Virus record (IMG/VR): IMGVR_UViG_3300027901_000001
Reading direction: 5' to 3' (one strand)
Length of the DNA stretch: 64,000 nucleotides
Origin: a virus
Shown here: one piece after another, positions 1-64,000 of the stretch
Position numbering within the stretch: position 1 is the first letter of the stretch
How the letters are laid out: the number at the start of each line of letters is the position of its first letter
Program-made: the position numbers and the translations under genes
Notes under the pieces: model-generated
Told to the model about the DNA's origin: nothing
What the model saw: the letters and a program-made list of their open reading frames with translations, nothing else
The model's database searches: none

Positions 1-1759
1 TCCCGGCCGCGTCCGGAATGGCGATGTTGAGCAGCTCATCGGGCACCAACAGGGCGTACATGCCCTCTCTGGCCGTTTTCAGCGTCGGATCAGTCAGCTC
101 GTTACGGCCGATAGACGCCGTTCCGTCTGAACCGCCGTAGAAATCGTCTTCATTAAGGGTGTCGCCCGGCTCCACGTAGTGCTGAGCATCGACCTTCGAG
201 CCCGGAACCAGAGCTGTCGGCGGAGTCGCGTGCGAGGTCTCGGCCGCTGATACCGCTACAAGCGTCTTGAACGCGAACTTGCCGTTTTCGTAGTCGACCT
301 GATTGAAGCCCACCGGAGCCGCCGGATCGATATCGCCGATCAGGTTTCCGTTGCCATCGTCAGTGATGGTTCTAACCACTCCGGCCGTGTCGGTGTAGGT
401 GATCGACAGAGAGGTGGGCTGAACAGGGGTTTCCAATGCCGTCGACCGGATACCGACCGGAATGTCCGGGTAGCCGTCCGGATCGGCCGTACCAGTGGAA
501 CCGAACTCCGTGGCTGCGCCGTTACCGGCCCCGACCCATCGCGTTCGCTGCTTTCCGTCCAGGTTGCTCGGCTTGTTGTCATCGTTGGACGGGTCGACCA
601 GCTCCACCAGCTTCGAGCCCGTGGTCGGCTCATTCATCTTGGTGATCACGTAGTCGGCCGCCGTCGGATCGGTGAACTGGATGGCGTCGAAAATCTCCAG
701 GATCTCGTCATCCAGCACCACCAGCACGTCGTGCTTGGAATACGAAGCCGTCGCCCTGGTGAAGTAGTCCTCGTTGCCCCTGGTCTGGAGCTGGAGACCG
801 TTACCCCATTCACCCTCCGAGATCGGATCAGCGTCAAAGGCGTTCTGGATGTAGGCCGCCTGGATCGGGTTCAGATCGTGCGGGGCTGCCGAAGTCGCCG
901 CGATCGTAAAAGACACCGCACCGGTGATGTAATCGATGGTTGGTGCGGGAGCCGCCGCCACCGTCGGGCCTTGAAGCGCACCATCACCATCGTCGGTCAC
1001 GGTCTGCTCGGTGCCCACCGGCGTGTAATCGGCATCGATGGTCGAGGCCGCATCTGGCGCGGCGGTACCGACCGCTAGGTTGTAATGACCGGTCACGTAA
1101 TCGATGTAGCCCCGGACGTTTGCCGCACCATCCTTGAGCAAGCCGTCCTTGGCCGGGTCGGTGTAGGTCACCGGAGCCGCCGCCACCGTGGTGGTCAGCG
1201 TCACGGTGCCCGGTACGATAGGCGGACTCCCGGCGATCCGGCCAGTGAAGTCCACAGCCGCCGCGTTCGGAGCCGGATTGGCGTTCGTGTTCTCGCCCAC
1301 TACTGGCGTACCGGCCTCTTTGTAGGTGATGGACACGGAACCGGGCCGACAGGGAAGCTCGGTCAGAGTTCCGGAAATCGCCTTTGTTGCGCCGTCGCCG
1401 GTATCGATCGTCTCCTCGGAAATCGGGTTGCCGATACCGCTGCCGATCCGGGGATTGCTGGCCGTCACCGCCGGAGACAAAGCCTTCACCGCGTCCGATG
1501 CCACGACGCGCACGATATAGGCGCGCACGCCGTTGTTGGCGAAGAACGCGAACAACTGAGTCATCACCTGGCCCTTCTCGGTGAAGGAGCCGAAGGTGCG
1601 CTCAGCTTGCTCGAAACCGGTCGCCAGCGTCGCTATGTTGGTGGGGCCTTTGGGGGTGAAGCCAACGGTCCCGTAATTCGACGTTGAGACGCCCTGGATC
1701 GCGGTCAGACCACGCCGACGTTCTTCAACGTACACTCCTGGATGCAGTCGCTCTGCCAT
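1..1759 (-). CDS. Contractile tail sheath protein (3' end runs off the window)
   Basis: Manual translation from ATG at 1759: MAERLHPGVYVEERRRGLTAIQGVSTSNYGTVGFTPKGPTN, the typical sheath N-terminus (PGVYVEE). Frame open to the window edge, so it is absent from the ORF track. Confidence 0.9.
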   Translation of the reverse strand, partial: MAERLHPGVYVEERRRGLTAIQGVSTSNYGTVGFTPKGPTNIATLATGFEQAERTFGSFTEKGQVMTQLFAFFANNGVRAYIVRVVASDAVKALSPAVTASNPRIGSGIGNPISEETIDTGDGATKAISGTLTELPCRPGSVSITYKEAGTPVVGENTNANPAPNAAAVDFTGRIAGSPPIVPGTVTLTTTVAAAPVTYTDPAKDGLLKDGAANVRGYIDYVTGHYNLAVGTAAPDAASTIDADYTPVGTEQTVTDDGDGALQGPTVAAAPAPTIDYITGAVSFTIAATSAAPHDLNPIQAAYIQNAFDADPISEGEWGNGLQLQTRGNEDYFTRATASYSKHDVLVVLDDEILEIFDAIQFTDPTAADYVITKMNEPTTGSKLVELVDPSNDDNKPSNLDGKQRTRWVGAGNGAATEFGSTGTADPDGYPDIPVGIRSTALETPVQPTSLSITYTDTAGVVRTITDDGNGNLIGDIDPAAPVGFNQVDYENGKFAFKTLVAVSAAETSHATPPTALVPGSKVDAQHYVEPGDTLNEDDFYGGSDGTASIGRNELTDPTLKTAREGMYALLVPDELLNIAIPDAAG

Positions 1760-1819
1760 CGTCTTACCCTCTCATCCCCCTTTGCGGGGATGTCACTGAG
1801 AAAGAGATTTTGTTTCCGC

Positions 1820-2221
1820 TTACTGACGCCGCTGACCTGTCCTCCTTTTACGCGACGACTGCTCCTTCTCCTTCTCCGTGGGCTTCTTCGACGATGAGCC
1901 CTCTCCTTCTGTATCCTTCGGGGCATCTCCTGGCTGTGATGGTATCACAGCATCCGTCGACTCAGGCTCAGAACTGTCATCCTCTGCCGTCGTCTCGGGG
2001 GCACTTTTGGGCGGTGGTAAGGGCTTCTCCTCGGCCTCCTTCGGCCGTTCCTCCGGCGGAGGATCCGGAAGCCTGCGAACGAGCTTGATCTTCAATAGGT
2101 GGGACACGGCCGACTGCGGGGCAAAGAATTTCTGACGTGGCACCAGGACAACCGCCCCCTTCCCTGGAATGTCAATCGGCGTGGTGGTTCGACCTCTGTA
2201 GTACCAGTATGGAAGTGCCAT
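1820..2221 (-). CDS. Hypothetical virion-region protein with low-complexity acidic/basic tail
   Basis: 133-aa ORF, co-directional and tightly packed between tail genes. Confidence 0.6.
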   Translation of the reverse strand: MALPYWYYRGRTTTPIDIPGKGAVVLVPRQKFFAPQSAVSHLLKIKLVRRLPDPPPEERPKEAEEKPLPPPKSAPETTAEDDSSEPESTDAVIPSQPGDAPKDTEGEGSSSKKPTEKEKEQSSRKRRTGQRRQ

Positions 2222-2229
2222 TCAGAACC

Positions 2230-2904
2230 TCACAGACCGCCAAGACTGATCCTCGAAGATGTCGGCAAAATAACCGGCTCCTGGAAGTCTAACTCAGCCT
2301 CGACTCTCATTGAAATTGTATGTCCTTGCAACCTGTCCGCGATATCGGTGATCTCACTCAGATTATCAACACTTTCCACAAAAGCGTAATAACCGCGCTC
2401 CTCCCCCTCAGAGTCGATGAGAAAGATCTGCCCGTACGCCCAGTAATAGCGCCCCACGTATTGGAGCATGAGATCCGCCTGCCACCTCAGCCGCGCTCTG
2501 AGATGCAGGTCGTAGGTGATCTCGAAAGGAAGCGTCCAATACTTTTTCTCGATTTTATCCGGGAGCTGCCGTCCACCAGGTCCGTCAATCCACTTCGCGT
2601 TTACCGCCGGAACTTGGTACTCGTAGCCACCTGGAAACCAGCGCGCCATCGCGGGGGTGATGGAACCCCGCGAAATGACAATTTGCGGTAGGAACTGTTC
2701 CTGGAAGGCATCTTCTGGGTCCGCCATGCTGACAGGTATCAAGCCCTGGTACTCGTCGGGACCTGTGACTCCCTCGATTCCCACGGCATAGGTCTGTACC
2801 AGCTCCCCATCGCGCTCGATGTTTATCAACTCCGACCCGATGGTGGTGGCCACACCTATGTCGAAGTCCTCAAGCCGGACTCGACCTGTCCTTCCATCCG
2901 CCAT
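2230..2904 (-). CDS. Putative tail terminator/completion protein
   Basis: 224 aa, between neck genes and sheath; ends in a beta-rich 'HTISMRVEAEL' segment; function inferred mainly from synteny. Confidence 0.5.
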   Translation of the reverse strand: MADGRTGRVRLEDFDIGVATTIGSELINIERDGELVQTYAVGIEGVTGPDEYQGLIPVSMADPEDAFQEQFLPQIVISRGSITPAMARWFPGGYEYQVPAVNAKWIDGPGGRQLPDKIEKKYWTLPFEITYDLHLRARLRWQADLMLQYVGRYYWAYGQIFLIDSEGEERGYYAFVESVDNLSEITDIADRLQGHTISMRVEAELDFQEPVILPTSSRISLGGL

Positions 2905-2917
2905 TCACCAGGCGAGA

Positions 2918-3274
2918 CTAAGCTGAGAGGTGTTGAATCGTCTGCTCGACCAGATTCGATTTCTCAACCGCCTCCAACCAGGCTTCCACGTCCTGCTCGG
3001 TGGGACTGTCGAGCCCGAAAATCTCGGGCAGAGTGCCGTTGTCGGCCATGACTCCAGCAACCTCGACGATAGCGCTGATGGCCGCCTCGTCTTCCACCTC
3101 GCATTCGGCTACCAGCCGGTCCGCCAGATCCCCGATGATCGCCTCGAACCGAGTGGGCTCGTCATCGCCACTCTCGATGTCGGACAACACCAGGTCCCGG
3201 AGGGCTTGGGCCTCTCCTTCCTGGATCCGAACCAATGCCTTCGACAGAACCGAATTTACCTTGTCGATATTCAC
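2918..3274 (-). CDS. Hypothetical acidic protein
   Basis: 118-aa ORF in the structural operon. Confidence 0.6.
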   Translation of the reverse strand: MNIDKVNSVLSKALVRIQEGEAQALRDLVLSDIESGDDEPTRFEAIIGDLADRLVAECEVEDEAAISAIVEVAGVMADNGTLPEIFGLDSPTEQDVEAWLEAVEKSNLVEQTIQHLSA

Positions 3275-3285
3275 GGTCTTCCTCC

Positions 3286-4089
3286 TTAACGGCCACCAGC
3301 CGCTATATGGTCTTGAAATCCCTTAACCCTTCTCGCGGTAGATGCCTTTTCTCGCTGTTTCCTTACTCCCACCTTCCACCGGCGCTCCGATGGCACTGTT
3401 AGCCATCGTACCAATTTTCTCAGTACTCTCGTTACATATCTGCGCCTGGCAGCCCTTATTGCTGGACGCCAGTGTGCCTGATGTTTGGTGTTGATGCCAA
3501 ATTCTTTGCGTAACACCTCGAAGGCGATGTCCCTGGTAACACGCCTCTGAACCAGCGTGGGATGAAGACGTTTCGCCTCAACCCCGGCCTCCTTTAATTC
3601 CGCCTTAACCTGGGGGAGATCCGCCTTCCTACGAGCCTCTATTTTCTGAGCCTCCCGCATCGTCACCTTCCTGGATCGCATGGAGGCATCACGCCGCTCG
3701 GGCTCATAAGGCAGCGTGGTCATCGTCCAGGGATTCCTCTTGGCCAAGATAACCGCGCCGGGATCCAGGGGTCGCCCCTTATACTCCCTGGGCATGACGT
3801 ACAGAACGGTATCCTTCACATCCGCCGTCCGTAACCTCTGAGAATGTTCATAGCCAGGCACGATAATGCCCGTCGCCGAATCAACCCCTGGTATATCGAT
3901 CTGCCGCAGCTTGAGCATTTTCGGATACCCCTGGATATCCCTGGGGGCGTCCCTCTGAAGCTCCTCATATACCAGCTCCGCTATCAGCTCAGGGAAACGC
4001 ACTATAATGGCCTCCACTCGCAGCGGCAGCTCATCCACCAACTGGTAGACCTTCTTATTGTAGGCATCCTGCTTGACGAAAAATTCCAT
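3286..4089 (-). CDS. Hypothetical virion morphogenesis protein (basic C-terminus)
   Basis: 267-aa ORF; start overlaps the upstream stop. Confidence 0.6.
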   Translation of the reverse strand: MEFFVKQDAYNKKVYQLVDELPLRVEAIIVRFPELIAELVYEELQRDAPRDIQGYPKMLKLRQIDIPGVDSATGIIVPGYEHSQRLRTADVKDTVLYVMPREYKGRPLDPGAVILAKRNPWTMTTLPYEPERRDASMRSRKVTMREAQKIEARRKADLPQVKAELKEAGVEAKRLHPTLVQRRVTRDIAFEVLRKEFGINTKHQAHWRPAIRAARRRYVTRVLRKLVRWLTVPSERRWKVGVRKQREKASTARRVKGFQDHIAAGGR

Positions 4090-4436
4090 CAGCCAACTGC
4101 CTTACGGGGATCTTCCACCGGAATCAGGCGCTCCAAAGAAGGCAGATGCTTCTTACAAACCCCGACAAATCGATCGGGTTGCTGGCGCGAGGTAACCGCC
4201 TCCACCGCCGGTGCACCGCACCGAAAGCACATGGTCGCCAGGGAGGTGATGGTCAACGGCCCCTCGTACATGGGAAAGCTCATCCCGGCCATCGGACCGC
4301 CACAGTCCTTACCGGGCATAAAGGCCACCTCGCACATATCGAAGCCCTTGGCCTTGGCACGCCAAAGCCGTTTGCAGCAGGCACACGGGAAAGCAAACCC
4401 CTCCCTTAGAAACCTCTGTACGACTTCATCACTCAT
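4089..4436 (-). CDS. Cys-rich hypothetical protein (probable Zn-binding)
   Basis: Start re-assigned to MSDEVV (ATGA overlap with the upstream stop); CACC, CxxC and CFRC motifs. Confidence 0.6.
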   Translation of the reverse strand: MSDEVVQRFLREGFAFPCACCKRLWRAKAKGFDMCEVAFMPGKDCGGPMAGMSFPMYEGPLTITSLATMCFRCGAPAVEAVTSRQQPDRFVGVCKKHLPSLERLIPVEDPRKAVG

Positions 4437-4798
4437 GCTTGGAAAACCCGGTACCTCTTCCCCAAGGTCGCAGCCCCTGGGTTGGCCCCCCTCAAATTCA
4501 GCTCTGGCTGCCTGCTCGGTGTAGGAGCGCCACCAGGAATCTGCACGTCCCTGACCCATACGTCATACATACGGGGATCCACATCTACCTGAACATCAGA
4601 GCCAGACCCCAGATCGGCTACCCGGATGGTGTGCGTACGTGGATTTAATTGCTGAATGGTACCGGTGATCACCAGCTCCCCGGCACGGGTTCTCACCTCC
4701 ACGAATTGGCCAATACCCAGACGTACCTTCTCGGCATTCTTCGGAAGGGGCTCCTGGGGCTCCCAGACGGCCCGAGCGAGCTGTTCTGCAAGGCTCAT
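4433..4798 (-). CDS. Hypothetical protein with the capsid-leader motif (MSLAEQLARA)
   Basis: 121 aa, coupled to both neighbours; N-terminus matches the recurrent leader. Confidence 0.6.
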   Translation of the reverse strand: MSLAEQLARAVWEPQEPLPKNAEKVRLGIGQFVEVRTRAGELVITGTIQQLNPRTHTIRVADLGSGSDVQVDVDPRMYDVWVRDVQIPGGAPTPSRQPELNLRGANPGAATLGKRYRVFQA

Positions 4799-5388
4799 GT
4801 GGAGGTACCCTCCACCTTGCGGCCCGGCTCGAATTTGGTCCGCTGCTTCAGCTCAATCCGGTACTGGACGTATTCCGGTGTGGACATAATATGACCGTCC
4901 GGGTTGGCCCTGGTCACCTCCCAGTATTTGAACTGGCGCAGAAATGGCGTTGCCTTATCGCCCCAGAACTCGATCACGTCACCGATCTTCGGGTCGGGCG
5001 CGCCCACATCCTCAAACTCCTTGCGGGCAATCCAGAGCACCGCATTGGATGTCTTACCCAAACCTTCAGTCGTGGCCTCGGATTCGACCTCCTGGGCCTC
5101 ATCAAATTCCAGGCCCCCCGCCATTTCATACGGTCCGTTGAACGACCACTCCTTGCCACCAAATGACGGCTCACCATAAAGCGGATGACGGTGCTTAGCA
5201 CGCCGCAGCGACCACAGTTTCACGTCCACGCCCGATAGCTTGGCGGGCTCGGACGCGATGGAATCCCATAGCGGCCTCTCGCTTACATCCGCATCGGGGA
5301 ACAGCCGCCGGACATTATCGACACCGCCCCCGGTAAGGGTCGTGTCGCCGCCGTGGCAGCTCCCCAGAGTCTTGATCTTGCAGGTCAC
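4795..5388 (-). CDS. Neck/head-closure protein (T4 gp14-like position)
   Basis: 197 aa; 'PKIGDVIEF...YWEVT...YRIELKQ' beta-barrel pattern; downstream of the gp13-like gene. Confidence 0.55.
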   Translation of the reverse strand: MTCKIKTLGSCHGGDTTLTGGGVDNVRRLFPDADVSERPLWDSIASEPAKLSGVDVKLWSLRRAKHRHPLYGEPSFGGKEWSFNGPYEMAGGLEFDEAQEVESEATTEGLGKTSNAVLWIARKEFEDVGAPDPKIGDVIEFWGDKATPFLRQFKYWEVTRANPDGHIMSTPEYVQYRIELKQRTKFEPGRKVEGTST

Positions 5389-5633
5389 TGTCCTTCAACC
5401 ACCTGCCTGACGGGTATCCATCCCGGCCCCGACAAGGCCCCTGTAAGGGCCGCCCTCTGCCTGGCCAGGTTACTCCGCGCCACAGCGTCCTCAGCCGCCC
5501 GGCGCTTGCTACGCTTCTTGGATGGCCCGATCCGCCGGTGCTGCCGGACAACCTTGAACCGCTCGCCGCCCTTGCTCACCGAATGGGCAGAAACGGCCGA
5601 AGAGAACTTGCCGTCCTTGGCGTGATAGCTCAT
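5385..5633 (-). CDS. Small basic hypothetical protein
   Basis: 82 aa, 4-nt overlaps on both sides. Confidence 0.55.
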   Translation of the reverse strand: MSYHAKDGKFSSAVSAHSVSKGGERFKVVRQHRRIGPSKKRSKRRAAEDAVARSNLARQRAALTGALSGPGWIPVRQVVEGQ

Positions 5634-6286
5634 GTTCGCGCTCCCTTCGGGAGAAATTCGTTCTCCACATCCCTGAACATCTTGATGAATCTATTGTACT
5701 TGCTGATGCCGGTGCCCGGTAGTCCACCACCCAACGGCCCCTTTTCCATGCCGTGCTGGAAGGACCGGCGTACCCCCTTCTGGGTCTGTTTTACGGCTTT
5801 CGGCAGCTTCGTGTTCCGGCGATACGGTCCTGCCAGATAACCGTACTTTGTCATGGCCCATCGGCAAATATTCCAGGCCGCTTCCTTGGATTTTCCCCGC
5901 TTCTTGTGCACCGCCATCATGCAGTGTGCGATCTGGGCCGGAATCATATGCAGGCCGGGAGGCTTCGGGGGCTTCCGCTTTTCACGGGCTTTGGCTTGGC
6001 GCGCCCCGGCCGCTGCCTTACGGCCCATTCTCCCCTTCTCCAGAGCCTTGACCTTCTCCTTGCGCTTCTTCTCGGTCTCCTTCCTCTGCTTTTTGCGCTG
6101 TTTGGCGGCAGCATCCTTCTCCTTTTTGACCTGACGCTCCTTATCCTGCTGCCGTTTCCGCTGCTCCTTCTCCCTGCGAGCCTGGGCTTTTTTGCCAAAG
6201 ATCCTCTCATACCCACGACGGTACGCCGGAGTCGCCACCTGGGGCAGCCGGGCCTCAAAAAACGCGCTGATAGGCACCGGGTCCAT
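5630..6286 (-). CDS. Lys/Arg-rich hypothetical protein (probable nucleic-acid binding core protein)
   Basis: Start re-assigned to MDPVP just after the upstream stop; long K/R/E coiled-coil stretch. Confidence 0.6.
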   Translation of the reverse strand: MDPVPISAFFEARLPQVATPAYRRGYERIFGKKAQARREKEQRKRQQDKERQVKKEKDAAAKQRKKQRKETEKKRKEKVKALEKGRMGRKAAAGARQAKAREKRKPPKPPGLHMIPAQIAHCMMAVHKKRGKSKEAAWNICRWAMTKYGYLAGPYRRNTKLPKAVKQTQKGVRRSFQHGMEKGPLGGGLPGTGISKYNRFIKMFRDVENEFLPKGART

Positions 6287-6290
6287 AGAC

Positions 6291-7067
6291 TCACCCGATG
6301 AGAAAGGGAACACCCTCGTTCAGCTCCACAATTTCCGCGTCGAGCTTCTCGATTTCGCCCTGTGCCTCGCCCAACAGCGTGTCGCCGTCGAGGTTTTTCG
6401 TACCGCCCGCCGACGGAAATTCTGTGTACTTGGACCGAACGCGGCCGAGTCGCTCTTTCGCCTTGGCCACGGCGTACCGAAGAATCAGGTCACGATGCCG
6501 GAACCGCAGCCTCTTGAAATCGTTGACCGGTGTGGTGGCCGGGGAAACCGGATCTTCCACTCCCAGCGTCGTGCTGATATAGCGCGCCAAGGCCATCCCG
6601 ACACGCTGATTCCGTGGCGCGATATGGATGATGTTGGTGTCCTTGAAATACTCCCAAGCTGGCTCGGATCCCACGACACGCCGGGCCGTTTCCGCATGGG
6701 CAAGGATCTGGTTAAAAGTCCCGTAAAATGAACCACCCGGAATGCCCGTAATGGCCTGGTACGCTACCGGGAGCTGGTCGATGTCAATGAAGGCGTAAGG
6801 ATTGACCGCCGCGATGATGTCGATCTGGACACCGGGAAACCAAACCTCCAAGACTTCATCACAGTCCTGCGGCATCTCATATTCCTGAACACCGGGAGAC
6901 AGATTCTGGACAGCACGCCGCTTTATTCCCTTCCGGCCTATGTACCAGCGGATAGCATCATCAAAGGAATCGCAGAAGTGTTCCTCGCACAGCTCCAGGA
7001 CGACTGCTCCGCCGCCTATCGCTCGCCTAACCCACTCCAGGGCATCTGTTTTCGTAAGGGGATCCAT
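6291..7067 (-). CDS. Neck protein / head-tail adaptor (T4 gp13-like)
   Basis: N-term 'ALEWVRRAIGG..VVLELCEEHF.DSFDDAIRWY' and C-term 'GRVRSKY..FPSAGG..NLDGD.LL.EAQ.EIEKL' resemble gp13-family neck proteins. Confidence 0.75.
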   Translation of the reverse strand: MDPLTKTDALEWVRRAIGGGAVVLELCEEHFCDSFDDAIRWYIGRKGIKRRAVQNLSPGVQEYEMPQDCDEVLEVWFPGVQIDIIAAVNPYAFIDIDQLPVAYQAITGIPGGSFYGTFNQILAHAETARRVVGSEPAWEYFKDTNIIHIAPRNQRVGMALARYISTTLGVEDPVSPATTPVNDFKRLRFRHRDLILRYAVAKAKERLGRVRSKYTEFPSAGGTKNLDGDTLLGEAQGEIEKLDAEIVELNEGVPFLIG

Positions 7068-7094
7068 CCCCAGGCTACCTCCTGGGGGCTATTA

Positions 7095-7451
7095 CTACTG
7101 TGCCTCCAAGATGGCATCCACCATTTCGCCCTTGTTCATCGCAGCGTCCAGCTCCGCTCCCATCTTGGCACCGAGCGTGCCCAGCTCAGCCTTGGTCATC
7201 TTCTCCAGGTCTGCCTTGGAGAGCTTCGGAGCAGCCTTCTTCGCAGCAACCCTCTTCTTGGCCGCCGCTTCAGCAGCCTTCTGCTCTTTCTCCATGTCGA
7301 CCTGTTCAACAAAACCCATGCCGACATACCTGGCCAGACGGGAATCTGGATAAATCACGCCGTCCATGAGCTTCTTGTCAGCACGGCCGACCTGCACGGT
7401 CAGGTCCTTGCCAACGTACTTCGGTGCCTTCCTGTATCCGATTTTCGCCAT
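7095..7451 (-). CDS. Small protein with C-terminal HeH/Rho-N-like nucleic-acid-binding motif
   Basis: 'LEKMTKAELGTLGAKMG...MNKGEMVDAIL' pattern; Ala/Lys-rich linker. Confidence 0.55.
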   Translation of the reverse strand: MAKIGYRKAPKYVGKDLTVQVGRADKKLMDGVIYPDSRLARYVGMGFVEQVDMEKEQKAAEAAAKKRVAAKKAAPKLSKADLEKMTKAELGTLGAKMGAELDAAMNKGEMVDAILEAQ

Positions 7452-7464
7452 ATCAAATCCTCCC

Positions 7465-7478
7465 GGCAGTCGACTGCC
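7465..7478. repeat. 14-bp palindrome GGCAGTCGACTGCC, copy 1
   Basis: Exact; intergenic, just before an SD. Confidence 0.85.
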
Positions 7479-7495
7479 TCAGTAAGAATATCCTA

Positions 7496-8086
7496 TTACC
7501 GCTTGAGCCGCTTCTTCAATTCCGCCTTGATCGCCTTGGCCTCCGGCCCTCGAAAGGTCGCGGCATTGGCAAGGAAATAGTTAACGATGTGTGAGCCCGG
7601 ATCCATCATGTACTGCGCCTTATAAGGGTCCATCTCATCGAAGGTCGCCATCGCATCCAGATACGGCTTGGCCGCATAGTTGACCTTCTTCCAGGTACGG
7701 CGAATCACCCGCGCCAGTTCCCCCAAGGTCATCTGACTGTAGTTCTGAGCCAGTTCCTGAAGCTGTCTCAGCTCCGCCTTGACTTCCTGAATCCGGCGCT
7801 CGCGCACGTCGGGGAACAGTGATGTGGTAAATTCCAGCCGCGCCAGCTCTTCCTCGACCTCCTCCTTGCTCCGCACGCATTCTCCTGTACCTGGACCGAG
7901 GCCGGTACCACGAAACGGCCCTTTGCCACCACCCGGACCAAGCCCACGACCACCCGCAGGCTTGGCAGTCCGCAGTCCTCTACCTCCCGGCGTCTTACGC
8001 TTTCCCCGACCCATGCCCGCAACTTCTTCCAGTCGCATCTCCCGGTCGATATCCGGCGCACCATAAAACTCAAATCTTCCGTGCAT
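7496..8086 (-). CDS. Hypothetical protein (Gly-rich linker, several LxE sites)
   Basis: 196-aa ORF with an SD upstream. Confidence 0.6.
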   Translation of the reverse strand: MHGRFEFYGAPDIDREMRLEEVAGMGRGKRKTPGGRGLRTAKPAGGRGLGPGGGKGPFRGTGLGPGTGECVRSKEEVEEELARLEFTTSLFPDVRERRIQEVKAELRQLQELAQNYSQMTLGELARVIRRTWKKVNYAAKPYLDAMATFDEMDPYKAQYMMDPGSHIVNYFLANAATFRGPEAKAIKAELKKRLKR

Positions 8087-8095
8087 GGCTCTCCC

Positions 8096-8896
8096 TCACA
8101 GTATCCGTATCTTGTTCGAGGCGGGTTTCGCAGGGCTCCCTGTTTTCGCATCTACTAGCCGACGCGATTTCCCCTTCCGCAAAAGCTGAGACAGCTCCGC
8201 TTTCATCGCAAAAATCCACTCTTTTTCATCGTCCTTGTCGGTCAGCCACGGCGTCGAGATTTCGTACCGAAGACCTCTCTCTCCTGCCTCCAGTTTGGCA
8301 ACCAACATCACCTCGTCCTTGGGAGCCATCCCTGGACGCTTGGGGCCGCGACGGCTTTCCCATTTCTTAGAAACGACCTTTACATCTTTCGGCCACACCT
8401 CGTAAGTGAGCGGCCTATCCACGGCCTCTGCCTGCTGTTCACCCCTTTGAGAGACCTTTCCGAATGTCCTCAGTTTGCGATTGTGGTAGATGGCCATCGG
8501 CTTCAGCTTCTTGCCACCAGCCGTCATAAAATCTGAAATCCATCTGGGATCATACGCCGTGTACTTGGAGGTGGCTGACATCACGCCCTTCTCCTGCCGT
8601 ACGTCCCGCCATGCAGTGGTCTTTATCGCGGGCAGATTCCACCCTTTCACCACCATCCAAAAGGGCGTGTAGTACGACATGATGGTCGCCTCGTTCCGGC
8701 CACGCTTCGGAACGAAATCTACGGTGTGCTCACTGACCGAAGAAAGGTACCCTTCCACCTTGTCGATGGCTCCCATCGGCGACGAAAAGTAGATGGTGAC
8801 CTTCTCACCCTTGACGGCCGGTTTACGGCGGCCTCCCATGATGGCGAGGCTGCGGCGTTCTTGAAGCGCCGCTTCAAGCTGTGCCGAAAAGGTCAT
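8096..8896 (-). CDS. Hypothetical protein with the capsid-leader motif (MTFSAQLEAALQE)
   Basis: Start re-assigned to ATG 8896 with SD GGAGGTGAGG; directly after the major capsid gene. Confidence 0.65.
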   Translation of the reverse strand: MTFSAQLEAALQERRSLAIMGGRRKPAVKGEKVTIYFSSPMGAIDKVEGYLSSVSEHTVDFVPKRGRNEATIMSYYTPFWMVVKGWNLPAIKTTAWRDVRQEKGVMSATSKYTAYDPRWISDFMTAGGKKLKPMAIYHNRKLRTFGKVSQRGEQQAEAVDRPLTYEVWPKDVKVVSKKWESRRGPKRPGMAPKDEVMLVAKLEAGERGLRYEISTPWLTDKDDEKEWIFAMKAELSQLLRKGKSRRLVDAKTGSPAKPASNKIRIL

Positions 8897-8991
8897 TCCC
8901 TGCCTCACCTCCGTTAAAGCAAAACGGGAAGGGCAGATGCACCTTCCCGTCTCGCGTACGCGCCCGCCCGCGTAGACGGGCTTCTGAGGGC

Positions 8992-10500
8992 TTACAAGCC
9001 GCCCGTGATGGTCACCCGGCCGTACCACTCGTCACGCAGCCGCTTGGTCGCGTAACGGGTCCTCATACCCTTCTTGTAGGTCTGATCCTCCGGGTCGAGG
9101 AACGTGGGGGTCATCTGAAGCGGCACGTACGGCGCGAACACGAAGCCCGCGTCGAGGTAGCTCTGGCCCCGCAGACCGAGCATGATTTGGTTGAAGGTGA
9201 AGAACGGATCCTGATAGCCCCACCACTTGTTGGAGAGCAGGCCCAGCTTCAGGATGCCCTGGTGAGAGCTGATCGGACCGTACGAGGGCGGCGTCTGAAT
9301 GCCATCGAACGGACCGTACGGTTGCGGACCGGATACCCAGATGGGCCGGTAGTCACCGTGACTCTGGAGCTGCACCAGCTTGGCCGATACCTCCGGAGAG
9401 GTCACGAACCAGTTGGCGGGCGCACGCAAGGTCTTTTTGTGGATGAGGTAGCTGACCGCGCTCATCCTGGTTAGGCACGACCTGATGTGATCCAGCTCGT
9501 TGACACCGGCAGGTACGGTGAAATCGAACGTCGAGGTCGTGATAATCGAAGCCGCGAAAAGCTGGCTGAGGATGTCCCTGTCCAGCTCCAGCGCAATCTC
9601 CTGTGAAATACCGGCCACCAGCTCGGTTTCCGCATCGACCCCGTGGAATGCCCTCAAGTCGTCTGCGGCCTCTGCCGACCAGCGGCTCTTGAGCTTCCTG
9701 GTAGTCGCCCGGATTTCCTGGAAGCTGATGTCCAGGTAGACATCCGGCACCTGACGGTTAGCCTCGGAATCGTAGTAGTACGTCGTCACGATCTTCCGGT
9801 TACCCGCGCCCAACGCCGGGATATTCTGGAACTTGAAGTTGGTCACCTGGCCGGTTGCGTAATTGACGGAACCGGACACCGCACCGCCGGTCGGAACGAA
9901 GGTAAACCCGCCCGCACCATCATCGGTGGCCGTCTGAATCACCGTGCCGTCGGCATCCTGATCTTCTATCACCAGCGACAGACCCAGGGCCGCATTCAGA
10001 GGTCGGACCGGGCTGTACTGGAGAATCACCGACAGAGCTGCGCCGCCGCCGCCGTAGTTCACGCCATCGGGTACCGCAATCTGCTCCTCCGGGATCTTCT
10101 CTGACGAGTAGTTCTCATCGAAGTTCTGGATCAGATTGCTACCCGCAACGGTCGTACCCTTGCTCTTACCGTGCTTGTACTCGAAGTAGAACACGGCCCC
10201 GACCGGCGCGGTCATAGGCTGAACGCTCACGATCTCGTTGGCGATCAAGTTGGGAAAGACGCGCCGCAACACCGGGAAGATGTACTTGGTGTACGAACCC
10301 GCGTTCACGGACAGCGTATCCTCCTGCAACTGATAGCGCATGTCCTCGAACTGGTTTTCGTACATCATCGCCATCACGCGGCGAACGTACGGGTCGTGGA
10401 CACCTTCCAGGAAATTACCCCATTTGTCTTCCAGCAAGGCACCGTACGAATCGTCACGAACCGTCCTGGCACCTGCCGCCAGCATGTTTCGAGCTTCCAT
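8992..10500 (-). CDS. Major capsid protein (T4 gp23-like)
   Basis: 'VRRVFPNLIANEIVSVQPMTAPVGAVFY', 'RKLKSRWSAEAADDLRAFHG', 'YLDAGFVFAPYVPLQ' and 'GMRTRYA' are gp23-family motifs. Confidence 0.95.
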   Translation of the reverse strand: MEARNMLAAGARTVRDDSYGALLEDKWGNFLEGVHDPYVRRVMAMMYENQFEDMRYQLQEDTLSVNAGSYTKYIFPVLRRVFPNLIANEIVSVQPMTAPVGAVFYFEYKHGKSKGTTVAGSNLIQNFDENYSSEKIPEEQIAVPDGVNYGGGGAALSVILQYSPVRPLNAALGLSLVIEDQDADGTVIQTATDDGAGGFTFVPTGGAVSGSVNYATGQVTNFKFQNIPALGAGNRKIVTTYYYDSEANRQVPDVYLDISFQEIRATTRKLKSRWSAEAADDLRAFHGVDAETELVAGISQEIALELDRDILSQLFAASIITTSTFDFTVPAGVNELDHIRSCLTRMSAVSYLIHKKTLRAPANWFVTSPEVSAKLVQLQSHGDYRPIWVSGPQPYGPFDGIQTPPSYGPISSHQGILKLGLLSNKWWGYQDPFFTFNQIMLGLRGQSYLDAGFVFAPYVPLQMTPTFLDPEDQTYKKGMRTRYATKRLRDEWYGRVTITGGL

Positions 10501-10576
10501 TATTTTCCTCCAGTGAACACCGGCCTAATAATTGACCTACAGCAGCCGCCTTGGTTTTTGCAACTTTTCCGTACCG

Positions 10577-12211
10577 TCAGGCCCCTTTCCCGGTGCCAGC
10601 CAGTCTGTTGAAGTCACTCGTCTTGAGCCCGACTTCTTCCAGGGGGCTGCTTCCCCTTCCGTTATCAGGCCCGCCCTGTGGCTTTCCGTGCGTGTCCTCA
10701 TGGAGGTCACGCGGCTTACCTCTATTGATCCGCGCCCGTATGCGCTCGGCTTCATCGTCGTCTGGCGTGCGCTGAGGCACATACCTCTCGACAATGCGGT
10801 CCACCTCCTCAGTGGCCACGGCATTCTCGCATAGCTCGCGGAGAGTATCGCGGTCCTTGCCCGGAAAAGATCCGATTCGCTTTTCCAGATGAAGCTGAAT
10901 CTCCAGGCTTTCCGCCAGGTCGACGGCCTTGCGTGCGTTCTTCTCGGCCACTTCTGCCCTGTCGAGCGCGCCCGCCTTGGCCTTCTTCGCCTTCTCCAGA
11001 TCCCCCTCCAGCTCCTCCACGCGGCCTTGAAGCTCCTCGATGGTCTCGTCCTTGTTCTCCTCTTCTGGATCATCCTGCTCGGGAAGGGTTCCACCGCGCC
11101 GATCCAGCTCGGCCTTGACGGTCTCGATCCGCTGGTCCAGGGCTTCCTTGGACTCGAACTGAAGCACATCACCGACCAGGGCTTCGATGGCCTCGCGGGA
11201 CGGATGCTGACCGATGGCGCGCTCGATGTGCAGCTTGTAAGCCGCCTCCTTGGCCAGCTTCCTCATCTCCTCGGATTCTGCCTTGTACTTCTGAACCTCC
11301 AGCTCACGGTCGGCCAGCTTCTGTTGTAGCTCACCGATCGTATTCTCCTTGCCCATGAGCTGCTCCTTGGCCTCGGGATCGATGCCATAGGAACGGACCA
11401 TACTCACGATCTGCTCCAGCACCTGCCTGGCCCCGGCAACCTCCGGGTCGGACATCAGCTCACTGCGTACACTGGCGCGGGCTTCCTCATCGATCACTTC
11501 GAGACTCCGGCGGAGCTGGTCGGAAAACTGTTCGGTCAGCCGCTCCTCGGTCCGCTGTTCGGCCTCCATAATGGCCCTAGCCACATTGTCGCCACCGTTC
11601 GTCCCTGCGATGATCTGTTCGGTCAGCTCAGCCACCAGGCCGGGGTAATGCTGCTTCAGTTTCTCGATCGTCAGCTCCACTTCGGCCTCCTGAATAAATT
11701 GCCGCTCCTCTGCGAAAACCTGCGGATAGGCGGTCTTCGTCGCCGGATCGGCCACGAGATCGAAGGTATGCAGGCTGAAATCCTCCTGAACCTCTTGAGT
11801 GCCATCCGGCAACGTTTTGGTGCTGCCGTAACCACGGCTCGACACCCCCATCTGAGCATTGGCCTTCGCTACCGCCTTGGCAATTCGGCCATTTGGCGTG
11901 TCGAGAATTTCCGCCACGCCAAGCACCTCATTGCCTTCCACACGCAAGTCGGTGATAAGATGGCTGATACGCTGCAACTTGGTGCGGCCATCAGCCGGAT
12001 GATCCAGCTCGCCGAAAACCCGGCGACTCTTCATCGCCTCGCCCAGCTTGGTAAATTCGCGCCGCCACAGGTGTTCGCTGTACACGCGCTTGTTATCGGT
12101 AGCCACGCCAGCCTTGGCGAACTGTCCACGCAGAATGTACTTGCCAGGCTGAGCGGCGTCCTCCTCCAAGGAGAAGGTAACCGGCATTGAATCTATGAGC
12201 AGCTCGGGCAT
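10577..12211 (-). CDS. Prohead protease (gp21-like) fused to a long coiled-coil scaffold region
   Basis: 'GELDHP', 'GVSSRGYGS' and 'FDLVADP' protease motifs, then ~380 aa of acidic coiled coil. Confidence 0.9.
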   Translation of the reverse strand: MPELLIDSMPVTFSLEEDAAQPGKYILRGQFAKAGVATDNKRVYSEHLWRREFTKLGEAMKSRRVFGELDHPADGRTKLQRISHLITDLRVEGNEVLGVAEILDTPNGRIAKAVAKANAQMGVSSRGYGSTKTLPDGTQEVQEDFSLHTFDLVADPATKTAYPQVFAEERQFIQEAEVELTIEKLKQHYPGLVAELTEQIIAGTNGGDNVARAIMEAEQRTEERLTEQFSDQLRRSLEVIDEEARASVRSELMSDPEVAGARQVLEQIVSMVRSYGIDPEAKEQLMGKENTIGELQQKLADRELEVQKYKAESEEMRKLAKEAAYKLHIERAIGQHPSREAIEALVGDVLQFESKEALDQRIETVKAELDRRGGTLPEQDDPEEENKDETIEELQGRVEELEGDLEKAKKAKAGALDRAEVAEKNARKAVDLAESLEIQLHLEKRIGSFPGKDRDTLRELCENAVATEEVDRIVERYVPQRTPDDDEAERIRARINRGKPRDLHEDTHGKPQGGPDNGRGSSPLEEVGLKTSDFNRLAGTGKGA

Positions 12212-12212
12212 A

Positions 12213-12416
12213 TCACCACTTTCGCCAGCGCGTCCGAGAAGCGTAAGGGGTCCTGGCTATCAAACGCCCTGGCTTTTCTATAGGGGGTTCTCTCTTGGGT
12301 TTCACCTGCACCTTGGGAAGGTCATAGCCGATCAGCTTTTTCCTTCCACTTCTATAGGCAGTCCTCCGTTTTACCGCCCCTTCTCCGAGGAGCGCGCTGA
12401 GGGGAATAAGGATCAC
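12213..12416 (-). CDS. Small basic hypothetical protein
   Basis: 67 aa, 4-nt overlap with the upstream gene. Confidence 0.5.
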   Translation of the reverse strand: MILIPLSALLGEGAVKRRTAYRSGRKKLIGYDLPKVQVKPKREPPIEKPGRLIARTPYASRTRWRKW

Positions 12417-13267
12417 GCGGCCTGGGCGTCGGCCTCCGGCTCGTCCTCCGTGGCCTCGATAACATCCATCAGAGACGGAGCACCCATCGCCTCATAGACG
12501 CGCAGCGCCTTGATGACGCTTTCCAGGACGCGCTCAAGCTGGCCTTCCTGGTCCTCCTCCAGCTCGTCTTCGTCGTTCAGGTTGGCCCATGCCTCCGACA
12601 GTTCGGCAGCCTTGTCTGATACGTCGTACATGGTCTCGGCCGACTGAACTTCACCTGCGGCCTCGAAAATCTCGCCCAGGTACAGCGCCAGCATTCCAGC
12701 GCTGAACGCTGCCTCCTCGTAAGGATTGCTACCCTCCGCACCGCCGCCGGTGTTCAGGTCTTCCTGAAGATTGGCCAGGGCCTCGTTGCCCATGAAGATG
12801 CGCCTGCCCATCTTGTGGAGCTTCTCCAGCCCGGCCTTGCCGAACTTCTTGAGCTTGATCTTGGCGCGCTTCAGGATCTTCTTCTTGGCCTTCTTGTAGT
12901 ACATCTTCGCGGCGCGCTTGATCTTCGCCTTTCGCTTCTTGCGAACACGCTTGGCCGCGAGCCTTTCGGCCGCCGTCACACGCTTCTTCCTAACGATCTT
13001 TATGGCCTCTTCCAGGTCCTCACCACCACCGGACGCGGGCGCGGGAGTCCCGCCCGGTTGCTGGCTGACCTCCTGGAGACCTTGACGCGGTTGCTGCTGC
13101 TGAGACTGGGTGTAGCCCGGAGCACCACCGCCGTTCCCACCGCCCATACGTTTGTTAATGAGATCGGTGGTGCGCTGGATTTCGCCGATGGTCTTCTGGG
13201 GATCCAGCCCCATATCCTTCAGTTCCTCTTCGAGAGGCCGAACTTGCCGGTTTCTGTTGAGCGACAT
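12413..13267 (-). CDS. Prohead core protein-like (gp68/gp67-like composition)
   Basis: Acidic LxE-containing segments flank a very Lys/Arg-rich helix; lies between portal and protease. Confidence 0.55.
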   Translation of the reverse strand: MSLNRNRQVRPLEEELKDMGLDPQKTIGEIQRTTDLINKRMGGGNGGGAPGYTQSQQQQPRQGLQEVSQQPGGTPAPASGGGEDLEEAIKIVRKKRVTAAERLAAKRVRKKRKAKIKRAAKMYYKKAKKKILKRAKIKLKKFGKAGLEKLHKMGRRIFMGNEALANLQEDLNTGGGAEGSNPYEEAAFSAGMLALYLGEIFEAAGEVQSAETMYDVSDKAAELSEAWANLNDEDELEEDQEGQLERVLESVIKALRVYEAMGAPSLMDVIEATEDEPEADAQAA

Positions 13268-13277
13268 GGTTTTCCTC

Positions 13278-14210
13278 CTATGCTGCAACCGCCTCGAATC
13301 GTCGAGCGAGCTTTTCTGCGAAGGCCGCAGCTAGTGTCCATTCAAAAGCCTGGTCCGCGATCCCATCGTGAACCCTGGCCAAACATTTGACGCAACCATC
13401 CCCCGATACTGCCATAGCATCGTTGATAATCCCTAATACTCTGTCCAGGTCTTCGGTGTACCCGATGACGAATTCAACGAAGTCCGATGCCGTCATGCTA
13501 TCGCCGCCGCCGTCACGGAGACGATGGTTCTCGGTCACCTGACACGCTAACGCGGTCCGGCTCCGCATATTGGCGAACGCGGCCTTCAGCTTCTTGAGCG
13601 CCGCAATCACACTGTCACGATGATTCTCGGCTTGGTCCTCATCGACCCCATCCTTGAGGAGAGCTTCAAACTGGGGTTTCGGAACCTCCAACCGCACTAC
13701 TTCCGCCCCCAGAAATGACCGGATCTCATGCTTTTTCTCCTCAACAGCCTTGAACCAGTCCTCCTCGAACCAGGTCTGTTTGTTGAAAAGATCTTCCACA
13801 CCTTCGGCCGTCAGGCGCACTCCGGACTTCACCAACCGGTACAGCGCCCGCAGCCGCTCCTCCGGTACACGACCGGCCATTATCTCCTTGGTGGTTTGCA
13901 GGGCCTCGTCGCGGACCTGAGTACCCATCGTGTCGGCCTCATACACCGGCACCTCGATTTCCTGGATATCGGACAACACTACCTCGTTATCCTCATCCAG
14001 CGACCATTTCCCACGGAAAAATTCGCCTTCCTCATTGGCCACGATCATGTGATCGGGATAGGTGGCAATCGTCCGGATTGATTCGGCAGTGCCGTTGAAC
14101 AACTCAGCATTGGCCTCGACGGCCTCATCCACGGCCCCCACGGCGGTCTCGTAAGATCCGTCTACGAGCTTCGCCAGGAAGTCCGCATCCACTAATTTTT
14201 CCGTCGTCAT
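13278..14210 (-). CDS. Hypothetical head-module protein
   Basis: 310-aa ORF between portal and core protein. Confidence 0.65.
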   Translation of the reverse strand: MTTEKLVDADFLAKLVDGSYETAVGAVDEAVEANAELFNGTAESIRTIATYPDHMIVANEEGEFFRGKWSLDEDNEVVLSDIQEIEVPVYEADTMGTQVRDEALQTTKEIMAGRVPEERLRALYRLVKSGVRLTAEGVEDLFNKQTWFEEDWFKAVEEKKHEIRSFLGAEVVRLEVPKPQFEALLKDGVDEDQAENHRDSVIAALKKLKAAFANMRSRTALACQVTENHRLRDGGGDSMTASDFVEFVIGYTEDLDRVLGIINDAMAVSGDGCVKCLARVHDGIADQAFEWTLAAAFAEKLARRFEAVAA

Positions 14211-14309
14211 TTAGCCTCTTTTCCTGCTCGGCCAGAGATCTCGACAGATGAAACTCACGGTATTCCCCGCGAAAGTCCTATGTCAAGTTATTGGCCACGT
14301 AGGGTATCG

Positions 14310-16169
14310 TCACGCCATAGGACGCATTGTACCGCGAACATCCTTCAAAAGTCCCTGAATATGTCTGATACGTCTGGAGAGGTCGGGGTCGCCCTTCAGC
14401 GCCTCTATTAACCTCGCGTCAGCATGACGAGTCAGCCGCGCCTTCCGATCGAAGCTGCGCTCGATGTGATCCTGGTGCCTTTGCAGCATCCGACCAATAC
14501 GCTTTTCGAGCATCAGCATGTCCTTCGAGGTCACGAACTTCGACGCCATCTCCGGGCCACCGCCACCGCCGGGCTCAGCCTCAGCGCCTGCTTCGCCGCC
14601 GCCCCCAGCCTCACCTTCTGCCCCGGCTTCCGCACCTGCCGCACCCATTTCCGGCGGAGTCTGAGCCATAGTCAGCAACCGCTGAGATTCGGCTTCGATC
14701 TTGGCCTTCCGGATGGCGTCCTTATCCTTGTCCTTCATCAAATCTTCGGCCTCTTCCTCTGAATACTTGAACAGCGTGGTCAGGACCCATTTGGTGGACA
14801 AGAATTCGCCGGTCCGGGCCGCCAGGTCCGCCGTCGCGCTCATCACCTCTATCTTGGCCAGCTCCAGAATGGCGCTCGGCACGCTCATCTTCACGTCATA
14901 CTCATGCCGATTCACATCCGCCCCTTTCGCTATCAGATGGATGCGGCAAACCTTTCTCGTGCCGGTGCGCGTCTCGCGCTGAAGCCTCATCACTGTCCTG
15001 GCGAACCTGATATCCTCAGAGCTGAGGGCGCTCCGGCTCGATTCACCGCCGAATCCCATGTAGTTCTTCGGCACCTTGAGCGCGCTGACCAGGGCATCGC
15101 GGTGATACTCTACGGTATCCGTCTCGGAGTAGTCCGGCCCCTGGAGCACCTCGATCCTGGTGGAATCCTTGCCGCCCTTGCTGGGGATCCAAAAGTCCTC
15201 GTCATGGGCCAGCGGGTTATGGCGCATGTCCATCTTGCCCGTGGCCGGATTGATGAACTTCTTTTTCACAAACTGATTCTTAACCCGGTTGACATAGGCC
15301 AAACCGCGCTCGTTGTCGTACTCACCGATGTCCACGTAGAAAGCGTACCTGGCCGGGGCTCGGCTGAGCTTGTAAATAAGCAGCGCATCTTCCAGCAACA
15401 CTAGGCGTTTCCAGACCCAGCGCGCCGGATCAGCGACACCGTGACCATACGCAGAGTTCAGGTGCTTGCCACGCAACCTCCAGTGCACAACCTCCCAGTC
15501 CTCGAATACCGTCAGCACACCAGGGGGGCGTTTTTGTTCAGCCTCGGTGCCACGCTGAGCCGCCAGCTTATAGAAATCCTCGATAGAAAGATTGAACTCG
15601 CCCCGGATATCCTGAATAAATCCCAACAGACGACCCTGTGGGTCTTCCACACGCCGCATGGTAGGCGGCGGCAGAAAATTGAGACCGATCACCCCCTCCT
15701 CGGAAACGAGTATCTCCCCGAATCCGTTGCCGTATTTCCCTATGGTGCGTTCCAACCCCCAGATGTGCTCCTCAATAAGGACCCGCTTGTGGAGCATGTC
15801 GTTCAAATCGTTCTCAGTCGTTTTGTTATCCGATACGACCCAAATCGACTGACCGCGTTCCATGTCCGGCATCGCCGAATCGTCGGCATAGATATCGTAA
15901 GCCGTGCTGATGGCCCCGTATTCATCCATCTCCTCGTAATCGCTGTACCGGGCCTGGAGGCTTTGATCGATCCGGAGATGTTGAGCCAGGCTGTCGTATC
16001 CAAACTGGTTGGCCAAGCTGAAGGGCAGCCCAGCACGCTCGGCTGTTGGCGTACCACCACGTTGCAGCTCTGCGGCCTCGACCTCGGGAGCGCGGGCGAA
16101 GAAATGGCGGATGGCGTTCACAACGTCCGGGGAAAAACCCTCGGTGAGTCGGCTGAATGGGCTGGCCAC
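14310..16169 (-). CDS. Portal protein (T4 gp20-like)
   Basis: 'LEDALLIYKLSRAPARYAFYVDIG', 'EDFWIP.KGG..TRIEVLQG', 'ALKVPKNYM' and 'EDIRFARTVMRLQ'. Confidence 0.92.
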   Translation of the reverse strand: MASPFSRLTEGFSPDVVNAIRHFFARAPEVEAAELQRGGTPTAERAGLPFSLANQFGYDSLAQHLRIDQSLQARYSDYEEMDEYGAISTAYDIYADDSAMPDMERGQSIWVVSDNKTTENDLNDMLHKRVLIEEHIWGLERTIGKYGNGFGEILVSEEGVIGLNFLPPPTMRRVEDPQGRLLGFIQDIRGEFNLSIEDFYKLAAQRGTEAEQKRPPGVLTVFEDWEVVHWRLRGKHLNSAYGHGVADPARWVWKRLVLLEDALLIYKLSRAPARYAFYVDIGEYDNERGLAYVNRVKNQFVKKKFINPATGKMDMRHNPLAHDEDFWIPSKGGKDSTRIEVLQGPDYSETDTVEYHRDALVSALKVPKNYMGFGGESSRSALSSEDIRFARTVMRLQRETRTGTRKVCRIHLIAKGADVNRHEYDVKMSVPSAILELAKIEVMSATADLAARTGEFLSTKWVLTTLFKYSEEEAEDLMKDKDKDAIRKAKIEAESQRLLTMAQTPPEMGAAGAEAGAEGEAGGGGEAGAEAEPGGGGGPEMASKFVTSKDMLMLEKRIGRMLQRHQDHIERSFDRKARLTRHADARLIEALKGDPDLSRRIRHIQGLLKDVRGTMRPMA

Positions 16170-16171
16170 GC

Positions 16172-18277
16172 TTATCCTTTAATAAATGGCATCGGCTTCT
16201 TGCTGGGATCGTCCGGTCGTGTGCCCACAATACCCCCTTCAGAAGGGGTTTTGCTACTTTCCTGCCGAATCAGCGTCTGGCCGTCCGTTACCCAGGAGTG
16301 ATCCTCTACCTCTATTGTGTCCCTATCTGTCGGGCCTGCCTGAATCGGTACCGGCATACTCGGTGCTCGTTTGGTAAGATTGTACACCACCGCCGCCAAT
16401 GAATCGGCCACATCTTTCGTGCCAGGTTTGCCATCGGGACCAATCTTCGGGTGATCAATCTTAAAGCCCTTGCCGCGCAGCTTCGGCACGCGCTGGAGCT
16501 GCGTGATCTCCCGCTGGCACCAGGTGTGCAGGTGCATCCGCAGCCGTGACTCGTACATGGTGGTTTTTAATACATCGTATGGCTCCGTGGTCTTGTCCAC
16601 CGACAGCACCTCTGCCTCAATACCGCGCTTACGAAGCTGCTGAATGGCATCTGCCGACTGGTAAGAGTCCATCGTCACATACCGAATATTGAAGCCGTGC
16701 TCGGTAAACTGGTAAACGATGGCACGCACATCACTGAGCAGGATCTCGTCCCCCGGCGGCGGCACGACCCTCAGCACCAGGTCGGTCTCGATAAGGGGAG
16801 CCAGCTCGCTGTACTCTTCCATCGCTTTGTCGCGCCGTACCACTTCCGTCCAGCCGGAAATGTGGGCGATGGTCAGGCCGGTACAATCGCCACTCAACGA
16901 TGGGTCGATGTGCGCGTACCGGATGGCGTCAGGATGCCGGATCGGTCGCCAAGCCACCTCGGTATAACCACCAGGCAACCGCCGCGAAAAGCTCTTAGCA
17001 ATCTTTCCCCAGTGGATATCCAAAGGCGTGCTAGCCAGCCAGTTCTCCTGAATCTCTCCGGGGTCCGGACCGCCCATCGGACACACCAAAGTATCATCTG
17101 CGGCCTCGTACACCATCTCGGTACGGTGCATATACGGACTGACCGCCATCGTGGCATAGCCCGCGATATCCCGAATTGCGCCGTCCAGGTCACGCTCGAA
17201 ATCCCCCTTGTACTCCATCGGAACCTCAATAATTTGAAGTTCCAGCTTGCGAAATTTCTCCTCCTCCTCCGGATCGCCGCTCAGGATACGCGAATGGTGC
17301 TTCTCGTTGCCGACCACAACCTTGAAGGTCTCGGCCGTAAAGCTGCCCTTAGCCTTCACGTCCCAAGTGGCATACTCCCGGACGAAAAAGTGCGGGTCCG
17401 CTTGCTCCCGCGCCTGCTCGATCCGCTTCTCAACGAAAGCCGTCGGCCGCTCCTTTGAGGAGGCCAGCATCATCAGGCCAGGCAGTCGACCGACCTTCAG
17501 GAACCGCGACTTCATGCGCCGCAGAATCGACTTGTAGATAGCCTCGCCCTTGTCGGTGATGACCTCCCGGCCCATTCGGTCAATTTCCTTGACCGTACCC
17601 ATGAAGCTCGTCTCATCGATGAACCCAGCAAAGGCGTTCATGCCGATGATGGCCGATGAACCGGTCGAGCCCGCGACCACCATGATCTGCTTCGGGAACC
17701 GAATCTCCAGTAGGCTTGGAGCCGCTTTGGAGGGAAACTTCTCCTTAAAATACCGGGAATGGGTAATCTTTCCCAGCAGCTCGTTGACGGGCACACGCCG
17801 GGCCACGCGCTCGGTAACTGACAGCATGGCCAGGTAAATATGGGAGCCCGGAGCGATGCCATACGCGCTCTGCGGGTCCCGCAAACAGGACATCTGGTAC
17901 AGAACATAGCTCATCGCCGTGGTGGCAAAGAACGTCTTTCCCCAGCCCAGACTGCCACCCAGGGCCGCCTCGTGGTAGTCGCCCTCGAACAGCTCCACCA
18001 GGTCGTCCTTGAGCTGATCCCAAAGCGAACCGCCAGTTTCCCCCAAAAAGAACGGATCCGTCAGGTAGGTCCGGATGTCGGCCGGGGCCGTCTCATACTC
18101 AATGTTGGCTATCTGCTCATAGTCGTCCTGCTCGCCCGCTTGGAGCTGTTTGTACATCTCCATCAGGGCCTTGCGTTCCGATTCGGGTAATTGGCCAATA
18201 TCGCCCGCCAGAACCTGAACTTCCTCCTCGGGAGTCCGAACAGACCGTGGCCGCCCCTCCTTGTCGAGTATCGGCAC
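16172..18277 (-). CDS. terL: Terminase large subunit
   Basis: Walker A 'GGSLGWGKT', Walker B 'GFIDETSF', nuclease 'HIDPSLSGD' and 'KDVADSLA'; GTG start; adjacent to portal. Confidence 0.92.
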   Translation of the reverse strand: MPILDKEGRPRSVRTPEEEVQVLAGDIGQLPESERKALMEMYKQLQAGEQDDYEQIANIEYETAPADIRTYLTDPFFLGETGGSLWDQLKDDLVELFEGDYHEAALGGSLGWGKTFFATTAMSYVLYQMSCLRDPQSAYGIAPGSHIYLAMLSVTERVARRVPVNELLGKITHSRYFKEKFPSKAAPSLLEIRFPKQIMVVAGSTGSSAIIGMNAFAGFIDETSFMGTVKEIDRMGREVITDKGEAIYKSILRRMKSRFLKVGRLPGLMMLASSKERPTAFVEKRIEQAREQADPHFFVREYATWDVKAKGSFTAETFKVVVGNEKHHSRILSGDPEEEEKFRKLELQIIEVPMEYKGDFERDLDGAIRDIAGYATMAVSPYMHRTEMVYEAADDTLVCPMGGPDPGEIQENWLASTPLDIHWGKIAKSFSRRLPGGYTEVAWRPIRHPDAIRYAHIDPSLSGDCTGLTIAHISGWTEVVRRDKAMEEYSELAPLIETDLVLRVVPPPGDEILLSDVRAIVYQFTEHGFNIRYVTMDSYQSADAIQQLRKRGIEAEVLSVDKTTEPYDVLKTTMYESRLRMHLHTWCQREITQLQRVPKLRGKGFKIDHPKIGPDGKPGTKDVADSLAAVVYNLTKRAPSMPVPIQAGPTDRDTIEVEDHSWVTDGQTLIRQESSKTPSEGGIVGTRPDDPSKKPMPFIKG

Positions 18278-18285
18278 GCCAACTC

Positions 18286-19011
18286 CTATTCTTCAGAAGC
18301 AGGCCGTGGAAGGGGCAACGTCTCCGAGGGCAACGGGAATCTCGCCTTACCGAATCTGGTCATCCTCTCCAACAGAGACATGATCCGGTGCCGGGACTCT
18401 GGATTGCTCAACACCTCCATCGTCTCCTGACTGTAATTCTTGATGCTCAGGCTCATCTCGATGCCTTCCGGCTTCCCCTGGTTCAGCTTTGCCTGAGCTT
18501 GGATACGCTTCCAGAGCGTCTCATCCATGCTATCGAGCGCTCGCGTGGTAATATCGCTGAAGGCTCCGCTCAGGGCCTCCAGCTCCAGCATCCGGTCACA
18601 CCGATCTCGCTTCACCAGGTAGGACGCCTCCAGCTCCAACATATCCTTAACACCGCCTTCGGCGCGTTTGTAAAGGGACCTGGCTACTCTGCCAGGAGTC
18701 GCTGGCAATCGCCGGTATTTAATCATCGCCCGCAGGTCATCATCTTCGCCCCAGTCAGTGGACTGGGGCGCTCCCCACCAACCGTCTGTCTCTTGCTTCT
18801 GACGCCGCCGGACTGTCAGGGCATTGGCCAAGCTCTCAGGATTGATGTCCGTCAGCTCGCCTTTATCGTGCTGGATAAATTGCGCCACGATCGAAGAAGG
18901 AACGTTCTCGATGAGCATCTCATCGATCTCGCCCAGGAACGGTAACGCCTCAACGAGCTTCCCGACCTTTTGCTTGGCGCGTGGCCGTGCTGGTCGCTTG
19001 GCTGTGGCCAT
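18286..19011 (-). CDS. Candidate terminase small subunit
   Basis: Helical 241-aa protein immediately upstream of terL; assignment by position. Confidence 0.45.
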   Translation of the reverse strand: MATAKRPARPRAKQKVGKLVEALPFLGEIDEMLIENVPSSIVAQFIQHDKGELTDINPESLANALTVRRRQKQETDGWWGAPQSTDWGEDDDLRAMIKYRRLPATPGRVARSLYKRAEGGVKDMLELEASYLVKRDRCDRMLELEALSGAFSDITTRALDSMDETLWKRIQAQAKLNQGKPEGIEMSLSIKNYSQETMEVLSNPESRHRIMSLLERMTRFGKARFPLPSETLPLPRPASEE

Positions 19012-19068
19012 ACCCTCTCATTCTTGACGAATCAGGCTCGTATGGCAAGGACCGTTGGATCAAGGCGA

Positions 19069-19082
19069 TGCAGTCGACTGCC
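19069..19082. repeat. 14-bp palindrome variant (13/14)
   Basis: TGCAGTCGACTGCC directly after a stop codon. Confidence 0.7.
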
Positions 19083-19325
19083 TCATGTGGCCGCCAGCGC
19101 TTCCAACTTGCCCGCTATTGCCATCAGCTCGGCCCGGAGCTGGTTCTCAGGAATGGCGTCCAGGTCGGCGATCGACACAGCAACCGGAATCCCCCCTGGG
19201 TAAACCGGGCTCTCACCGCCCCCTGGATGCGCCTTCATTGGACACTCGATGTCCTTAATCCAGCTCTGAAGCTGCTCAACGGTCAGCCTTAATTCCGCCA
19301 GGACGTGTTCTCTGCTCACCTGCAT
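19083..19325 (-). CDS. Hypothetical protein
   Basis: 80-aa ORF, 1-nt overlap with the upstream gene. Confidence 0.55.
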   Translation of the reverse strand: MQVSREHVLAELRLTVEQLQSWIKDIECPMKAHPGGGESPVYPGGIPVAVSIADLDAIPENQLRAELMAIAGKLEALAAT

Positions 19326-20293
19326 CAGCCGCCCTCCTCCAGAATACGGTCGATGGTCTGCTCCCCAAAAATGGGCTTCATTGTCCCCCGATCAAAAACC
19401 ACCAGGTTCACGGCCAGAAGCCGCTCAACTGACCGCAACAGCTCATTGCGGAAGTTCACCTGGTGCTCCTTCTTGCTACTGCCGACGGTACCGCCGTACA
19501 CCGCCAAAAAAGTAGTAGCAACCAGGTCCAGCAAGACCCCTTTGCCGACATCTTCAACCTCGACCATCTCATTGGCCCGGTCAATGGCTTCCTCGACGTT
19601 TTTACGCTGAGGACCGTCCATGTAAATCGTCCAGCGCGTCCGGAACTCCTCCTCATCTTCCTCGCTCAACGGACTAACGCCCGTACCCTCCTGCCCGGAT
19701 TCCCCCGTGTCGGGCTGAGGCAGTGGCAACGATGCCCCATCGTCCAGAGAATCCTCCGCCATAGCAGCCTCTGTGGTTTTCTGAGGCTTCAATTTTTTTG
19801 CCTCGCTCCGTATCGATCGGCGGCTTTTGTTGGCAGCTTCAAGCGCCATCTTGCACGCTTCACCCAGTTGCTTGACTCCCAACGTTTTTGCCTTCTCAAC
19901 CCACACATCGACGTTATTGCTATCCACAACGCCCACCAAAATGGCCGCCTTGTTCCACCCCACTTCCCTTACCTTCTCAAACACATCCGGGTCCTTGAGT
20001 TCTCCCGCAAACCACCACCAGATGGACATCAAGTACTTGGCCTTGCGAAACGCGAAATTCACCTCGTGCTCCACATAGTCGCAGAAATTCTGGTACGGCT
20101 CGCCGTCCGGACCATTCCACTGGCGATAGAGTTGCTCCTCGTTCACCCGATAGAGCAGCCTCCCTAACTCGAAATACCCCTCCGTCATTTCATCGCGCAG
20201 CCGGAGCACGCGCACCCGGATCTTTTCCGATTCCGCGTGCTTGGAAGGAGTCATCGAGCGAGCCCCCTTCACCACCATCGCTGTCTCTGTCAT
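19325..20293 (-). CDS. Hypothetical DNA-binding protein (DUF3102-like N-terminus)
   Basis: 'YFELGRLLYRV..EQLY......Y.NF.DYVEHE.NF..RKAKYLM' pattern common in phage proteins. Confidence 0.6.
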   Translation of the reverse strand: MTETAMVVKGARSMTPSKHAESEKIRVRVLRLRDEMTEGYFELGRLLYRVNEEQLYRQWNGPDGEPYQNFCDYVEHEVNFAFRKAKYLMSIWWWFAGELKDPDVFEKVREVGWNKAAILVGVVDSNNVDVWVEKAKTLGVKQLGEACKMALEAANKSRRSIRSEAKKLKPQKTTEAAMAEDSLDDGASLPLPQPDTGESGQEGTGVSPLSEEDEEEFRTRWTIYMDGPQRKNVEEAIDRANEMVEVEDVGKGVLLDLVATTFLAVYGGTVGSSKKEHQVNFRNELLRSVERLLAVNLVVFDRGTMKPIFGEQTIDRILEEGG

Positions 20294-20859
20294 TCCGAAA
20301 CCTCCTTCTCCCGTGCGGCCACCATGTCGAACATATACCTTGCAACAATTGTGGCATCGACTTCCAGATCGTTATCCACCGAAACCCCCAATCCCGTCTC
20401 TACCACGTCCCTCAGCTCCTCCCGGTTGACACGCCCTCCACGATCCATCACGTGCCTCCTGGCAACCCTGGGCGCAACCACCTCCGTCAGCATCCTATTT
20501 TTAGACCAGAGGTAGGCTTTTATCACCCCACAGACCTCTCCAAGCTGGTGCACCTGCCACTTCGCATCGTGCGCGTATCCCTTAATGCCGACATGCCGAA
20601 TTTTGAACAATTCCACCGTTTTGAGAACCTCCTTGGCAATCTCGACCATCGCACCGATAGATTCCAGCGGCGAAACAGCAGGTTCGTTCTTGTTACTCCG
20701 GGAAAACTTCTCCCTGACCGTAATGCAACGCTGATGATGACCGTGGGCCGTATAAATGGAGAGCGCCGCGCCCTCAAGTGATAGGGCGACCCCCATTACT
20801 GGCCCAGAGCATCGCCACCTCGACGCAATTGCACTCCCCGTACGGGCTTTTTCCTCCAT
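20290..20859 (-). CDS. RuvC-like Holliday junction resolvase homologue, catalytic residues degenerate
   Basis: Segments 'MGVALSLEG', 'VGIKGYAH', 'LGEVCGVIK', 'VVAPRVARR' and 'DNDLEVDA' align with the RuvC layout, but the first Asp and the Glu are replaced. Confidence 0.6.
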   Translation of the reverse strand: MEEKARTGSAIASRWRCSGPVMGVALSLEGAALSIYTAHGHHQRCITVREKFSRSNKNEPAVSPLESIGAMVEIAKEVLKTVELFKIRHVGIKGYAHDAKWQVHQLGEVCGVIKAYLWSKNRMLTEVVAPRVARRHVMDRGGRVNREELRDVVETGLGVSVDNDLEVDATIVARYMFDMVAAREKEVSE

Positions 20860-21688
20860 ACGGACAATCCGGGATCGGCTTGGTTTTATCCGCGAGCGCT
20901 TCTCTGAGACCACGAAATTTCTCCTTCTCCTTGTGCATCAATTTTGGGTCGAAACTGACCTTATGCTCCACCACTCCTTCCTCCAGGGTCTTGGCCCCAG
21001 GGTTCACATACAACAACCGCCCGCGCCGACATTTACTCGGCCCCATGTACCACTGAAGCTGGGTGACATCGGCTGGCCACGGTGCCGTCCGCACCCGATC
21101 CAGGTTACCAGTCGTCTTTATATCGAGAAACTCGGGGTAGTACGCCGGGAGCTTCAGCAGACCGTCCGTACGGCCCCGAACCTTTAGATGAGGGTCGTGC
21201 ACCCAGGGCTCCACGTAATGAAACGGCTCCATCGGATGGTTCTTGAACTCGCACTGCGAGCACTCGTCCGGCATCTTCACAGAGGTCTGCGGCGTCACCC
21301 AGGTCGCCCGGTCCGCTATCCAGAAAGGCGGCTCCGTTTCAAAATCCGTCCCGTGCACGTGCCCGCACGCGGGGCACCGCCAGCCGCCCAGAAGCCAGCC
21401 CAGCGGCCCCAGCCACAGCTCCTGGATAACCGCGTGCATGGCCGTCCCCTTGTCCATACGCCAACGACCCAGGGCGTCTACCTCATCCACCATCGGCACC
21501 CTGAGCCGGTTAACCATCACCATTGCGCGGGGACACAAGACGGGAGCTTTACTTATGCTGAACCAGGTGTCCGGCCCCGGTGGGGGCACCTCCCGGCTGC
21601 TGTACAGGTTCTCCAACAAGAGCGGCAGCAGAAACTCGCTGTCCTGCCGCTGCGCCCTCACGTCATCGAGTACATCTGCAATACCCAT
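20774..21688 (-). CDS. Cas4-like PD-(D/E)xK exonuclease with Zn-ribbon insertion
   Basis: 'LCPR', 'GTAMHAVIQ', 'GRTDG', 'DIKT', 'QLQWYM' and a C-terminal Cys cluster. Confidence 0.8.
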   Translation of the reverse strand: MGIADVLDDVRAQRQDSEFLLPLLLENLYSSREVPPPGPDTWFSISKAPVLCPRAMVMVNRLRVPMVDEVDALGRWRMDKGTAMHAVIQELWLGPLGWLLGGWRCPACGHVHGTDFETEPPFWIADRATWVTPQTSVKMPDECSQCEFKNHPMEPFHYVEPWVHDPHLKVRGRTDGLLKLPAYYPEFLDIKTTGNLDRVRTAPWPADVTQLQWYMGPSKCRRGRLLYVNPGAKTLEEGVVEHKVSFDPKLMHKEKEKFRGLREALADKTKPIPDCPYGGKSPYGECNCVEVAMLWASNGGRPIT

Positions 21689-22062
21689 CAGTCCGCCTTC
21701 CTCTTCTTAAGCAGTCCGAGCCGCTCCATCACCTTCCGGGTGTGGTTGTCCTTCTTCTCAGCATACTGCTCGGCCAGAATTCTGGCACTCGTCAGCCACA
21801 GCGCCGTCGTATGCAGAGCCATCAAGAGTTTGTCCGACTTGTCAGCGTCCGCCTTCAACGCCTCTTTCATAGCCCACTCCTGGAGGGCCGCCAGGGGCCT
21901 GCCAACGCCGTGCCCTTTCATCTCGTCCAGCTCACTCACGATAATTTTCGACACGCGCTCCCAGGGCTCACCCACAAGCTCATAAGCATTCCAATCCGGC
22001 TGCTTTCCTTTGGAAATCTTCTGCACAACCTTCTGGAGGCTATCCGATACAACGGCGCTCAC
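21688..22062 (-). CDS. Hypothetical protein
   Basis: GTG start overlapping the upstream stop (GTGA). Confidence 0.55.
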   Translation of the reverse strand: MSAVVSDSLQKVVQKISKGKQPDWNAYELVGEPWERVSKIIVSELDEMKGHGVGRPLAALQEWAMKEALKADADKSDKLLMALHTTALWLTSARILAEQYAEKKDNHTRKVMERLGLLKKRKAD

Positions 22063-22502
22063 AAATCCAGCCCCTTCTCCCCAAGGGCCTCCAGCATCGC
22101 CTGGAAGGTCATCAACGGCACCGCAATCCAATCTGTGCTAGCCGGTTCTTCACCACGATGCCGGGCTACCCCGCCTACTATGTGCTCATCAAACTGGACA
22201 GCGAGCGCCGGGTGCCTCCCGGAGGCCAGCGCCTCATTGGTAATCTTTGTCAGGTGCGAAACCTCCAGACGCAAGCTCAATTTCCCCGTCCGTTTGCACT
22301 CGACCAGCAGCGGGAACCCTTCATGCTCGCGTTTCACATCGCCCTTGAGCGAACCAAACGCGCCGGACCCCGGCTGCCGTCGGCCGCCCAGGGCCTTGGC
22401 AACCTTTTTCTCCTGCTTCCGGGGCCGCCGGTGATAGGACTCGCGCCGCTTCTGCTCCCCCTCATCTTGAAGAAGAGGGGGAACCTTTCCCTTCGAGATC
22501 AT
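22059..22502 (-). CDS. Hjc-type (PD-(D/E)xK) Holliday junction resolvase
   Basis: 'QEKKVAKALGGRRQPGSGA...KGDV...LVECK'. Confidence 0.75.
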   Translation of the reverse strand: MISKGKVPPLLQDEGEQKRRESYHRRPRKQEKKVAKALGGRRQPGSGAFGSLKGDVKREHEGFPLLVECKRTGKLSLRLEVSHLTKITNEALASGRHPALAVQFDEHIVGGVARHRGEEPASTDWIAVPLMTFQAMLEALGEKGLDL

Positions 22503-23770
22503 CGCTCCCCCTCCAGAAGTTCTCTGAGCAGCTCCTTTTTCACGGCATCGAAAAAAGCCGGGTCGTCCTTCAAGTCAATCTTGAGAGCTTTTTGAGTAGT
22601 GTATTCCCGATCCAGTAAGTAGTACCTCTTCACTTTCTTATTCTGCCGGACCAACGGAGAGTGCATAAGGCGCTTGAAAACGTCATCTTCTTCAATCACA
22701 CGCCCCATATCCTTGGCCCGCATCGACTGGGTATAGAACCCGTTGACCTTCTTCGTGCCAGCGGTCTTGTTCTTGGTCACCTCGAAGTAAAAGGTCTCCT
22801 CAACCGGAACCCGATCAATCTCTTTCTTGTCCGTACTGCCATACACGTCCTCGACATATTTCACTGCGCCATCAGCGAATTTAATTTCGGCACAGACCGC
22901 GAATTCCTGACCCTTACCACCGGGCTTCACGGTGGGATCACGAAATCTGGTACCGATCTTCTCGCGCATCTGGTTAACCCAAATCTGCGTAATGGCCCGC
23001 TTCTCCCGCGCCACCATCGATGAGCCGGACACGAGCTTGCGCACAGCTTTGTTCATCAACCGCGCATGGAGACCTTGCTGCCATTCCGTTGTCGATTCCA
23101 CCAGCTCCGCCGTCGGCACAAGCTGAGCTATCGAATCCAGAGCCAGGAAATCGGCCTCGACGGTACACACCACAGCGTGCATGAGATCGATGCCTTCTTC
23201 CGCCGACTCCGGCCGGATGTAGAGCACACGCCGGGTATCCAGCCCGAGCTTGGCAGCGTACTTTTTATCGAATGTCCCCTCTGGATCGATCCAGACACAC
23301 ACCAACTCCTCATAGCTGTTTTTCTCCAGCTTCTTGCGCCATTTGGCCACGCGCTCCTTGTAACTTTTCTCCTTCTCGTCCTTCTCCTTTTGCGGTTCAT
23401 CGGGTTTGTAAAGCCCATCCGCGAAGCAAGTACACTCCCCTTTGGCGCTCCACCTGGCCTCCGGATCCTCTGCCAAATCCTCCTTACTGGGAGGTACCGC
23501 CTCGACATTCTGAGCTAGCCGGTAACAGTTGCGACAGTGATCCTGTGCGATGGCGAGCGCTCGGATGGTGGTGGTGGTCTTACCGCCAGACTTCGCGCCG
23601 TACACCGAATGCGCCCAACCTACACGCCAGCCGCCACCAAGAGCACGGTCGAGCGCAAACGATCCAGATGGCAACCGCCGGTCATCGGAAGGCGTTGTAT
23701 CGGCCCGGCCCACAACTCCGCCGTACTTCTTCTTCGCGTTCTTGGCGAAGATTACGAGCTTCCCCGGCAC
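22499..23770 (-). CDS. recA: RecA/UvsX-like recombinase
   Basis: 'LPSGSFALDRALGGG', Walker A 'GAKSGGKTT', 'LDSIAQL', 'ARLMNKAVRKL', 'IWVNQMREKIG' and 'PGGKGQEF'. Confidence 0.92.
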   Translation of the reverse strand: MPGKLVIFAKNAKKKYGGVVGRADTTPSDDRRLPSGSFALDRALGGGWRVGWAHSVYGAKSGGKTTTTIRALAIAQDHCRNCYRLAQNVEAVPPSKEDLAEDPEARWSAKGECTCFADGLYKPDEPQKEKDEKEKSYKERVAKWRKKLEKNSYEELVCVWIDPEGTFDKKYAAKLGLDTRRVLYIRPESAEEGIDLMHAVVCTVEADFLALDSIAQLVPTAELVESTTEWQQGLHARLMNKAVRKLVSGSSMVAREKRAITQIWVNQMREKIGTRFRDPTVKPGGKGQEFAVCAEIKFADGAVKYVEDVYGSTDKKEIDRVPVEETFYFEVTKNKTAGTKKVNGFYTQSMRAKDMGRVIEEDDVFKRLMHSPLVRQNKKVKRYYLLDREYTTQKALKIDLKDDPAFFDAVKKELLRELLEGER

Positions 23771-23785
23771 CTGGACTCTCCCTGG

Positions 23786-24121
23786 CTAGATAGGCCCCGT
23801 CTTTCCTTTGTGTCCCCGTGCTTCCGCAACCTCTTTCCGAACGCGGTCCTCGCAGAATTGGGCAGCCCATTTATCAGCCTTGGCTATATCCGACAGGTAG
23901 CAGGGCACTTCCACACTCACGTCAATCCTGGCCGACTCGTAGTTCCCCTGGTTCAGTGTGAGGCCGTATCCCCGTCGCACAACAGCGGGCGTGGTCTCGA
24001 ACTTCTTGACCTCGACCACTTCATCTTCTGCCGTGATACAGGTCTCGGTACCGTCACCGTGGACAAATCGGTTGTCCACTCTGACAATCACCAGTCGCTC
24101 CTGCTCTTTCGCCTTCGCCAT
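23786..24121 (-). CDS. Hypothetical protein
   Basis: Start MAKAKE (TAATG overlap); 'GLTLNQGNYESARIDV' motif seen in phage replication modules. Confidence 0.6.
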   Translation of the reverse strand: MAKAKEQERLVIVRVDNRFVHGDGTETCITAEDEVVEVKKFETTPAVVRRGYGLTLNQGNYESARIDVSVEVPCYLSDIAKADKWAAQFCEDRVRKEVAEARGHKGKTGPI

Positions 24122-24660
24122 TATGATGCCTTCTCCTTCACTACCGTCGCCTTCAACGCCGGTTTGAGTTTTTTCCTTTGATAGTTCACGGGCACACCAA
24201 GCTCGCGCCACCTCCTCTTGATCTCGTGATACATCGCCTCATCCACAGGAAACAGGCGGCGCTTTTCACCGATCACGTCCTTCACCACCTGCATCATCTC
24301 GATGGTGTAGTACCGGAAACCTCTCCTATCCCGGTACGGCGTAATCGGCAGGAGCTTAGGCTTCGTCTTCTCCCAGTGGTTGATAGACTGCACACTACGA
24401 CCCAGAAACAAGGCAAAGAAACCAACGGATAGAAGCTGAATCTTCCCTCCCTGAACATCGAATTCCCGAGGAACCTGATACCGAGGCACCCTTGCCGGAA
24501 CCTCCTTCTCGCTCCGCTTCCTGTCCCGGTAATTCTGGGAAGCCTTCAACACACGCTCCCGATATTCTGGATCTGTGTGATACCGCTTCTTCCTTTTCCT
24601 GTTTATTTTGCGCTTGTTCTTCTCGTAATAGTCCTCGAAGTAACCGGGTGGGTTCGCCAT
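24121..24660 (-). CDS. MerR-like HTH DNA-binding protein
   Basis: 'SVGFFALFLGRSVQSINHWEK...LP..PYRD.RGFRYYT'. Confidence 0.55.
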   Translation of the reverse strand: MANPPGYFEDYYEKNKRKINRKRKKRYHTDPEYRERVLKASQNYRDRKRSEKEVPARVPRYQVPREFDVQGGKIQLLSVGFFALFLGRSVQSINHWEKTKPKLLPITPYRDRRGFRYYTIEMMQVVKDVIGEKRRLFPVDEAMYHEIKRRWRELGVPVNYQRKKLKPALKATVVKEKAS

Positions 24661-24685
24661 CCAGTGAAGCCTCCTTTTTCAAGAT

Positions 24686-24713
24686 ATCTTAGCGTATGGG
24701 ATGCGACTGTCAA
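24686..24713 (-). promoter_or_regulatory. Sigma70-like promoter
   Basis: TTGACA-N16-TAAGAT, intergenic. Confidence 0.55.
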
Positions 24714-26539
24714 GATATCGCACCGCCAACCTTGGCCTTCACCGAACGATAGAATTCCATCCGGCTTTTTCGACGCTTCTGGGCCAACAAGATATTTCTG
24801 TCCACGATGTCAAAAACCATTGTCCTGGGCTTAGCCTTGCACTCCCCGGCACGCCACGAGCAATAGTGCTCGCACATCTCCGGCGTCGATTCTCCGCCTT
24901 CGGACACCGGTACGCAGAACCGACGCACACGGCCAAAAGCCTGCTCCGCGTCGCTAACCGGCGAGGCAAATCCCAGGGTATCTACCGCTGGCTGGTCGAT
25001 GCCCTCGCCGCACATTTGGTAGGTAACCCACATGACCCTGGCGCGTTCGGCCTCGTACAGCTCTGCCTCAGTCACCGGCCGCTTCTTCTCGACCTTTTTC
25101 TGGGCGATCCCGAACTCCTTGGCGATTTTGAACAAGAGAGAATCCGCCGCCAGCACAATCTTTTCCCTCTTCTCTCCCCACTGCTCCGGGTTTATGCCGT
25201 TAGGCGGCTCTGGATTCCACTCGTACAGGCCGTCCAGATCAAGCCACCGGTCTTTTTCCAGCAAGATGTGTCTGCGACCGTTCTCATCCTTCTCACCCCT
25301 CAAAGCCCGGCGACGCTTGAAGCTCTCGAAAATGGTCTTAATGGCGCGCTCACGGCCTTCGTCATCCATCGTCCAATAGCCCTTCATCAGACGCGGGGGC
25401 TGCTCACCGGTAAACCACTCACCGACGTAGAAGCCCGTGGTAACATCCTTCAGGTCCTCCCCCTCGCAGGCTTCCCGCAACATCTGGTCCAGTTCCCGAA
25501 GATGCTCCAGACGCTCGGACAATACCATCAGCTTCCTCTGATGAGGTGATCTCAGGGCCTTCACAATCTCGGAGATGATCACCCTGTTGCGCCAGGTCAG
25601 CCTGGTCAGGATGTTGATGACAATCGGGATGGCGGCATTCTTCTCCCGCATGATGCCCGGCCCTCTGGACCTGCTCTCAACCATCCGCACGTTCGGAATC
25701 GGCATTTTAGTCTCGGCGGAATACCGGATCTGGCCAATGTGCCACCAGAACACATCATCCGCGCCATCGTTACGCCGGGGCGTCGCCGACAGCCCGAGCC
25801 GGAACTGGGACCCGAACATCTTTGGAATCGGAGACCAGGTAGGCGCGCCGATTCGGTGCACCTCATCGACCACCAGGATGCCGGGCCAATTGTAGAACTC
25901 CTGCGGATACCGGCGCTTGCCATTCTGCCCCTCCAGGGCAAGCGACTGGGCCATCGCTACCACAATATCCCGGTCCTCGAACTGGCACTTGCTCTCCTGG
26001 ACAATGCCTACCCGCGCCCCCGGCAGAAACTTCTCGACGCGCTGCTGCCACTGCACCATCAGACGCTCTTTGTGGACAATCACCACTGCCGTCATCCCGA
26101 GCCGGTGAACGATCGACAACGCCGTGTTGGTCTTCCCGAAGCCGGGATCGGCCCGGACAATCGCCCCCAGGTGCTTCCCGACGGTCATCGGGTTTACCGC
26201 CTGGACGCCCTCAAACCAATCCAGAACGGCCTCGACAACGCGGCCCTGCTCCGCGTACACCCCCTCATGGAGAATCCGGCTTTCGTACTCCACAAAGTCC
26301 CCGCAGGCCATGTCCCACACGATGTCGTGCTCCTGCTGGGCCGTGGCGAAGAAGTAGTCCCTCGGAATGCCGAACTCGGTGGGGGTCTCCGACCAGCACT
26401 CGATGGGCGTCGGCGGCGTATCATCGAAAGCCAGCGACTTGCGCGGCACGATACGGAGCGCCTTCTTGAAGTAGGCAACACCCTCTGCTCCCAGGTCGGT
26501 CTTCGGGAGCCACGCCATTCCTGCGATCCGTACTTTCAT
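24710..26539 (-). CDS. SF2 helicase (UvsW/XPB-like)
   Basis: 'ADPGFGKT', 'DEVH', 'GLSATP', 'GEGID' and 'QAFGRVRR'. Confidence 0.88.
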   Translation of the reverse strand: MKVRIAGMAWLPKTDLGAEGVAYFKKALRIVPRKSLAFDDTPPTPIECWSETPTEFGIPRDYFFATAQQEHDIVWDMACGDFVEYESRILHEGVYAEQGRVVEAVLDWFEGVQAVNPMTVGKHLGAIVRADPGFGKTNTALSIVHRLGMTAVVIVHKERLMVQWQQRVEKFLPGARVGIVQESKCQFEDRDIVVAMAQSLALEGQNGKRRYPQEFYNWPGILVVDEVHRIGAPTWSPIPKMFGSQFRLGLSATPRRNDGADDVFWWHIGQIRYSAETKMPIPNVRMVESRSRGPGIMREKNAAIPIVINILTRLTWRNRVIISEIVKALRSPHQRKLMVLSERLEHLRELDQMLREACEGEDLKDVTTGFYVGEWFTGEQPPRLMKGYWTMDDEGRERAIKTIFESFKRRRALRGEKDENGRRHILLEKDRWLDLDGLYEWNPEPPNGINPEQWGEKREKIVLAADSLLFKIAKEFGIAQKKVEKKRPVTEAELYEAERARVMWVTYQMCGEGIDQPAVDTLGFASPVSDAEQAFGRVRRFCVPVSEGGESTPEMCEHYCSWRAGECKAKPRTMVFDIVDRNILLAQKRRKSRMEFYRSVKAKVGGAIS

Positions 26540-26554
26540 GTTTCACGTGAAACA
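26539..26554. promoter_or_regulatory. parS: parS centromere site (perfect consensus)
   Basis: TGTTTCACGTGAAACA, a perfect 16-bp palindrome abutting the SF2 helicase start codon. Confidence 0.85.
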
Positions 26555-26618
26555 CCCCCCGCCACCGAGCAGGCGCTGGGGGGGGAAACGCCTATGGGCT
26601 CAGGTGACGGGGAGCGAA

Positions 26619-27191
26619 TCATTTTAACCGCGTCTCTTCCGCCAACAAGTTCGTTGCGTCCAGAAAAGCCGCATACTTTCCCAGCCCCTCCAGCGTTGAC
26701 GGCATCATAGATATTGTCGTTACACGGGCTTTTTCAGCGGGAACAATGAACCGTGCCAGGAGCCTGTCGTCCTCGATGCACAGAAGGTCCAGAAAATCGC
26801 AGTCCTCGCACCTTTTGATGCTCCCGAACTGATACCACCCGGTGCTGTTCAGCGTAGAGGTCTTAACGTCGACACGGCTTCCATTCACGAGAAGATCGAA
26901 AGGAGACTTTGTGGTCTGGCGCTCGACCTCAAAACCCATCTCAGCAAAAAAATCCGCCTCACGATCTTCCCATTTAATACCCCGATGCGTCTCTGACTCT
27001 TTCACACCAACCCCGATTCGAGATGCCCAAAACCGAAAACCACCGTGACGAGAAAGGGCACATGCCAGATCGTTGCCCCCGCGCTCCCTTAGCTCACTCG
27101 CTGAAGGCATCCTCCCAAACTCAGCCACGTGTAACGCGAGCTGCTGTCGTATCTCCGCTTCAGACCACTGCTTACCGTGAGACCATCCCAT
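26619..27191 (-). CDS. Free-standing endonuclease (N-terminal DNA-binding repeat plus PD-(D/E)xK domain)
   Basis: 'PFDLLVNGSRVDVKTS'; more AT-rich than the flanking genes. Confidence 0.55.
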   Translation of the reverse strand: MGWSHGKQWSEAEIRQQLALHVAEFGRMPSASELRERGGNDLACALSRHGGFRFWASRIGVGVKESETHRGIKWEDREADFFAEMGFEVERQTTKSPFDLLVNGSRVDVKTSTLNSTGWYQFGSIKRCEDCDFLDLLCIEDDRLLARFIVPAEKARVTTISMMPSTLEGLGKYAAFLDATNLLAEETRLK

Positions 27192-27228
27192 AACCAGAGA
27201 TGGTAACACGACGTTTTATAGAAAACTA

Positions 27229-28017
27229 CTAATACGGGATGTCATCGTCAAGGCCCGCATTGTCTTCGGGCTCATCGGGCGGCCCGTCCTCACCGGCTGC
27301 GGTCGCGCCGCCGCCCTTGGAAAACATCTCCTTTAGCTTCTCGATGGGAAGCGGATTGATGACCTCGCTGAAATCGAACGGTTCCCAGGGATTGCGCTCC
27401 CAGAGCTTCTCCGTGGTAGTCCGCTTGTCCTTCTCCACGTTCTCGTTGAGCCGCTTGGCGTAGGCATTAAGCTGGTCCATCGCATACGTCTTAATATCGC
27501 CTGGCTCGATCACCTCCACCAGCTCAAACTCGCTGCCGCAGCTTTCGGTCTTCTCGCCCGGCCGTTCAACATCGTAAACGTAGCCGCGCAATCGACCCTG
27601 CTTCTCGCACATCTTCCGGACCTTCTTGAGCACGCCGGGCTTCTTGTCGCCGCCCAACTTCGGCGCGAAAATCTCCCGCTGAAAGTTGACCTCCACCTTG
27701 GTTTTCTTGGTGAACCAGGCCGTCATATTGATAACGGTCAACAGCCCCGCGAAGTAGGGATAACGGTCGTCCCACGCATCACAAATCGGACACTCCGGCC
27801 CGAGCTTGTTGCGCGTAACGCACGGCTCCCAGTTACGCCACTTCCGGTTCCCCCACTTGTAGTTGTGTTCCCACAGAGTGGTTGGATCGTCTTCCAGGAA
27901 CAACAACCGGTTTGTCTGCGTAGGCGGTATCCACACACGCCGTTGCCCCCGGTCACCATTACCTACATTGTCCCATGCTGAGTCGAGACTACCCCAGCCA
28001 GACCCCATCCAGCTCAT
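27229..28017 (-). CDS. Single-stranded DNA-binding protein (gp32-like)
   Basis: 'EH...C......CPIC' Zn motif, acidic tail ending DDDIPY, next to primase. Confidence 0.75.
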   Translation of the reverse strand: MSWMGSGWGSLDSAWDNVGNGDRGQRRVWIPPTQTNRLLFLEDDPTTLWEHNYKWGNRKWRNWEPCVTRNKLGPECPICDAWDDRYPYFAGLLTVINMTAWFTKKTKVEVNFQREIFAPKLGGDKKPGVLKKVRKMCEKQGRLRGYVYDVERPGEKTESCGSEFELVEVIEPGDIKTYAMDQLNAYAKRLNENVEKDKRTTTEKLWERNPWEPFDFSEVINPLPIEKLKEMFSKGGGATAAGEDGPPDEPEDNAGLDDDIPY

Positions 28018-28087
28018 ATTGTTCCTCCTTGTACGTGTTCAACCAGAACAGCTTTGCAACGTTTGCAATCTGCAAACAGAATAACGA

Positions 28088-28115
28088 TTATTATAGCATA
28101 TAAGCCCTTTGTCAA
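28088..28115 (-). promoter_or_regulatory. Sigma70-like promoter upstream of SSB
   Basis: TTGACA plus an extended -10 TGCTATAAT. Confidence 0.6.
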
Positions 28116-29302
28116 GCAGCCTTTGCAAAGGGCGGAGGCCCCAGCAGGGCTAAAAATTGGTCGTCAGTCATCTTGCCCGGATCGAGGTTGTTTTCCAGCT
28201 TTTTAACTGTCACCGGCACTCTCTTCGCAACCATCTTCTCGATACGCTGCCCCATCTCCCAGCCCGCTTCGTTACCGTCTGGCACCACGATGATCTTCGA
28301 CCACATCCTGATCAGCTTCTCCACCTGGAGCGGACTCGGATGCGAGCCCAGAAGCGCCACCACTGGCCGGTACCCGGCCTGCCACATCTTGATCATGTCC
28401 AGGTGCCCTTCAACCACGTACACCCGGCCGTCCGGGGCCGTTTCCTGGCGGTGCTCGCCGTACAGGATGACCCGGCGCGGAAAGCCCTTGGAGTGCAAAT
28501 ACTTCGGCGGCTGCATCATCCCGCACCGCGAGCAGCACGGCCGCGTCGGTCGGTAGGTGCCTCCGTCAGCGCACCGCAGCTCCTCCTCCATAAAATGTGC
28601 CGATTCAGGCTCCCCACAGCTCTCGCATGGCCGAATCCAGGCCCCGCCGCACCGTGGACAGTCATCGACATAGATCCGGCCGGAAATGGCCACCAGACGG
28701 CCCTTCCGATCCCGGATGGGAAAGAGCAGCCGCTTCATCTCCTTGTCGTGGCCCAGCTCCCACTCCTTGCAGGTCTCGATGGTCAGGCCCCGGTCGTCCA
28801 GGGCGTAGCGGGGCACACTACCGGCGTATGGCTCGTAGACCTCCCAGGACACCTCCCGGACCTCTTTCTCGGCTTCTTCGACCGCCTGGTAGTCATAAAA
28901 TGGTCTCTCCGGAGCCTGCCGGTGTCGGACCGTCAGCGGGTTGAAGCCCTGCCTGGAATCGCGCTTGAACTCCGCCCTCAGCTTCTCGGCCTTCGACCGC
29001 GCCTTCTCAATTGAGGCATCGCCGTCGAGCACCTCGATCCACCGGAACGTATCTTTCCCTCGCGTCCAGAGAAACAGCAGCATGTCCCGCAGCGAGCCCC
29101 GGTCGTGACAGGACAGGCACGTGTAAATAGGTCGGCCGCGCTCCCCTTCAGTGAAGACCACCATTGACGGCCGACTGTCCCGCCCCTTCGGATGCGTCCA
29201 CCAGGCGAGCGGGCAACAGCAGGTCACCTTCTCATGGGACACGACCCTCACCTGCTCCGCGCCTACACCACGGAGGATGGCTGCTACGGTATCGACCTCC
29301 AT
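28112..29302 (-). CDS. DNA primase (Zn finger plus TOPRIM)
   Basis: N-terminal C..H..C..C finger, 'LFPIRD..GRLVAISGR', 'VVEGHLD' and 'PDGNEAG'. Confidence 0.88.
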   Translation of the reverse strand: MEVDTVAAILRGVGAEQVRVVSHEKVTCCCPLAWWTHPKGRDSRPSMVVFTEGERGRPIYTCLSCHDRGSLRDMLLFLWTRGKDTFRWIEVLDGDASIEKARSKAEKLRAEFKRDSRQGFNPLTVRHRQAPERPFYDYQAVEEAEKEVREVSWEVYEPYAGSVPRYALDDRGLTIETCKEWELGHDKEMKRLLFPIRDRKGRLVAISGRIYVDDCPRCGGAWIRPCESCGEPESAHFMEEELRCADGGTYRPTRPCCSRCGMMQPPKYLHSKGFPRRVILYGEHRQETAPDGRVYVVEGHLDMIKMWQAGYRPVVALLGSHPSPLQVEKLIRMWSKIIVVPDGNEAGWEMGQRIEKMVAKRVPVTVKKLENNLDPGKMTDDQFLALLGPPPFAKAA

Positions 29303-29303
29303 G

Positions 29304-29750
29304 CTAGCCCGTCATCACACCGGCAGGGTCGAGCTGGCTTTCCTGAACGTTCCACCAGGGCTGAAAACCATCGTCCACCGCCTGGCACTTCTCCGGGTCG
29401 AGCACACGGATCAAAAGGCCATCGGCCGCCGGACCACTCGAATACTTGGGGTGCTTGAACCGCATATCCCCCGGCAGCCGCGTTCCGTGCTTCCGGCTGA
29501 ACATCACCACCTCTCCCAGTTTAATATCCGGCATAGGCAGTCGACTGCCATCCGGCCCTATCCGACCGGGACCGATGGCGATCACTTCTCCGTACCGCCA
29601 CTCACTTGCCCGGTACCTGCCGAACTGGGTTTTACTATCGCCGTAGTAGATACCGCCGCTCGTCATATCCGGCTGACCATAATCGCACACGAAAACGAAA
29701 TCGTGCAGGGGCCGTATATTGAACCCCTCCACCATAATCCCCTTCTCCAT
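29304..29750 (-). CDS. groES: Co-chaperonin GroES/Cpn10
   Basis: 'IRPLHDFVFV', 'TSGGIY', 'GEVIAIGPGR' and 'IKLGEVVMF'. Confidence 0.88.
   Translation of the reverse strand: MEKGIMVEGFNIRPLHDFVFVCDYGQPDMTSGGIYYGDSKTQFGRYRASEWRYGEVIAIGPGRIGPDGSRLPMPDIKLGEVVMFSRKHGTRLPGDMRFKHPKYSSGPAADGLLIRVLDPEKCQAVDDGFQPWWNVQESQLDPAGVMTG
29536..29549. repeat. 14-bp palindrome, copy 2
   Basis: Exact; inside groES. Confidence 0.8.
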
Positions 29751-29751
29751 C

Positions 29752-30297
29752 CTACTTCTCCTTCTTCTCCTTCGTCTTCAGCTTTCCCTGGTGCACCGGC
29801 GGCTTTTCCGCCGCTCGCGCCGCTTTGACTGCTTCAGCGGCCTCTTCCTTACCGCCTATCATCGCATGGGCTTCATCTTCGGACAGCGGTCTATCGCTGG
29901 GCACCACGATAGTGTCCTCCGGCGGCTCACCCTCGTCCGCTGGTGGCGGCTGCATCATCGATATAGGCATCGGCGGTGGGCCGCCTCCCCTCGCCACCTT
30001 ACGAACCCCGGCGTCCACCAGGGCCAGTCCCTCGTCAGCGGCATAGGCAACCAGGCTAATGAAACCACCCATGATGATGACAGCCGACCAGGGAGCGGCT
30101 TGCTCCAGTTTCCAGAGCGCGCCGACCACGAAACCCACCGATATGGTGCACGTCAACAGCTCCCCGAGCAGCCGCAGCGGATTAGCCCGGACCGTGAACC
30201 CCATCAACCATTCCCGGAACCCGCTGAGCCATTTGCCCACCGAAATGAACAGCGTCAGCCCGACTAGGCCCGCGATCGTCAGAACATCTCCCTCCAT
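29752..30297 (-). CDS. Membrane protein (about 3 hydrophobic helices, Pro/acidic tail)
   Basis: Three hydrophobic stretches in the first ~95 aa. Confidence 0.55.
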   Translation of the reverse strand: MEGDVLTIAGLVGLTLFISVGKWLSGFREWLMGFTVRANPLRLLGELLTCTISVGFVVGALWKLEQAAPWSAVIIMGGFISLVAYAADEGLALVDAGVRKVARGGGPPPMPISMMQPPPADEGEPPEDTIVVPSDRPLSEDEAHAMIGGKEEAAEAVKAARAAEKPPVHQGKLKTKEKKEK

Positions 30298-30311
30298 GTC
30301 TCCTTCTCCTT

Positions 30312-31646
30312 CTAATAGGGCACTGCTCCAGCCTCAGCATCCTTGTAATCGTCTACCGACACCCGCGTACCGATCTCATCAAAATCCATCGTCACCATAT
30401 CCCACTTCACCACCAGGCTGGATAGCTTAGCCATCCGTCGAGCCTTCAACGGCACGTACATGAGCTGATTATCCTGTTTCATGTACTCGTCCTGGTACAT
30501 AGCGAACAGGTTGTGACAGGCCCAAAAAACCTCATCGGAAATGGCGACGGTATCCTCCAGGCCGCCAGTGCCGCGCCCGGCTTTTATCGCTCGCGCCGCC
30601 TCCTTCTTGAGATGGCCACCGGTCCGGGCAAGCTGACTAATACCCACCAACGGAATTCCTTTCCGGCGGCTGAGACCCCGGAACCACTCTACCGTGTCGA
30701 TGATTCTGTCCCGGCGGTCGCCTCTACTACCCGGCCCTTTTTTCACCCGCCCCAGAATCACCTTCAGCATGTAGATGGAGTCAATCACAGTCAGATGCGG
30801 CCCAAAGGCGTCGATGGCCTGCTCGATATTATCCGGATTCAGCCGCTCCTCATCGTCCAGAATAGCGATCCCTTGACCTTTTTCCTCCAGCTCCTTGATC
30901 GCCTCCTTAAACTTCTTCTCGGCCAGCGACCCCAAAGTCGCCCCTACAATGTCCCGGTGGGAAAACTGGCCGTACTTGGCGACCATACGCTCCGCCAGCT
31001 CCACGCGGCTCATCTCCGGTGTTACGAACAGCACCTTCAGCCCCTTCTGCCAGGCATGGAGCGCCAGGATCACCCCGGTCCAGGTCTTGCCCATCCACGG
31101 CCGCGCCACGAAAAAAGTCACTGTTCCGGGCCACATCCCCAGGGTCATATCGGTCATCGTCTGCCAGGGAAACGGAACACCGGTCTCGCCCTTCTTCACA
31201 CGCTCGTACAGGTCGAGCACTTCTGGAGCTACTATCGAAAGAGGATGAATCTGGAGCTGGGCGAACTTGCTGGACCGTAGGTGATCGGCCAGCCTCAGCA
31301 CCTCCTGGACCGCCGCCTCCTGATTGCCATTCTCCAACTCCTCTTCGGATTTTCCCAAACCGTACTGGAGAGCGCGAAACTGAGCGCGGCCATACAACTG
31401 TTCGGCCAGGTAAGTGAGCTGAACACGCTCCACCTCTTCCGGCGGCTGTATAAGACAACCGCTGTTGGCAGTAATGATATCGGTGCTGGGGATGCTGCCG
31501 TGCGCGGTCTGGTATTCGTCAATAAAAGACCAGGCAGCCTTAGCGTTCCCCAGAAACAGTGCCGCATTGATCCCCAGTTCTTTAGCCTGTTTCAACGCCG
31601 CTTCACTGCGCGTAGCAAGCCAAATAGTAGACGCATCTATGTCCAC
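30312..31646 (-). CDS. dnaB: DnaB-like replicative helicase
   Basis: Walker A 'ARPWMGKT', 'PEMS', 'VIDSIY' and 'ISQLAR'. Confidence 0.9.
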   Translation of the reverse strand: MDIDASTIWLATRSEAALKQAKELGINAALFLGNAKAAWSFIDEYQTAHGSIPSTDIITANSGCLIQPPEEVERVQLTYLAEQLYGRAQFRALQYGLGKSEEELENGNQEAAVQEVLRLADHLRSSKFAQLQIHPLSIVAPEVLDLYERVKKGETGVPFPWQTMTDMTLGMWPGTVTFFVARPWMGKTWTGVILALHAWQKGLKVLFVTPEMSRVELAERMVAKYGQFSHRDIVGATLGSLAEKKFKEAIKELEEKGQGIAILDDEERLNPDNIEQAIDAFGPHLTVIDSIYMLKVILGRVKKGPGSRGDRRDRIIDTVEWFRGLSRRKGIPLVGISQLARTGGHLKKEAARAIKAGRGTGGLEDTVAISDEVFWACHNLFAMYQDEYMKQDNQLMYVPLKARRMAKLSSLVVKWDMVTMDFDEIGTRVSVDDYKDAEAGAVPY

Positions 31647-31699
31647 AAAAGCTCCCTGTCCCTCGTCCCTGGCATAAAGGCGGGAATTACAGTTCTACA

Positions 31700-32311
31700 C
31701 TAAATAGCGAGGGCTTTGCCAAGTTTTTGCTGCGCCTCGTTACGATAGTTTTCCCCCTCGACCTTCACCGGCAACATCATCTCCTTCATCACTTCCAGCA
31801 TAGACATTTTATATCGCTCTTTTAGCCCCTCATAACCCATGTTGGTTGTCATAAAGGTCGTGAGACGCGCTGCACTACGCTCACGCAAAAGATTCTCCAG
31901 CGTCCGTTCGGCAAACCCGCTCCTGCCCGGATGCTCCTTGCCCAGATCGTCCAGCAGCAAAAAATCGACTGTCCGCGCCCGGTCGAGCAAGAGCCCTTCT
32001 TCCACCTCGGTCTTCTCCAGCACCGACTCGATGAGCGACGCGGCGGTGAGCATCAACACCGATGCACCGGTACGCCGCACCTCGCGAGCCACAAAAACGG
32101 CCGCACACGTCTTGCCGTGACCACTCTTGCCCCACAGCAGTAAACCGTCGCCGTTATCCAACATCTCATCGAGGTTTTGGAGGTAATTCCGTATAACCCC
32201 TTTCACATCCGGCTCGATCTGATCAAACGTCACCTCCCAGAAGCGACGCGGAATCCGCATCAGCAGGAAGTGTTCGGCCGTCAGGCGGCCTCTTTGACCA
32301 ACGATTCTCAT
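31700..32311 (-). CDS. dnaC: DnaC/IstB-like helicase loader ATPase
   Basis: 'GLLLWGKSGHGKT', 'LLLDDLGKE' and 'MTTN'; upstream of DnaB. Confidence 0.85.
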   Translation of the reverse strand: MRIVGQRGRLTAEHFLLMRIPRRFWEVTFDQIEPDVKGVIRNYLQNLDEMLDNGDGLLLWGKSGHGKTCAAVFVAREVRRTGASVLMLTAASLIESVLEKTEVEEGLLLDRARTVDFLLLDDLGKEHPGRSGFAERTLENLLRERSAARLTTFMTTNMGYEGLKERYKMSMLEVMKEMMLPVKVEGENYRNEAQQKLGKALAI

Positions 32312-32362
32312 CTTATAATTGTATTGTAATGCAACGTCACGGCACACGCCATCCTACATATC

Positions 32363-32797
32363 CTACCCCCAACCAATCTTAGGCTGCTCGCCATCACGCT
32401 CATCATCGTATTCGTCTATATTTATCTGCTTATGCTGGATGGAAGCCTGTCCCCTAATCGTCGCCAACACCGACACCCTATGTGCCCACAGAAACGAAAA
32501 AACGGGCAAACCGGGTTCGTCCCACGACGTAATGAAATGCTGCACCATCTTCACAGCAACATCGTAACCAACCTCTTTCATCAATAGCCTGGCCAGGCTC
32601 TGTTCCTTCTTGCTCCACTGCACCATGCGAACATCTTTATCGAAACGCGCCCAAATCGCCTCTTGCCAATCCTCCGCCAGGGCTTCCACGGGCCGCACCT
32701 TGATATTCTTCTGGTGCTTCTTTTCCTTGCTGGCACGTGTCTGTTCCCGCCCAAACCTCTTCGCCCCCACCAGCTTCTTCTCGCGTGCGGCGTCCAC
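32363..32797 (-). CDS. Hypothetical protein
   Basis: 144-aa ORF upstream of the loader. Confidence 0.55.
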   Translation of the reverse strand: MDAAREKKLVGAKRFGREQTRASKEKKHQKNIKVRPVEALAEDWQEAIWARFDKDVRMVQWSKKEQSLARLLMKEVGYDVAVKMVQHFITSWDEPGLPVFSFLWAHRVSVLATIRGQASIQHKQINIDEYDDERDGEQPKIGWG

Positions 32798-32841
32798 AAT
32801 GACCTTTTCTATTTCACACTATAAAACGCGATAGTCAAGAA

Positions 32842-33144
32842 CTAATCGCGCTCGACAATCTCTTCTACATCAATCGGTGTAACCGTCTGCTGAATCATCG
32901 TTCCGGGCACCTGCACAATGGCTTCGTAGTAGATATCCAGCCAGTGAATACCGTAGAGCGCCTGGCACCTGGGACCCATCAACAGCGCATTCATTTCGGT
33001 CATCCCCTTGAGCACATCGCGGGCCTTGGTCACGGTAATAACTTCCGCGACTTTACCGTTCTTCTTGAGCCTGACGCATTGCCCTATACGCGGTCTGGGC
33101 CACATTTTTTTCATGGCCGCCAAGCCGGGCTTCTCAAGTTCCAT
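32842..33144 (-). CDS. Hypothetical protein
   Basis: 100-aa ORF overlapping its neighbour. Confidence 0.55.
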   Translation of the reverse strand: MELEKPGLAAMKKMWPRPRIGQCVRLKKNGKVAEVITVTKARDVLKGMTEMNALLMGPRCQALYGIHWLDIYYEAIVQVPGTMIQQTVTPIDVEEIVERD

Positions 33145-33535
33145 CCTCCGACTCCATCTTGCGCCGCTTGCGCGCCAACCGACCGAGAGGTCCTTTCTCC
33201 AAAATGCGGCTGGTAAAGATAATGCCCATCATGTACCGCTCGGCATCGAACGGTGATAGGCGGTGCCGCTCGTCCAACATCGGGATAACGGTGTTTTTGC
33301 TCTTCGATGTCGCACCAACACCCTGAACATAGCGACCGGCCCACACCAGCTCCTCCCGGTTCAGGTGTCCCCACTGGGAGCCGCCATATAAAACACACCA
33401 GCCACAAAACGGCTGCCACTCTCCGCCACTTTTGGGCTCCATCCTGTAGGAAGCCGTGCGCTCCTTGCAGTGCACGCACTGAATCCCGTCCCTAGCCGGG
33501 ATTATCTCGATCTCTTTGGAGCTGATGTACAGCAC
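33134..33535 (-). CDS. Hypothetical Zn-finger protein
   Basis: CVHC...CGWC. Confidence 0.55.
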   Translation of the reverse strand: MLYISSKEIEIIPARDGIQCVHCKERTASYRMEPKSGGEWQPFCGWCVLYGGSQWGHLNREELVWAGRYVQGVGATSKSKNTVIPMLDERHRLSPFDAERYMMGIIFTSRILEKGPLGRLARKRRKMESEDGT

Positions 33536-33536
33536 G

Positions 33537-34370
33537 TCAGCGGGTAGTCGCGTGGGCTACATTGGCCGCCTCAATAATACCGCGCCCGAAAGGAGTTAGT
33601 CGAACGTGCTCCCGATCACCGCACACATCGATAAAACCAGCAACGCGCTCATCAAATTCCCGAAGGCCGATCTTGCATCGGTTCCCGCAGTTCCCCTCAA
33701 CCGTATTGAACTCGGTATTGTCCTCCGATGCCCGAAGCACAAACCCGATATGGCCGTGACACTTACCTTTCTTGTCCGTCCACAGCATCACGAAGGCATC
33801 ACCAGGCACCAGACCTTTGGCTCGATTCCAGGGCACCCAAATCCCCTTTTCCTTTGCACGCTCGGACGCCTTGGTACATGACCCCTCGCGCCTACCGATC
33901 GGATAGCATCCCAACGCCTCCTTACAGACCCAGGAAAAATAGAAGCAGCACCAGGCCGGACCCGGCATCTTCAGCCACCACTTCGGTAGATATTTGTCAA
34001 TCTTTGGCCCCCGGTTCGAGCCCGGCGGCTTCTCCCTGGCCCCATGCTGCGATAGGGCAACGGTCAGCACCTTCTGGCGCGCCTCCGATAGCCCCGCTGG
34101 AATCGGTGCGATGATATTGCTGCGCTGGGCCTTGCCGCTCGGGTGCTTCAGCGCCCACCACGTCTCGGGGCCTACTTCGCCATCGACGCCGCACGGCTTC
34201 CCGTGCTTGTTGAGGTGCGTCTGCTGGAAATAGACGACCGCCTTGGTCAACTTCGGACCGAACGCCGAACTGATCGGCCCCTTCCAATACCCCTGCTCCT
34301 GCAATATCTGTTTAACTCTGATGACCGCTTCGTGCTTCATCCCTTCGCGTAGATATGGCTCCTTCTCCAT
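33537..34370 (-). CDS. Endolysin: peptidoglycan-binding domain plus CHAP amidase
   Basis: PG-binding 'V..FQ......L.VDG.VGPETW' pattern; CHAP 'AWCCFYFSWV', 'GHIGFV' and 'TVEGN'. Confidence 0.85.
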   Translation of the reverse strand: MEKEPYLREGMKHEAVIRVKQILQEQGYWKGPISSAFGPKLTKAVVYFQQTHLNKHGKPCGVDGEVGPETWWALKHPSGKAQRSNIIAPIPAGLSEARQKVLTVALSQHGAREKPPGSNRGPKIDKYLPKWWLKMPGPAWCCFYFSWVCKEALGCYPIGRREGSCTKASERAKEKGIWVPWNRAKGLVPGDAFVMLWTDKKGKCHGHIGFVLRASEDNTEFNTVEGNCGNRCKIGLREFDERVAGFIDVCGDREHVRLTPFGRGIIEAANVAHATTR

Positions 34371-35139
34371 CGTCCTTCTCCTTCTCTAGCCAGGACCAAA
34401 AGTAATTCCTGGCACACGTTGTACTGTTGAGCAGCTCTGCTCTGCTCAACATATTACAATCCTCATCCGGGTTCTCTAGGTTAGGCCGGTCACAATGTAT
34501 CTCCAGCCAACCGTTTTCATGCGGACCGCCCGGCCGGTATATGTCCGGCTTACTTCCCCACGTGGTCGGCTGGTTGTCGCAGTAGCTCCTCATCCTGCCT
34601 TTGAGAAACGCTCTGGTGGTCTCCACCACCAACTGGCACCGCTTTCCGTAGTGCGACTTCCACGGATCCATGCGACGCGACCCGTCGAGCTTTTTCTGCG
34701 GCCAGCCTTTCGGCTCGGAACAGTCGAGCTGCAACGTCGAGGTCCAGCGGTTCTGCCGGGTCTGCTGCCCCTTCAACAAAGAACGCTCCGCAGAAGTCAT
34801 CACCAAGAATTTGCTGTTGGATGGAAAGGTGCGCGTTGAATGTGATGCCATCCGCTTCATAAATAATCGGTAATCGAGACCGTAACCGTGCCCCTTCTTA
34901 TTACGTCCTTTCTTCCTGCCGCCACCGTTCCATAACAGTGCCTGCAAAATACCATCCTGATCGGCCAAACTCCGGAAGCCGGACTCGTTCACAGCAATCC
35001 TCATGTACGCACGATGCACATCGGCAAAGGTGGGCACCGGCATTATCGCTGATGCTACGCGGGCCGAAATTCCTTCAGCATGAACGTGGGCTGCCGCTGT
35101 CCCCAACAACAAAAATGCAAGTAAGATTGACCATCTCAT
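34312..35139 (-). CDS. Secreted Cys-rich protein, possible lysozyme-fold hydrolase
   Basis: Signal peptide MRWSILLAFLLLGTAAAHVHA; 'IAVNESGF' resembles a lytic-transglycosylase Glu motif. Confidence 0.55.
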   Translation of the reverse strand: MRWSILLAFLLLGTAAAHVHAEGISARVASAIMPVPTFADVHRAYMRIAVNESGFRSLADQDGILQALLWNGGGRKKGRNKKGHGYGLDYRLFMKRMASHSTRTFPSNSKFLVMTSAERSLLKGQQTRQNRWTSTLQLDCSEPKGWPQKKLDGSRRMDPWKSHYGKRCQLVVETTRAFLKGRMRSYCDNQPTTWGSKPDIYRPGGPHENGWLEIHCDRPNLENPDEDCNMLSRAELLNSTTCARNYFWSWLEKEKDDGEGAISTRRDEARSGHQS

Positions 35140-35252
35140 ACACCAACCCCTTGCTGAAATGCCTGCCTGGCAGCGTACTTTTACCTGCTGGCCTTATGTC
35201 GCTGCTGTGAAACGGTACTCAATCAAAACTCCATCGTCCAGCCATCGTCCTT

Positions 35253-35615
35253 TTATGGAAATGCCAGCGACTCAGATAGATCTGTTACGGACATCGCCGA
35301 TACAGCGAAATGTTCTGTAAGTACGTCTTTCACAGATTCATTCGGAAACGACCGACATGAAAAAAGATCTAGGACAAAAAAGCCGTACGTGATCTCCTTC
35401 ACCTTCCGCATCTGCGTATGAATCACGACGTGGCTAGTACTGAGTACTGCGATTCCAGATACGCCGCCATGCTCCTCCTTGTAGACGTGTGGCGAGCCCA
35501 AAATTCTCATTCCAATACGGGCTACCAGCTTTTGTAAAAAAGATTCCACCATTTTTGAGCTGCCCAGAGACACAGGATCTCCCTGGCCTACGGCCTTTAT
35601 ATGCCGCCCTTCCAT
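35253..35615 (-). CDS. AdoMet decarboxylase (SpeD/SpeH)-like pyruvoyl enzyme, TSH variant
   Basis: 'GVSGIAVLSTSHVVIHT...LDLFSC'. Confidence 0.7.
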   Translation of the reverse strand: MEGRHIKAVGQGDPVSLGSSKMVESFLQKLVARIGMRILGSPHVYKEEHGGVSGIAVLSTSHVVIHTQMRKVKEITYGFFVLDLFSCRSFPNESVKDVLTEHFAVSAMSVTDLSESLAFP

Positions 35616-35650
35616 AATCGGAATAGGGTAGCAGCGCGAGCCTCGACCGC

Positions 35651-36883
35651 CTACTCCTCCGCCGCCTCTTCACGCCAGTTTCCGGGTGCCCACATCTGCC
35701 AACCATCTCGCGGCTCTGTGGCGAACATCTCCAGCTTCGAGCCCGGACAGAGCTTATCGACCATCTTGTAGAACTCCTCCGGCTTGCGACTGTGTTCGCG
35801 GACCTTTGCCTCCATGTACGTGGTCTCGTTATCCAGATCCACGACGGGCTTGCCGCGCACGGCCAGAATGCAGTGCTCAGTAATCCCGCGCAGCCAGTCG
35901 CCGGTCCCCATCTTCGGCTTCTTCCAGGTCAGAACCGTCTTGCCGTTGAAGCCCCAGGCATCGAGCACCCCCGCCGCCGTTCCATCCGCCAGGTGCGCGT
36001 TGGTCACCCATAGCCACAGGATGCAATCACCGTCCTCCCCGACAAAGCCGTCAAGCATCTCCGCCAACTTGCATATCTCGTCGATGCTCATGGACGGATA
36101 GGGCGTCTGGCCGCGCTGCGTGCCGTCATCCGGGCGTTTTTCGTAAGGCCACGGGGGGTCGGCCACGATCACCCGGAACGGGCCTTCTGGAGGCGGCTGG
36201 GGCTCCTTCTTGATCTTGGCGATGATCTTGTCCTTGTCGTGCTGCCGAAGCACCGACTTGGCGCTCTGCTTCGGGTTCTGCTCGATCTTCTTCAAGATCT
36301 GCTTCTGCTCCTTCACCGGGCGCTGCGCGATCTTCTCCGCCACGTCCACGGAGAGCTTCTTCTGATTCACTGCGGCTTGCAGTTCATCGCAGCCACCGGC
36401 GATGACCTTCTCGGCCTTGGAGATCGACCGGCCCGAGACGCTCACGGCAGCCCCCGCCTGGTCGCGGGCATCGCCCTTTTCCCGTTCCGGAAAATTTGCC
36501 GGAACGGGAGCCTCGTCCCCTTTCTTGAGTCCGGCGAGCTGCCGTTTTTTGGCCTCCGCCTCCAGATACACCTTGATCCTGGCCCCGACCATCGCCCGCT
36601 GGCTCTCGTCCAGGTGCCGCCGATGCAGGTTGGCGGAGAGGACATAGCCGAGCGGATCGTCCCCCTCGTACATCACGGTTTCCACGGAAACCCCTACCCG
36701 ATCAGCCCCCCGAATCCGATTCCGGCCATCCAGGAGCTGCTTCTCCTCGCCGACCTGGATTAGGACGATGGGTTCACGCACTCCGTGTTCCTCGATGTCC
36801 TTGCACAAGGCATCGAACTCCGGCCCCTCCAGCAAGGGAAAAACCTCTGCTGCGGGATGCACCTCGAAATCGCCTATTTTCAC
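35651..36883 (-). CDS. ParB-like N-terminal domain fused to MT-A70 adenine methyltransferase
   Basis: 'HPAAEVFP', 'LLDGRNR', 'ANLHRRHL'; 'VIVADPPW', 'LWLWVTN', 'TEHCILA' and 'HSRKP'. Confidence 0.88.
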   Translation of the reverse strand: MKIGDFEVHPAAEVFPLLEGPEFDALCKDIEEHGVREPIVLIQVGEEKQLLDGRNRIRGADRVGVSVETVMYEGDDPLGYVLSANLHRRHLDESQRAMVGARIKVYLEAEAKKRQLAGLKKGDEAPVPANFPEREKGDARDQAGAAVSVSGRSISKAEKVIAGGCDELQAAVNQKKLSVDVAEKIAQRPVKEQKQILKKIEQNPKQSAKSVLRQHDKDKIIAKIKKEPQPPPEGPFRVIVADPPWPYEKRPDDGTQRGQTPYPSMSIDEICKLAEMLDGFVGEDGDCILWLWVTNAHLADGTAAGVLDAWGFNGKTVLTWKKPKMGTGDWLRGITEHCILAVRGKPVVDLDNETTYMEAKVREHSRKPEEFYKMVDKLCPGSKLEMFATEPRDGWQMWAPGNWREEAAEE

Positions 36884-36897
36884 CTTCGCCTCCTTCT

Positions 36898-37311
36898 TCA
36901 GTTTCCAAATCTTCCCGCTATCTTCTTCCGATATACCTTCTCACCGACAACCAACGTATGAAATACCCACCCTAAACCGGGATGCTTCTCAATGACCGGA
37001 TGAACGTCAACGCCATCACGCTCATCGCCCTCAAAAACACGCTTCCAACTCCTACTGAACTTTCCGGTACATAATTCTCTGAGATACTCCACATAGCTAC
37101 TGCTAACAAAGGTAGTGTCCTTCCACCACGAAAGGGGCGATATAAAGGAAGCATCTCCTGTCCGAACCGCCTTAGTGAATTGCCGAAGGACCTCCGCATT
37201 CTTCCTCCCTATCACCTCCAGATCCCTCTTTTCTTCCGCTGTTAGTAGCTCCGGCGGAATTACTACAAACGGCATTTTTTTAAGTGCGATTTTTGCTCTT
37301 TCGCTAACCAT
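36898..37311 (-). CDS. Hypothetical protein
   Basis: 137-aa ORF, AT-richer than its neighbours. Confidence 0.5.
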   Translation of the reverse strand: MVSERAKIALKKMPFVVIPPELLTAEEKRDLEVIGRKNAEVLRQFTKAVRTGDASFISPLSWWKDTTFVSSSYVEYLRELCTGKFSRSWKRVFEGDERDGVDVHPVIEKHPGLGWVFHTLVVGEKVYRKKIAGRFGN

Positions 37312-37319
37312 AACCCCCT

Positions 37320-37586
37320 CTATTCCACCACCACTGGAATCCCGTCGAACGGGAATCCTAGCTGGCCCGGCAACGGCTCGCCCCTCTTGACGGCCGCCCT
37401 AATCCTACGCCATCTCGCCCGTTCTCGTTTCTTGGCGCGACGCTCCTGCTGGTCGAGACACGCGCTCTCGTGCAGCTCCAAGTTGCGCTTGGCCAGCCCG
37501 TGATCAGCGTATATCCCTCGACCCTTGTAGGCATATCCACAGTATCGGCAGGGCCGCGTGCACCGCTGCATCCCCCCTTCTATCAC
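37320..37586 (-). CDS. Hypothetical Zn-binding protein
   Basis: CRYC...H...C. Confidence 0.5.
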   Translation of the reverse strand: MIEGGMQRCTRPCRYCGYAYKGRGIYADHGLAKRNLELHESACLDQQERRAKKRERARWRRIRAAVKRGEPLPGQLGFPFDGIPVVVE

Positions 37587-37623
37587 ACGCGCTTGTTACC
37601 GCACAAGAATGAATAGACAAACC

Positions 37624-38199
37624 CTACGTCTTGGGCTCCTTTTGACGCGCCTCGATATACCCGTGTTTCCGAATCACCACCTTGAAAAACCTTTTGATTT
37701 CAGAAACATACGTTTCCAGCTTCCGGTTCTCCTGCCAGCCCTTGGGCGTTACCTTCCCCACCCCGGAGCGATCTCCCTCGTACACCTGAAAATAGGCAAC
37801 GCCATCCTCCCCCACCGCGTCGGCTGCACGCCGGATAGTCTTGGCCCGATCTGCCTTGTTTCGGATGACGTTGAGAACGTTCGCTACGGTGGCCGTCTGC
37901 GCCTTGCCTCCCTTGATCGCCGCCGCCGCCTTCTGATTGTGCTTCGGCGACCTGGTGAAGGGATCCCAAACGATATTGATGACCCCCTTCTCCCTGGCCA
38001 GGAATTTCGTCGCCCGGTCATACGCCCCACCGCCGATATCGGCGTTGACGGTGCCCGGCTCGAAGGCCGCCCTCTTGTGCACCGAGGGGATGATGTTGAT
38101 GGAAGTCCCCGCGCTGGTGATGGCCTGCTTGCCGACAGCCCAGAGGTCCTTCTTCTTCCGCTCGGTCAGCGCCTCCCCGAGTTGCTCCGAAATCAGCAT
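37624..38199 (-). CDS. Class I SAM-dependent methyltransferase-like protein with capsid-leader motif
   Basis: 'ADIGGG', 'VWDPF' and 'VANVLNVI'; N-terminus MLISEQLGEALTE. Confidence 0.65.
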   Translation of the reverse strand: MLISEQLGEALTERKKKDLWAVGKQAITSAGTSINIIPSVHKRAAFEPGTVNADIGGGAYDRATKFLAREKGVINIVWDPFTRSPKHNQKAAAAIKGGKAQTATVANVLNVIRNKADRAKTIRRAADAVGEDGVAYFQVYEGDRSGVGKVTPKGWQENRKLETYVSEIKRFFKVVIRKHGYIEARQKEPKT

Positions 38200-38201
38200 G
38201 A

Positions 38202-38215
38202 GGCAGTCGACTACC
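38202..38215. repeat. 14-bp palindrome variant (13/14)
   Basis: GGCAGTCGACTACC, 2 nt before a start codon. Confidence 0.7.
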
Positions 38216-38221
38216 TGGCGT

Positions 38222-38473
38222 TCACTCCCACTGCTTCCTGAACCACGCCTGAAGATACCGGCTGGCCCCACTATCATCGTAATTGAACTTGGTCTTGAGC
38301 AACTTCTTAGCCTCGTTCACGAGCTGTTGAGCCTTGGCCTCTTCACCATCGGTCAGCGCCAAGAGAGCCTTCTCCAGAACCGGATCAACGACCTCAAAAG
38401 GAGCAGGGGCCTCATTCGACTCCTCGCCCGACGCACCCTTTGCCTCCCGAAGTTGTGCCGCAATACCCATCAT
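38222..38473 (-). CDS. Small protein with capsid-leader motif (MGIAAQLREA)
   Basis: ORF plus recurrent leader. Confidence 0.6.
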   Translation of the reverse strand: MMGIAAQLREAKGASGEESNEAPAPFEVVDPVLEKALLALTDGEEAKAQQLVNEAKKLLKTKFNYDDSGASRYLQAWFRKQWE

Positions 38474-38478
38474 CCACC

Positions 38479-38775
38479 TCAGTAGTTGAGACCGTATCCG
38501 GTAACAAGAACGGTGATCTCAGGATGCGGCGTGCCGATACCGCCCCTCGTTATGAGCTGATTCCGAAGCGTGAATTTCTTGAACCGCCTCCCCTCCTTCT
38601 TCAGCTCCTTCGCCCTGGCATCCCGCGCCTGCATGGCCTTCTTGTGGGCTTCTTTGCTGTCGAACTCATACCAGTCCTTCGTCCACCGAAACCCGTAATT
38701 GGCCGGATTAAATATCTCCTGCGACTCCCCAAGAGGAGCCGCCATCGCCTCCTGAAGCTGCGCTGCCAGTCCCAT
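38479..38775 (-). CDS. Small protein with capsid-leader motif (MGLAAQLQEA)
   Basis: ORF plus recurrent leader. Confidence 0.6.
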   Translation of the reverse strand: MGLAAQLQEAMAAPLGESQEIFNPANYGFRWTKDWYEFDSKEAHKKAMQARDARAKELKKEGRRFKKFTLRNQLITRGGIGTPHPEITVLVTGYGLNY

Positions 38776-39287
38776 CAGCCCTTCCGTCCGCGACCCGCAG
38801 CAGCCATCTTCTGGAACCGGCCCTTGCCGTACTTCTTCCGACCGATCCAGGCGGCCACCGCACCGGGATCCCGAATCTCCTTCCGCTTGGCCAGTTCACC
38901 CTTCAACCTGGCAAATCGCTCACCGCTACCCACTCTCTGCTCGAACAACGTCTCCCACTCCCGAAGGAGCTGCTCCAGATGCTCCAGGGTCTCCTCGATC
39001 CTCTCTTCCCGTATCTCAGGAAAAGGTGAGGGGCAGCACTCCATGTTCTCCAGCTCAAGCAGGATCTCTACGATGTTATCGAGCATGAAATCCACGTCTT
39101 CAGCCCGACGTTTCCGCCCCCTAACGGCCAACTTCTGGAACCTCTCTTTGCCATACTTCTTCCGGCCGATCCAAGCCGCGAGCCCTTTGGGATCGAAAAC
39201 CCCTTTGCGGCCCTTCAACTCCTTCACCAGCGCGGCGAACCGCTCACCGGTGCCCAGCCTGGCCTTTTTTTCCGCCAAATTTTCCAT
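38775..39287 (-). CDS. Basic protein with two tandem ~55-aa repeats
   Basis: 'G.GERFA.L..EL......DP...AAWIGRKKYGK.RFQK.A..GR' present twice. Confidence 0.65.
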   Translation of the reverse strand: MENLAEKKARLGTGERFAALVKELKGRKGVFDPKGLAAWIGRKKYGKERFQKLAVRGRKRRAEDVDFMLDNIVEILLELENMECCPSPFPEIREERIEETLEHLEQLLREWETLFEQRVGSGERFARLKGELAKRKEIRDPGAVAAWIGRKKYGKGRFQKMAAAGRGRKG

Positions 39288-39295
39288 AATTCACC

Positions 39296-40060
39296 TCACG
39301 CCTTCGGACGATTACCGATAGCGGTTCCGTACGACCGACCGATCTTCAACAATAGATTGATCGGCATTGGAATGTGCAGAACCTTGAGCTTTAGGTTGGG
39401 ATCGGCGAGCACCGCTTGGCCAAAACGATGGTGGCCATCCAGGATGTAACCGTCACTGGAAACGATGATGGTCTGCTTGAGTATCGGCGAGCCCGGTCCC
39501 GGTTTGCCGAACTTGAGAATGTTTTTCACCAACGTGTCCAGCCAAATCTGGCTCTGGGTCGGCTTGAGATTTTTCACGGCCATCGAGGTCCGTTTACCCT
39601 TGATCACATCGTCCTTCGGGTGGCCATCTTTGACGCCCAGTTCGATCCATTCCTCTCCCTTAGCCTTAGAGAGCCTGGTCGGCGTGGTGAGCTTGCCTTT
39701 AGCATAGGGCGGAAAAATATCGATACGGCCTGCCTTCAACCGCTCGTCAAAGGTCTTCATGTCCTTGGGCTCAATGACCGGCATCTGGATACGAGGCACG
39801 TCCAGGGCCACCGCACACTTCTTCTTCAGCATCGAGTAGTTGTCGTTGAAATCCGGCAGCTCGGTACTGAGATCTTTACCCGCTTTGGTGAATTGTTCCT
39901 CAGCAAACGCCCTGGCCTTGGCCAGCGGCGTCTTGGCACTGTTCAACCTGGCGGCAGCCTCGGTAATCGGCACCCTGGACGAGGGAGAAGCCGCATCGAA
40001 AATCGGCCCCATCACCCCTCCGGTGATGGCCTCCGCAAGCTGGTCTGCCAAGCCGCCCAC
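39296..40060 (-). CDS. ParB/Srx-like domain protein with capsid-leader motif
   Basis: 'LKPTQSQI', 'IIVSSDGYILDGHHRF'; N-terminus MGGLADQLAEA. Confidence 0.65.
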   Translation of the reverse strand: MGGLADQLAEAITGGVMGPIFDAASPSSRVPITEAAARLNSAKTPLAKARAFAEEQFTKAGKDLSTELPDFNDNYSMLKKKCAVALDVPRIQMPVIEPKDMKTFDERLKAGRIDIFPPYAKGKLTTPTRLSKAKGEEWIELGVKDGHPKDDVIKGKRTSMAVKNLKPTQSQIWLDTLVKNILKFGKPGPGSPILKQTIIVSSDGYILDGHHRFGQAVLADPNLKLKVLHIPMPINLLLKIGRSYGTAIGNRPKA

Positions 40061-40062
40061 GA

Positions 40063-40581
40063 CTACTTCTGTTCCGCGATAAGATTGAGGGTCGGCAGAG
40101 CCGCATCACCAGCCTGGTCCGCGATGGACGCCGCAAACTGGATGGCGGTCACGTCCTCCAGGAATGAGTTGCGGTCAAACTTCTTCCAGGGATCGGTATT
40201 GCCGAACCGGTACTCCAGGCTGATATCGGCGTTCGCTACCGGCGAATTGCCACTGGAGCCAACGTGCCCCGGCAGAAAACCACGTTCGCCCAGACCTCCG
40301 TTGATGTCCACCGGCACCGAAAAAGTCATAGCGTTCCAGATGACCCGGTTATTGCCAGTCGCGCCGGTCGCCACCTCGATGGACCGATTCAGCTCGTCCA
40401 CTGAAACCTGCCCGGCCACGCTCTCCACGTTGGAGTAGTCGAGCAGCAGTGCAACGTCCTCGGTCATGTCATCGATCCGGGCCAGCATCGATGCCCTGGT
40501 GGTGTCGTCCAGGGTAGTGTCAGCGTTGACCGATTTGGTCAGAAGCTGTTTGAAAATTGCCAACGTGGTGACGGTAGACAT
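40063..40581 (-). CDS. Hypothetical protein
   Basis: 172-aa ORF with SD GAGGTGAGG. Confidence 0.6.
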   Translation of the reverse strand: MSTVTTLAIFKQLLTKSVNADTTLDDTTRASMLARIDDMTEDVALLLDYSNVESVAGQVSVDELNRSIEVATGATGNNRVIWNAMTFSVPVDINGGLGERGFLPGHVGSSGNSPVANADISLEYRFGNTDPWKKFDRNSFLEDVTAIQFAASIADQAGDAALPTLNLIAEQK

Positions 40582-40663
40582 TCCTCACCTCATGTTACTG
40601 GTTTACCTGCGAGAATACGTCCCCGAATCTCTCAGGTCCACTCTTTCGTCCCAAGGGTTTTAG

Positions 40664-41041
40664 TCAATCCGGGGGCAACACCTCCAGATAAGGAGCTTCT
40701 GTAAGCCCGCGCCGGATCCTCATCATGGCATGGCGCTTGGCCCGCAATCTCTTGACCAGAACCTCGTGGGCACGTCGGGGATCACACTGCCCGCAGGTGT
40801 AGGAATCAACGGCCGCATAGCCCTTCTCGGGCCAGGTATGAATAGACAGATGCGACTCCTCGATTACCACCACGCCGGTGACGCCCTGGGGCACAAATGG
40901 CTCGAAAATCGACCCCACAATCCGCGCCCTGGTAGCGCGGGCGGCCTCGGTCATCGCCTCCTTGATGCCCACCAGATCATCCAGCACCCCAACATCACAG
41001 CCCCAGTATTCGAGCAGGAGGTGGATGCCCGTGGTGTGCAT
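40664..41041 (-). CDS. speH: S-adenosylmethionine decarboxylase proenzyme
   Basis: 'GIHLLLE', 'PQGVTGVVVIEESHLSIHTWPEKGYAAVDSYTCG' with the canonical E|SH cleavage site. Confidence 0.92.
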   Translation of the reverse strand: MHTTGIHLLLEYWGCDVGVLDDLVGIKEAMTEAARATRARIVGSIFEPFVPQGVTGVVVIEESHLSIHTWPEKGYAAVDSYTCGQCDPRRAHEVLVKRLRAKRHAMMRIRRGLTEAPYLEVLPPD

Positions 41042-41062
41042 GAAACCCTCCTGTGAGTGGCC

Positions 41063-41476
41063 CTAAAAACGAAGGCCCCTCAGCGCAGTGCCGCCCTTGC
41101 CGCCGTACTTCGGAAGCGTTCCCTTTGCGATGTACTGGTCGATACCTTTCTTCACATAGTCGACGGGCGACAATGCGCCCGGAATAAAATATTTGTCCAA
41201 CGCTGCCTTCAGCTTTTTGAGCGACGCCGGATCATCGTTGTTCTCGATTTTCTTCGTGGCCTTCTCGACATCCTGTTTCGCCTTTAGCAAATGCCCCAGG
41301 CGGTAAATGTTCACGTGGCCGCGCCGAGCTTCCGCCTTACTCACACGCTGATCGTACTGGGTGAGTTTGCCGCTCAGTATAATCAGCCACAGCTTGACCG
41401 GTGCCTTCCCGGCAATAGAAGCCTCGGTCAGCTCCTCACCGCCAGCCGCTTCCTGCAATTGCTGTGCTATCGACAC
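41063..41476 (-). CDS. Protein with capsid-leader motif (MSIAQQLQEA)
   Basis: ORF plus recurrent leader. Confidence 0.65.
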   Translation of the reverse strand: MSIAQQLQEAAGGEELTEASIAGKAPVKLWLIILSGKLTQYDQRVSKAEARRGHVNIYRLGHLLKAKQDVEKATKKIENNDDPASLKKLKAALDKYFIPGALSPVDYVKKGIDQYIAKGTLPKYGGKGGTALRGLRF

Positions 41477-41488
41477 AAGCTCACCTCC

Positions 41489-41941
41489 CTAGTCGCTCCA
41501 TTTACATAGTACGCCCAGCTCGATCGTGTACTGAATGTTTTGTTTTCTGGAGTCCACCTTCGCGGTCCAATAGCTGGTGTCTTCCGAAAATTCCATTTGC
41601 TTGATCTGCGCGCCACGCTCGAAGTGCTGCGCCGCATGAGAGTTTATCAGCCTGCTAACCTTGCCCCTCAGAGCAGCCAGGATCGGACGCACCGCTCGGC
41701 TGCTACCATGCGAGATCAGCCTGATGGCCTCCTTGTTGTTCATCTTCTTGAGCGCAGCTTCCAGTACACGCTGCTGTCTGCCCATTAATTGGGCGAGCGT
41801 CCTGCCGGAAATTGTGAAGGTGGCCTCGACATCGGTAACGAATTCCGGATCAAGGTCATCAGCGGGCTCCTGGCCACTAACAAAATCCACATCGCTAACC
41901 CGAACATCAGCAGCCTCTTGTAGCTGTTGCGCAATCGACAT
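41489..41941 (-). CDS. Protein with capsid-leader motif (MSIAQQLQEA)
   Basis: Start re-assigned to ATG 41941; first 11 residues identical to those of 41063..41476. Confidence 0.6.
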   Translation of the reverse strand: MSIAQQLQEAADVRVSDVDFVSGQEPADDLDPEFVTDVEATFTISGRTLAQLMGRQQRVLEAALKKMNNKEAIRLISHGSSRAVRPILAALRGKVSRLINSHAAQHFERGAQIKQMEFSEDTSYWTAKVDSRKQNIQYTIELGVLCKWSD

Positions 41942-41985
41942 CTGCCCACCATAACACGGCCGTTTCAGGCCGGTATAATATTCTG

Positions 41986-42753
41986 TTACGCCTCCCTGAT
42001 GCCCTTCACGGCCCGTGAATGCCAAACTACAAGCTGAGGCGTGCTGCTGAACCCACCAGAAAAGAATGCCCCGTCAACACCTCGCTTTCGGAGCGCACGA
42101 AGAGTCTTGCCAGGAATCACCGCAAAACCCTGGATCTTTGCAAATTTCCCCTGAACCTTGACCTCAAATTCCTTCGGTGGTGCAGCAGGTTCGATGCCCA
42201 ACGGCCGAAGAAACTCCTCCTGCCAGAACCAGATATTGTACGGCTGGTCCGCCAGCGATCTCAGTATCCCCCTGTCCGTTTTTCCCTCACGCACGTACCG
42301 AATATCCCGGAGCGCATATCCGGCTTCGGCCGTCGAAATGGCCACTTTCTTCTTCTCCTCCACGGCTTTTCCAAGAGCGCTCAGGAGTTTGTTGAGCTGC
42401 GGCTTGGTCAGGGCCTCCAGAAAATCCCACTTGCCTCGCGCTCGGCTCATCCAGAGCTGCGGGGCCGCGCTGATGTAGAATCCCGGCCCCAGCTCCGCGT
42501 GCGCGCCACGCGGCCCGTACGCAGCCATCAGCGACCGCTTCTTCTTTACGATCTCCCTGATGGCCTTAATACTGTCGGCCACGTGGATACCGAAAATCGA
42601 CCCGCCCCGTAACGTCCCGGCGTGTCCCAGCTCGTGCTGATCGGTCGGCCTGGGATTCCTGGTGTCGATGATGAGCTTGACGCCCTCCAGGGCTTCCAAC
42701 GGCCCCTCGTACCTCTCGTACAGGGCATCGGCAAGCTGCGCAGCGATGGACAT
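41986..42753 (-). CDS. Possible ADP-ribosyltransferase-fold protein with capsid-leader motif
   Basis: 'LGPGFYISAAP' and a C-terminal 'QLVVWH' resemble ART-like strands; N-terminus MSIAAQLADALYE. Confidence 0.45.
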   Translation of the reverse strand: MSIAAQLADALYERYEGPLEALEGVKLIIDTRNPRPTDQHELGHAGTLRGGSIFGIHVADSIKAIREIVKKKRSLMAAYGPRGAHAELGPGFYISAAPQLWMSRARGKWDFLEALTKPQLNKLLSALGKAVEEKKKVAISTAEAGYALRDIRYVREGKTDRGILRSLADQPYNIWFWQEEFLRPLGIEPAAPPKEFEVKVQGKFAKIQGFAVIPGKTLRALRKRGVDGAFFSGGFSSTPQLVVWHSRAVKGIREA

Positions 42754-42812
42754 GAAGGCAGGCTATCACAGGGAACAGCACGCCAGTGACTTTCCCGTGT
42801 TATTCTCCTGGC

Positions 42813-43136
42813 ATGGAGCGCCTGCCGGAAAATCCGCGCCGCTATTTCAAATCGACCCGTGGGGCGGTGATGATCCCGCTCTCGAAGTTGAAGCCTAGCC
42901 GCCGCCGCGAGAAAGGCGTTGCGAAAGCCCGACGCGCCATGCGGCTGGCCTATGACGGCAAGATCGGACGGCGCGAGCCCCTGTCAGTCAAGAAAAATCC
43001 AGACGAAACCTACTCCATCCTGGACGGCAACTCGACCTACGCCGTCGCCAAGGGAAACGGCTGGAAGCGGCTGCCCGCCATCGTCCAGGAAAGCCAGTCC
43101 GTCGCGGAGCAGCTCCATGAAGCCGTCAGCTCTTAG
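42813..43136 (+). CDS. Small ParB/Srx-like domain protein
   Basis: 'IPLSKLKPS', 'PLSV', 'YSILDGNSTY'; ends in SVAEQLHEAV. Confidence 0.55.
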   Translation: MERLPENPRRYFKSTRGAVMIPLSKLKPSRRREKGVAKARRAMRLAYDGKIGRREPLSVKKNPDETYSILDGNSTYAVAKGNGWKRLPAIVQESQSVAEQLHEAVSS

Positions 43137-43392
43137 CGCGTTTTGCCTGCTCCAAATACTCGTAAAAACCAGCAGAAAAAAGAGTATCTACCCCACTTCG
43201 CTCATCCTCTACATCTGCGTCCCCACTAGGAAAAAGCCCGAGTTGTACGGTACCTCCAACCTCTTCGGCTTCCTTTAAGGTTGCTTCGCCTATGTCAATC
43301 GCCGCCTGAGCGATGCGCTTCCGAGAAACATCTACCCACTGCCACTCCCGATCAATAATCACAGCGCTCACGCCTTCCATGCGCGCTGCCAT
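43126..43392 (-). CDS. Hypothetical protein containing QLGLF
   Basis: 88-aa ORF; start uncertain. Confidence 0.4.
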   Translation of the reverse strand: MAARMEGVSAVIIDREWQWVDVSRKRIAQAAIDIGEATLKEAEEVGGTVQLGLFPSGDADVEDERSGVDTLFSAGFYEYLEQAKRAKS

Positions 43393-43534
43393 ACCCGTTG
43401 TTCCCGAACCACCAAAGGAATCCAGAACAACCCCCCCCTGGCGGCGTCACCAAACGCACAAGCCACCGTACTACTCGATATGATGATAGGGCTCTGCGTG
43501 TACCACAATCACCCCGCCAAGTAGGTCCCGGCAA

Positions 43535-44365
43535 TCACCGTGTAGAATTTGCAACATCGCTCCTCTCTGCCAACTGTATCAACTTTTCCAGTGCCGTGTG
43601 CGCGTCGCGGGCCTCTTTCAAGAGCTTCTCGGCCTGAATCCGGGCTACTCGTTCCATCCACTTCCGCACAGCCTCGACCGTCACGTGCTTCATCGGCTCA
43701 CGATGAATGTCTCTACGCTCACGCCAATCTGGGACCACCTCGTCCGCCAACACCATGAAAGGCGCGGCCAGCTCCTCCTGAGCCCGCCGTAACCGCCGCT
43801 GGTTCCGGTGGGCTTCCTTGACCTGATCATCAAGCACCTCGCGCTGAGCATCGAGCGTCTCGTGCACGTACCGATCAATGTCTTCCCGCGTTACCATCCG
43901 ACCCTCAAATTTGAACGGAATGGTGAACGAGTGCATCCGCTGAGCCATCGACCGGATGGTGGCCAGCGCCAGCGACTCGGGCAGCGGCGGTAGCTCCCGG
44001 TGCCGGGCGACCTTCACACGCCGCAAGTTGTTCCCGGCTTTGGTCGCCACCAGCAACCCCCAGCCGTCCGGAACCTCCTCCGGCTTGATAACCCCCGGCG
44101 GAGCCACGAAAAACGTCTGGTGGAAGTTCTCCTCCAGCCAGGCGCGCTTTTTGGGGTAGTCCAGTTCCTTCAGAAAATCTCCCCGGCCGGTCTTCATCTC
44201 GAAGGCCAGCCGGTGGTAGCCCTTGCTCGGGTAACAGTTAAACGCCGCCGCGTCACAGCGCCCCTCCTGGCCGCTCCAGCCGGTACCCTTGGACAGCTCG
44301 AAGATCAGCGCCCACTCGGGAAGCGGATATCGTTCCTCCAAGAGTCCGCCCAGGCCAATGCTCAT
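43535..44365 (-). CDS. MmcB-like PD-(D/E)xK nuclease-fold protein
   Basis: 'RCDA', 'FEMKTGRGDFLKEL..PKK' and 'FVAPPGVIKPEEVPDGWGLL'. Confidence 0.6.
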   Translation of the reverse strand: MSIGLGGLLEERYPLPEWALIFELSKGTGWSGQEGRCDAAAFNCYPSKGYHRLAFEMKTGRGDFLKELDYPKKRAWLEENFHQTFFVAPPGVIKPEEVPDGWGLLVATKAGNNLRRVKVARHRELPPLPESLALATIRSMAQRMHSFTIPFKFEGRMVTREDIDRYVHETLDAQREVLDDQVKEAHRNQRRLRRAQEELAAPFMVLADEVVPDWRERRDIHREPMKHVTVEAVRKWMERVARIQAEKLLKEARDAHTALEKLIQLAERSDVANSTR

Positions 44366-44375
44366 CCGCTCACCT

Positions 44376-44389
44376 GGCAGTCGACTGCC
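44376..44389. repeat. 14-bp palindrome, copy 3
   Basis: Exact; between a stop codon and an SD. Confidence 0.85.
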
Positions 44390-44710
44390 TTACTCCTGGG
44401 GCTGGGGCTCCACCGCCTTCTGCTTGGCCGTCTCGATCTGGACATCCGCGAACAGCATGGTGCACTCAGTCTCGGCCCGCCTCACAGTCGCCTTCAGCAG
44501 CTTTTTCTGGTCGCTCTTTTTCCTGACCAGCTCAGCCTTCTGAGCATCCATCCTCCGGATCTCTTCATCGAAGGCATCCATCATCGCCGCCGTCTCGCGC
44601 ACGGTGTTGGTGATGCCCTTGCCCCACTCGCCGCCTTCGTTAGGCAAATGCTGGACCCACGCCACCTGTTGAACAAACGACTCCTCCACCATCTCCTTCT
44701 CCTTCTCCAA
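44390..44710 (-). CDS. Hypothetical coiled-coil protein
   Basis: 106-aa ORF. Confidence 0.55.
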   Translation of the reverse strand: MEKEKEMVEESFVQQVAWVQHLPNEGGEWGKGITNTVRETAAMMDAFDEEIRRMDAQKAELVRKKSDQKKLLKATVRRAETECTMLFADVQIETAKQKAVEPQPQE

Positions 44711-44797
44711 AAGGTCAGAACCACTCTTTTACCACAATTGGGTTTCGATGACGTACACTAAAAACGCCAGGGACACAGAAGGCGAAGGAGAAACCGT

Positions 44798-45109
44798 ATG
44801 CCCGAACCCGCGATGTCCCCAGAAAACGATCCAATCAGCCCCATCGAGGAGCTACAGAAGATGCTGGAGACGATGGCAAAAGGCATCGTCGACGAGCCGG
44901 AAGAGATCGTCATCTTGCCCGCCTCCGGCGAAGGATTCGTTCACTTTGAGGTCCGGTGCGACAACAAGGACGCGGGCACCCTCATCGGCACACGCGGCAA
45001 GCACGCCGAAGCGATGCGAACGCTGATGATGGCCGCCGGTGCCGTCCGCAAAATCCGAGTCACGCTGCAAATCCTGGGCCGTGACGGAAACCAGTTCATT
45101 CCCAGATAG
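44798..45109 (+). CDS. khpA: KH-domain RNA-binding protein (KhpA/UPF0109)
   Basis: 'MAKGIVDEPEEI', 'DAGTLIGTRGKHAEAMRTLM' (GxxG loop); SD AAGGAG. Confidence 0.88.
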   Translation: MPEPAMSPENDPISPIEELQKMLETMAKGIVDEPEEIVILPASGEGFVHFEVRCDNKDAGTLIGTRGKHAEAMRTLMMAAGAVRKIRVTLQILGRDGNQFIPR

Positions 45110-45820
45110 ATGGCACGCAGAACCTATTACGCTCACAGGACATCGAACATCCTGGCCACCGTTCCATCCGAGCCGGAGGTGATCGCCGTGTTCCCAGAAC
45201 TCAGCTCTACCATCATCACCCATGAGCAAGATATCCGGCTGCGCCGGGGCGATACGGCCGATATCCATGTGCAGGTACAGAACGATGAAGACCCGCCGGA
45301 GGAGTATCCCATCGGCGGCTGCGTGCTGCGCTTTGGCGTCAAGCAGGGCTACGGTGACACTGAAACCGACGGTGTAACTCTGGGCAACGAAGCCGCACTC
45401 ATCCTCAAACGGAGCTACGATCCCAAAGAAATCAAGATCAATGGCAGCCATGCCACCATCTACCTCAAGAAGGCCGACACCGCCGGGCTATCGTTCTCAC
45501 CTGTGGTCTGGGACCTGGAGCTAACCAAGCCCGTCGAGCTGCTGGCGCAGCCTCCCGGCGTCAGCGTCCGACTCCTGGCCAACAGCGCGATAGTCCGCGC
45601 CAACGGATTTGTGTGGTCCGACATCGGTATTCAGGCAGGAGATCTTTTCAAGGCCCAAGACCACCTAGTGGTAGTCAACCGGCTCATCGGCTACCTGGAC
45701 ATCGAGGTGGATTATCAGAAATGGACTTCAAATCCGGTCGCCGGTTTTGAGGCACAGCGCGCCAACGTCAAAACCATCGCGGGGGGAACCTTCAGGCTCC
45801 TTGGAGATGTCGTCATGTAA
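45110..45820 (+). CDS. BppU N-terminal-like (baseplate upper) domain protein
   Basis: 'LRRGDT..I.VQV', 'TIYLKKADTA.L....VWDLEL' and 'IAGGTFRL'. Confidence 0.5.
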   Translation: MARRTYYAHRTSNILATVPSEPEVIAVFPELSSTIITHEQDIRLRRGDTADIHVQVQNDEDPPEEYPIGGCVLRFGVKQGYGDTETDGVTLGNEAALILKRSYDPKEIKINGSHATIYLKKADTAGLSFSPVVWDLELTKPVELLAQPPGVSVRLLANSAIVRANGFVWSDIGIQAGDLFKAQDHLVVVNRLIGYLDIEVDYQKWTSNPVAGFEAQRANVKTIAGGTFRLLGDVVM

Positions 45821-45870
45821 ACCCCCGTAGGGATTGACAAACCGAACTCTCCCGTCAAAATGTAATAGAT

Positions 45871-46107
45871 ATGGCATCAACCAATCACAATCCCGTCTGC
45901 CGTGGGTGCGGCGGCGACCTGATAGAGGGCGAGAGGCGCGTAGTCCGGATTCGTATAGGACAGCTCGTGGCGGTCCCGAACAAGAGCCCGGTCTGGAAAG
46001 CTCCGCCGCCCGACAAATCCATCTGGGGACACATGCACGAAAGGTGCTTCTTGATCGCCATCGGTGACCCCCAGGGCGTTCAGATGATGGTCGCCAAAGC
46101 CTCATAA
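45871..46107 (+). CDS. Small Cys/His hypothetical protein
   Basis: CRGC...H.RC; preceded by a promoter-like element. Confidence 0.55.
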   Translation: MASTNHNPVCRGCGGDLIEGERRVVRIRIGQLVAVPNKSPVWKAPPPDKSIWGHMHERCFLIAIGDPQGVQMMVAKAS

Positions 46108-46188
46108 TTACAAAGGCTTAGCGGACATATAACGATTTTCTACCGGTTTTCTGGAAATCGGTAGATGGTGATTCTTCCCTTCTCCTTC

Positions 46189-46217
46189 TTGACAATCTTT
46201 CCGGATGGTATTAGATT
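46189..46217 (+). promoter_or_regulatory. Sigma70-like promoter
   Basis: TTGACA-N17-TAGATT. Confidence 0.6.
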
Positions 46218-46237
46218 GAATAGTGGAAGGAGGGATA

Positions 46238-46465
46238 ATGCCGCTCAAACGTTTTAAGGACGTTCGGAAGAGCGACCGCTTCACAGACCGTGAAGGGCAC
46301 CTCTGGTTCGTCAACAAAATTCACCGCAAGACCAAAGAGGTCACAGCCTGGCGGCACACGACATTCCACGAGCATCTACACTTCGCTGGTCGGCTTCTTC
46401 ACCCACTGGAGATCAGGTTCCGCATCAGCGAAATCAACCACTTCAAATGGGAAAGACCCGCATGA
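46238..46465 (+). CDS. Hypothetical protein
   Basis: ATG with SD GGAGGG. Confidence 0.55.
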   Translation: MPLKRFKDVRKSDRFTDREGHLWFVNKIHRKTKEVTAWRHTTFHEHLHFAGRLLHPLEIRFRISEINHFKWERPA

Positions 46466-46710
46466 ACAATCACAAGTCTTGCAGAACACTCCTCAAAGAC
46501 GTGATGAAGGATGTCCGGAAGGCTGTCCCGGCCGAACAGATCAAAGCCGCCTGGGGCAACCGGTCCAAGACCAAGATGTTTTTCAAAAACCACGTGGAGT
46601 TCCACGGCCCCAACGATTTCTACTGGCACGACCTGGGTTGCTGCGTCTGGCGCGCCAAGGCCCACGGCTGGCGAGCATATCTGAGAAGAATCGGATTCTA
46701 CAATGCCTGA
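46462..46710 (+). CDS. Hypothetical protein
   Basis: ATGA-coupled ORF. Confidence 0.55.
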   Translation: MNNHKSCRTLLKDVMKDVRKAVPAEQIKAAWGNRSKTKMFFKNHVEFHGPNDFYWHDLGCCVWRAKAHGWRAYLRRIGFYNA

Positions 46711-47224
46711 AGGCGACCGCTACATCGACGTTCCAGCCACCAAGCTGCTGGCGGAGCTGCGCGCCATCGGCGCGGCCATCAAGAACAAGGGAGGCGTCGC
46801 AAGTGAAGGGCTCACCGGCCAGGAGGTTCACTTCAACTTCACACCGCCCAACCGGCAAGCCTGCGTGCGTGTCTACACGTCGCTGGGCGTCGGTCGCACC
46901 AAGGTCCGCGATCTCGGCCGAGACGCCATCCGGATCACGGTCGGCGCGGAGCATAAAGGCCGCTTCAAGCTCGTTATCGAGAAACGCCGCCTCTACCGTA
47001 CCGCTCCGAAAGGCGAGCCTGAAGAGCGCGTTGCGGCCTTCCTAGAGCGCTTGAAGTCCGCCATCCGTGAAGCGTACCGCGCCGCACTGCACGTGCCCTC
47101 GTGCCCGGCCTGCAATCGACCGATGGCTCTGCGGAAGAACAAAAAGGATAGCCAAAAATTTTACGGTTGCATCGATTTCCCGGAATGTAAGGTAACCAGA
47201 TCAGCCAATAGAACAACTCGATGA
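46703..47224 (+). CDS. Protein with C-terminal topoisomerase-type C4 zinc ribbon
   Basis: 'CPACNRPMALRKN.....FYGCIDFPECK'. Confidence 0.7.
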   Translation: MPEGDRYIDVPATKLLAELRAIGAAIKNKGGVASEGLTGQEVHFNFTPPNRQACVRVYTSLGVGRTKVRDLGRDAIRITVGAEHKGRFKLVIEKRRLYRTAPKGEPEERVAAFLERLKSAIREAYRAALHVPSCPACNRPMALRKNKKDSQKFYGCIDFPECKVTRSANRTTR

Positions 47225-47484
47225 GAACCGTTGCCGACATCGAAAAAGACATCGACCGAATCTGCGCTATTGGACGCGCCAGAATGGACGCAGCCGATCC
47301 GTCTATCAGGGGCCTGCGTCCAGCAAAAACCGATTGGATGGAGCCAGATGAACTGGATGCTCTCGGTCACCTTCAGACAGAATGGACGCTGGCTCAACCC
47401 ACACTCGCAGAGATTCGTGAGCGCGTGCGGCAAAAGCGCGCCGCTCGGCTTGCAGCAGTGAACAACGGAAGGAGGGAAGTATGA
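47221..47484 (+). CDS. Hypothetical protein
   Basis: Coupled 87-aa ORF. Confidence 0.55.
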   Translation: MRTVADIEKDIDRICAIGRARMDAADPSIRGLRPAKTDWMEPDELDALGHLQTEWTLAQPTLAEIRERVRQKRAARLAAVNNGRREV

Positions 47485-48092
47485 ATTTCACAGGAACCAA
47501 GTACCAGCGCGACCTCGATGTGAAGGAAATCGCCAAGCTGGTCCGCGCCGACATCAAGGAGGCCATCCGGAAAAAGCGGCTCCCGAAAGGTACCAAAGTA
47601 TCGGTTCGCATCAGCCGCTACTCGGGCGGCCGGTCGGTCGACGCCTACATCAAACATCTGGGCGGCGAGCGCGTCATCAACCCGGCCTGGGTAAAGTGGC
47701 ACGATGAAAATCCAAACGGATATTTCGGCGATGCCCCACCGCGCTATACAGCCACGGCCACGCACGCGCTGAAAACCGTCGCAGCCCTCATCGCGGCCTA
47801 CAACTTCGATGACAGCGACCATCAAACCGATTACTTCTGCGTCAACTTCCACTCGAACACGGAGTTCGATTACGACTTCCGCCAAGCAGATGAAGCGCTG
47901 ATCCGACGCGAGGACCTGTACGCGGACGAGAGCGAGGAAGCGGTTGAAGAAGCCGTGACAAAGGGCAGCGCAATCACCTGCACGGGCGACGATAATTGCT
48001 CGGCCTGCCAGGTGCTCAAGGCCACGCAACCGAAGCCGAAACCTCTTGTTTCATATCCAGTTTTCAATCAGCGCGAGCCGTATCGGTGCTGA
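47481..48092 (+). CDS. LPD29-like (polyvalent-protein-associated) domain protein
   Basis: 'IAKLVRADIK', 'KVSVRISRYSGGRSVD' and 'YNFDDSDHQTDYF.VNF'. Confidence 0.55.
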   Translation: MNFTGTKYQRDLDVKEIAKLVRADIKEAIRKKRLPKGTKVSVRISRYSGGRSVDAYIKHLGGERVINPAWVKWHDENPNGYFGDAPPRYTATATHALKTVAALIAAYNFDDSDHQTDYFCVNFHSNTEFDYDFRQADEALIRREDLYADESEEAVEEAVTKGSAITCTGDDNCSACQVLKATQPKPKPLVSYPVFNQREPYRC

Positions 48093-48120
48093 TTGACAGA
48101 TGCTTCTCATAGGCTATATT
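48093..48120 (+). promoter_or_regulatory. Sigma70-like promoter upstream of the UvrD-like helicase
   Basis: TTGACA-N16-TATATT. Confidence 0.6.
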
Positions 48121-48181
48121 GACATCGAAAACACCGGCATGAGCCGGATAAAACGCAGGCAAGAGCCGCAGGAGGAGATAC

Positions 48182-50263
48182 ATGAGTATCGGGAATATCT
48201 TGAGTGAAGCAAAGGGGGAAACCGTCGCCGTCGCGGACGTGGAAGCAAAGCTCCTGGACGGTCTGAATCCGGAGCAGGAGGCCGTTGTCAAGCACGACAA
48301 AGGGCCGCTGCTCGTGGGCGCGGTCGCCGGAGCCGGGAAGACACACGCGCTGGTACGGCGTGTTGGCTACCTAGTCGCCGTGCGCGGCGTGCATCCGTCC
48401 AGGGTCCTAGCCGTCACCTTCAGTAAGAAGGGCGCGGACGAGATGCAGGAACGCCTGGACGCCCTCATTGGAAAGAGCGACGCCCGGATCGGCACATTCC
48501 ATTCCCTGGCCTATGAGATTCTCCGCATGGAGGTCCCCGCGTACCGTGAATGGAAGGTCGATGACCGTAACCGCTACCGCATCTGCCTGAAGGACGCCAC
48601 GGGCTACAAGGAAATGGACTGGAAGGCCGCCGACGTGACGGTCCTGGAGCATTTCGTGTCGCTGTGCAAGTGCGATATGGCACGGCCGGAATCCGATGTC
48701 GCCGCCGCCATCGCCCAGGGCATCTACCAGAAAAATCCCAAGGCCGCGACCAACCCGCGCATGATGCTGGAAGCGTATTCACGGGCAGAGGAAATCCGGC
48801 GCGAGCGCCAACTTCTGGGCTTCGATGACATGCTCATGGAGGCTGTGGAGCTGCTGCGCGATGACAACGATCTACGTCACCGCTGGGCCAGCAAGTACGA
48901 CTACGTGCTCCAAGATGAGGCCCAGGACCAGAATCTGTGCCAGCTCCTGATGGGCGAGCTGCTGGCTCAAGACCACCGAAACTACATGCTAGTGGGCGAC
49001 CCGGCGCAGACCATCTACACCTGGCGCGGCGCGAAGCCGGAAAAGCTGCTGGGCTTCGAGAAGACGTGGGAAGCCCATCTCATCACCATGAATCGGAACT
49101 ACCGAAGCGGTACCGAAATCATAGCCGCCGCCAACCTGGCACTGGAAGCGATGGCCCCCGAAACCAAGCTCGACATGGAAATGGTCGGCGAACGCGGCGC
49201 GGGAGGCGAAATCAGCGCCACAGAATATAGCGACCTGGACGAGGAAGGGGCCTGCATCGCGGACCAGATCAGGGAACTGCTGGCCGATGGCAAGCAGGCC
49301 CGCGACTTCGCCGTCCTGTACCGGACCAATGCCCAGTCGCGTGCACCCGAAGAAGCCCTCATCAGCGCCCGCATCCCTTACCGGATCATCGGCGGGGCGA
49401 GCTTCTACGAACGCAAGGAGGTCCGAGACCTGCTTGCCTATCTGCGGCTGGCCGAAGGCCGGGGCGACCTGGACGATATCGGCCGCGCCATCAACTCACC
49501 CTTCCGGTTCCTGGGCCGTGCCTTCCTGGACCGTATCCGCGACGCTGCCAAAGAGACGAAAGTTCACAAGGGCAAGGAGGGGACCTCCTGGAGCCAAGTC
49601 GTGCGCGATGTCTGCCGCCAGGCAGGAATCCAGCGCCGCCAGGTGTATAGCGCGGAGGACTGGGCCACCATGATCGAGGACCTGAAGTTCCGGATCGATC
49701 GTGCCAAGAATGCGGAGCCAGAGACCGATACCAAGGCCGCCGGGATGCCCGCCAGGGTCCTGGAGGACATCATCCGGCAAACCCAGTACACCGAATGGCT
49801 CCAGAAGGATGAAGGTGAGGAGAGCACCGAGAACAGCCGCGTCTCGAACGTCAGGGAGATGGTCCGGGCCGCTGGCCGGTTCACGTCGGTCGCCGACCTG
49901 CTGGACTACGTGGATGACACGCTGGCCGCCTCTAAGAAGCAGCGGCGCGAGGAAGGGGACAACCCCAACAAGGTCGTTCTCTGCTCCCTGCACCGCGCCA
50001 AGGGCTTGGAATGGCCCTGCGTGTTCCTGGCCGGGGCCTCCGAGAACATCCTACCGCACGGCCGGTGCGAGGACATCGAGGAAGAACGCCGCCTGTTCTA
50101 CGTGGGCGTCACCCGCGCCCGCGATCGGCTGGCCGTGAGCTGCGTCCGTAACGTGGCCTTCGGAGCCAAGGTGCTGTTCGTAGAACCCAGTCGGTTCATC
50201 GAGGAAGCGGGCCTGATACTTCAAAAATCAAATTTCGAGGGCGAGCAGGATATGGTATCCTAA
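48182..50263 (+). CDS. uvrD: UvrD/PcrA-like SF1 helicase
   Basis: 'LNPEQ', 'AVAGAGKT', 'LQDEAQD', 'VGDPAQTIY', 'NYRS', 'LYRTNAQSR', 'HRAKGLEW' and 'EERRLFYVGVTRAR'. Confidence 0.95.
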   Translation: MSIGNILSEAKGETVAVADVEAKLLDGLNPEQEAVVKHDKGPLLVGAVAGAGKTHALVRRVGYLVAVRGVHPSRVLAVTFSKKGADEMQERLDALIGKSDARIGTFHSLAYEILRMEVPAYREWKVDDRNRYRICLKDATGYKEMDWKAADVTVLEHFVSLCKCDMARPESDVAAAIAQGIYQKNPKAATNPRMMLEAYSRAEEIRRERQLLGFDDMLMEAVELLRDDNDLRHRWASKYDYVLQDEAQDQNLCQLLMGELLAQDHRNYMLVGDPAQTIYTWRGAKPEKLLGFEKTWEAHLITMNRNYRSGTEIIAAANLALEAMAPETKLDMEMVGERGAGGEISATEYSDLDEEGACIADQIRELLADGKQARDFAVLYRTNAQSRAPEEALISARIPYRIIGGASFYERKEVRDLLAYLRLAEGRGDLDDIGRAINSPFRFLGRAFLDRIRDAAKETKVHKGKEGTSWSQVVRDVCRQAGIQRRQVYSAEDWATMIEDLKFRIDRAKNAEPETDTKAAGMPARVLEDIIRQTQYTEWLQKDEGEESTENSRVSNVREMVRAAGRFTSVADLLDYVDDTLAASKKQRREEGDNPNKVVLCSLHRAKGLEWPCVFLAGASENILPHGRCEDIEEERRLFYVGVTRARDRLAVSCVRNVAFGAKVLFVEPSRFIEEAGLILQKSNFEGEQDMVS

Positions 50264-50357
50264 GCCCTTGAATCCCCCTCGGTCGCGCTGCGGCGTCGAG
50301 TCACCCTCCTTCCAAGTCGGTAACTCAAAAAGACTCCGCCAGGCGGCCGGGGGGCTT

Positions 50358-51329
50358 TTATTTCTGCGCCAGCAGCTTCGCCCGGTGAGCGTCGAACTTC
50401 CTCTCCGGCACAAATCTCAGCTTGTACTTCTTGTCGAGACCGTACTTGTCAATTAGGTCGATCACCGTGAGAAATGATTTGGGAAAACGATAACCCTGAG
50501 CCGCCAGCTCCAGCTCCTTTGTCGGCAGGGTTCCTTCCCGATGCTTCTTAATGACCTCGGGCGTCACCCTCTCATCTTTCAGCACAAGCAGCCTCGTTTT
50601 GGGGGGCACCCTGAAGGTATCCCCCTTCATTATCCACTCCCCCTCGTCCTTGTAGATGTCCCCGATCCTCTTCAGGGTCCTATGGGCGATACGATAAAAA
50701 TCCTTGATCGGAATCTTCTGGAGAAGGTCAAGGTAAAATTCTCCGATATCCCTCTTCTTCGCTATCTCGATAGAAGCGTTCCGAATCCATTTGGCCAAAT
50801 CCCTGATGGAATTTATCCGAGGGTTTTGGCCCCGAAATAACTCCCCGTATTTCGACCGGCTCAAGTACCCATAGTCTATCGCGTGCCCGATCTTGGCCAA
50901 CGGCGAGCCCATCGGCTCCTTCTGGAGAAACATCCGAAAGTAATCCATGAAATTCATCATCACGCCGTCACGGCCAAGCCCGCTCTCGGGATCTTTCTGC
51001 CATATCCGGTAGAGGCAAATGAGGTTCTTGGACACCAGGTACTCCGGCTTTTCGTAAAGTACCCTGGTCAACTTGTTCAGCTTCGCCACGTCCTTGCCGG
51101 GCATCACCAGCATCGCGTTACGCGCCACGCCCAGAAATTGCCTCACAATTCGCCTGTCGCCGGAGATGCCCTTCACCCCTTTCAAGACTCCGGATGCCAA
51201 CTGCTTCACCTGGTCCTCGTTGATATCGTCGATGTCGGTCACCAGCCAGAAGACGCCAGGCACGTCGGCGGGACCGTAGCTGCGCTCGATGAGAAAGAGC
51301 GCCCAGTCAAGCTGCTCGGAAATTCTCAT
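50358..51329 (-). CDS. Hypothetical protein with leader-like N-terminus (MRISEQLDWAL)
   Basis: 323-aa ORF with SD GGAG. Confidence 0.65.
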   Translation of the reverse strand: MRISEQLDWALFLIERSYGPADVPGVFWLVTDIDDINEDQVKQLASGVLKGVKGISGDRRIVRQFLGVARNAMLVMPGKDVAKLNKLTRVLYEKPEYLVSKNLICLYRIWQKDPESGLGRDGVMMNFMDYFRMFLQKEPMGSPLAKIGHAIDYGYLSRSKYGELFRGQNPRINSIRDLAKWIRNASIEIAKKRDIGEFYLDLLQKIPIKDFYRIAHRTLKRIGDIYKDEGEWIMKGDTFRVPPKTRLLVLKDERVTPEVIKKHREGTLPTKELELAAQGYRFPKSFLTVIDLIDKYGLDKKYKLRFVPERKFDAHRAKLLAQK

Positions 51330-51402
51330 CCATACTCTCCAGCTTCAAACGACCCGGTAAGATATTCCGCGATGAGCATGGCCCCAGAGTATCACCCGCC
51401 CA

Positions 51403-51418
51403 CGTTTCACGTGAAACA
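51403..51418. promoter_or_regulatory. parS: parS centromere site (15/16)
   Basis: CGTTTCACGTGAAACA, intergenic, at the end of the tRNA array. Confidence 0.82.
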
Positions 51419-51420
51419 TT

Positions 51421-51497
51421 CGGCACGGGCGGCTGGGGTCGAACCAACACCAACTCGGGTCAAAGCCGAGCGCCTCTACCAATTGGGCTACGCCCGT
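51421..51497 (-). tRNA. trnQ: tRNA-Gln(UUG)
   Basis: Cloverleaf; loop CTTTGAC. Confidence 0.92.
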
Positions 51498-51498
51498 G

Positions 51499-51575
51499 TA
51501 GCACTCCCACAGGGACTCGAACCCCGATTCCCGGCTCCGGAGGCCGGTGCTCTAATCCACTTGAGCTATGGGAGC
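51499..51575 (-). tRNA. trnR: tRNA-Arg(CCG)
   Basis: Cloverleaf; loop CTCCGGA. Confidence 0.92.
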
Positions 51576-51576
51576 C

Positions 51577-51652
51577 TGGCACCCGCGAGAGGACTCGAAC
51601 CTCCAGTGACCGGTTCCGTAGACCGGCGCTCGTCCAATTGAGCTTCGCGGGC
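51577..51652 (-). tRNA. trnR: tRNA-Arg(ACG)
   Basis: Cloverleaf; loop CTACGGA; CCA encoded. Confidence 0.93.
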
Positions 51653-51653
51653 C

Positions 51654-51727
51654 TGGATCGGGTGGCTGGAATCGAACCAGCGTTGACGGCGTCAGAGACC
51701 GTTGCCCTACCACTGGGCCACACCCGA
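51654..51727 (-). tRNA. trnQ: tRNA-Gln(CUG)
   Basis: Cloverleaf; loop CTCTGAC; CCA. Confidence 0.93.
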
Positions 51728-51728
51728 A

Positions 51729-51805
51729 TGGCGTCCCATCCCGGATTTGAACCGGGGTCTCCGGATTGAGGGTCCGACGGCCTGGGCCAGCTAGCCGAAT
51801 GGGAC
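51729..51805 (-). tRNA. trnE: tRNA-Glu(CUC)
   Basis: Cloverleaf; loop CCCTCAA (C33); CCA. Confidence 0.88.
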
Positions 51806-51806
51806 T

Positions 51807-51881
51807 TGGTGCACCTGGTGGGAATCGAACCCTACATCCCCGGCGTGAAAGACCGGTCGCCTACCATTAGCAGACAGGTGC
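51807..51881 (-). tRNA. trnE: tRNA-Glu(UUC)
   Basis: Cloverleaf; loop CTTTCAC; CCA. Confidence 0.92.
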
Positions 51882-51897
51882 AAGGGAGCGTTTCGAG

Positions 51898-51957
51898 TTA
51901 GCGGCGCTGCCGCTCTCGTTCTCGCTCTACCTCGCGCTGTCGTTGCCGTCGGAACAT
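51898..51957 (-). CDS. Leader peptide for the Glu/Gln/Arg tRNA block (MFRRQRQREVERERERQRR)
   Basis: 16 of 19 codons are E/Q/R; all Arg codons are CGN. Confidence 0.85.
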   Translation of the reverse strand: MFRRQRQREVERERERQRR

Positions 51958-51966
51958 GATGCTTTT

Positions 51967-51995
51967 ACCTTGCGGCCGACCGCAGGAATTGTCAA
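51967..51995 (-). promoter_or_regulatory. Sigma70-like promoter ahead of the E/Q/R leader
   Basis: TTGACA-N17-CAAGGT. Confidence 0.5.
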
Positions 51996-51997
51996 CC

Positions 51998-52074
51998 CGG
52001 AGTCGGTAGTGGGAATCGAACCCACGGCCTCCTGCTTACCATGCAGGCGCTCTACCAGCTTGAGCCATACCGAC
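51998..52074 (-). tRNA. trnT: tRNA-Thr(GGU)
   Basis: Cloverleaf; loop ATGGTAA. Confidence 0.92.
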
Positions 52075-52077
52075 AAA

Positions 52078-52091
52078 GGCAGTCGACTGCC
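52078..52091. repeat. 14-bp palindrome, copy 4
   Basis: Exact; spacer between two Thr tRNAs. Confidence 0.85.
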
Positions 52092-52168
52092 CGGAGCTGG
52101 TGACAGGAATCGAACCTGCGTCCTTCCGCTTACAAGGCGGATGCTCTGCCAACGCGAGCTTCACCAGC
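52092..52168 (-). tRNA. trnT: tRNA-Thr(UGU)
   Basis: Cloverleaf; loop CTTGTAA. Confidence 0.92.
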
Positions 52169-52169
52169 G

Positions 52170-52244
52170 CGGAGCCCCCGGTGGGAGTCGAACCCACGCC
52201 TCCTGAGTACGAAACAGGTGTGCTGCCGTTAGCACCACGGGGAC
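52170..52244 (-). tRNA. trnT: tRNA-Thr(CGU)
   Basis: Cloverleaf; loop TTCGTAC. Confidence 0.88.
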
Positions 52245-52378
52245 AGGGAAGCGGGCGTTACCCGCCTGCTGGTCCCTGTCGTGGTGCAGTGGTGGAACCG
52301 ACAGGACTCGAACCTGCAACCTTCTGGCTGCCAGCCAGACGCTCTCCCGAGTTGAGCTACGGACCCAAACACTTTCAT
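52229..52378 (-). promoter_or_regulatory. Thr-sensing leader ORF reading through tRNA-Ala(GGC)
   Basis: ATG 52378 with SD; 50 codons; spacer codons ACC ACG ACA GGG ACC ... ACG; stops inside tRNA-Thr(CGU). Confidence 0.65.
52290..52366 (-). tRNA. trnA: tRNA-Ala(GGC)
   Basis: Cloverleaf; loop CTGGCAG; G3:U70; CCA. Confidence 0.93.
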
Positions 52379-52426
52379 CTCCGTTCCTCTCCGGACATAA
52401 GACGATTTTTTATGTCCGATTATCCT

Positions 52427-52503
52427 CAGTGGACCCGGTGGGATTTGAACCCACGACCCTCTGCTTGCAAGGCAGACGCTCTCCCTGGCTGAGCTACAAG
52501 CCC
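52427..52503 (-). tRNA. trnA: tRNA-Ala(UGC)
   Basis: Cloverleaf; loop CTTGCAA. Confidence 0.9.
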
Positions 52504-52562
52504 ATGTGCCGTTTTACCGGCGTTGTCCTCTTCTATGTCTCCGACCTCCGATTATCCCTCAA

Positions 52563-52598
52563 AAAAAATGCCCCGTTTTTCACCGCGACGGCGGGGCC
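52563..52598 (-). terminator. Rho-independent terminator-like element between tRNA-Val and tRNA-Ala(UGC)
   Basis: GCCCCG ... CGGGGC stem followed by A and an 8-T run on the minus strand. Confidence 0.55.
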
Positions 52599-52638
52599 AC
52601 CCGCCGAAACCAAACCCCGCTGAAAAGCGTGAGTCCGA

Positions 52639-52714
52639 TGGTACGGGGAAGTGGAGTTGAACCACTGGCCTCCTGCTTGTAAGACAGGCGCTCTCCCAGT
52701 TGAGCTATCCCCGC
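52639..52714 (-). tRNA. trnV: tRNA-Val(UAC)
   Basis: Cloverleaf; loop CTTACAA; CCA. Confidence 0.92.
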
Positions 52715-52715
52715 A

Positions 52716-52790
52716 TAGTGCGAGCGCCGGGAATCGAACCCGGATTTCCGCCGTGGCGGGGCGACATGCTGCCGGTTGCATCACACTCGC
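52716..52790 (-). tRNA. trnG: tRNA-Gly(GCC)
   Basis: Cloverleaf; loop CCGCCAC (C33). Confidence 0.88.
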
Positions 52791-52792
52791 AT

Positions 52793-52866
52793 CGGAGAGC
52801 CGGGTGGGAGTCGAACCCAAACCTCGACGGGGTTGCAACCCGCCTCCATCCCGGATGGACCGGCTC
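52793..52866 (-). tRNA. trnC: tRNA-Cys(GCA)
   Basis: Cloverleaf; loop TTGCAAC; U73. Confidence 0.88.
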
Positions 52867-52916
52867 ACAAGTCCGCCCGAGCTTCTACAGAGTGGGTCTG
52901 GTTTGCGTTCGTACAT
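52867..52916 (-). promoter_or_regulatory. Cys leader (MYERKPDPLCRSSGGL...)
   Basis: SD GAGGAG plus ATG; one TGT codon; reads into tRNA-Cys. Confidence 0.5.
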
Positions 52917-52927
52917 GAGAGTCTCCT

Positions 52928-53000
52928 CGGCAGGCCAGGTGGGAATCGAACCCACTACAGTCGGATTTGGAATCCGACCGGCTACCTCAGCCTCTGACCT
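52928..53000 (-). tRNA. trnW: tRNA-Trp(CCA)
   Basis: Cloverleaf; loop TTCCAAA. Confidence 0.88.
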
Positions 53001-53023
53001 ATCTCTTACTTGGCGGGCCTGCC

Positions 53024-53146
53024 TTATCGCCAAGCGAGCACGGCCAGAGGCTCCATACCGATCGCGGCAGTCGCCTCCGCACACACGACGGCCGCGCAAC
53101 CAGCGGTTGCTGTCGCGGCGACCAGGGTCGTGTAGCGCATACGCAT
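53024..53146 (-). CDS. Leader peptide for the Trp/Cys/Gly/Val/Ala/Thr tRNA block
   Basis: MRMRYTTLVAATATAGCAAVVCAEATAAIGMEPLAVLAWR; 26 of 40 residues are T/A/V/G/C/W; SD AAGGTGAGG. Confidence 0.8.
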   Translation of the reverse strand: MRMRYTTLVAATATAGCAAVVCAEATAAIGMEPLAVLAWR

Positions 53147-53152
53147 ATCCTC

Positions 53153-53180
53153 ACCTTAAGGGATCTACTGCCGTTGTCAA
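53153..53180 (-). promoter_or_regulatory. Sigma70-like promoter ahead of the W/C/G/V/A/T leader
   Basis: TTGACA-N16-TAAGGT. Confidence 0.6.
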
Positions 53181-53182
53181 GC

Positions 53183-53272
53183 CGGTGCGGGTAGCAGGAC
53201 TCGAACCTGCACGGCCACAAGGACCAGCGGATTTTAAGTCCGCCATGACTACCAAGATTCCATCATACCCGC
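53183..53272 (-). tRNA. trnL: tRNA-Leu(UAA)
   Basis: Long variable arm; loop CTTAAAA. Confidence 0.92.
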
Positions 53273-53273
53273 G

Positions 53274-53366
53274 TAGCGGAAGGGACAGGGATCGAACCTG
53301 CAAGGGACGCAATGCCTCACCCGGATTCCAACCGGGCTCCATCGCCAACCGTTGGATTGCCCTTCC
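53274..53366 (-). tRNA. trnS: tRNA-Ser(GGA)
   Basis: Long variable arm; loop TTGGAAT. Confidence 0.9.
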
Positions 53367-53367
53367 T

Positions 53368-53455
53368 TGGTGCGAGTGAGAGGATTTGCACCTCCACGCC
53401 CATAAAGGGCACCTGGGTTTGAGCCAGGCTCGTCTGCTGATTCCGACACACTCGC
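53368..53455 (-). tRNA. trnL: tRNA-Leu(CAA)
   Basis: Long variable arm; loop CTCAAAC; CCA. Confidence 0.92.
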
Positions 53456-53456
53456 G

Positions 53457-53543
53457 TGGCGGAGGACGGAGGGCTCGATCCCCAGACCTTTCGGTCCGCA
53501 CTGCTTTCGAGACAGGCTTGATCCCACGACCAATTCATCCTCC
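53457..53543 (-). tRNA. trnS: tRNA-Ser(CGA)
   Basis: Long variable arm; loop CTCGAAA; CCA. Confidence 0.88.
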
Positions 53544-53544
53544 T

Positions 53545-53632
53545 TGGCGGAAAGCAGAGGTCCTGAGCCCCACACCTCTCGGTGCACACCGCTTTCAAGG
53601 CGGGTCCGGCGCGCCTGTCCGGTTTGCCTTCC
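53545..53632 (-). tRNA. trnS: tRNA-Ser(UGA)
   Basis: Long variable arm; loop CTTGAAA; CCA; atypical T-loop. Confidence 0.85.
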
Positions 53633-53633
53633 G

Positions 53634-53724
53634 TGGTACAGGTGACTGGACTCGAACCAGCACGGGGCTCTCGCCCCACCGGATCCTGAATCCGGCGTGT
53701 CTACCAAGATTCCACCACACCTGC
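53634..53724 (-). tRNA. trnL: tRNA-Leu(CAG)
   Basis: Long variable arm; loop TTCAGGA; CCA. Confidence 0.92.
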
Positions 53725-53725
53725 A

Positions 53726-53812
53726 TAGTACGGGTGAAGGGACTTGCACCCCCACGGCCCGAAGGCCACTGGATCCTTAGTCCAGCGCGTCTGCTGATTC
53801 CGCCACACCCGC
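53726..53812 (-). tRNA. trnL: tRNA-Leu(AAG), rare A34 anticodon
   Basis: Long variable arm; stem CTGGA/TCCAG, loop CTAAGGA. Confidence 0.88.
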
Positions 53813-53854
53813 GTGCGCCAGCCCTCTATGAGCTGCTGCGGGCGCTGGGCTGGA

Positions 53855-53932
53855 TTACTGGACAGACGGGTGCGCCCGCAGCTCGATTAAAAGCAACGAT
53901 GACAGGGATAGGCTGTGGACGCAGTAAAACAT
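53855..53932 (-). CDS. Leader peptide for the Leu/Ser tRNA block (MFYCVHSLSLSSLLLIELRAHPSVQ)
   Basis: Nine consecutive, all different Leu/Ser codons: AGC CTA TCC CTG TCA TCG TTG CTT TTA; downstream of a promoter-like element. Confidence 0.85.
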   Translation of the reverse strand: MFYCVHSLSLSSLLLIELRAHPSVQ

Positions 53933-53974
53933 GGTTCTTCCGTACTTCGATTCCCGGCGGCACCCCCTCAGAGG

Positions 53975-54002
53975 ATCTTAAGCGTAGAGGGGAAAAAGTC
54001 AA
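53975..54002 (-). promoter_or_regulatory. Sigma70-like promoter ahead of the Leu/Ser leader
   Basis: TTGACT-N16-TAAGAT. Confidence 0.6.
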
Positions 54003-54003
54003 C

Positions 54004-54159
54004 CTACTCTTGGAGCTGCTCTTTTTCAGATATCCGCGCCTTGCGCTCTTGCCAGGTCTGAGACTTTAAGCCTCCTTTGGCTCCGTTCTTCTTCCACGGT
54101 TTGCACATCAGACAACCGGCCCGCCTGCTTTTCGGACGCCTTCTCTTGTGATGGCCCAC
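54004..54159 (-). CDS. Small basic CxxC protein (MGHHKRRRPKSRRAGCLMCKPWKK...)
   Basis: 51-aa ORF, GTG start with SD GGAGGT; below the ORF-track cutoff. Confidence 0.55.
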   Translation of the reverse strand: MGHHKRRRPKSRRAGCLMCKPWKKNGAKGGLKSQTWQERKARISEKEQLQE

Positions 54160-54204
54160 GGTCACCTCCAGCGGCCTCCCGCCGCGTGTAAGGGATTTCA
54201 GCCA

Positions 54205-54516
54205 TCACAGCCTCCGTTTCTTCCGTTTCAGGGTGTACCGGGCCTCCACGGGCCGGTCCTTCACCCACTCAATGTACCGCCAAACCTTGGGGCTCGCCAA
54301 GAGCTTCTTCAGAGTGTTGTACTGGGTGCGCAGCTCCTGGTTCGTGAACATGAGGTGAATCTGGTCGCCACACTGATGGCAGACCTTGATCCCCTCCTTA
54401 GTACGCCGCCGCCGCTTGCCCGGCTCTAGGTGATGGAACACCAGATGGTCCGTCTCCCTGGAGCAGAGCGCGCAGCACAGCTTGTGCTTATTTTCCGGAC
54501 AGGCAGAGGGACGCAT
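54205..54516 (-). CDS. Small HNH-like endonuclease
   Basis: CALC...HHL...CHQC..QIH. Confidence 0.6.
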   Translation of the reverse strand: MRPSACPENKHKLCCALCSRETDHLVFHHLEPGKRRRRTKEGIKVCHQCGDQIHLMFTNQELRTQYNTLKKLLASPKVWRYIEWVKDRPVEARYTLKRKKRRL

Positions 54517-55450
54517 ACAGCACTTCGTCCCCCTCACCAACGAACTGGCCCGACAGCAACCTGCTGGCCACCGTCCGCAGGGAGAAGCCGCCCATCTTTT
54601 CGTCCGGCCGGGCAGCCGCCTCAAGCTGGAGTGCCTGGGTTTCGCCAACCACGGTGCTGGTCGTCTCCTGGTCCTTCTCGGTTGCCTCCTTCAGAGCCGC
54701 CTGGAGCCCCTCCAGGGACCGTTCTCCCACGGTAAGGGCCGACCTAGTAGCCGGAGGCAGCGGGTTGCCCTTGGCCACCTGGAGCGACAGGGAGCCGTAG
54801 CACACCCGAATCAGAGGCACCCACAGACGCTCCCAGAAGGCCACGGAGGGAGCGCGCTCGACGCCCACCACCTTGCCGCCTACCAGGATGATGCTGCCCA
54901 CCTGCCGGGGCACCAGCTCGAACTCGGCCACGAACTCATCGAGCTGCTTCTTGAAGTGCCGCAAGAAGTCCGCGATGTTGCCGCTGCCGGACAGGCCCAC
55001 GGACCGCTTGAAAGCGCGGATGAAGGTCCACAGCCGATCGTACTTATCCTCCAGCCGAGTCGCCAGCGCCTGAGCACGCAGCGCCGCCGGAAGGATGATC
55101 ATGCTGCCCTGCTGATCACGGATAAGCCCGCTCTGGGTCTCCTGGATGCAGCACGCCCGGTCCATGTCCCGCTCGCTCTTGGGAGCCATGAGCGCGCCCC
55201 CGCACACCGCGTGGTCCTGAGCCGCGTCCTTCACGCACCAGCCCGCGCCGGGCGACACAATAGAAGGCCGGTCGGCCGTGTTCCGAAGGTGCACGGAACC
55301 GTACTCGTGGGTCGAGGCGTGGAAATCCGGCGGAGCGAACCGATCGTCGTCTTCGTCGCTCAGCAGCGGAATCACCTCCATCTGTCCGACGCTCTGGCGA
55401 GCACCGGTCCTGGTTCCTTTAAGGATCTGTTCTACGGTCAGTGTAGGCAT
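54488..55450 (-). CDS. ARPP/DUF6569-like domain protein
   Basis: 'QSVGQMEVIPL', 'AAQDHAV', 'ACCIQETQSG'; coupled to the vWA gene; family call from memory of the motif pattern. Confidence 0.5.
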   Translation of the reverse strand: MPTLTVEQILKGTRTGARQSVGQMEVIPLLSDEDDDRFAPPDFHASTHEYGSVHLRNTADRPSIVSPGAGWCVKDAAQDHAVCGGALMAPKSERDMDRACCIQETQSGLIRDQQGSMIILPAALRAQALATRLEDKYDRLWTFIRAFKRSVGLSGSGNIADFLRHFKKQLDEFVAEFELVPRQVGSIILVGGKVVGVERAPSVAFWERLWVPLIRVCYGSLSLQVAKGNPLPPATRSALTVGERSLEGLQAALKEATEKDQETTSTVVGETQALQLEAAARPDEKMGGFSLRTVASRLLSGQFVGEGDEVLYASLCLSGK

Positions 55451-57036
55451 TACACACCTCCTCTCCCGAGCACCGGGAGCGCCCTGCCGATCAGGACGTT
55501 GATACCGCGCACCGGATCCGCCTCCAGCATCCCCCGGATGAACGTCAGCCCGATGGACGCCGGATCCTTCACCGGCATGGTGGAAGCCAGCTTGGGAGCC
55601 AGCTCCCGGACACTTCCAACCTCAGCCGCGAAAACCGGGTTGATGTGGTAGACCGGCGTTTCGATGCCGATCTCGCGTGCCTGGCCGAGCACCTCTGCAA
55701 ACCGTCCGGCCGGTCGGTTCTCATACCCATCGCTGAGCACAAAGATAACATCCGGCCCATCGGCCAGCAGCTCCAGGAGTCCCGAGGCCAGCTCGGTATC
55801 TCCGGACGGCCGGGGAGACTCGGCCCCCAGATTACCTCCACGGGTAACCTCAAAGGCGCGCTTCGTGGCTGTCCGCCTCAGCATATCGCGCATGGCCAGC
55901 ACGGCCGCCATCGGCCGCAGCGGCTGGGTCTTGTCCCCGGCCATCGACTTCGAGGCATCCACCAGGATGCCAACGTTCTCGTAGCTCACCGGGAACGCCT
56001 TGGCCGCCTTCCGAGCCTTGGCCAGAAGAGCCTCCTCGATCTCTCCAGTCATGCCCATCTCGAAGGCGTACAGGTAAAGCCGGACCGCATCGTAGTCCTT
56101 CGGATCCATCTCGACCTTGACCCCAGCCTTCTTCGCCTGACGCTGCACCGTCATCTTCTGCTTCTTGCTGAGAGTGCCTTCCTTCGCAGCGTGCTTCAGC
56201 ACCTCATCCTTGGAGACCTCCTGGTGGTAGGTGCTCCGCAGGCCCTCCAGAACCTCCGGCGGCAGTCGACTGCCTTCCGCCAGGTCCTTCTTGGCCGCCT
56301 CCCGAGCCTTGAGCAGGGGGGTCTTCCAGGTCCGCGTGCCACCGAGCACGAAGCACACGTACTCGTACACGTCGGACGGCTTGCCCTGGTGGTACTTGTC
56401 GATGCTGTCGCGGAGAATCTTCTTCTCCTTGTCCGTCCAGGTCCGGGCGCTCCGGCTCAGGATCGTCCGGATCACCGTGGTGCGCTTCTGGCCCCAGGCG
56501 TGGGTCAGGGCCTCGCTCATCTTGCTGCGGTACTTCACGGCCCACCAGTCCAACTTCCTGGAGCTGAGGATGGTCCGCAGCATCAGCTTCCGGGTCCGGG
56601 CGTTGTTGGCCTTCGGCGTCTCCTGGGTGCCCACGCGGAATCCCTGGAAGAGCTTGAACACCATCTGCGGAGGCATCTCGCGCATGTAGTGGTAGAGCAC
56701 CTCGCGCTCCATCTTGGCGTCGAGCAGGCCATCGGTCTGGCTGTTACGCGGGGTACCGAGCAGATTCTTGGTGCCGATCTGCACGGCGCGCTCCATCACG
56801 CCCGGCAGCACCAACAGCAAGGCGTACAGGTCACGGTCGAGCTTCATCATGGCCTGGTGCGCAGCCAGCTCCGCCTTCTGCTGCTCCTGGCGCGTGTTGT
56901 AGTGGGTAGCCCGGCCAAACGAGGTCGAGGCCGTGTCCAGGAAATGGCACACGATCTCCCCCGCCTTCTTCGCAGTCACACGCTGCGGAGGCTTCCACCT
57001 GATTTCATCGCTGTCCCTGGTAACGATGTCCGGCAT
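55450..57036 (-). CDS. TROVE/Ro60-like helical domain plus vWA (MIDAS) protein
   Basis: 528 aa; MIDAS 'VDASKSM' and 'VLSDGYEN'; helical N-terminal two-thirds with 'PPEVLEGL'; size and architecture as in Ro60. Confidence 0.65.
   Translation of the reverse strand: MPDIVTRDSDEIRWKPPQRVTAKKAGEIVCHFLDTASTSFGRATHYNTRQEQQKAELAAHQAMMKLDRDLYALLLVLPGVMERAVQIGTKNLLGTPRNSQTDGLLDAKMEREVLYHYMREMPPQMVFKLFQGFRVGTQETPKANNARTRKLMLRTILSSRKLDWWAVKYRSKMSEALTHAWGQKRTTVIRTILSRSARTWTDKEKKILRDSIDKYHQGKPSDVYEYVCFVLGGTRTWKTPLLKAREAAKKDLAEGSRLPPEVLEGLRSTYHQEVSKDEVLKHAAKEGTLSKKQKMTVQRQAKKAGVKVEMDPKDYDAVRLYLYAFEMGMTGEIEEALLAKARKAAKAFPVSYENVGILVDASKSMAGDKTQPLRPMAAVLAMRDMLRRTATKRAFEVTRGGNLGAESPRPSGDTELASGLLELLADGPDVIFVLSDGYENRPAGRFAEVLGQAREIGIETPVYHINPVFAAEVGSVRELAPKLASTMPVKDPASIGLTFIRGMLEADPVRGINVLIGRALPVLGRGGV
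56261..56274. repeat. 14-bp palindrome, copy 5
   Basis: Exact; inside the TROVE-like gene. Confidence 0.8.
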
Positions 57037-57057
57037 GGTTGTACCTCCAGAAAAATA

Positions 57058-57189
57058 CCGGGGGTAAGTTGCTCGTCATTTGTCTCGCGCCTTTACCAGT
57101 TAGGCCACGCCCCCGCTTGGTGGGGGCGGCAGGACTCGAACCTGCAATCTCGGGATTCCATATCCGAAAATGACGCGACAGTTCCCCGG
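57058..57189 (-). ncRNA. Y-RNA-like RNA with a circularly permuted tRNA-like domain
   Basis: Outer stem CCGGGG/CCCCGG plus GCGUCAUUU/AAAUGACG encloses, in order, a T-arm (GCAGG-TTCGAGT-CCTGC), a loop-closed acceptor stem (CGCCCCC-ACCAAGC-GGGGGCG) and a D-arm (GCC-TAACTGGTAAA-GGC); directly upstream of the TROVE-like gene. Confidence 0.75.
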
Positions 57190-57199
57190 ATAAATTAAG

Positions 57200-57271
57200 C
57201 CCCGGTCACGGTGACTGTCGCGGAGTAAAGGGGTTAACCAAAATCCTAAAACGACAGCGCAGTTCCCGAGG
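57200..57271 (-). ncRNA. Short GAACU-motif hairpin RNA
   Basis: CCUCGG-GAACU-gcgCUGUCG ... CGACAG ... CCGGGG. Confidence 0.5.
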
Positions 57272-57285
57272 TCTAATCTTTCGCC

Positions 57286-57442
57286 TGTTCGTAGCGACCG
57301 GCCTGAGACAGGGGGGTTGTCAGGTTTTTTGAAAGAAAACAGGAATCGGACCTGTACCTTCTGTTGGTAAAACAGACGTGCTACCGTTGCACTATCTCTT
57401 CCGAAACTAGCAACCTAGTTCTCAGGTCCGTCGCTACGAACA
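57286..57442 (-). ncRNA. Long-stem RNA enclosing a degenerate tRNA-like cloverleaf
   Basis: TGTTCGTAGCGAC/GTCGCTACGAACA and CCTGAGA/TCTCAGG stems; the inner 57331..57402 has D-, anticodon-like (TCTGT/ACAGA) and T-like arms with a poor acceptor stem. Confidence 0.6.
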
Positions 57443-57480
57443 AGCTCCTTTCATTCATACCCTCCTTCCGAGTATCTCCA

Positions 57481-57508
57481 TTATTAGCCTATGTTTTCCG
57501 TTTGTCAA
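57481..57508 (-). promoter_or_regulatory. Sigma70-like promoter ahead of the Y-like RNA/TROVE-like operon
   Basis: TTGACA-N16-TAATAA(T). Confidence 0.55.
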
Positions 57509-57527
57509 ATCCTGTCTTGATTTTTTC

Positions 57528-57613
57528 TGGCGGAAGGCAGAGGTCCCGACCCTCAGACCCGGAGGCCCCAACGGCTTAGCAGGCCGCGCCTGTCCCCGAC
57601 AGGTTTACCTTCC
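57528..57613 (-). tRNA. trnS: tRNA-Ser(GCU)
   Basis: Long variable arm; loop CTGCTAA; CCA. Confidence 0.87.
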
Positions 57614-57662
57614 CAAGGTTCCTGCTCGGGCGCGTACTGCTCTCTGTTGCTCTGCCTCTCAT
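57614..57662 (-). promoter_or_regulatory. Ser(GCU) leader (MRGRATESSTRPSRNL...)
   Basis: AGC AGT ... AGC and no TCN codons. Confidence 0.7.
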
Positions 57663-57671
57663 CGCTTTCCT

Positions 57672-57745
57672 CGGTGGGTCTGAAGGGAATCGAACCCCTG
57701 TAGTCCGGTTAAGAGCCGGATGCTCGGCCACTGAGCGACAGACCC
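57672..57745 (-). tRNA. trnK: tRNA-Lys(CUU)
   Basis: Cloverleaf; loop CTCTTAA. Confidence 0.92.
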
Positions 57746-57809
57746 TCGCGTGCGCGCACCTCCGCGTGCGCGTGCGCTTGAGCCTGGTCTGTCGATTTAC
57801 CGAAATCAT
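57746..57809 (-). promoter_or_regulatory. Lys(CUU) leader (MISVNRQTRLKR...)
   Basis: SD AGGAG; single Lys codon is AAG; CGACAGACC pairs with the tRNA 5' strand. Confidence 0.65.
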
Positions 57810-57820
57810 CGTGAAACTCC

Positions 57821-57895
57821 TGGTGGGCGCGGTGGGAATCGAACCCACGGATTCCGGGTTAAAAGCCCGGTACCCTGCCATCGGGTGCCACGCCC
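57821..57895 (-). tRNA. trnK: tRNA-Lys(UUU)
   Basis: Cloverleaf; loop CTTTTAA; CCA. Confidence 0.9.
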
Positions 57896-57933
57896 TCGAT
57901 GGGACGCGGCGATCGTTTCAGTCTCCTATTCAT
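57896..57933 (-). promoter_or_regulatory. Lys(UUU) leader (MNRRLKRSPRPI...)
   Basis: Single Lys codon is AAA; GCCGCGTCC pairs with the tRNA 5' GGGCGTGGC. Confidence 0.62.
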
Positions 57934-58008
57934 AGCTCCAGGGGCAGGCGTCGAACCCGCATAGTCTCGGTTAACAGCCGAGCGCCTTACCAGTTAGGCT
58001 ACCCTGGA
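57933..58008 (-). tRNA. trnN: tRNA-Asn(GUU)
   Basis: Cloverleaf; loop CTGTTAA. Confidence 0.92.
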
Positions 58009-58053
58009 AGAACACCGCTGGGGCCGACCGTTGGCCGACCCGGTGGTATTCAT
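58009..58053 (-). promoter_or_regulatory. Asn leader (MNTTGSANGRPQRCS...)
   Basis: AAT and AAC codons. Confidence 0.55.
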
Positions 58054-58058
58054 TCCAG

Positions 58059-58134
58059 TGGCAGGAGTGGAAGGACTCGAACCCTCATCACCGGGGTAGA
58101 AGCCCGGTGCTCTCATCCGTTGAGCTACACTCCC
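58059..58134 (-). tRNA. trnR: tRNA-Arg(UCU)
   Basis: Cloverleaf; loop CTTCTAC; CCA. Confidence 0.92.
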
Positions 58135-58136
58135 TC

Positions 58137-58211
58137 GGGCGGGAGCGGCGGGAGTCGAACCCGCACAGACCAGCTTAGGAGGCCGGTACCCATCCATTAG
58201 GCGTCGCTCCC
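58137..58211 (-). tRNA. trnR: tRNA-Arg(CCU)
   Basis: Cloverleaf; loop CTCCTAA. Confidence 0.88.
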
Positions 58212-58260
58212 AGATGCTGTCCTGGAATCTTCGCCTGTATCTGTGCTCGATCCGTTCCAT
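58212..58260 (-). promoter_or_regulatory. Arg(CCU/UCU) leader (MERIEHRYRRRFQDSI...)
   Basis: CGG AGA AGG CGA AGA; contains both AGG and AGA. Confidence 0.72.
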
Positions 58261-58271
58261 CTTCTTCTTCC

Positions 58272-58348
58272 TGGTAGGCCCGGTCGGATTTGAACCGACG
58301 ACCACGCCCTTATCGGGGGCGTGCTCTACCTATCTGAGCTACGAGCCC
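58272..58348 (-). tRNA. trnI: tRNA-Ile(GAU)
   Basis: Cloverleaf; loop CCGATAA (C33); CCA. Confidence 0.9.
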
Positions 58349-58398
58349 ATCACCCTTGCGCGCCGGTCTCAACCGGCCCGGTAATGAGCACAGCCTGT

Positions 58399-58911
58399 TT
58401 ACGCAACACTCGCATACGTTCTCCTGTTCACAATGTAAGATACGGTGGTCTTTGGAACCCCATACTTCTCCATCAGCTCTTTATACGACATGCCCCGATC
58501 CCGATCTTTTCTCAGGTTTCGCACCTCATCTTCGGAAACCTTGCTTCTAACCCTCCCTGCCTTCCGAGCATCCAAGGTCCTCTTTCTTTTGTCCTTATCT
58601 AACGTGTTCTGAGAATGCGTCCCGATTGCGATGTTCCCTTTGCTATTGTTCAGTGGGTTTCCGTCCAAGTGTCGCGCCTCCACTCCTTCAGCAAACGCAT
58701 CTTCTCCGAACCACTGATAGGCCGCCAACAGATGGACGGCGACATTATATTCTACCCCTTTGTCCTTTATCTTAAATGACAAGTACCCTTTTCTGTCGTC
58801 GTAAAGACTCCTTTTCTTGCCTGACGCTGCTGTTACCTCTCCTGCCTCTGAAACCCTGTATCCTTTACGAAAAGCAATCAACACTGCGGTAATCTTTTTT
58901 GACCGCCTCAT
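58399..58911 (-). CDS. HNH homing endonuclease with C-terminal HTH, inserted in the tRNA array
   Basis: 'VHLLAAY', 'ARHLDGNPLNNSKGNI...THSQN'; AT-rich. Confidence 0.85.
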   Translation of the reverse strand: MRRSKKITAVLIAFRKGYRVSEAGEVTAASGKKRSLYDDRKGYLSFKIKDKGVEYNVAVHLLAAYQWFGEDAFAEGVEARHLDGNPLNNSKGNIAIGTHSQNTLDKDKRKRTLDARKAGRVRSKVSEDEVRNLRKDRDRGMSYKELMEKYGVPKTTVSYIVNRRTYASVA

Positions 58912-58912
58912 T

Positions 58913-58991
58913 TTGCGCTCCGGGGCAGGATCGAACTGCCGACACCTCGGGCTTCAACCGAGTGCTCTACCAACGCCTGAGCTACCGGAGC
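58913..58991 (-). tRNA. trnF: tRNA-Phe(GAA)
   Basis: Cloverleaf; loop TTGAAGC. Confidence 0.9.
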
Positions 58992-59048
58992 AGAATCGCT
59001 ACGGCAGCCCGTAAAGCCCTCATCGTATGTCCTCTTCCTGTCCATCAT
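58992..59048 (-). promoter_or_regulatory. Phe leader (MMDRKRTYDEGFTGCRSDS...)
   Basis: TTT followed by GGCTGCCGTAGC, which pairs 11/12 with the tRNA 5' end; start uncertain. Confidence 0.58.
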
Positions 59049-59053
59049 CTCCT

Positions 59054-59127
59054 CGGTGCGGGCAAAGGGAATCGAACCCATTTCTCCAGGGTGGAAACCT
59101 GGCATCTCACCGTTGGACCGTACCCGC
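59054..59127 (-). tRNA. trnG: tRNA-Gly(UCC)
   Basis: Cloverleaf; loop TTTCCAC. Confidence 0.9.
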
Positions 59128-59165
59128 ATGGCCAGCAGCAGGCTCTCCCTGCACGGTCCCTCCTC
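59128..59165 (-). promoter_or_regulatory. Gly(UCC) leader
   Basis: In-frame GGA GGA GGG ACC GTG CAG GGA; GGACCGTGC pairs with tRNA GTACGGTCC. Confidence 0.62.
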
Positions 59166-59243
59166 CGGTCCACCCGGTCGGACTCGAACCGATCATCGCT
59201 CGCTTATAGGGCGAGTGCTCTACGCAGATTGAGCTACGGGTGG
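59166..59243 (-). tRNA. trnI: tRNA-Ile(UAU), rare anticodon
   Basis: Cloverleaf; stem CTCGC/GCGAG, loop CCTATAA; A73. Confidence 0.85.
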
Positions 59244-59298
59244 TCACCGTAACGGGCGCGACCCGTGCGCCTATCTGCCTATCCGCTCGCCTTGCCAT
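59244..59298 (-). promoter_or_regulatory. Ile(UAU) leader (MARRADRQIGARV...)
   Basis: The only Ile codon is ATA; SD-like GGAGG upstream. Confidence 0.62.
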
Positions 59299-59539
59299 GC
59301 CTCAGTCCCTCCATGTACCACTGGTATTCGTGACCTCTGACCGTTCCTCCGCACTTCTTACAACGATACTGCGCCCTGAAATGTAATCCGTCGTTTTCCT
59401 TTTCAAATTCGTGCGGCCCTTCACACTCCCTGAGCTTCTTGTGGTTGGCCTTCACCTCTTCCCAGATTTGATTGATTTCCTTTTTCTTCAGCCCCGATAC
59501 GTTCGCTAGCGCGTCTAGTGCCTTGTCAACCATGCTCAC
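59279..59539 (-). CDS. Small Zn-finger hypothetical protein
   Basis: C...H.F...Y.CKKCG. Confidence 0.6.
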   Translation of the reverse strand: MSMVDKALDALANVSGLKKKEINQIWEEVKANHKKLRECEGPHEFEKENDGLHFRAQYRCKKCGGTVRGHEYQWYMEGLRHGKASG

Positions 59540-59540
59540 C

Positions 59541-59629
59541 TGGTGCGCCGGGAGGGAATCGAACCCCCATAGCCCGTCAGGACACCTGGGTTACAGCCAG
59601 GCCCCCGTACCAATTCGAGGAACCGACGC
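59541..59629 (-). tRNA. trnY: tRNA-Tyr(GUA)
   Basis: Long variable arm; loop CTGTAAC; CCA. Confidence 0.9.
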
Positions 59630-59691
59630 ATACCGGTTTCCGCCGCCTCTCGCGGCCCGGTATAGCGCCTGTCTGTCCTGCACCCTGTCAT
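59630..59691 (-). promoter_or_regulatory. Tyr leader (MTGCRTDRRYTGPREAAETG...)
   Basis: SD AGGAG; one TAT codon; alternative hairpins. Confidence 0.5.
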
Positions 59692-59721
59692 CGTTTCCAT
59701 CTCCTGTTCCGCAACAAGCAA

Positions 59722-59879
59722 GTAAACCGAGGCAAGGGCTCTCGTTGGTTTTGGCTTTTGAGTTACCCCGGCGATAAAAAAGGCTTGCGCCTAGCGCCGG
59801 GGGCTGGACTCGAACCAGCAACGTTCAGTCTATCAAACTGATACTCTTCCTATAACAACGCGATAGTTCCTCGGTTTAC
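59722..59879 (-). ncRNA. Second Y-RNA-like RNA with permuted T-arm/acceptor domain
   Basis: 11-bp outer stem GTAAACCGAGG/CCTCGGTTTAC, GAACU, CGTTG/CAACG; T-arm GCTGG-TTCGAGT-CCAGC followed by the CCCCGGCG/CGCCGGGG stem. Confidence 0.68.
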
Positions 59880-59907
59880 CTCCTTGCTGCGAGCTGAAAC
59901 AAACAGG

Positions 59908-60034
59908 TGATCTGAGACAGGTTGAACGTCAGTTTTGGTAAAGGGGGTCTGCACGACCTACACGGACTTATGCGTGTCCGTCATTGGTTTTCAGCCAATG
60001 GCATTCCTAGACTGGCGGTACAGTTCTCAGATCA
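59908..60034 (-). ncRNA. GAACU-motif long-stem RNA, paralogue of 57286..57442
   Basis: TGATCTGAGA/TCTCAGATCA stem; shares CTGAGAACT ... CTGAC ... CCTGTCTCAG with 57286..57442. Confidence 0.55.
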
Positions 60035-60058
60035 ACTCTTTCTTCCAACACCTCCTTT

Positions 60059-60136
60059 TGGGCTGGCCGACGGGACTCGAACCCGCAAAAAACACGGCCC
60101 ACAACCGTGTGCCTCGTCCGGCTGGCTCCGACCAGC
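60059..60136 (-). tRNA. trnH: tRNA-His(GUG)
   Basis: 8-bp acceptor stem with G-1:C73; loop TTGTGGG; CCA. Confidence 0.9.
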
Positions 60137-60174
60137 ATAATATGGCCGGAGCCCGTATGTCTTTCGCCCTTCAT
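60137..60174 (-). promoter_or_regulatory. His leader (MKGERHTGSGHI...)
   Basis: Two CAT codons flank GGCTCCGGCCA, which pairs 11 bp with tRNA TGGTCGGAGCC. Confidence 0.75.
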
Positions 60175-60184
60175 CTTCCTTCTC

Positions 60185-60258
60185 CAGCGCCCCGTACGGG
60201 ACTCGAACCCGTCTCATTGGATCGACAGTCCAACTGCATCCCCGATGCACAACGAGGC
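60185..60258 (-). tRNA. trnD: tRNA-Asp(GUC)
   Basis: Cloverleaf; loop CTGTCGA; G73. Confidence 0.87.
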
Positions 60259-60296
60259 ATCAGATCGTCAGCCGGTTCTGTATCTATCCAGGTCAT
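60259..60296 (-). promoter_or_regulatory. Asp leader (MTWIDTEPADDL...)
   Basis: SD AGGAG; GAT, GAC, GAT in 12 codons. Confidence 0.68.
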
Positions 60297-60307
60297 CGTC
60301 TTCTCCT

Positions 60308-60386
60308 TGGTAGCGGGAGCGGGATTTGAACCCGCGATCTTCGGGTTATGAGCCCAACGGGGACGACCAGACTCCCCTATCCCGCA
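60308..60386 (-). tRNA. trnfM: Initiator tRNA-fMet(CAU)
   Basis: GGG/CCC anticodon stem, 1:72 mismatch, loop CTCATAA; CCA. Confidence 0.9.
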
Positions 60387-60394
60387 GCAATCCT

Positions 60395-60471
60395 TGGTCC
60401 GGGCGGTGGGATTTGAACCCACGACTACGTGGTCCCAAGCCACGTGGGCTACCAGCCTGCCCTACACCCGG
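60395..60471 (-). tRNA. trnP: tRNA-Pro(UGG)
   Basis: C1:G72, A73; loop CTTGGGA; CCA. Confidence 0.92.
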
Positions 60472-60537
60472 TCGTGTTAACGGATCCGTGCCCCGAACGC
60501 ACGGTCGACCGGGTTGTGGTGGGTACCAGTAAAACAT
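60472..60537 (-). promoter_or_regulatory. Pro leader (MFYWYPPQPGRP...)
   Basis: SD AGGAGG; CCA CCA, 5 Pro in 22 codons; ACCCGGTCG pairs with CGACCGGGT at the tRNA 5' end. Confidence 0.75.
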
Positions 60538-60757
60538 CTTGCCTTCCTCCTTCTAGCCCACCAGGAACGCAAGATTTCGTGGCGGGCTCTTTATGACCCG
60601 CCTGGATATGGACGGGTCAGAAGCGAAAAATATCACTCCCGTTATGCCTATACATCGGCTTGGGTATGTCTTTTCTGCTTGGCATCTCCGTCTCTTAGGT
60701 GCCCCTCGGGACTCGAACTAATCCGAGCCCGAAGGCCCCGCTCTTTTGAAGGTGATC

Positions 60758-61093
60758 CTATCCGGAAAGATTGTCAAGCGCCCCCCTCAACAAAAGAGGC
60801 AGATTGCTGACGATTCTTCTTGCCGACGATCCGAGTGCCAGTGCAGTGGCTTCATCACCGACATCCGGCTCACGAAAAAGCGACGCCGGGCAGCCGTTCG
60901 CCTGGTCCCGGAGCGCCAGCAGCGCCTTCTCGTCCGGCACCTGGAGGAGCACCAGGTTGTTCGATCCTTCGTACCAGGCGCGGTCCTCTTCGGGGTGCTC
61001 GGCCGAAAAAAGCCGCAGGGCATGGCACGCCTGGGCCGCCTGGAGACCCGGCTTCAGGTCAGCCCGGACCACGATATAGAGCTTTGCATCAAT
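60758..61093 (-). CDS. Peptidyl-tRNA hydrolase, PTH2-like (start codon ambiguous)
   Basis: 'KLYIVVRADLKPGLQAAQACHA', 'LVLLQV' and 'FREPD.G...TALA'; the in-frame region upstream of GTG 61072 has no ATG. Confidence 0.75.
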   Translation of the reverse strand: MDAKLYIVVRADLKPGLQAAQACHALRLFSAEHPEEDRAWYEGSNNLVLLQVPDEKALLALRDQANGCPASLFREPDVGDEATALALGSSARRIVSNLPLLLRGALDNLSG

Positions 61094-61159
61094 GGGACTG
61101 TTTCATTTCAACACCTCTTTGGTTTGATGGCTAAATTAAGCCTTTCTCATGGCTTAAAT

Positions 61160-61245
61160 TGGTCAGCCGGGAGGACTCGAACCCCATACTCCTGACCCGT
61201 ACCGCGAATCGGGGTCAGTTGCTCTACCAGTTGAGCTACCGGCCG
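61160..61245 (-). ncRNA. tRNA-like RNA (Pro-like body) with a 17-nt region in place of the 7-nt anticodon loop
   Basis: Normal acceptor, D and T arms plus CCA; CTGAC-[CCCGATTCGCGGTACGG]-GTCAG. Confidence 0.75.
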
Positions 61246-61355
61246 ATAAGTCATGTGGGAGGAGCCATCCACTCGGGATCTACCGCGAATCAACCCCAAG
61301 TTGCCCAGGACCCTTCCGGGCTGGCAGTCCCTACTCAGTATCCTGGACACCCACA

Positions 61356-61442
61356 TGGCACGCGGGGATGGACTCGAACCACCGACCTCCGAGCAAGCTC
61401 GGTGCTCTTCCTGGAGCAAAGCTCTCTCTGAGCTACCCGCGT
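61356..61442 (-). ncRNA. tRNA-like RNA with a CUUG tetraloop instead of an anticodon loop and an enlarged D-loop
   Basis: ACGCGGG/CCCGCGT acceptor, G73, CCA; CCGAG-CTTG-CTCGG; 22-nt D-loop containing a GAGC-TTT-GCTC hairpin. Confidence 0.75.
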
Positions 61443-61574
61443 ATGGCGCGTCCCCTGCCCGTTGCTCATCTTCCGTGGAGAGGATGGACTGGACGACAGG
61501 GGGCGCAAAAAAGGCCGGTTTGTTTTCCGCCCTGATAATAATGAGAGCGGGGGACAAAACCGGCTCGGAAAACC

Positions 61575-61652
61575 CGGCGCGCAGGGTGGGGGTCGAACCC
61601 ACAACCTCCAAGGTCATTACCCTTGGTGCTCGACCAACCGAGCTGCCCGCGC
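61575..61652 (-). ncRNA. tRNA-like RNA with a 9-nt anticodon loop (or 6-bp stem with an AAU loop)
   Basis: CCAAG-[GGTAATGAC]-CTTGG; canonical D and T arms. Confidence 0.72.
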
Positions 61653-61753
61653 ATAATCCTATGGAGACACAAAACGCCCCGAACGCAAACAGAACGCTCA
61701 GGAGCACCCCCCAAAAACAAAACCGGCAAAGCCCGCCTTGGCTAGGGCCGCCG

Positions 61754-62332
61754 TTAATGAAGACTCTTCATAATATCTCCTGAAATCCTATAAGAGTCCC
61801 CTCGAACAATCTTACCGATGGTGGCAGGACATACCGAAAATTTATCGGCCAAACTCCTAAACGAATGCCCTCCCCCTCTATACAGAGAACGCACACTTTT
61901 CGCCTCGGCAAAAGTCAATTTTCTCTGCTTAGAAACCGCGTGCAGAGAATGCCTCACCCTCTCTTCTCTGGGAATATCGAAAGAGTTGTCCGACTTGGAA
62001 CCGAGAACAATGTTCTCTCTTGAATTGTTACGCTTATCCCCGTCCAGGTGCCTTACTTCTATCCCCTCACCAAGAGCCATTTCCCCAAACCAGTAATAAG
62101 CCGCCAACCGATGGACCATCACCACGCCCCGGTTGCCGTCCCCATTCGTCCCCACACTAAAATGGAGGTACCCATTGGTACCCTCCTGGAGCTTCAGCCT
62201 CTTGTGGTTCCTCGGAGAAACTACTTCTCCCCCTTCGTTTACCACGTATCCCAAAAAGGCCGCCAACCTTACTCGACCATTACCCGTCGTGCTATCAAGT
62301 GGAGGCGTCTTCATAATCTCTACGATAGCCAT
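61754..62332 (-). CDS. HNH homing endonuclease with C-terminal HTH
   Basis: 'VHRLAAY', 'VRHLDGDKRNNSRENI...SKSDN'; paralogue of 58399..58911. Confidence 0.85.
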   Translation of the reverse strand: MAIVEIMKTPPLDSTTGNGRVRLAAFLGYVVNEGGEVVSPRNHKRLKLQEGTNGYLHFSVGTNGDGNRGVVMVHRLAAYYWFGEMALGEGIEVRHLDGDKRNNSRENIVLGSKSDNSFDIPREERVRHSLHAVSKQRKLTFAEAKSVRSLYRGGGHSFRSLADKFSVCPATIGKIVRGDSYRISGDIMKSLH

Positions 62333-62349
62333 CCCTCAGAAACTGTCAA
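62322..62349 (-). promoter_or_regulatory. Sigma70-like promoter
   Basis: TTGACA-N16-TATCGT. Confidence 0.5.
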
Positions 62350-62366
62350 CGGTCGACACCCGGATT

Positions 62367-62708
62367 CTATTCCTCTGCCGCTCGTTTTAATGCGCCCGTC
62401 GCCCGATTCCAATTCACTGTCACGCCCAGCAAGCTGATCACCAACTCCTCGACCGCCCGAGTGTGCTCCCGCAGAAAAGCCGTGTCCCTGGGATACTTCC
62501 GCATCAGATTGTTCACGACCTTCTCGTGCTTCTTCATCTTCCCTTCCAGCGCCTGCACCTCCCGGATCAGCGCCGCGAACTTCTCCTTGTCCGGGAAGGT
62601 CTTTTTCACCTTGTCGATGACCTGCTGCTTGCTGTCAAAATGGATACCGGCAAAGTCGCCGCCCTCCATTACTTCGGTGGCCTCCTGAAGCTGTTTACTC
62701 AGTCCCAT
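62367..62708 (-). CDS. Protein with capsid-leader motif (MGLSKQLQEA)
   Basis: ORF plus recurrent leader. Confidence 0.6.
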   Translation of the reverse strand: MGLSKQLQEATEVMEGGDFAGIHFDSKQQVIDKVKKTFPDKEKFAALIREVQALEGKMKKHEKVVNNLMRKYPRDTAFLREHTRAVEELVISLLGVTVNWNRATGALKRAAEE

Positions 62709-62710
62709 GT

Positions 62711-63652
62711 TCAATCCCCTACGTCATATCGTTTCACGGTAAGGTCCGGAGAAACCGATAACAGCCGCCTCCCCGAGTTGTTGATTGGATTCAACGCATC
62801 CGACTGTTTAGCGGTCACACGCCATATCGCGTGGCCGAAAGAATCACCGGCATAAACGTACATGGTCTGCCCCCACTTCTTAGCGTAGTACCCGGCGGAG
62901 ATGACCGCGCTGCTGAGGTCCCCTTGGTTTTTCGCCTTCAGCTTCACCTTCCGCAGCGACCCGGTGGCCTTGGCGTCCACCTTCTCGCCGCTCATCTTTA
63001 GCTTGCCCTCCTGGAGGGCCGCCTCCGTAACGCCAGCGGTCGAAGTATGCACCAAAATTGGCGGCAAACGCCCAGCGAACCCCGTCGGGCCTATACCCGG
63101 CTGGCTGACATTCAAACTCACTTTTCGCACCCTTGTCTTTGGCGGACCCATCTTTTGGAGCCACTCATCCCCTTTCGATTTCCATGCCACACGCGCCGCT
63201 TCGGAAGGAGAACCGGCTTTGACCTTCACTTCATCCCAGACGTCACTCATCGCGTATTTCGTTGGTTGAGTTCCGTGCGGAAAATAGGCTTTGCTTATCT
63301 GAACACGATAAGTCCGCTGCTTCCCTTCTTGGAGAGCCGCTGCAAGCTGCGCACTCATGGATTCACCCAACGATCGATGGTGTTCAGCCGCCTTTTTCAC
63401 GCCTTCCTCTGCCGTCTTTACGTCGCCCAGCTCTTTCCTGCCCTTCGCGAGAATCTTCCTACTCAGCCTACCCATCGGAGCGAACTTCAACGTGTAGCCC
63501 GCCAGCTCAAAGCCTCCCGTCGGCGTCCTCCGACTGAAGGGCACCATCTGGTAGGCCCCCCTGTCCGTAACGACGTTATACTCCGTCTGTCCACCAGCCC
63601 ATTTACTGGTCTTCCATCTGGACAACTCCGGGACGCGCTTGAAAAATGCCAT
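62711..63652 (-). CDS. Multi-module protein with internal leader/cleavage-like motifs
   Basis: Internal 'ESMSAQLAAALQEGK' and 'TEAALQEGK'. Confidence 0.6.
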   Translation of the reverse strand: MAFFKRVPELSRWKTSKWAGGQTEYNVVTDRGAYQMVPFSRRTPTGGFELAGYTLKFAPMGRLSRKILAKGRKELGDVKTAEEGVKKAAEHHRSLGESMSAQLAAALQEGKQRTYRVQISKAYFPHGTQPTKYAMSDVWDEVKVKAGSPSEAARVAWKSKGDEWLQKMGPPKTRVRKVSLNVSQPGIGPTGFAGRLPPILVHTSTAGVTEAALQEGKLKMSGEKVDAKATGSLRKVKLKAKNQGDLSSAVISAGYYAKKWGQTMYVYAGDSFGHAIWRVTAKQSDALNPINNSGRRLLSVSPDLTVKRYDVGD

Positions 63653-63655
63653 CGC

Positions 63656-64000
63656 CTACCACTTCGGCAGTCGCGCTTTCTTGGTTGTAGCCGGATGAGT
63701 ACTGATCAACCTCGGTGGACTCGGGGCTGGTTTCCACTTCCCCCATCTGTACCCGTACCTTGGGTGCCGCTCCTGGAACCGCTTGAACCAGTGGCCCTCT
63801 TTGTCGTGCGCCCACTCGATCTGGGTCCTATAGTCGGCCGTGAACGTCCGGTAAATCGCGTATGCCTCCGTCGGTAACTTGGACGCATCGGTCCCTACCG
63901 TCTCATCCAGGGCCTCTCCGATTGCTACCTTCGGGAACCGCCGCTTGAGCACTTGGATAAACTGCTCCGGCGTCATCTTCCGAATATCCAGGTCATAGGC
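63656..64000 (-). CDS. Hypothetical protein (5' end probably beyond the window)
   Basis: Frame open to the window end. Confidence 0.55.
   Translation of the reverse strand, partial: AYDLDIRKMTPEQFIQVLKRRFPKVAIGEALDETVGTDASKLPTEAYAIYRTFTADYRTQIEWAHDKEGHWFKRFQERHPRYGYRWGKWKPAPSPPRLISTHPATTKKARLPKW

Follow-up and report, generated by a model that had tools for sequence, protein, structure and literature searches.

Short leader ORFs predicted to fold over the 5′ ends of phage tRNAs: a putative codon-specific switch of tRNA maturation

Introduction

Why should a phage place a short open reading frame (ORF) in front of one tRNA gene after another? In an uncultured 191.6-kb phage, 17 tRNA genes each lie behind a short leader ORF; we analysed 64,000 nucleotides of this genome (the window; IMG/VR virus record IMGVR_UViG_3300027901_000001). 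The large tRNA sets of phages pose a long-standing question, to which one current answer is that they stand in for tRNAs which host defence has destroyed (PMC12409363); removal of one tRNA by the PARIS nuclease, for instance, makes ribosomes stall at AAA and ACA codons (PMC12409363). For most tRNA genes of this phage and its relatives, the RNA of a tiny leader is predicted to fold over the start of the tRNA and so lock it, translation of the leaders being inferred from Shine-Dalgarno sites and frame conservation. Each tRNA would probably be released only when the cell is short of that tRNA. We consider it fairly likely that every unit is a maturation switch for its own tRNA, opened by ribosome stalling, an interpretation that is inferred and not shown.

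Leader ORFs contain a codon for their own tRNA

The ORFs and their codons are established computationally. Of the 17 tRNA genes behind leaders, 16 have their cognate codon 23-48 nt ahead of them. A cognate codon is present in frame in all leaders of five phages (16/16, 16/16, 16/16, 10/10 and 7/7), as against 20-31% of mismatched leader-tRNA pairs, and lies about 22-48 nt before the tRNA (-22 to -48, median -31). The short ORF with codons cognate to the product, which is expected of an attenuator, is found in the window and in all units of the relatives. Where a leader has no start codon, an ORF that traverses the upstream tRNA invariably continues into it in the same frame. The preliminary description had proposed that elongating ribosomes run on into the tRNAs; frame continuity supports this, the frequency of read-through by itself does not (57% versus 51% in control arrays).

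Leaders pair with the 5′ portion of their own tRNAs

Each leader folds over the 5′ strand, the D-arm or the RNase P site of its own tRNA. All leader-tRNA pairings in the window, and all features given below, are on the minus strand; plus signs denote tRNA positions and minus signs leader positions. Fourteen tRNA genes lie in series from 60471 to 57528, in units packed 40-75 nt apart. The pairings listed in the preliminary description were all located, several with a corrected register, and locks that it had left out (Ile-GAU and Arg-CCU) are present.

Pairing across -8..+5 occurs in the Tyr, Asn, Ile-GAU, Pro, Thr and Arg units, and in the relatives' Lys-UUU units. In the Pro unit (60395-60537; ATG 60537, CCA CCA 60522-60517, tRNA-Pro(UGG) from 60471) the lock at 60514-60506, retained in phages L102, L106 and G025, pairs with -3..+6, the RNase P site, which corrects the span first proposed. 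The Tyr lock (59669-59657; unit 59541-59700, ATG 59700, tRNA-Tyr(GUA) from 59629) contains the sensing TAT (59664-59662) and forms 12 bp with -7..+5. Similarly, the sensing ATT (58385-58383) of the Ile-GAU unit (58272-58415; ATG 58415, tRNA-Ile(GAU) from 58348) is within the lock at 58389-58380, which pairs with -6..+4, and the sensing AAT (58050-58048) of the Asn unit (57935-58053; ATG 58053, tRNA-Asn(GUU) from 58008) is within the lock at 58051-58045, which pairs with -8..-2. In the Arg unit (58059-58260; ATG 58260, AGA 58242-58240, AGG 58236-58234), locks at 58236-58222 pair with -2..+4 and +9..+13 of tRNA-Arg(CCU) (from 58211), and the ORF continues through this tRNA and tRNA-Arg(UCU) (from 58134) into the Asn leader. 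In the Ala-Thr unit (52171-52378), an ORF from the ATG at 52378 runs through tRNA-Ala(GGC), and the codons ACC ACG ACA (52285-52277) form the lock (52287-52273) on tRNA-Thr(CGU) (from 52244). This pairing stands, although the 13-bp register described for it is only an alternative to the preferred computed fold, which has 7 bp on +7..+13 plus 8 bp over the cleavage site (-5..+3).

The His unit (60059-60174; ATG 60174, sensing CAT 60159-60157, tRNA-His(GUG) from 60135) has an 11-bp lock, 60153-60143, on +2..+12. Trp, for which 10 bp had been noted, has 11 bp in the computed fold (52929-53146; 40-codon leader from 53146, sensing TGG 53032-53030, tRNA-Trp from 53000; lock 53052-53042 on +2..+12), and its leader stops before the tRNA. 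The Phe lock (59010-58997; unit 58915-59048, ATG 59048, sensing TTT 59015-59013, tRNA-Phe(GAA) from 58991), noted as 11/12 bp, pairs with -1..+13 with one mismatch. Both Lys locks are of 9 bp: that of Lys-UUU (57821-57933; ATG 57933, sensing AAA 57918-57916, tRNA from 57895), a unit also present in phages G003 and G025, lies at 57910-57902 and pairs with +1..+9, and that of Lys-CUU (57673-57809; ATG 57809, sensing AAG 57779-57777, tRNA from 57745) lies at 57794-57786, ends 6 nt ahead of AAG and pairs with +2..+10. In the Ile-AUA unit (59167-59298; ATG 59298, sensing ATA 59274-59272, tRNA-Ile(UAU) from 59243), locks at 59278-59255 comprise the 6 bp already described (59266-59261 on +3..+8) and flanking helices. 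Its ORF continues through the tRNA into the leader of the Gly unit (59054-59166), which lacks its own ATG and has GGA GGA GGG at 59166-59158 and a 9-bp lock, 59159-59151, on +5..+13 of tRNA-Gly(UCC) (from 59127).

Locks of Ser-GCU (57634-57615; unit 57528-57662, ATG 57662, AGC AGT 57641-57636, tRNA from 57613) pair with +3..+7 and the D-arm (+11..+18), a pairing noted before and here corrected in extent. Those of Asp (60275-60269 and 60264-60259; unit 60187-60296, ATG 60296, sensing GAT 60284-60282, tRNA-Asp(GUC) from 60258) target the D-arm (+13..+18) and the anticodon stem (+23..+29), and those of Cys (52881-52870; unit with read-through ORF 52533-52916, ATG 52916, sensing TGT 52889-52887) pair with +6..+17. 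Pairings for Asp, Asn, Cys and Tyr had been called weaker or unclear; they are not weak, and aim at the cleavage site or the D-arm. The Cys frame stays open through tRNA-Cys, -Gly(GCC) and -Val(UAC).

Two blocks have a shared leader. The Leu/Ser block (53184-53932), with a sigma70-type promoter upstream (53975-54002), has a 25-codon leader (53932-53855) followed by seven Leu/Ser tRNAs, an anti-lock near 53884-53872 and a lock at 53854-53838 on +1..+14 of tRNA-Leu(AAG), within which 53845-53838 forms the 8 bp on +1..+8 reported earlier and is extendable. The Glu/Gln/Arg block (51422-51957), beyond the coordinates of the preliminary description, has six tRNAs and a leader of 19 codons from 51957, many of them for Glu, Gln or Arg, with a hairpin over -8..+13 of tRNA-Glu(UUC).

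The pairing is specific and follows tRNA divergence

Formation of the cleavable cloverleaf takes 9.4 kcal/mol behind its own leader and 4.9 behind a swapped one (z 8.2; acceptor stem only, z 7.1), so that complementarity far exceeds that of mismatched pairs; z is 7.9 against leaders randomised with synonymous codons. In precursor ensembles the cloverleaf is not dominant (cost 4.7-14 kcal/mol in the window), as expected from the earlier proposal that the leader misfolds the pre-tRNA; neither of the two outcomes that would have refuted this proposal was obtained. The excess over swapped leaders recurs in four syntenic relatives (window, L102, L106, L101 and L107: z 8.2, 6.4, 8.3, 3.5 and 4.9) and within the Pro-to-Ile cassette of G025 (z 2.6); none was seen in three ordinary phage tRNA arrays (z 0.3, 0.0, -0.9). 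In the acceptor-stem comparison, Ala-UGC and Glu-UUC have no excess. Excess complementarity is restricted to tRNA nt 1-15. Pairing partners overall span -8..+29, and several locks converge on -8..+13, the RNase P determinant; the hairpin hiding the proximal 5′ leader or cleavage site that an RNase P switch requires is present in the units that pair across -8..+5.

Pairing is kept in the four relatives through changes that track the tRNA: where tRNA 5′ sequences have diverged, the leader has changed accordingly in 13/16 families (p 2e-4). Native pairs exceed orthologous chimeras in tightness by 0.4 kcal/mol where tRNA nt 1-14 have 0-1 differences, by 1.6 with 2-4 and by 2.1 with 5+. The His helix keeps 85% of its pairing with four two-sided changes; pair-level co-variation is modest with four sequences (His, 8-10/500 shuffles; Phe, 40-52/500), and only six related phages were sampled.

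GC-rich sequence folds readily and several units are not individually significant against swapped leaders, which leaves room for hairpins that assist processing or folding constitutively, or that are DNA palindromes derived from tRNA ends, with incidental ORFs. We regard this as very improbable, however, since an isoacceptor-matched cognate codon stands at a fixed distance in every leader, conserved in five phages, and remains ATA when the tRNA gene switches between TAT and CAT anticodons; frames are preserved across indels, the helices contain G-U pairs and the RNA strand is the more stable in 15/17 families, the last in part a generic bias.

A stalled ribosome is predicted to open most locks

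We propose that the array would be transcribed as long precursors serving also as mRNAs, with ribosomes reaching a leader ORF either from the Shine-Dalgarno/ATG of that ORF or by read-through of the upstream tRNA. First to form would be the leader hairpin, with the RNase P site, acceptor 5′ strand or D-arm as its 3′ arm. With the host's matching tRNA plentiful, ribosomes would pass the single sensing codon and the hairpin would re-form behind each of them; the tRNA would not be excised and the precursor would decay. Were the isoacceptor missing, for example through a host anticodon nuclease, a ribosome would stall 22-48 nt ahead of the tRNA, the codon occupying its A site, and would cover the 5′ arm but leave the cleavage site free, such that the cloverleaf could fold, host RNase P could free the phage tRNA and the stall would be relieved. 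As the phage genome lacks a gene for type A RNase P RNA, the host enzyme is assumed. All the evidence is computational: that the leaders are really translated, that ribosomes stall on them, that RNase P is the enzyme controlled, that locked precursors decay and that the purpose is anti-defence are inferences only. It is somewhat likely, in our judgement, that this amounts to array-wide feedback, in which pre-tRNAs are read as mRNAs, ORFs are chained through tRNA bodies and a stall at a cognate codon matures only the missing isoacceptor.

The masking of the anti-tRNA segment envisaged in the preliminary description was reproduced in computed folds. A footprint at the sensing codon overlaps the lock in 61/64 units. 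With it, the median cost is 1.8 instead of 8.1 kcal/mol, and the drop is at least 3 kcal/mol in 56/65 units, which fulfils, by computation only, the attenuator requirement that ribosome position choose between alternative helices; a few codons downstream, the footprint starts to cover the cleavage site itself. Gly-UCC in the window barely switches (4.7 to 4.0), and the cost for Tyr remains 5.9. The effect is not sharply positioned (about -2 to +2 codons), and locks in leaders of 40-60 nt would be opened by masking any 30 nt of them.

ViennaRNA leaves out tRNA tertiary stabilisation, and with a 5 kcal/mol bonus only 44/65 units still switch. The cloverleaf might then win by tertiary folding, with no thermodynamic lock or with opposite polarity, and control be purely steric, elongating ribosomes unfolding the tRNA and stalled ribosomes halting traffic. 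Many ORFs do traverse tRNA bodies, and tRNA-Gly(GCC) and -Val, which have no lock, lie inside the conserved Cys ORF. This leaves unexplained why locks track each tRNA's sequence, and Trp, Ile-GAU and Lys-UUU leaders often stop ahead of the tRNA and still keep their locks; as the whole explanation it is barely credible, and steric control is probably a second layer.

Release or destruction, maturation or termination

Could the lock gate destruction instead? RNase III would cut long helices, or quality control remove misfolded precursor, and the stalled ribosome would protect the tRNA, with the same sensor and polarity. Every sequence test is consistent with this, compound helices of 15-25 bp occur in Thr, Trp, Lys-CUU, Tyr and Ile-UAU, and a gene in mid-array encodes a protein with a Ro60-like fold (best Foldseek E 6e-7). 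Ro60 binds misfolded non-coding RNA, and the phage protein may possibly assist quality control. We nevertheless think it unlikely, as several locks run to few base pairs (9 in Lys-UUU, 7 on the junction in Asn) and converge on -8..+13 rather than on helix length, and as one relative carries the same Ro60-like gene without a nearby tRNA array.

As to termination, no leader contains an intrinsic terminator (hairpin plus U tract); the hairpins end in the tRNA, and terminators in series would need all upstream switches open simultaneously. This agrees with the earlier suggestion of a maturation rather than a terminator switch, although it is only inferred that stalling leads to release by RNase P. 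An Rfam scan of 44000-64000 gave tRNAs only and no T-box (Stem I specifier loop, T-box bulge, terminator), and the leaders' partner is the tRNA, not the ribosome-binding site of a downstream protein gene. The hairpins might still be pause or Rho-loading signals, the ribosome's position deciding whether polymerase enters the tRNA. Block leaders end before the first tRNA and list the whole block's codons, and the Leu/Ser leader has a conserved three-segment switch whose cost is 1-5 kcal/mol with the ribosome on the Leu/Ser run and jumps to 10-13 kcal/mol once it moves off. Serial packing would, however, make distal tRNAs depend on all upstream codons, and a stall usually breaks the coupling to translation and promotes Rho termination, opposite to the polarity required; attenuation of transcription is accordingly improbable. 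The maturation switch, for its part, does not fully explain the Leu/Ser and Glu/Gln/Arg blocks: these leaders and the 40-codon Trp leader list codons of lock-free tRNAs, which a purely local switch does not explain, and the blocks need a further explanation.

Discussion

Leader peptides attenuate transcription at trpL, hisL, pheL, thrL, ilvGMEDA and pheM/pheST. The phage units share with these a short ORF with regulatory codons, the predicted choice between helices by ribosome position and multivalent block leaders; they differ in having no terminator/antiterminator, in a regulated helix that includes the product RNA, in mostly one sensing codon rather than a run, in their tRNA targets and in ORFs that may traverse tRNAs. 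In translational attenuators such as the ermCL and cat leaders, as proposed here, ribosome stalling over the 5′ arm of a hairpin exposes an element that the 3′ arm had concealed, although in the phage this element would be a tRNA 5′ end and RNase P site rather than a ribosome-binding site, and the stall would come from a hungry codon, not a drug. T-box riboswitches bind tRNA directly, without translation; the phage leaders likewise would sense tRNA status codon-specifically but match no T-box family.

No natural case of such tRNA control was found in the published literature. In a synthetic RNase P riboswitch, a pre-tRNA has its 5′ leader concealed by an 11-15 bp sequestor hairpin, which keeps RNase P from cutting, both in vivo and in vitro, until it is opened (PMC7897497). 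That switch is engineered, senses theophylline and acts on one tRNA (PMC7897497), whereas the phage has 17 natural units, proposed to sense ribosomes, many of which also invade the acceptor stem or D-arm. The Anabaena trn operon, a stress-induced array of 26 tRNA genes with the repressor TrcR (PMC8421152, PMC10272220), also supplies tRNAs on demand under translational stress, but there a protein controls the whole operon, and neither leader peptides nor per-tRNA locks are reported (PMC8421152).

If correct, the mechanism would be the first regulated RNase P switch known from nature, a counterpart to the engineered one, and would give ribosome-mediated attenuation a third output, RNA maturation, alongside termination and translation initiation. 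It would also show tRNA genes under selection as coding sequence, and the 60-150-nt units would be ready-made reporters of isoacceptor depletion. A codon-stall lock would keep phage tRNAs hidden until needed and make the replacement idea testable tRNA by tRNA; the phage would possess a sensor reporting, for each isoacceptor, which tRNA the host defence had destroyed.

Organisation of the tRNA array and anatomy of its units

The phage genome to which the window belongs is complete, measures 191.6 kb and has terminal repeats; portal, helicase and HNH genes were identified in it. Its minus strand carries approximately 40 tRNA genes between 51.4 and 61.7 kb, with sigma70-like promoters in the array and Shine-Dalgarno sites on leaders. 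A spacer of at least 40 nt before a tRNA usually contains a short ORF with a codon read by that tRNA, the sensing codon (CAT for His, GAT for Asp, TAT for Tyr and TTT for Phe), which is matched to the isoacceptor: ATA precedes Ile(UAU) and ATT Ile(GAU), while AAA precedes Lys(UUU) and AAG Lys(CUU). Folding of leader plus tRNA yields a long, often compound hairpin, the 5′ arm of which starts at or beside the sensing codon and the 3′ arm of which is the start of the tRNA. The targets of this pairing, hereafter the lock, fall into three types: the acceptor 5′ strand to +13 (His, Phe, Trp, Lys-UUU, Lys-CUU, Gly, Leu and Ile-UAU), the RNase P junction (Tyr, Asn, Ile-GAU, Pro, Thr and Arg) and the D-arm (Asp, Cys and Ser). 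The Asp, Asn, Cys and Tyr pairings, regarded as weak in the preliminary description, are thereby resolved, with Tyr and Asn targeting the junction and Asp and Cys the D-arm. The sensing codon is part of the lock itself in Tyr, Asn, Ile-GAU and Thr.

Other elements accompany these units. The annotated ‘tRNA-Val(TAC)’ at 57330-57402 (minus strand) has an A/U-rich acceptor stem, and its counterparts in relatives carry GAT, TGC, TGC and TGG at the anticodon position; it is a tRNA-like RNA rather than a true Val tRNA, perhaps a Y-RNA equivalent. It precedes a gene for a 528-aa protein (55450-57036, minus strand) in the middle of the array, with a Ro60/TROVE-vWA-like fold; the best Foldseek matches are all Ro60 (E 6e-7, TM about 0.4). 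An ARPP-1 gene follows (54488-55450, minus strand), and each of the four relatives has the pair in the same position. As misfolded non-coding RNA is bound by Ro60, the Ro60-like protein might conceivably be linked to locked precursors. The minus strand also contains several tRNA-like elements or partial tRNAs, with unusual anticodon arms, at 61163-61245, 61356-61442, 61576-61652, 57060-57150, 59780-59860 and 60690-60730, and the relative L102 contains a tRNA-Glu-like gene without an anticodon arm (~12100-12167). A conserved short hairpin followed by TTT stands immediately 5′ of tRNA-Thr(GGU) (window 52075-52092, minus strand; L102 10445-10461).

Specificity and conservation of the lock

We computed with ViennaRNA the cost of forming the cleavable cloverleaf against the leader fold. 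With the acceptor stem forced, the summed cost was 118.8 kcal/mol for own leaders versus 50.8 ± 9.6 kcal/mol for permuted ones (z 7.1), the excess complementarity being restricted to tRNA nucleotides 1-15. A stricter target required the whole cloverleaf plus four unpaired bases of the leader; the mean cost was then 9.4 kcal/mol with own and 4.9 kcal/mol with swapped leaders (z 8.2). The leader-tRNA complementarity claimed in the preliminary description thus exceeds that of mismatched pairs by both measures. The excess was lost when the peptide was kept and synonymous codons were randomised (147 versus 65 ± 10, z 7.9). The Ala-UGC and Glu-UUC units showed no excess over permuted leaders, and many single units are merely borderline against their own shuffles. 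A comparison of sense with antisense helices carries a generic G-U bias.

Four syntenic arrays (L102, L106, L101 and L107) were reached via homologues of the mid-array gene; array DNA identity of L102 to L106 and L101 is 66-82%. Sensing codons and leader peptides are conserved across them, and the swap test gave z of 6.4, 8.3, 3.5 and 4.9, respectively. tRNA genes are frequently replaced among these relatives and the lock changes accordingly: native pairs outperform orthologous chimeras by 0.4, 1.6 and 2.1 kcal/mol with rising divergence of tRNA nucleotides 1-14, an advantage seen in 13 of 16 families (p 2e-4). Pairing is kept in 85% of cells for the His lock (29-46% in slid registers), and four of its pairs carry changes in both strands; the Phe lock shows a comparable but less strong pattern. 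In Lys-UUU units of the relatives, pairing is shifted onto the leader tail, where it covaries. An overall count of 113 two-sided changes was discarded, because it mixed register shifts with true compensation.

As negative controls we used the arrays of two more distant phages related by their portal gene, G003 and G009, and the main array of the 398-kb phage G025 (z 0.3, 0.0 and -0.9). Save for one Lys-UUU unit in G003, the first two lack the leader-lock system. G025 carries Pro, Asp, Tyr, Ile, Phe and Ile-GAU units of the window's type (z 2.6) as a separate cassette adjoining its ordinary array, which suggests horizontal spread; the Lys-UUU unit is found alone in both G025 and G003. Occurrences of the cassette or Lys-UUU unit outside the syntenic arrays are denoted L149 (G025:C1:355000-372500), L148 and L074. 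Cultured phages gave isolated tRNA matches only, and flanking-protein searches returned either no locus or contigs that stop short of the array. Searches of IMG/VR and GTDB genomes with the tRNA-Lys motif and the Ser and Leu leader motifs found no new arrays, and hence neither point to the system in cellular genomes nor give a clue to the host. We conclude that the feature is real and under selection.

Inferred reading of the leaders by ribosomes

The cognate codon is in frame in all units of the five phages, compared with 20-31% of mismatched pairs, and always lies 22-48 nt upstream of the tRNA. This test is partly circular, as frames were set from start codons and conserved codons; codon conservation across phages is the stronger evidence. 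The sensing codon remains ATA even when the gene's anticodon switches from TAT to CAT (a lysidine-type Ile tRNA). For each of the seven two-codon boxes that G34 reads (His, Asp, Tyr, Phe, Ile, Cys and Asn), the sensing codon ends in U, whereas U-ending codons make up 37-50% of such codons genome-wide; we infer that wobble codons should stall ribosomes more readily.

Leaders without their own start codon always lie within an open frame running through the upstream tRNA: from Ile to Gly in four phages, and from His to Tyr, from Phe to Ile-GAU and from Cys through Gly, Val and Ala to Thr in three phages each. Spacer changes in these leaders keep the frame, while frames of leaders with their own ATG are arbitrary. 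The earlier suggestion that ribosomes run into the tRNA is therefore supported by this continuity but not by the frequency of read-through, which we rejected as evidence on its own (57% versus 27% in other frames, with control arrays reaching 51%).

Genes inserted between units (L106 4306-4590, L101 246-533, L107 ~2214-2475 and window 58399-58911) end in, or overlap the start of, a sensing leader, so that a longer protein has the sensing codon as its tail. At 52505-52635 (minus strand), the Cys-to-Thr ORF is broken by an additional tRNA-Ala(UGC) unit and by two hairpins, one terminator-like with a T run and the other competing; these elements are absent in L102, L106 and L101. The Ala(UGC) leader has no ATG but an ATA behind a Shine-Dalgarno-like site. 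Promoter-like sites, identified by eye, lie so close to the start codons of the Trp and Glu blocks (53146-53180 and 51957-51995, minus strand) that these leaders may be leaderless mRNAs.

Computed opening of the lock by a stalled ribosome

A ribosome was modelled as a mask from -15 to +14 around the sensing codon. The median computed cost fell from 8.1 to 1.8 kcal/mol, with a drop of at least 3 in 56 of 65 units, in agreement with the proposal that a ribosome at the cognate codon masks the anti-tRNA segment and frees the cloverleaf. The lock overlaps the footprint, whether before or after the codon, in 61 of 64 units. When 2-5 kcal/mol is allowed for tertiary folding, adding the ribosome turns 39-51 units from off to on. 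The cost drops from three to one codons before the sensing codon and then stays low for a few codons; further downstream the footprint covers the cleavage site. The stall position is thus suitable yet not sharply singled out, since the low-cost profile spans several codons. By inference, the lock would be kinetically favoured, its 5′ arm being transcribed ~65 nt ahead of the acceptor 3′ strand.

The inferred gated step

Locks converge on determinants needed by RNase P. That enzyme is blocked, both in vivo and in vitro, when an engineered hairpin covers the 5′ leader (PMC7897497); according to the authors of that study, such regulation had not been demonstrated previously. The phage encodes no type A RNase P RNA. 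We consider it probable that the units are maturation switches gated by ribosome stalling, with release to RNase P inferred. Destruction of the locked form would employ the same sensor and is unlikely. Control at the level of transcription, likewise sharing the sensor, is also unlikely: no leader contains an intrinsic terminator and 14 tRNA genes stand in series (60471-57528), an arrangement that suits local, independent output but not termination. The preliminary description's preference for maturation over a terminator switch accordingly holds as regards the missing terminators, whereas maturation itself is only inferred. The mechanism as a whole is a well-supported inference.

Leader-peptide attenuation is similar in its mode of working, but the phage leaders fail both the terminator test and the ribosome-binding-site test. 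The Anabaena on-demand tRNA operon, unlike the phage array, is repressor-controlled (PMC8421152, PMC10272220). No Rfam family besides tRNA was matched, and no natural precedent for this control was found in the literature, with most subscription journals outside coverage.

A maturation switch does not fully explain the block leaders, Leu/Ser (from 53932), Glu/Gln/Arg (from 51957) and 40-codon Trp (from 53146), which list codons of the whole block while locking only the first tRNA. The Leu/Ser leader contains a conserved three-segment switch, for which the computed cost is 1-5 kcal/mol with the ribosome positioned within the Leu/Ser codons, 10-13 kcal/mol just past them and low again at the stop codon, with no shown route to control of six further tRNAs. 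No lock is present on tRNA-Gly(GCC) or tRNA-Val. Gly and Val codons occur in frame in the preceding tRNA's T-arm, 25-33 nt upstream, and are only suggestive.

Directly upstream of the array, a PTH2-type peptidyl-tRNA hydrolase (60758-61072, minus strand) could recycle the peptidyl-tRNA of ribosomes left on cut leaders. The PARIS nuclease causes ribosome stalling at AAA and ACA, with rescue by the phage tRNAs Lys-UUU, Thr-UGU and Asn (PMC12409363). A single sensing codon is better fitted to an almost complete loss of an isoacceptor than to mild starvation.

Follow-up and report, generated by a model that had tools for sequence, protein, structure and literature searches.

Between a promoter and a block of seven leucine and serine tRNA genes, the genome of an uncultured phage carries a short open reading frame with nine consecutive, non-repeating Leu and Ser codons, and every tRNA of the block finds at least one cognate codon among them. 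Comparison with related sequences supports the view that this leader ORF is kept by selection, belongs with the tRNA block and does not stand there by chance. It probably serves as a cis-acting, ribosome-mediated sensor that controls the output of Leu and Ser tRNAs, and at the level of sequence this interpretation is well supported by conservation and by codon statistics over the whole tRNA array. How the output would be set is more tentative: sequestration of the 5' strand of the first tRNA by the leader is possible rather than probable.

The window, i.e., the whole stretch of DNA that was analysed (64,000 nucleotides), represents the reverse strand of a single-contig phage genome of 191,623 bp with a G+C content of about 58 %. 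The genome encodes a T4-type portal protein and prohead protease, and the phage collection contains no close cultured relative (best identity of the portal protein at most 32 %). Caulobacter phage CcrRogue was considered as a cultured example and set aside: its tRNA blocks, inspected by eye, are without clear codon-matched leaders. About 41 tRNA genes are arrayed on the minus strand at window positions 51422–61652, split into two clusters by the genes for a 528-aa protein and for ARPP-1/ARPP-2 (Table 1). These two genes are syntenic in all relatives. The 528-aa protein has no significant Pfam match in the phage's own copy and a VWA family match in the relatives; both proteins may be connected with tRNA biology or with the repair of RNA. 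The array is interrupted by two genes for HNH endonucleases that also contain an HTH domain (58399–58911 and 61754–62332, minus strand), and the relatives have other insertions at different array positions. Two odd tRNA-like genes are also present (61163–61245 and 61356–61442, minus strand), one with a possible 10-nt insert in the anticodon region and the other with an anticodon loop that ARAGORN is unable to read.

Relatives were reached via homologues of the 528-aa protein (75–82 % amino-acid identity), which pointed to metagenome contigs that share their gene order and tRNA array with the phage studied here (G000). Four lineages were distinguished: G000, L002, L003, which also stands for L004–L006 (identical over the aligned leader region), and L007, which was grouped with L024. 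Scans of IMG/VR with three neighbouring proteins and with a helix pattern yielded a single distant locus, devoid of tRNAs, and a scan of a single metagenome returned 16 loci of which two were true, one of them being contig L004. The 323-aa neighbour used as a query retrieved contigs that were either non-syntenic or ended at the array. The relatives come from the JGI samples 3300017987, 3300029267 and 3300041080 and from ENA ERZ27256778, and the clade has more distant members with portal proteins of 60–80 % identity.

The promoter, the 25-aa ORF with its run of nine Leu/Ser codons and the seven tRNAs with their codons in the run were all found as the preliminary description had given them. The ORF begins 42 nt past the predicted -10 box and ends 42 nt ahead of the first tRNA. 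A loosened form of the promoter motif has 12 genome-wide occurrences on the gene strand, three of which sit exactly before the three block leaders; the relatives have TTGACA or TTGACG boxes at the equivalent position. The Shine-Dalgarno (SD) sequence is weak (GGAAG) and not conserved, and the L003 and L007 messages would be nearly leaderless. The tRNA genes follow in the order Leu-AAG, Leu-CAG, Ser-UGA, Ser-CGA, Leu-CAA, Ser-GGA and Leu-UAA; the two middle Ser tRNAs were missed by Rfam and by ARAGORN at its default setting and recovered with a lowered ARAGORN threshold. Two codons of the run stand apart from the others. AGC has no reader in the block, its tRNA (Ser-GCU) being located in the other cluster, and CTA is covered only if A34 of Leu-AAG is inosine. 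The array as a whole contains three A34 tRNAs (Leu-AAG, Ile-AAU and Arg-ACG).

Table 1. Features of the leader region and of the surrounding tRNA array, in window positions
Feature	Position	Strand	Sequence or content	Basis or remark
Predicted sigma-70-like promoter	53975..54002	-	TTGACT (-35, 54002-53997), 16-nt spacer, TAAGAT (-10, 53980-53975)	sequence and motif scan
Leader ORF	53855..53932	-	25 codons and TAA, MFYCVHSLSLSSLLLIELRAHPSVQ	start, length and stop position conserved
Leu/Ser codon run	53888..53914	-	codons 7-15, all different: AGC CTA TCC CTG TCA TCG TTG CTT TTA	
Seven Leu/Ser tRNA genes	53184..53812	-	spacers of 1-3 nt	ARAGORN
Segment 1	53911..53924	-	CTGCGTCCACAGCC, codons 3-8	partner segment 2; duplex energy
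Segment 2	53871..53883	-	AGCTGCGGGCGCA (listed among the helices as AGCUGCGGGCGCA), codons 17-21	partner segment 1 or 3
Segment 3	53835..53854	-	TCCAGCCCAGCGCCCGCAGC, right after the stop codon	partner segment 2 or tRNA 5' strand
GGGCTGG	53818..53824	-	GGGCTGG	partner CCAGCCC or CAGCTC just 3' of segment 3
Segment 4	53799..53812	-	nt 1-14 of tRNA-Leu(AAG)	pairing with segment 3
Second block leader	53024-53146	-	MRMRYTTLVAATATAGCAAVVCAEATAAIGMEPLAVLAWR, 40-codon ORF, TGG at end	behind TTGACA-N16-TAAGGT
Third block leader	51898-51957	-	MFRRQRQREVERERERQRR	directly before Glu-UUC, Glu-CUC, Gln-CUG, Arg-ACG, Arg-CCG, Gln-UUG
Genes between the tRNA clusters	54488-57036	-	528-aa protein; ARPP-1/ARPP-2	

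A chance origin of the codon run is very unlikely. It is the longest run of Leu/Ser codons in the six frames of the complete genome and the sole one in which all codons are distinct; in 30 Markov-simulated genomes, runs of distinct codons reached a maximum of 6–7. At the codon frequencies of the phage itself, a set of nine Leu/Ser codons is free of repeats with P = 0.0027 and includes the Watson-Crick codons of all seven tRNAs with P = 8e-4. Three of the codons, CTA, TTA and TCA, are rare in the phage, each accounting for 2–3 % of its Leu/Ser codons.

The leader ORF is present in all four lineages with an ATG TTT start, 25 codons and the same stop position (TAA or TGA), and encodes the peptides MFYCVHSLSLSSLLLIELRAHPSVQ in G000, MFLRLTALLSSSLLLSELRAHPSIL in L002 and MFMRSTALLSSSLLLLKLRAHPFVH in L003 and L007. 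The preliminary description had expected the run to persist in relatives that keep the Leu/Ser block. It does so in each lineage: nine Leu/Ser codons follow one another without repetition and provide for all seven tRNAs of the lineage's own block, even as the first two tRNAs vary (AAG and CAG, GAG and CAG, or UAG and GAG). The early codons of the run are rearranged, CTA TCC CTG in G000 corresponding to CTG CTA TCT elsewhere, and the 15-nt core TCA TCG TTG CTT TTA is invariant. The promoter and the 5' UTR diverge widely between lineages, and the opening codons of the ORF diverge as well. Between the run and the tRNA about 93 % of the nucleotides are identical, but most substitutions in this part, which holds the 3' half of the ORF, are non-synonymous; selection thus acts on the frame, the codon inventory and the RNA, and not on the peptide. 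In L003 and L007 the alternative frame that overlaps the ORF is without a start codon.

Four segments of the leader can be paired in three alternative ways (1:2, 2:3 and 3:4), with the 5' end of tRNA-Leu(AAG) as segment 4. The 1:2 duplex is predicted at -20.3 to -23.8 kcal/mol (z from -2.4 to -3.9) in all four lineages despite their differing ORF sequences; segment 1 is variable, and the helix is kept through wobble pairs and a register shift. The 2:3 duplex comes to about -26 to -29 kcal/mol in the four lineages, with a core of 11 pairs (-25.1 kcal/mol) that is 100 % paired throughout and has undergone one G-C to G-U change. Segment 3 includes CCAGCCC; its part GCGCCCGCAGC pairs with segment 2 and the extended UCCAGCCCAGCGCCCGC with segment 4. 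The resulting 3:4 duplex (-18.8 to -24.4 kcal/mol, 98 % paired across lineages) takes up the acceptor 5' strand and the start of the D-arm, including the RNase P site at its base, and among 24 spacers the Leu/Ser leader ranks first for pairing with tRNA-Leu(AAG). Changes in 2:3 and 3:4 are confined to transitions that create G-U pairs and suit both partners. Since the four sequences are closely related and show almost no covariation, the helices rest on conservation and energy only, and covariation counts from four sequences carry no statistical weight.

This arrangement differs from the switch first proposed for the region, in which a pairing between the ORF and the sequence after the stop was taken to exclude the pairing of CCAGCCC with GGGCTGG. 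Both pairings exist, and the GGGCTGG helix has one C-G to U-A change in L003 and L007. The two share no nucleotides, however, and could clash only sterically, as a pseudoknot, so that they were dropped as a switch for want of common bases. Likewise, GCACCCGT does pair with the 5' strand of the first tRNA as had been noted (-13.2 kcal/mol), but the segment that follows the stop codon pairs with it more strongly (-24.4 kcal/mol). The statement that a U-rich terminator is missing is correct: none of the leader helices is followed by a U tract, the bases past the 3:4 helix being CGGAAUCAGCAG. The accompanying suggestion that the output might be folding or processing agrees with the present findings. 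Between window positions 53780 and 54020 no Rfam family was matched, including the Leu, Thr, His, Trp and Phe leaders and the T-box; the lone match was to an lncRNA model at chance level (E = 2.9).

Equilibrium folding of the leader gives near-degenerate alternatives that differ between lineages. The effect of a ribosome was first modelled by equilibrium folding in which pairs were allowed to span the ribosome, with results that were inconsistent between lineages. In the version that replaced it only the RNA 3' of the leading edge of the ribosome was folded, and several states are nearly equal in energy. These footprint models favour 2:3 when codons 9–13 occupy the A site and do not when codons 14–16 do, the energies being nearly equal and covariation lacking; 3:4 is favoured once the ribosome has reached segment 2, the stretch between segments 2 and 3, or the stop codon.

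In the mechanism that we propose, the translated leader ORF would sense the decoding speed at Leu and Ser codons and so set the amount of the Leu/Ser block. When these codons are read promptly, the ribosome would pass segment 2 and sit at the stop codon with its footprint reaching into segment 3, which would then take the 5' strand of the tRNA once this is transcribed, about 70 nt ahead of the tRNA 3' strand. After release of the ribosome, segment 1 would capture segment 2 and lock the 3:4 state, in which the acceptor and D stems would be blocked and the RNase P site buried. A ribosome paused at a slow codon would keep segment 1 off the exposed segment 2, allowing 2:3 to form, and the tRNA 5' strand would be left free for folding and processing of the tRNA. 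The logic would be that of the trp attenuator with the terminator hairpin swapped for a leader:tRNA helix. It suggests that the phage matures these tRNAs only upon slow reading of the run codons. Translation of the ORF, stalling of the ribosome, the timing of the folds and the effect on tRNA yield are what we infer from this model.

Two parts of the scheme call for qualification. The preliminary description had envisaged an OR-gate triggered by shortage of any single isoacceptor. This is doubtful for the final two or three run codons, because a ribosome stalled there would overlap segment 2, and the wrong state is predicted for a pause on these codons (TTG/CTT/TTA or TCC/CTC). Moreover, a lock on the first tRNA does not by itself account for control of tRNAs 2–7, in which unconventional termination or an ordered step of processing or decay may take part.

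The main alternative retains the sensor and places its effect on transcription: the 3:4 helix, or another helix of the leader, would halt RNA polymerase inside the first tRNA gene, acting either as a hairpin terminator that has no U tract or together with Rho or another factor, and all seven tRNAs would be governed at once as in classical attenuation. We consider this rather unlikely, although a run in which each of the seven tRNAs is represented speaks for an effect on the whole operon. The genome has almost no hairpin-plus-U terminators (three strict matches on the gene strand, one of them inside a tRNA), and a U tract might hence be dispensable here. Against this, nothing U-rich follows the 3:4 helix, and this type of signal does occur in the phage: a clear GC hairpin with eight U, the only one of the array, lies between tRNA-Val(UAC) and tRNA-Ala(UGC) at window positions of about 52605–52560 on the minus strand, where the Trp-headed unit may end. 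The segment that follows the stop codon is C-rich, as might be expected for Rho, but it is predicted to be base-paired in both states, and no long unstructured Rho loading site is obvious. The 1:2/2:3/3:4 chain with a tRNA 5' strand as segment 4 and without a terminator points to control by RNA folding and processing.

Codon matching is seen ahead of most tRNAs or blocks in the array. A leader was defined by rule as the longest ATG frame ending at most 45 nt from a tRNA, which gave leaders for 21 tRNAs or blocks. Among their 355 codons, 56 are cognate to the isoacceptor that follows, as against 15.7 +/- 5.3 when the tRNA labels are permuted (p <= 5e-6); 18 short spacers taken alone contain 29 cognate codons where 9.8 are expected from permutation. 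Cognate triplets are found 79 times in frame and 23 and 24 times in the two other frames, and half of the 18 spacers possess an SD sequence with an ATG (2.4 expected, p = 2e-4). The codon match recurs in the relatives, with p from 5e-5 to 0.03, and in several mini-peptides the surroundings of the cognate residue are conserved (for example HRYRR, YDExF, ATESST and LCR). Thus, a codon match beyond chance and its conservation in relatives, which would define codon-matched leaders of phage tRNA arrays, are both found.

Two further block leaders lie behind TTGACA-type promoters. The second, rich in Thr, Ala, Val, Gly and Cys and conserved in L002 and L007, precedes tRNAs in the order Trp-Cys-Gly-Val-Ala-Ala-Thr-Thr-Thr, and its codons 32–35 form an 11-bp pairing with the 5' end of tRNA-Trp. 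In the third, 16 of the 18 codons after the ATG specify Arg (by CGN only), Gln or Glu, and the leaders of the relatives are similar (QQRQRE...RERERQQRR). Spacers form more stable pairings with the 5' end of the tRNA that they precede (-16.2 kcal/mol) than with other tRNAs (-14.0 kcal/mol; p = 1.5e-4). The strongest pairings are those of His, Phe, Gly-UCC, Lys-UUU, Trp, Thr-CGU and the Leu/Ser leader, and in these cases the segment that pairs either contains the cognate codons or adjoins them. The Glu/Gln/Arg leader pairs weakly with its own tRNA, so the output may not be uniform across the array.

The spacers between single tRNAs at 57330–60540 (minus strand), 39–75 nt in length, are nearly all open with an SD sequence and an ATG. 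Their frames have no stop before the next tRNA and contain its codon, for instance GAT GAC GAT for Asp, two CAT for His, AGA AGG AGA for Arg, AGC AGT AGC for Ser and AAT AAC for Asn; these frames would become stop-less messages once RNase P cleaves. At 52229–52378 (minus strand) an ORF that starts from an SD sequence and ATG before tRNA-Ala(GGC) spans the whole tRNA and continues with ACC ACG ACA, the codons of the three Thr tRNAs next in line, and the same 13 nt are complementary to the tRNA-Thr(CGU) 5' end. The array also harbours a 104-aa gene for a peptidyl-tRNA hydrolase of the PTH2 type (60758–61072, minus strand; Pfam PF01981, E = 1.2e-5), which could clear peptidyl-tRNA released from the many mini-ORFs.

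Tentatively, then, the entire 41-gene array might be a demand-driven tRNA supply at isoacceptor resolution. Each block and most single tRNAs would own a translated test ORF, a segment of the leader would lock the tRNA 5' strand until a ribosome pauses at the matching codon, and the switch would act on tRNA folding and RNase P processing, not on transcription termination. The peptidyl-tRNA hydrolase encoded in the array would remove the by-products of mini-ORF translation.

The same data bear on the idea that the ORF is untranslated, the region being a structured 5' leader of the tRNA precursor with a role in processing or stability and the codon run a by-product. That nucleotide conservation peaks in the helices and that the SD sequence is weak and not conserved would fit such a role. 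The run, however, has an invariant 15-nt core even though the best-supported helices leave the run unpaired, and where it varies its codons are rearranged and still specify Leu or Ser without repetition. The start codon, the length of the frame and the stop codon, even when substituted, are all kept. Since structure alone could not bring about the frame-specific match between codons and tRNAs over the array, nor the excess of SD sequences with an ATG, we regard this explanation as improbable.

Quite improbable, too, is the reverse logic, by which translation of the leader would sustain transcription or maturation, for example by shielding from Rho, in a positive feed-forward that makes the block only while Leu/Ser decoding works. 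The direction of the switch is not fixed by sequence alone, and for pauses at the last codons or a ribosome on segment 2 the models do predict 3:4, the off state. Supply on demand is nevertheless what the models predict for pauses at codons 9–13, which yield 2:3 and a free tRNA 5' end, and the 1:2 helix, which would lock the off state after the ribosome is released, is conserved. In the single-tRNA spacers the cognate codons sit where a paused ribosome would cover the tRNA-pairing segment, which argues for the same logic. Finally, a functional hydrophobic micro-protein with incidental codon choice is highly improbable in spite of the 14-residue Leu/Ser-rich hydrophobic stretch of the peptide, since most substitutions between lineages outside the run alter the amino acid, non-redundancy of codons is meaningless for a peptide, and the two sister leaders (Thr/Ala/Val and Arg/Gln/Glu) encode unrelated peptides that match their own tRNA blocks.

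The sensor proposed here has its closest counterparts in the multivalent leader-peptide attenuators of enterobacterial amino-acid operons, i.e., leuL, thrL, ilvL (of ilvGMEDA), hisL and trpL. It shares with them a short ORF just past the promoter, a run of regulatory codons and the 1:2, 2:3 and 3:4 alternatives, among which a pause in the run would promote 2:3, as the models of the phage leader predict for codons 9–13; more than one amino acid is sensed by ilvL and thrL, as would be the case for the phage leader. In contrast to these attenuators, the element is borne by a phage, its targets are tRNAs and not biosynthetic enzymes, its segment 4 is the 5' strand of the first tRNA with no U tract behind, and its run uses each codon once, as an inventory of isoacceptors instead of a repeat of one amino acid. 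The short ORF between promoter and gene and the enrichment of matching regulatory codons are thus those of an attenuator, but the 3:4 helix is not an intrinsic terminator. For this reason, and because the targets are tRNA genes, we consider the element attenuator-like in its working but not a member of the family.

Other systems resemble it in part. In E. coli the pheM leader peptide controls pheST, which encodes an aminoacyl-tRNA synthetase, via a canonical intrinsic terminator. There, as proposed here, a leader peptide governs a gene of the translation apparatus through the decoding rate of cognate codons; the products of the phage genes are the tRNAs themselves, however, and no terminator is visible. 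T-box riboswitches are also leader RNAs that gauge a specific tRNA by means of a codon-like triplet and alternative helices, but they bind uncharged tRNA directly, without translation, and possess a conserved T-box motif and a specifier loop, whereas the cognate triplets of the phage are in frame with SD and ATG start sites and the leader has no T-box match in Rfam. TnaC of the tna operon senses free tryptophan via its nascent peptide and masks a Rho loading site. Like the phage leader it lacks an intrinsic terminator, and, as proposed for the phage, what becomes of the RNA past the stop depends on where the ribosome stands as the short ORF ends; the signal in the phage would, however, be the speed of codon decoding, and a Rho site is not evident. 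In the literature covered, which excluded most subscription journals, no account of leader-peptide control of tRNA genes was found.

Bacterial tRNA genes are thought to follow global growth-rate control, and leader-peptide attenuation has been known for about 50 years, for amino-acid operons. If the sensor interpretation is true, the leader would be a direct homeostat for isoacceptor pools, in which the speed of decoding at individual Leu and Ser codons is fed back on the tRNA genes, and leader-peptide attenuation would be extended to tRNAs themselves. The element is compact (about 200 nt) and might find use as a sensor part for specific codons. The reason for near-complete tRNA sets in phages is debated between compensation for codon usage and escape from tRNA-cleaving defences; if the array-wide view also holds, the phage would make good precisely the host tRNAs that become scarce or are cleaved in host defence.

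Follow-up and report, generated by a model that had tools for sequence, protein, structure and literature searches.

In this array of a 192-kb phage, almost every tRNA gene is preceded by a tiny open reading frame that holds the very codon its tRNA reads, on RNA predicted to fold back over that tRNA's first bases, so that each tRNA probably matures only when ribosomes stall for lack of it. We found no published account of such control, in literature searches with limited coverage of subscription journals, and the sequence does not show that the system evolved against tRNA-cutting defenses.

Genomic setting and organization of the array

The analyzed 64,000-nt stretch (hereafter the window) lies in a complete 191,623-bp phage genome with direct terminal repeats, 58% GC and a T4-like capsid and portal, whose host is unknown. 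About 40 tRNA genes lie on the minus strand in four units, one of which comprises Pro, Met, Asp, His, Tyr, Ile(UAU), Gly(UCC), Phe, Ile(GAU), Arg(CCU), Arg(UCU), Asn, Lys(UUU), Lys(CUU) and Ser(GCU), with most tRNAs separated by spacers of 38-75 nt. The 3' part of this unit (57,528-59,298) is the region of the original prediction, whereas the Pro (CCA), Asp (GAT), His (CAT) and Tyr (TAT) leaders with their arms and tRNAs lie upstream at 59536-60537; tRNA-Met and tRNA-Arg(UCU) have no leader of their own.

All leaders are on the minus strand, and several of their reading frames cross a tRNA gene into the next sensor. A 63-aa relay ORF (59107-59298) carries the Ile-UAU sensor ATA (59274-59272), reads through tRNA-Ile(UAU) (59169-59243) to the Gly-UCC sensor GGA GGA GGG (59166-59158) and stops inside tRNA-Gly(UCC) (59057-59127), a gene missed by ARAGORN at default settings but found with Rfam. 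The Phe leader ORF (58908-59048), with sensor TTT (59015-59013) and an anti-acceptor arm, reads through tRNA-Phe(GAA) (58916-58991), and its stop overlaps the start of an HNH gene, while the Ile-GAU leader ORF (58350-58415), with sensor ATT (58385-58383), precedes tRNA-Ile(GAU) (58275-58348). An 88-aa relay ORF (57994-58260) carries the Arg sensor AGA-x-AGG-CGA-AGA (58242-58228), reads through tRNA-Arg(CCU) (58140-58211) and tRNA-Arg(UCU) (58062-58134) and reaches the Asn sensor AAT (58050-58048). In the Lys-UUU leader ORF (57859-57933), an unpaired AAA (57918-57916) lies directly 5' of a 9-bp arm pairing with the first bases of tRNA-Lys(UUU) (57824-57895). Finally, a 77-aa relay ORF (57576-57809) places the Lys-CUU sensor AAG (57779-57777) inside a long helix that captures the 5' strand of tRNA-Lys(CUU) (57675-57745; z=-3.4) and reads through this tRNA into the Ser leader, which has its own ATG (57662) and AGC AGT (57641-57636) before tRNA-Ser(GCU) (57528-57613). 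Other leader ORFs end on the next start.

Cognate codons are in frame and exceed chance

The observation underlying the original prediction, that single-tRNA leaders carry codons matched to the individual isoacceptor, is confirmed, as every listed codon is present and in frame. The Lys-UUU leader (ATG 57933) has AAA as its only Lys codon and the Lys-CUU leader (ATG 57809) has only AAG; the Ser-GCU leader has AGC, AGT, AGC and no TCN; the leader of the Arg pair (ATG 58260) has AGA, AGG and AGA; and the Ile-UAU leader (ATG 59298) has ATA. The GGA GGA GGG ... GGA run before Gly-UCC (59166-59146) resembles a Shine-Dalgarno (SD) site, but we rejected its reading as only an SD for the following GTG, because the run is in frame with the Ile-UAU ORF in four phages, three of them relatives (L003, L007 and L008) that share the read-through frame and in which the GTG is not conserved. 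Not listed, however, were counter-codons, namely CGG (58254) and CGA (58233) in the Arg leader and GGC (59133) in the Gly leader.

To estimate chance, we chose frames by an SD/ATG rule blind to codon identity and found that 13 of 13 single-tRNA leaders hold a codon of their own tRNA within 15-60 nt of it, against a mean of 3.5 under label permutation (p≤5e-6) and 5/13 and 4/13 in the other two frames, although the limits of this interval (-60 to -15) were set after seeing the data. The leaders are thus selected as reading frames. Given the amino acid, 19 of 23 codons in the window's eight informative leaders fall in the matching isoacceptor box, against about 10 expected from genome usage or from usage in non-cognate leaders (p≈1e-4). 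Taken singly, only Ser (p≈0.02) and Gly (p≈0.05) stand out, Arg does not against the local null (3/5, p=0.42), and each Lys or Ile leader contributes one codon. It is very unlikely that the spacers are untranslated palindromic leftovers with coincidental codons: they are short and purine-rich, and AGA/AGG are common in all leaders (46%), yet the match is confined to the SD/ATG frame, open frames through whole tRNA genes are kept in relatives, and an upstream leader (below) covers 15 of 15 codon classes.

Conservation at the isoacceptor level and its limits

Through the neighboring vWA-like protein we recovered four relatives with the same array (L002, L003, L007 and L008; 63-87% protein identity), with L004, L005, L134 and L135 left out as duplicates. 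In all 13 orthologous groups the sensor codon is identical, whereas only 61 of 438 invariant residues (14%) in the two neighboring genes keep the same codon. Across the five phages, AAA stays before Lys-UUU in 5/5, AAG before Lys-CUU in 5/5, AGC-AGT before Ser-GCU in 5/5, ATA before Ile2 in 4/4, ATT before Ile-GAU in 4/4 and GGA before Gly-UCC in 4/4, whereas in neighboring genes invariant Lys is all-AAA in 0/24, Ile all-ATA in 0/14, Arg all-AGR in 0/36, Gly all-GGA in 1/46 and Ser all-AGY in 4/16. These phages are related, so the counts are not independent events. The Ile2 gene has anticodon UAU in two phages and CAU, presumably lysidine-modified, in two (L007 and L008), and ATA persists in all four. 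The leaders of other tRNA blocks use the complementary boxes, with only CGN ahead of Arg-ACG/CCG, mostly TCN ahead of Ser-NGA (one AGC in the window) and GGT ahead of Gly-GCC.

The match nevertheless has limits. Arg is not enriched against the purine-rich local background (10/18 against 46%), and its CGA is kept in 4/4 phages. The Lys pair is the weakest case: a UUU anticodon normally also reads AAG, the Lys-UUU leaders of L003 and L007 also hold AAG, the Lys-CUU leader of L002 also holds AAA, and a distant phage (L136) puts AAA and AAG together before Lys-CUU. Third bases of AAG, AGG, ATT and TAT are paired in the RNA arm, while those of AAA (4/5) and ATA (2/4) are not. Furthermore, exact codons are equally frozen for Phe, Tyr, His, Asn and Asp (TTT, TAT, CAT, AAT, GAT), always U-ending, where there is no isoacceptor to tell apart, and slow wobble decoding or structure must therefore contribute. 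A related alternative is that the sensors are simply the slowest or most shortage-sensitive codon of each amino acid, with control per amino acid and the isoacceptor match a by-product of rare-codon choice and base pairing. Most sensors are indeed the phage's minor codon (AAA 24%, ATA 13%, TTT 39%, CCA 13%, GGA 16%), but we consider this reading unlikely, as AAG is the major Lys codon yet sits before Lys-CUU, paired isoacceptors get different codons (AAA/AAG, ATA/ATT), the block leaders use the complementary boxes, and the upstream leader lists both members of each pair.

Short DNA patterns in viral, metagenome and genome collections gave chance hits or copies of known contigs, GenBank phages match only the tRNA bodies, and homologues of the 84-aa gene gave no new array DNA. 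Among sequencing runs, the best DNA match is a marine sediment metagenome that may be the phage's source, no RNA data set was listed, and the contigs examined added only one low-depth Asn-leader variant that appears to lose the ATG and keep AAT. The same layout occurs before Asp, His and Phe in L136, whereas more distant capsid relatives (G002, G006 and G008) have mostly tightly packed arrays, although G002 keeps one Lys-UUU leader with AAA.

Predicted pairing between leaders and tRNA 5' strands

Each sensor lies 22-49 nt upstream of the tRNA, at the edge of a segment complementary to the tRNA's 5' strand. Across 55 leader-tRNA pairs, the predicted probability of acceptor-stem formation is 0.96 for the tRNA alone, 0.08 with the native leader (85% below 0.1), 0.47 with other tRNAs' or shuffled leaders and 0.18 with an orthologous leader from another phage. 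Masking a ribosome footprint at the sensor raises it above 0.5 in 78% of pairs, against 29% when the footprint is placed six codons earlier. These are noisy equilibrium predictions: random leaders also reduce acceptor pairing, many operon-internal tRNAs score low with their native upstream sequence and proved a poor control because neighboring tRNA halves pair with them, leader-tRNA duplex energy alone ranked the native partner first in only 15/55, and the Leu-block leader did not switch. About a fifth of pairs do not open at the sensor in the model, with the window's Lys-UUU and Ser opening 1-2 codons later and Ile-GAU in two phages never opening. Where the tRNA 5' strand changes between phages, the arm follows, with 3 of 11 (His), 2 of 10 (Phe) and 3 of 11 (Ser) pairs compensatory, 83-91% of cells paired against 14-53% when slid, and 3 such pairs in the Lys-UUU arm. 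As this covariation rests on four related sequences and 11-43 of 500 shuffles reach the score, it is suggestive rather than conclusive.

No terminator-like site was found in the spacers, with 15 found against 11.5 expected over the region. Control at transcription, by Rho-dependent or U-less termination coupled to leader translation and with the arms as pause or terminator hairpins, is improbable. In its favor, the related phage G002 uses leader peptides with a terminator before tRNA blocks, the terminator lying at the array head, and hiding the first SD could cause polarity. However, the spacers have no U tracts, the arms include tRNA bases and covary with them, and fourteen serial terminators would need all sensors to stall at once and could not control the tRNAs independently.

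A multivalent leader at the head of the array

Upstream of tRNA-Pro, after a TTGACA promoter-like site, a 22-codon ORF (60685-60617) draws 19 of 21 codons from the array's set, against 40% genome-wide (p≤5e-6). It covers all 15 codon classes read by the array (AAA+AAG, AGA+AGG, ATA+ATT, AGC/AGT, GGG, CCA, ATG, TAT, CAT, AAC, GAT, TTT), with none of the eight amino acids served only by other blocks (Ala, Val, Leu, Thr, Glu, Gln, Cys, Trp). It is conserved in L003 and L007 and is the best single piece of evidence that the design lists isoacceptors. Alternative hairpins (1:2, 2:3, 3:4) without a U tract follow it at 60530-60620, and a ribosome at the stop codon is predicted to hide the SD-like site (60552-60546) of the first sensor ORF. 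In footprint-constrained folding, the SD is unpaired at 0.00-0.12 at the stop versus about 0.5 at upstream stalls in L007 and a variable 0.02-0.8 in L003, and the effect is weak in the window (0.54), so that a switch at this site is neither established nor excluded by the folding. The predicted arrangement recalls translational attenuation of ermC and cat-86, where ribosome position in a leader also decides whether a downstream SD is hidden, though those systems respond to antibiotics through nascent-peptide arrest and control a protein gene.

A model of ribosome-gated tRNA maturation

We propose, with a probability of roughly 0.65, that the array is one long transcript in which each tRNA is locked by its own leader and unlocked by a stalled ribosome. 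In this view, the arm pairs with the tRNA's 5' acceptor/D strand, so that the cloverleaf does not form and RNase P cannot cut. If a tRNA for the sensor codon is plentiful, the translating ribosome would pass, often running on through the tRNA gene to the next sensor, and the lock would re-form; if it is scarce, the ribosome would dwell and cover the arm, the tRNA would fold and be processed, and the new tRNA would relieve the stall. Such negative feedback per tRNA species would explain the isoacceptor-matched codons, and the upstream leader would probably act as an OR gate for the whole array by controlling access to the first sensor's ribosome-binding site. The codons, their frame and conservation, the arms with their compensatory changes and the absence of intrinsic terminators are read from the sequence, the fold switch is modeled, and translation in vivo, RNase P gating and the direction of control are inferred, as no expression, ribosome-profiling or processing data were available. 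Masking a pre-tRNA leader does block RNase P in vivo in E. coli (PMC7897497), while a single sensor codon would give a short dwell compared with the codon runs of classical attenuators.

The proposed control resembles the leader-peptide transcription attenuators of amino acid operons (trpL, hisL, pheL, thrL, leuL, ilvL; PMC1183508), in that a short translated ORF with cognate codons and biased synonymous choice lets a stalled ribosome select between exclusive RNA helices, and their multivalent leaders resemble the one at the head of this array; pheM of pheST is a further such case. It differs in having no terminator/antiterminator, in that the controlled product is a tRNA that reads the sensor codon directly, in that the competing helix is the tRNA's own acceptor stem, and in its single-codon sensors repeated once per gene along one transcript. 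For want of a terminator it is not classed here as such an attenuator. The synthetic RNase P riboswitch (PMC7897497) likewise gates processing through a sequestering hairpin at the pre-tRNA 5' end, but is engineered, ligand-driven and masks the leader only, whereas the predicted natural, ribosome-driven arm invades the acceptor stem. T-box riboswitches also sense one isoacceptor through a specifier codon, but bind uncharged tRNA directly without a ribosome, and Rfam finds no T-box here up to E=1, with spacers of only 38-75 nt. What this locus adds is a serial set of 13 predicted locks with isoacceptor pairs side by side, a master leader and conservation controls.

The original interpretation, that the sensors report on individual isoacceptors as expected for defense against anticodon nucleases rather than general amino acid starvation, is partly supported: the sensors are tuned to codon boxes and not just amino acids, but the step to nucleases is not supported. 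Phage tRNAs do rescue infection from tRNA-cutting defenses, as for T5 tRNA-Lys against PARIS (PMC11464382) and for retron-Eco7, countered by tRNA-Tyr, and PrrC (PMC11555353), in line with the anticodon-loop hypothesis (PMC10264068); moreover, additional tRNA would not cure the lack of an amino acid, and a distant relative has RtcB beside its array. Those cases share phage-encoded tRNA arrays able to replace host tRNAs, but there the tRNAs work through resistance or a strong promoter, and we found no demand-sensing control described. Any feedback loop needs a codon read by the tRNA it controls, a ribosome cannot tell uncharged from destroyed tRNA, and starvation attenuators also use biased isoacceptor codons because of selective charging (PMC1183508). 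This genome has no RtcB, and PADLOC gave no match for four neighboring proteins. By eye, both Lys tRNAs and Ser-GCU have ordinary anticodon loops, whereas both Ile tRNAs have C33 and Phe/Asp have unusual 37-38 bases; with host tRNAs and nucleases unknown, nuclease resistance was not examined. The frozen codons of single-isoacceptor families, the conserved CGA and the overlapping Lys pair also count against a nuclease-specific system that ignores starvation, which we consider doubtful. The trigger in our model is any shortage of functional tRNA, and the sequence does not separate nuclease attack, general host tRNA decay, codon demand and starvation; host tRNA cleavage is plausible but not singled out.

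Why large phages carry near-complete tRNA sets is a long-standing question. A more far-reaching reading, which we regard as less likely than not, is a natural two-tier tRNA homeostat covering most of the codon table, in which the master leader detects any decoding failure and the per-gene locks mature only the missing isoacceptor, letting the phage refill exactly the tRNA that a host anticodon nuclease has destroyed. If the locks work as predicted, they would be a natural case of ribosome position controlling tRNA processing instead of transcription or translation, where switch control of RNase P access was stated in 2021 not to have been shown before (PMC7897497), and their parts, 40-75 nt long, would be portable as reporters or on-demand tRNA supply modules. 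The phage itself would then report which tRNA runs short during infection, each leader being a ready-made sensor for one isoacceptor, so that codon compensation, starvation and nuclease defense could be told apart by which tRNA matures.

Additional leaders and tRNA-associated elements

Three further leaders, each preceding a block of tRNA genes rather than a single one, lie on the minus strand behind TTGACA-like promoter sites (53146-53024, 53932-53855 and 51956-51897, for the Trp/Cys/Gly/Val/Ala/Thr, Leu/Ser and Glu/Gln/Arg blocks). They are conserved in relatives and lack U-tract terminators, and the Trp and Glu leaders also pair with the 5' strand of the first tRNA. Within the block operon, tRNA-Cys, with a TGT sensor, and tRNA-Thr, with an ACG ACA sensor reached by an ORF that runs through tRNA-Ala, have their own sensor and arm (52869-52928 and 52245-52289, minus strand), kept in the related phages L002, L003 and L007. 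Per-tRNA leaders are also found in L136 (7100-18400), a distant phage with RtcB beside its tRNA array, where Asp-rich leader sequence precedes two Asp tRNAs and the His and Phe leaders resemble those described here.

At 57330-57402 (minus strand), a tRNA-shaped gene with an A-rich acceptor stem is enclosed by a conserved outer helix and carries an anticodon that differs among relatives (TAC here; TGC, GAT or TGG elsewhere); it is probably a tRNA mimic and not a decoder. Three other tRNA-shaped genes, with abnormal anticodon arms, stand in front of a Pth2-like gene (60758-61652, minus strand), and similar pairs occur in other phages. A Y-RNA-like element, with a weak, below-cut-off YrlA hit (E=0.002), precedes a 528-aa vWA-like gene and an ARPP-1 gene (57055-57189 and 54488-57036, minus strand); homologues include Minicystis and Deltaproteobacteria MAG proteins.

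Within the single-tRNA array, the Asp leader keeps a rare non-cognate ATA codon directly before GAT in 4/4 phages (60296-60280, minus strand), for which we have no explanation. A tRNA-like remnant and a structured stretch between His and Tyr (59793-60058, minus strand) are absent from L003 and L007. Finally, two HNH genes were identified (58399-58911 and 61754-62332, minus strand). The one inside the array is coupled to the Phe leader by overlapping stop and start codons and its end supplies the SD of the Ile-GAU leader, so that the relay survives the insertion.
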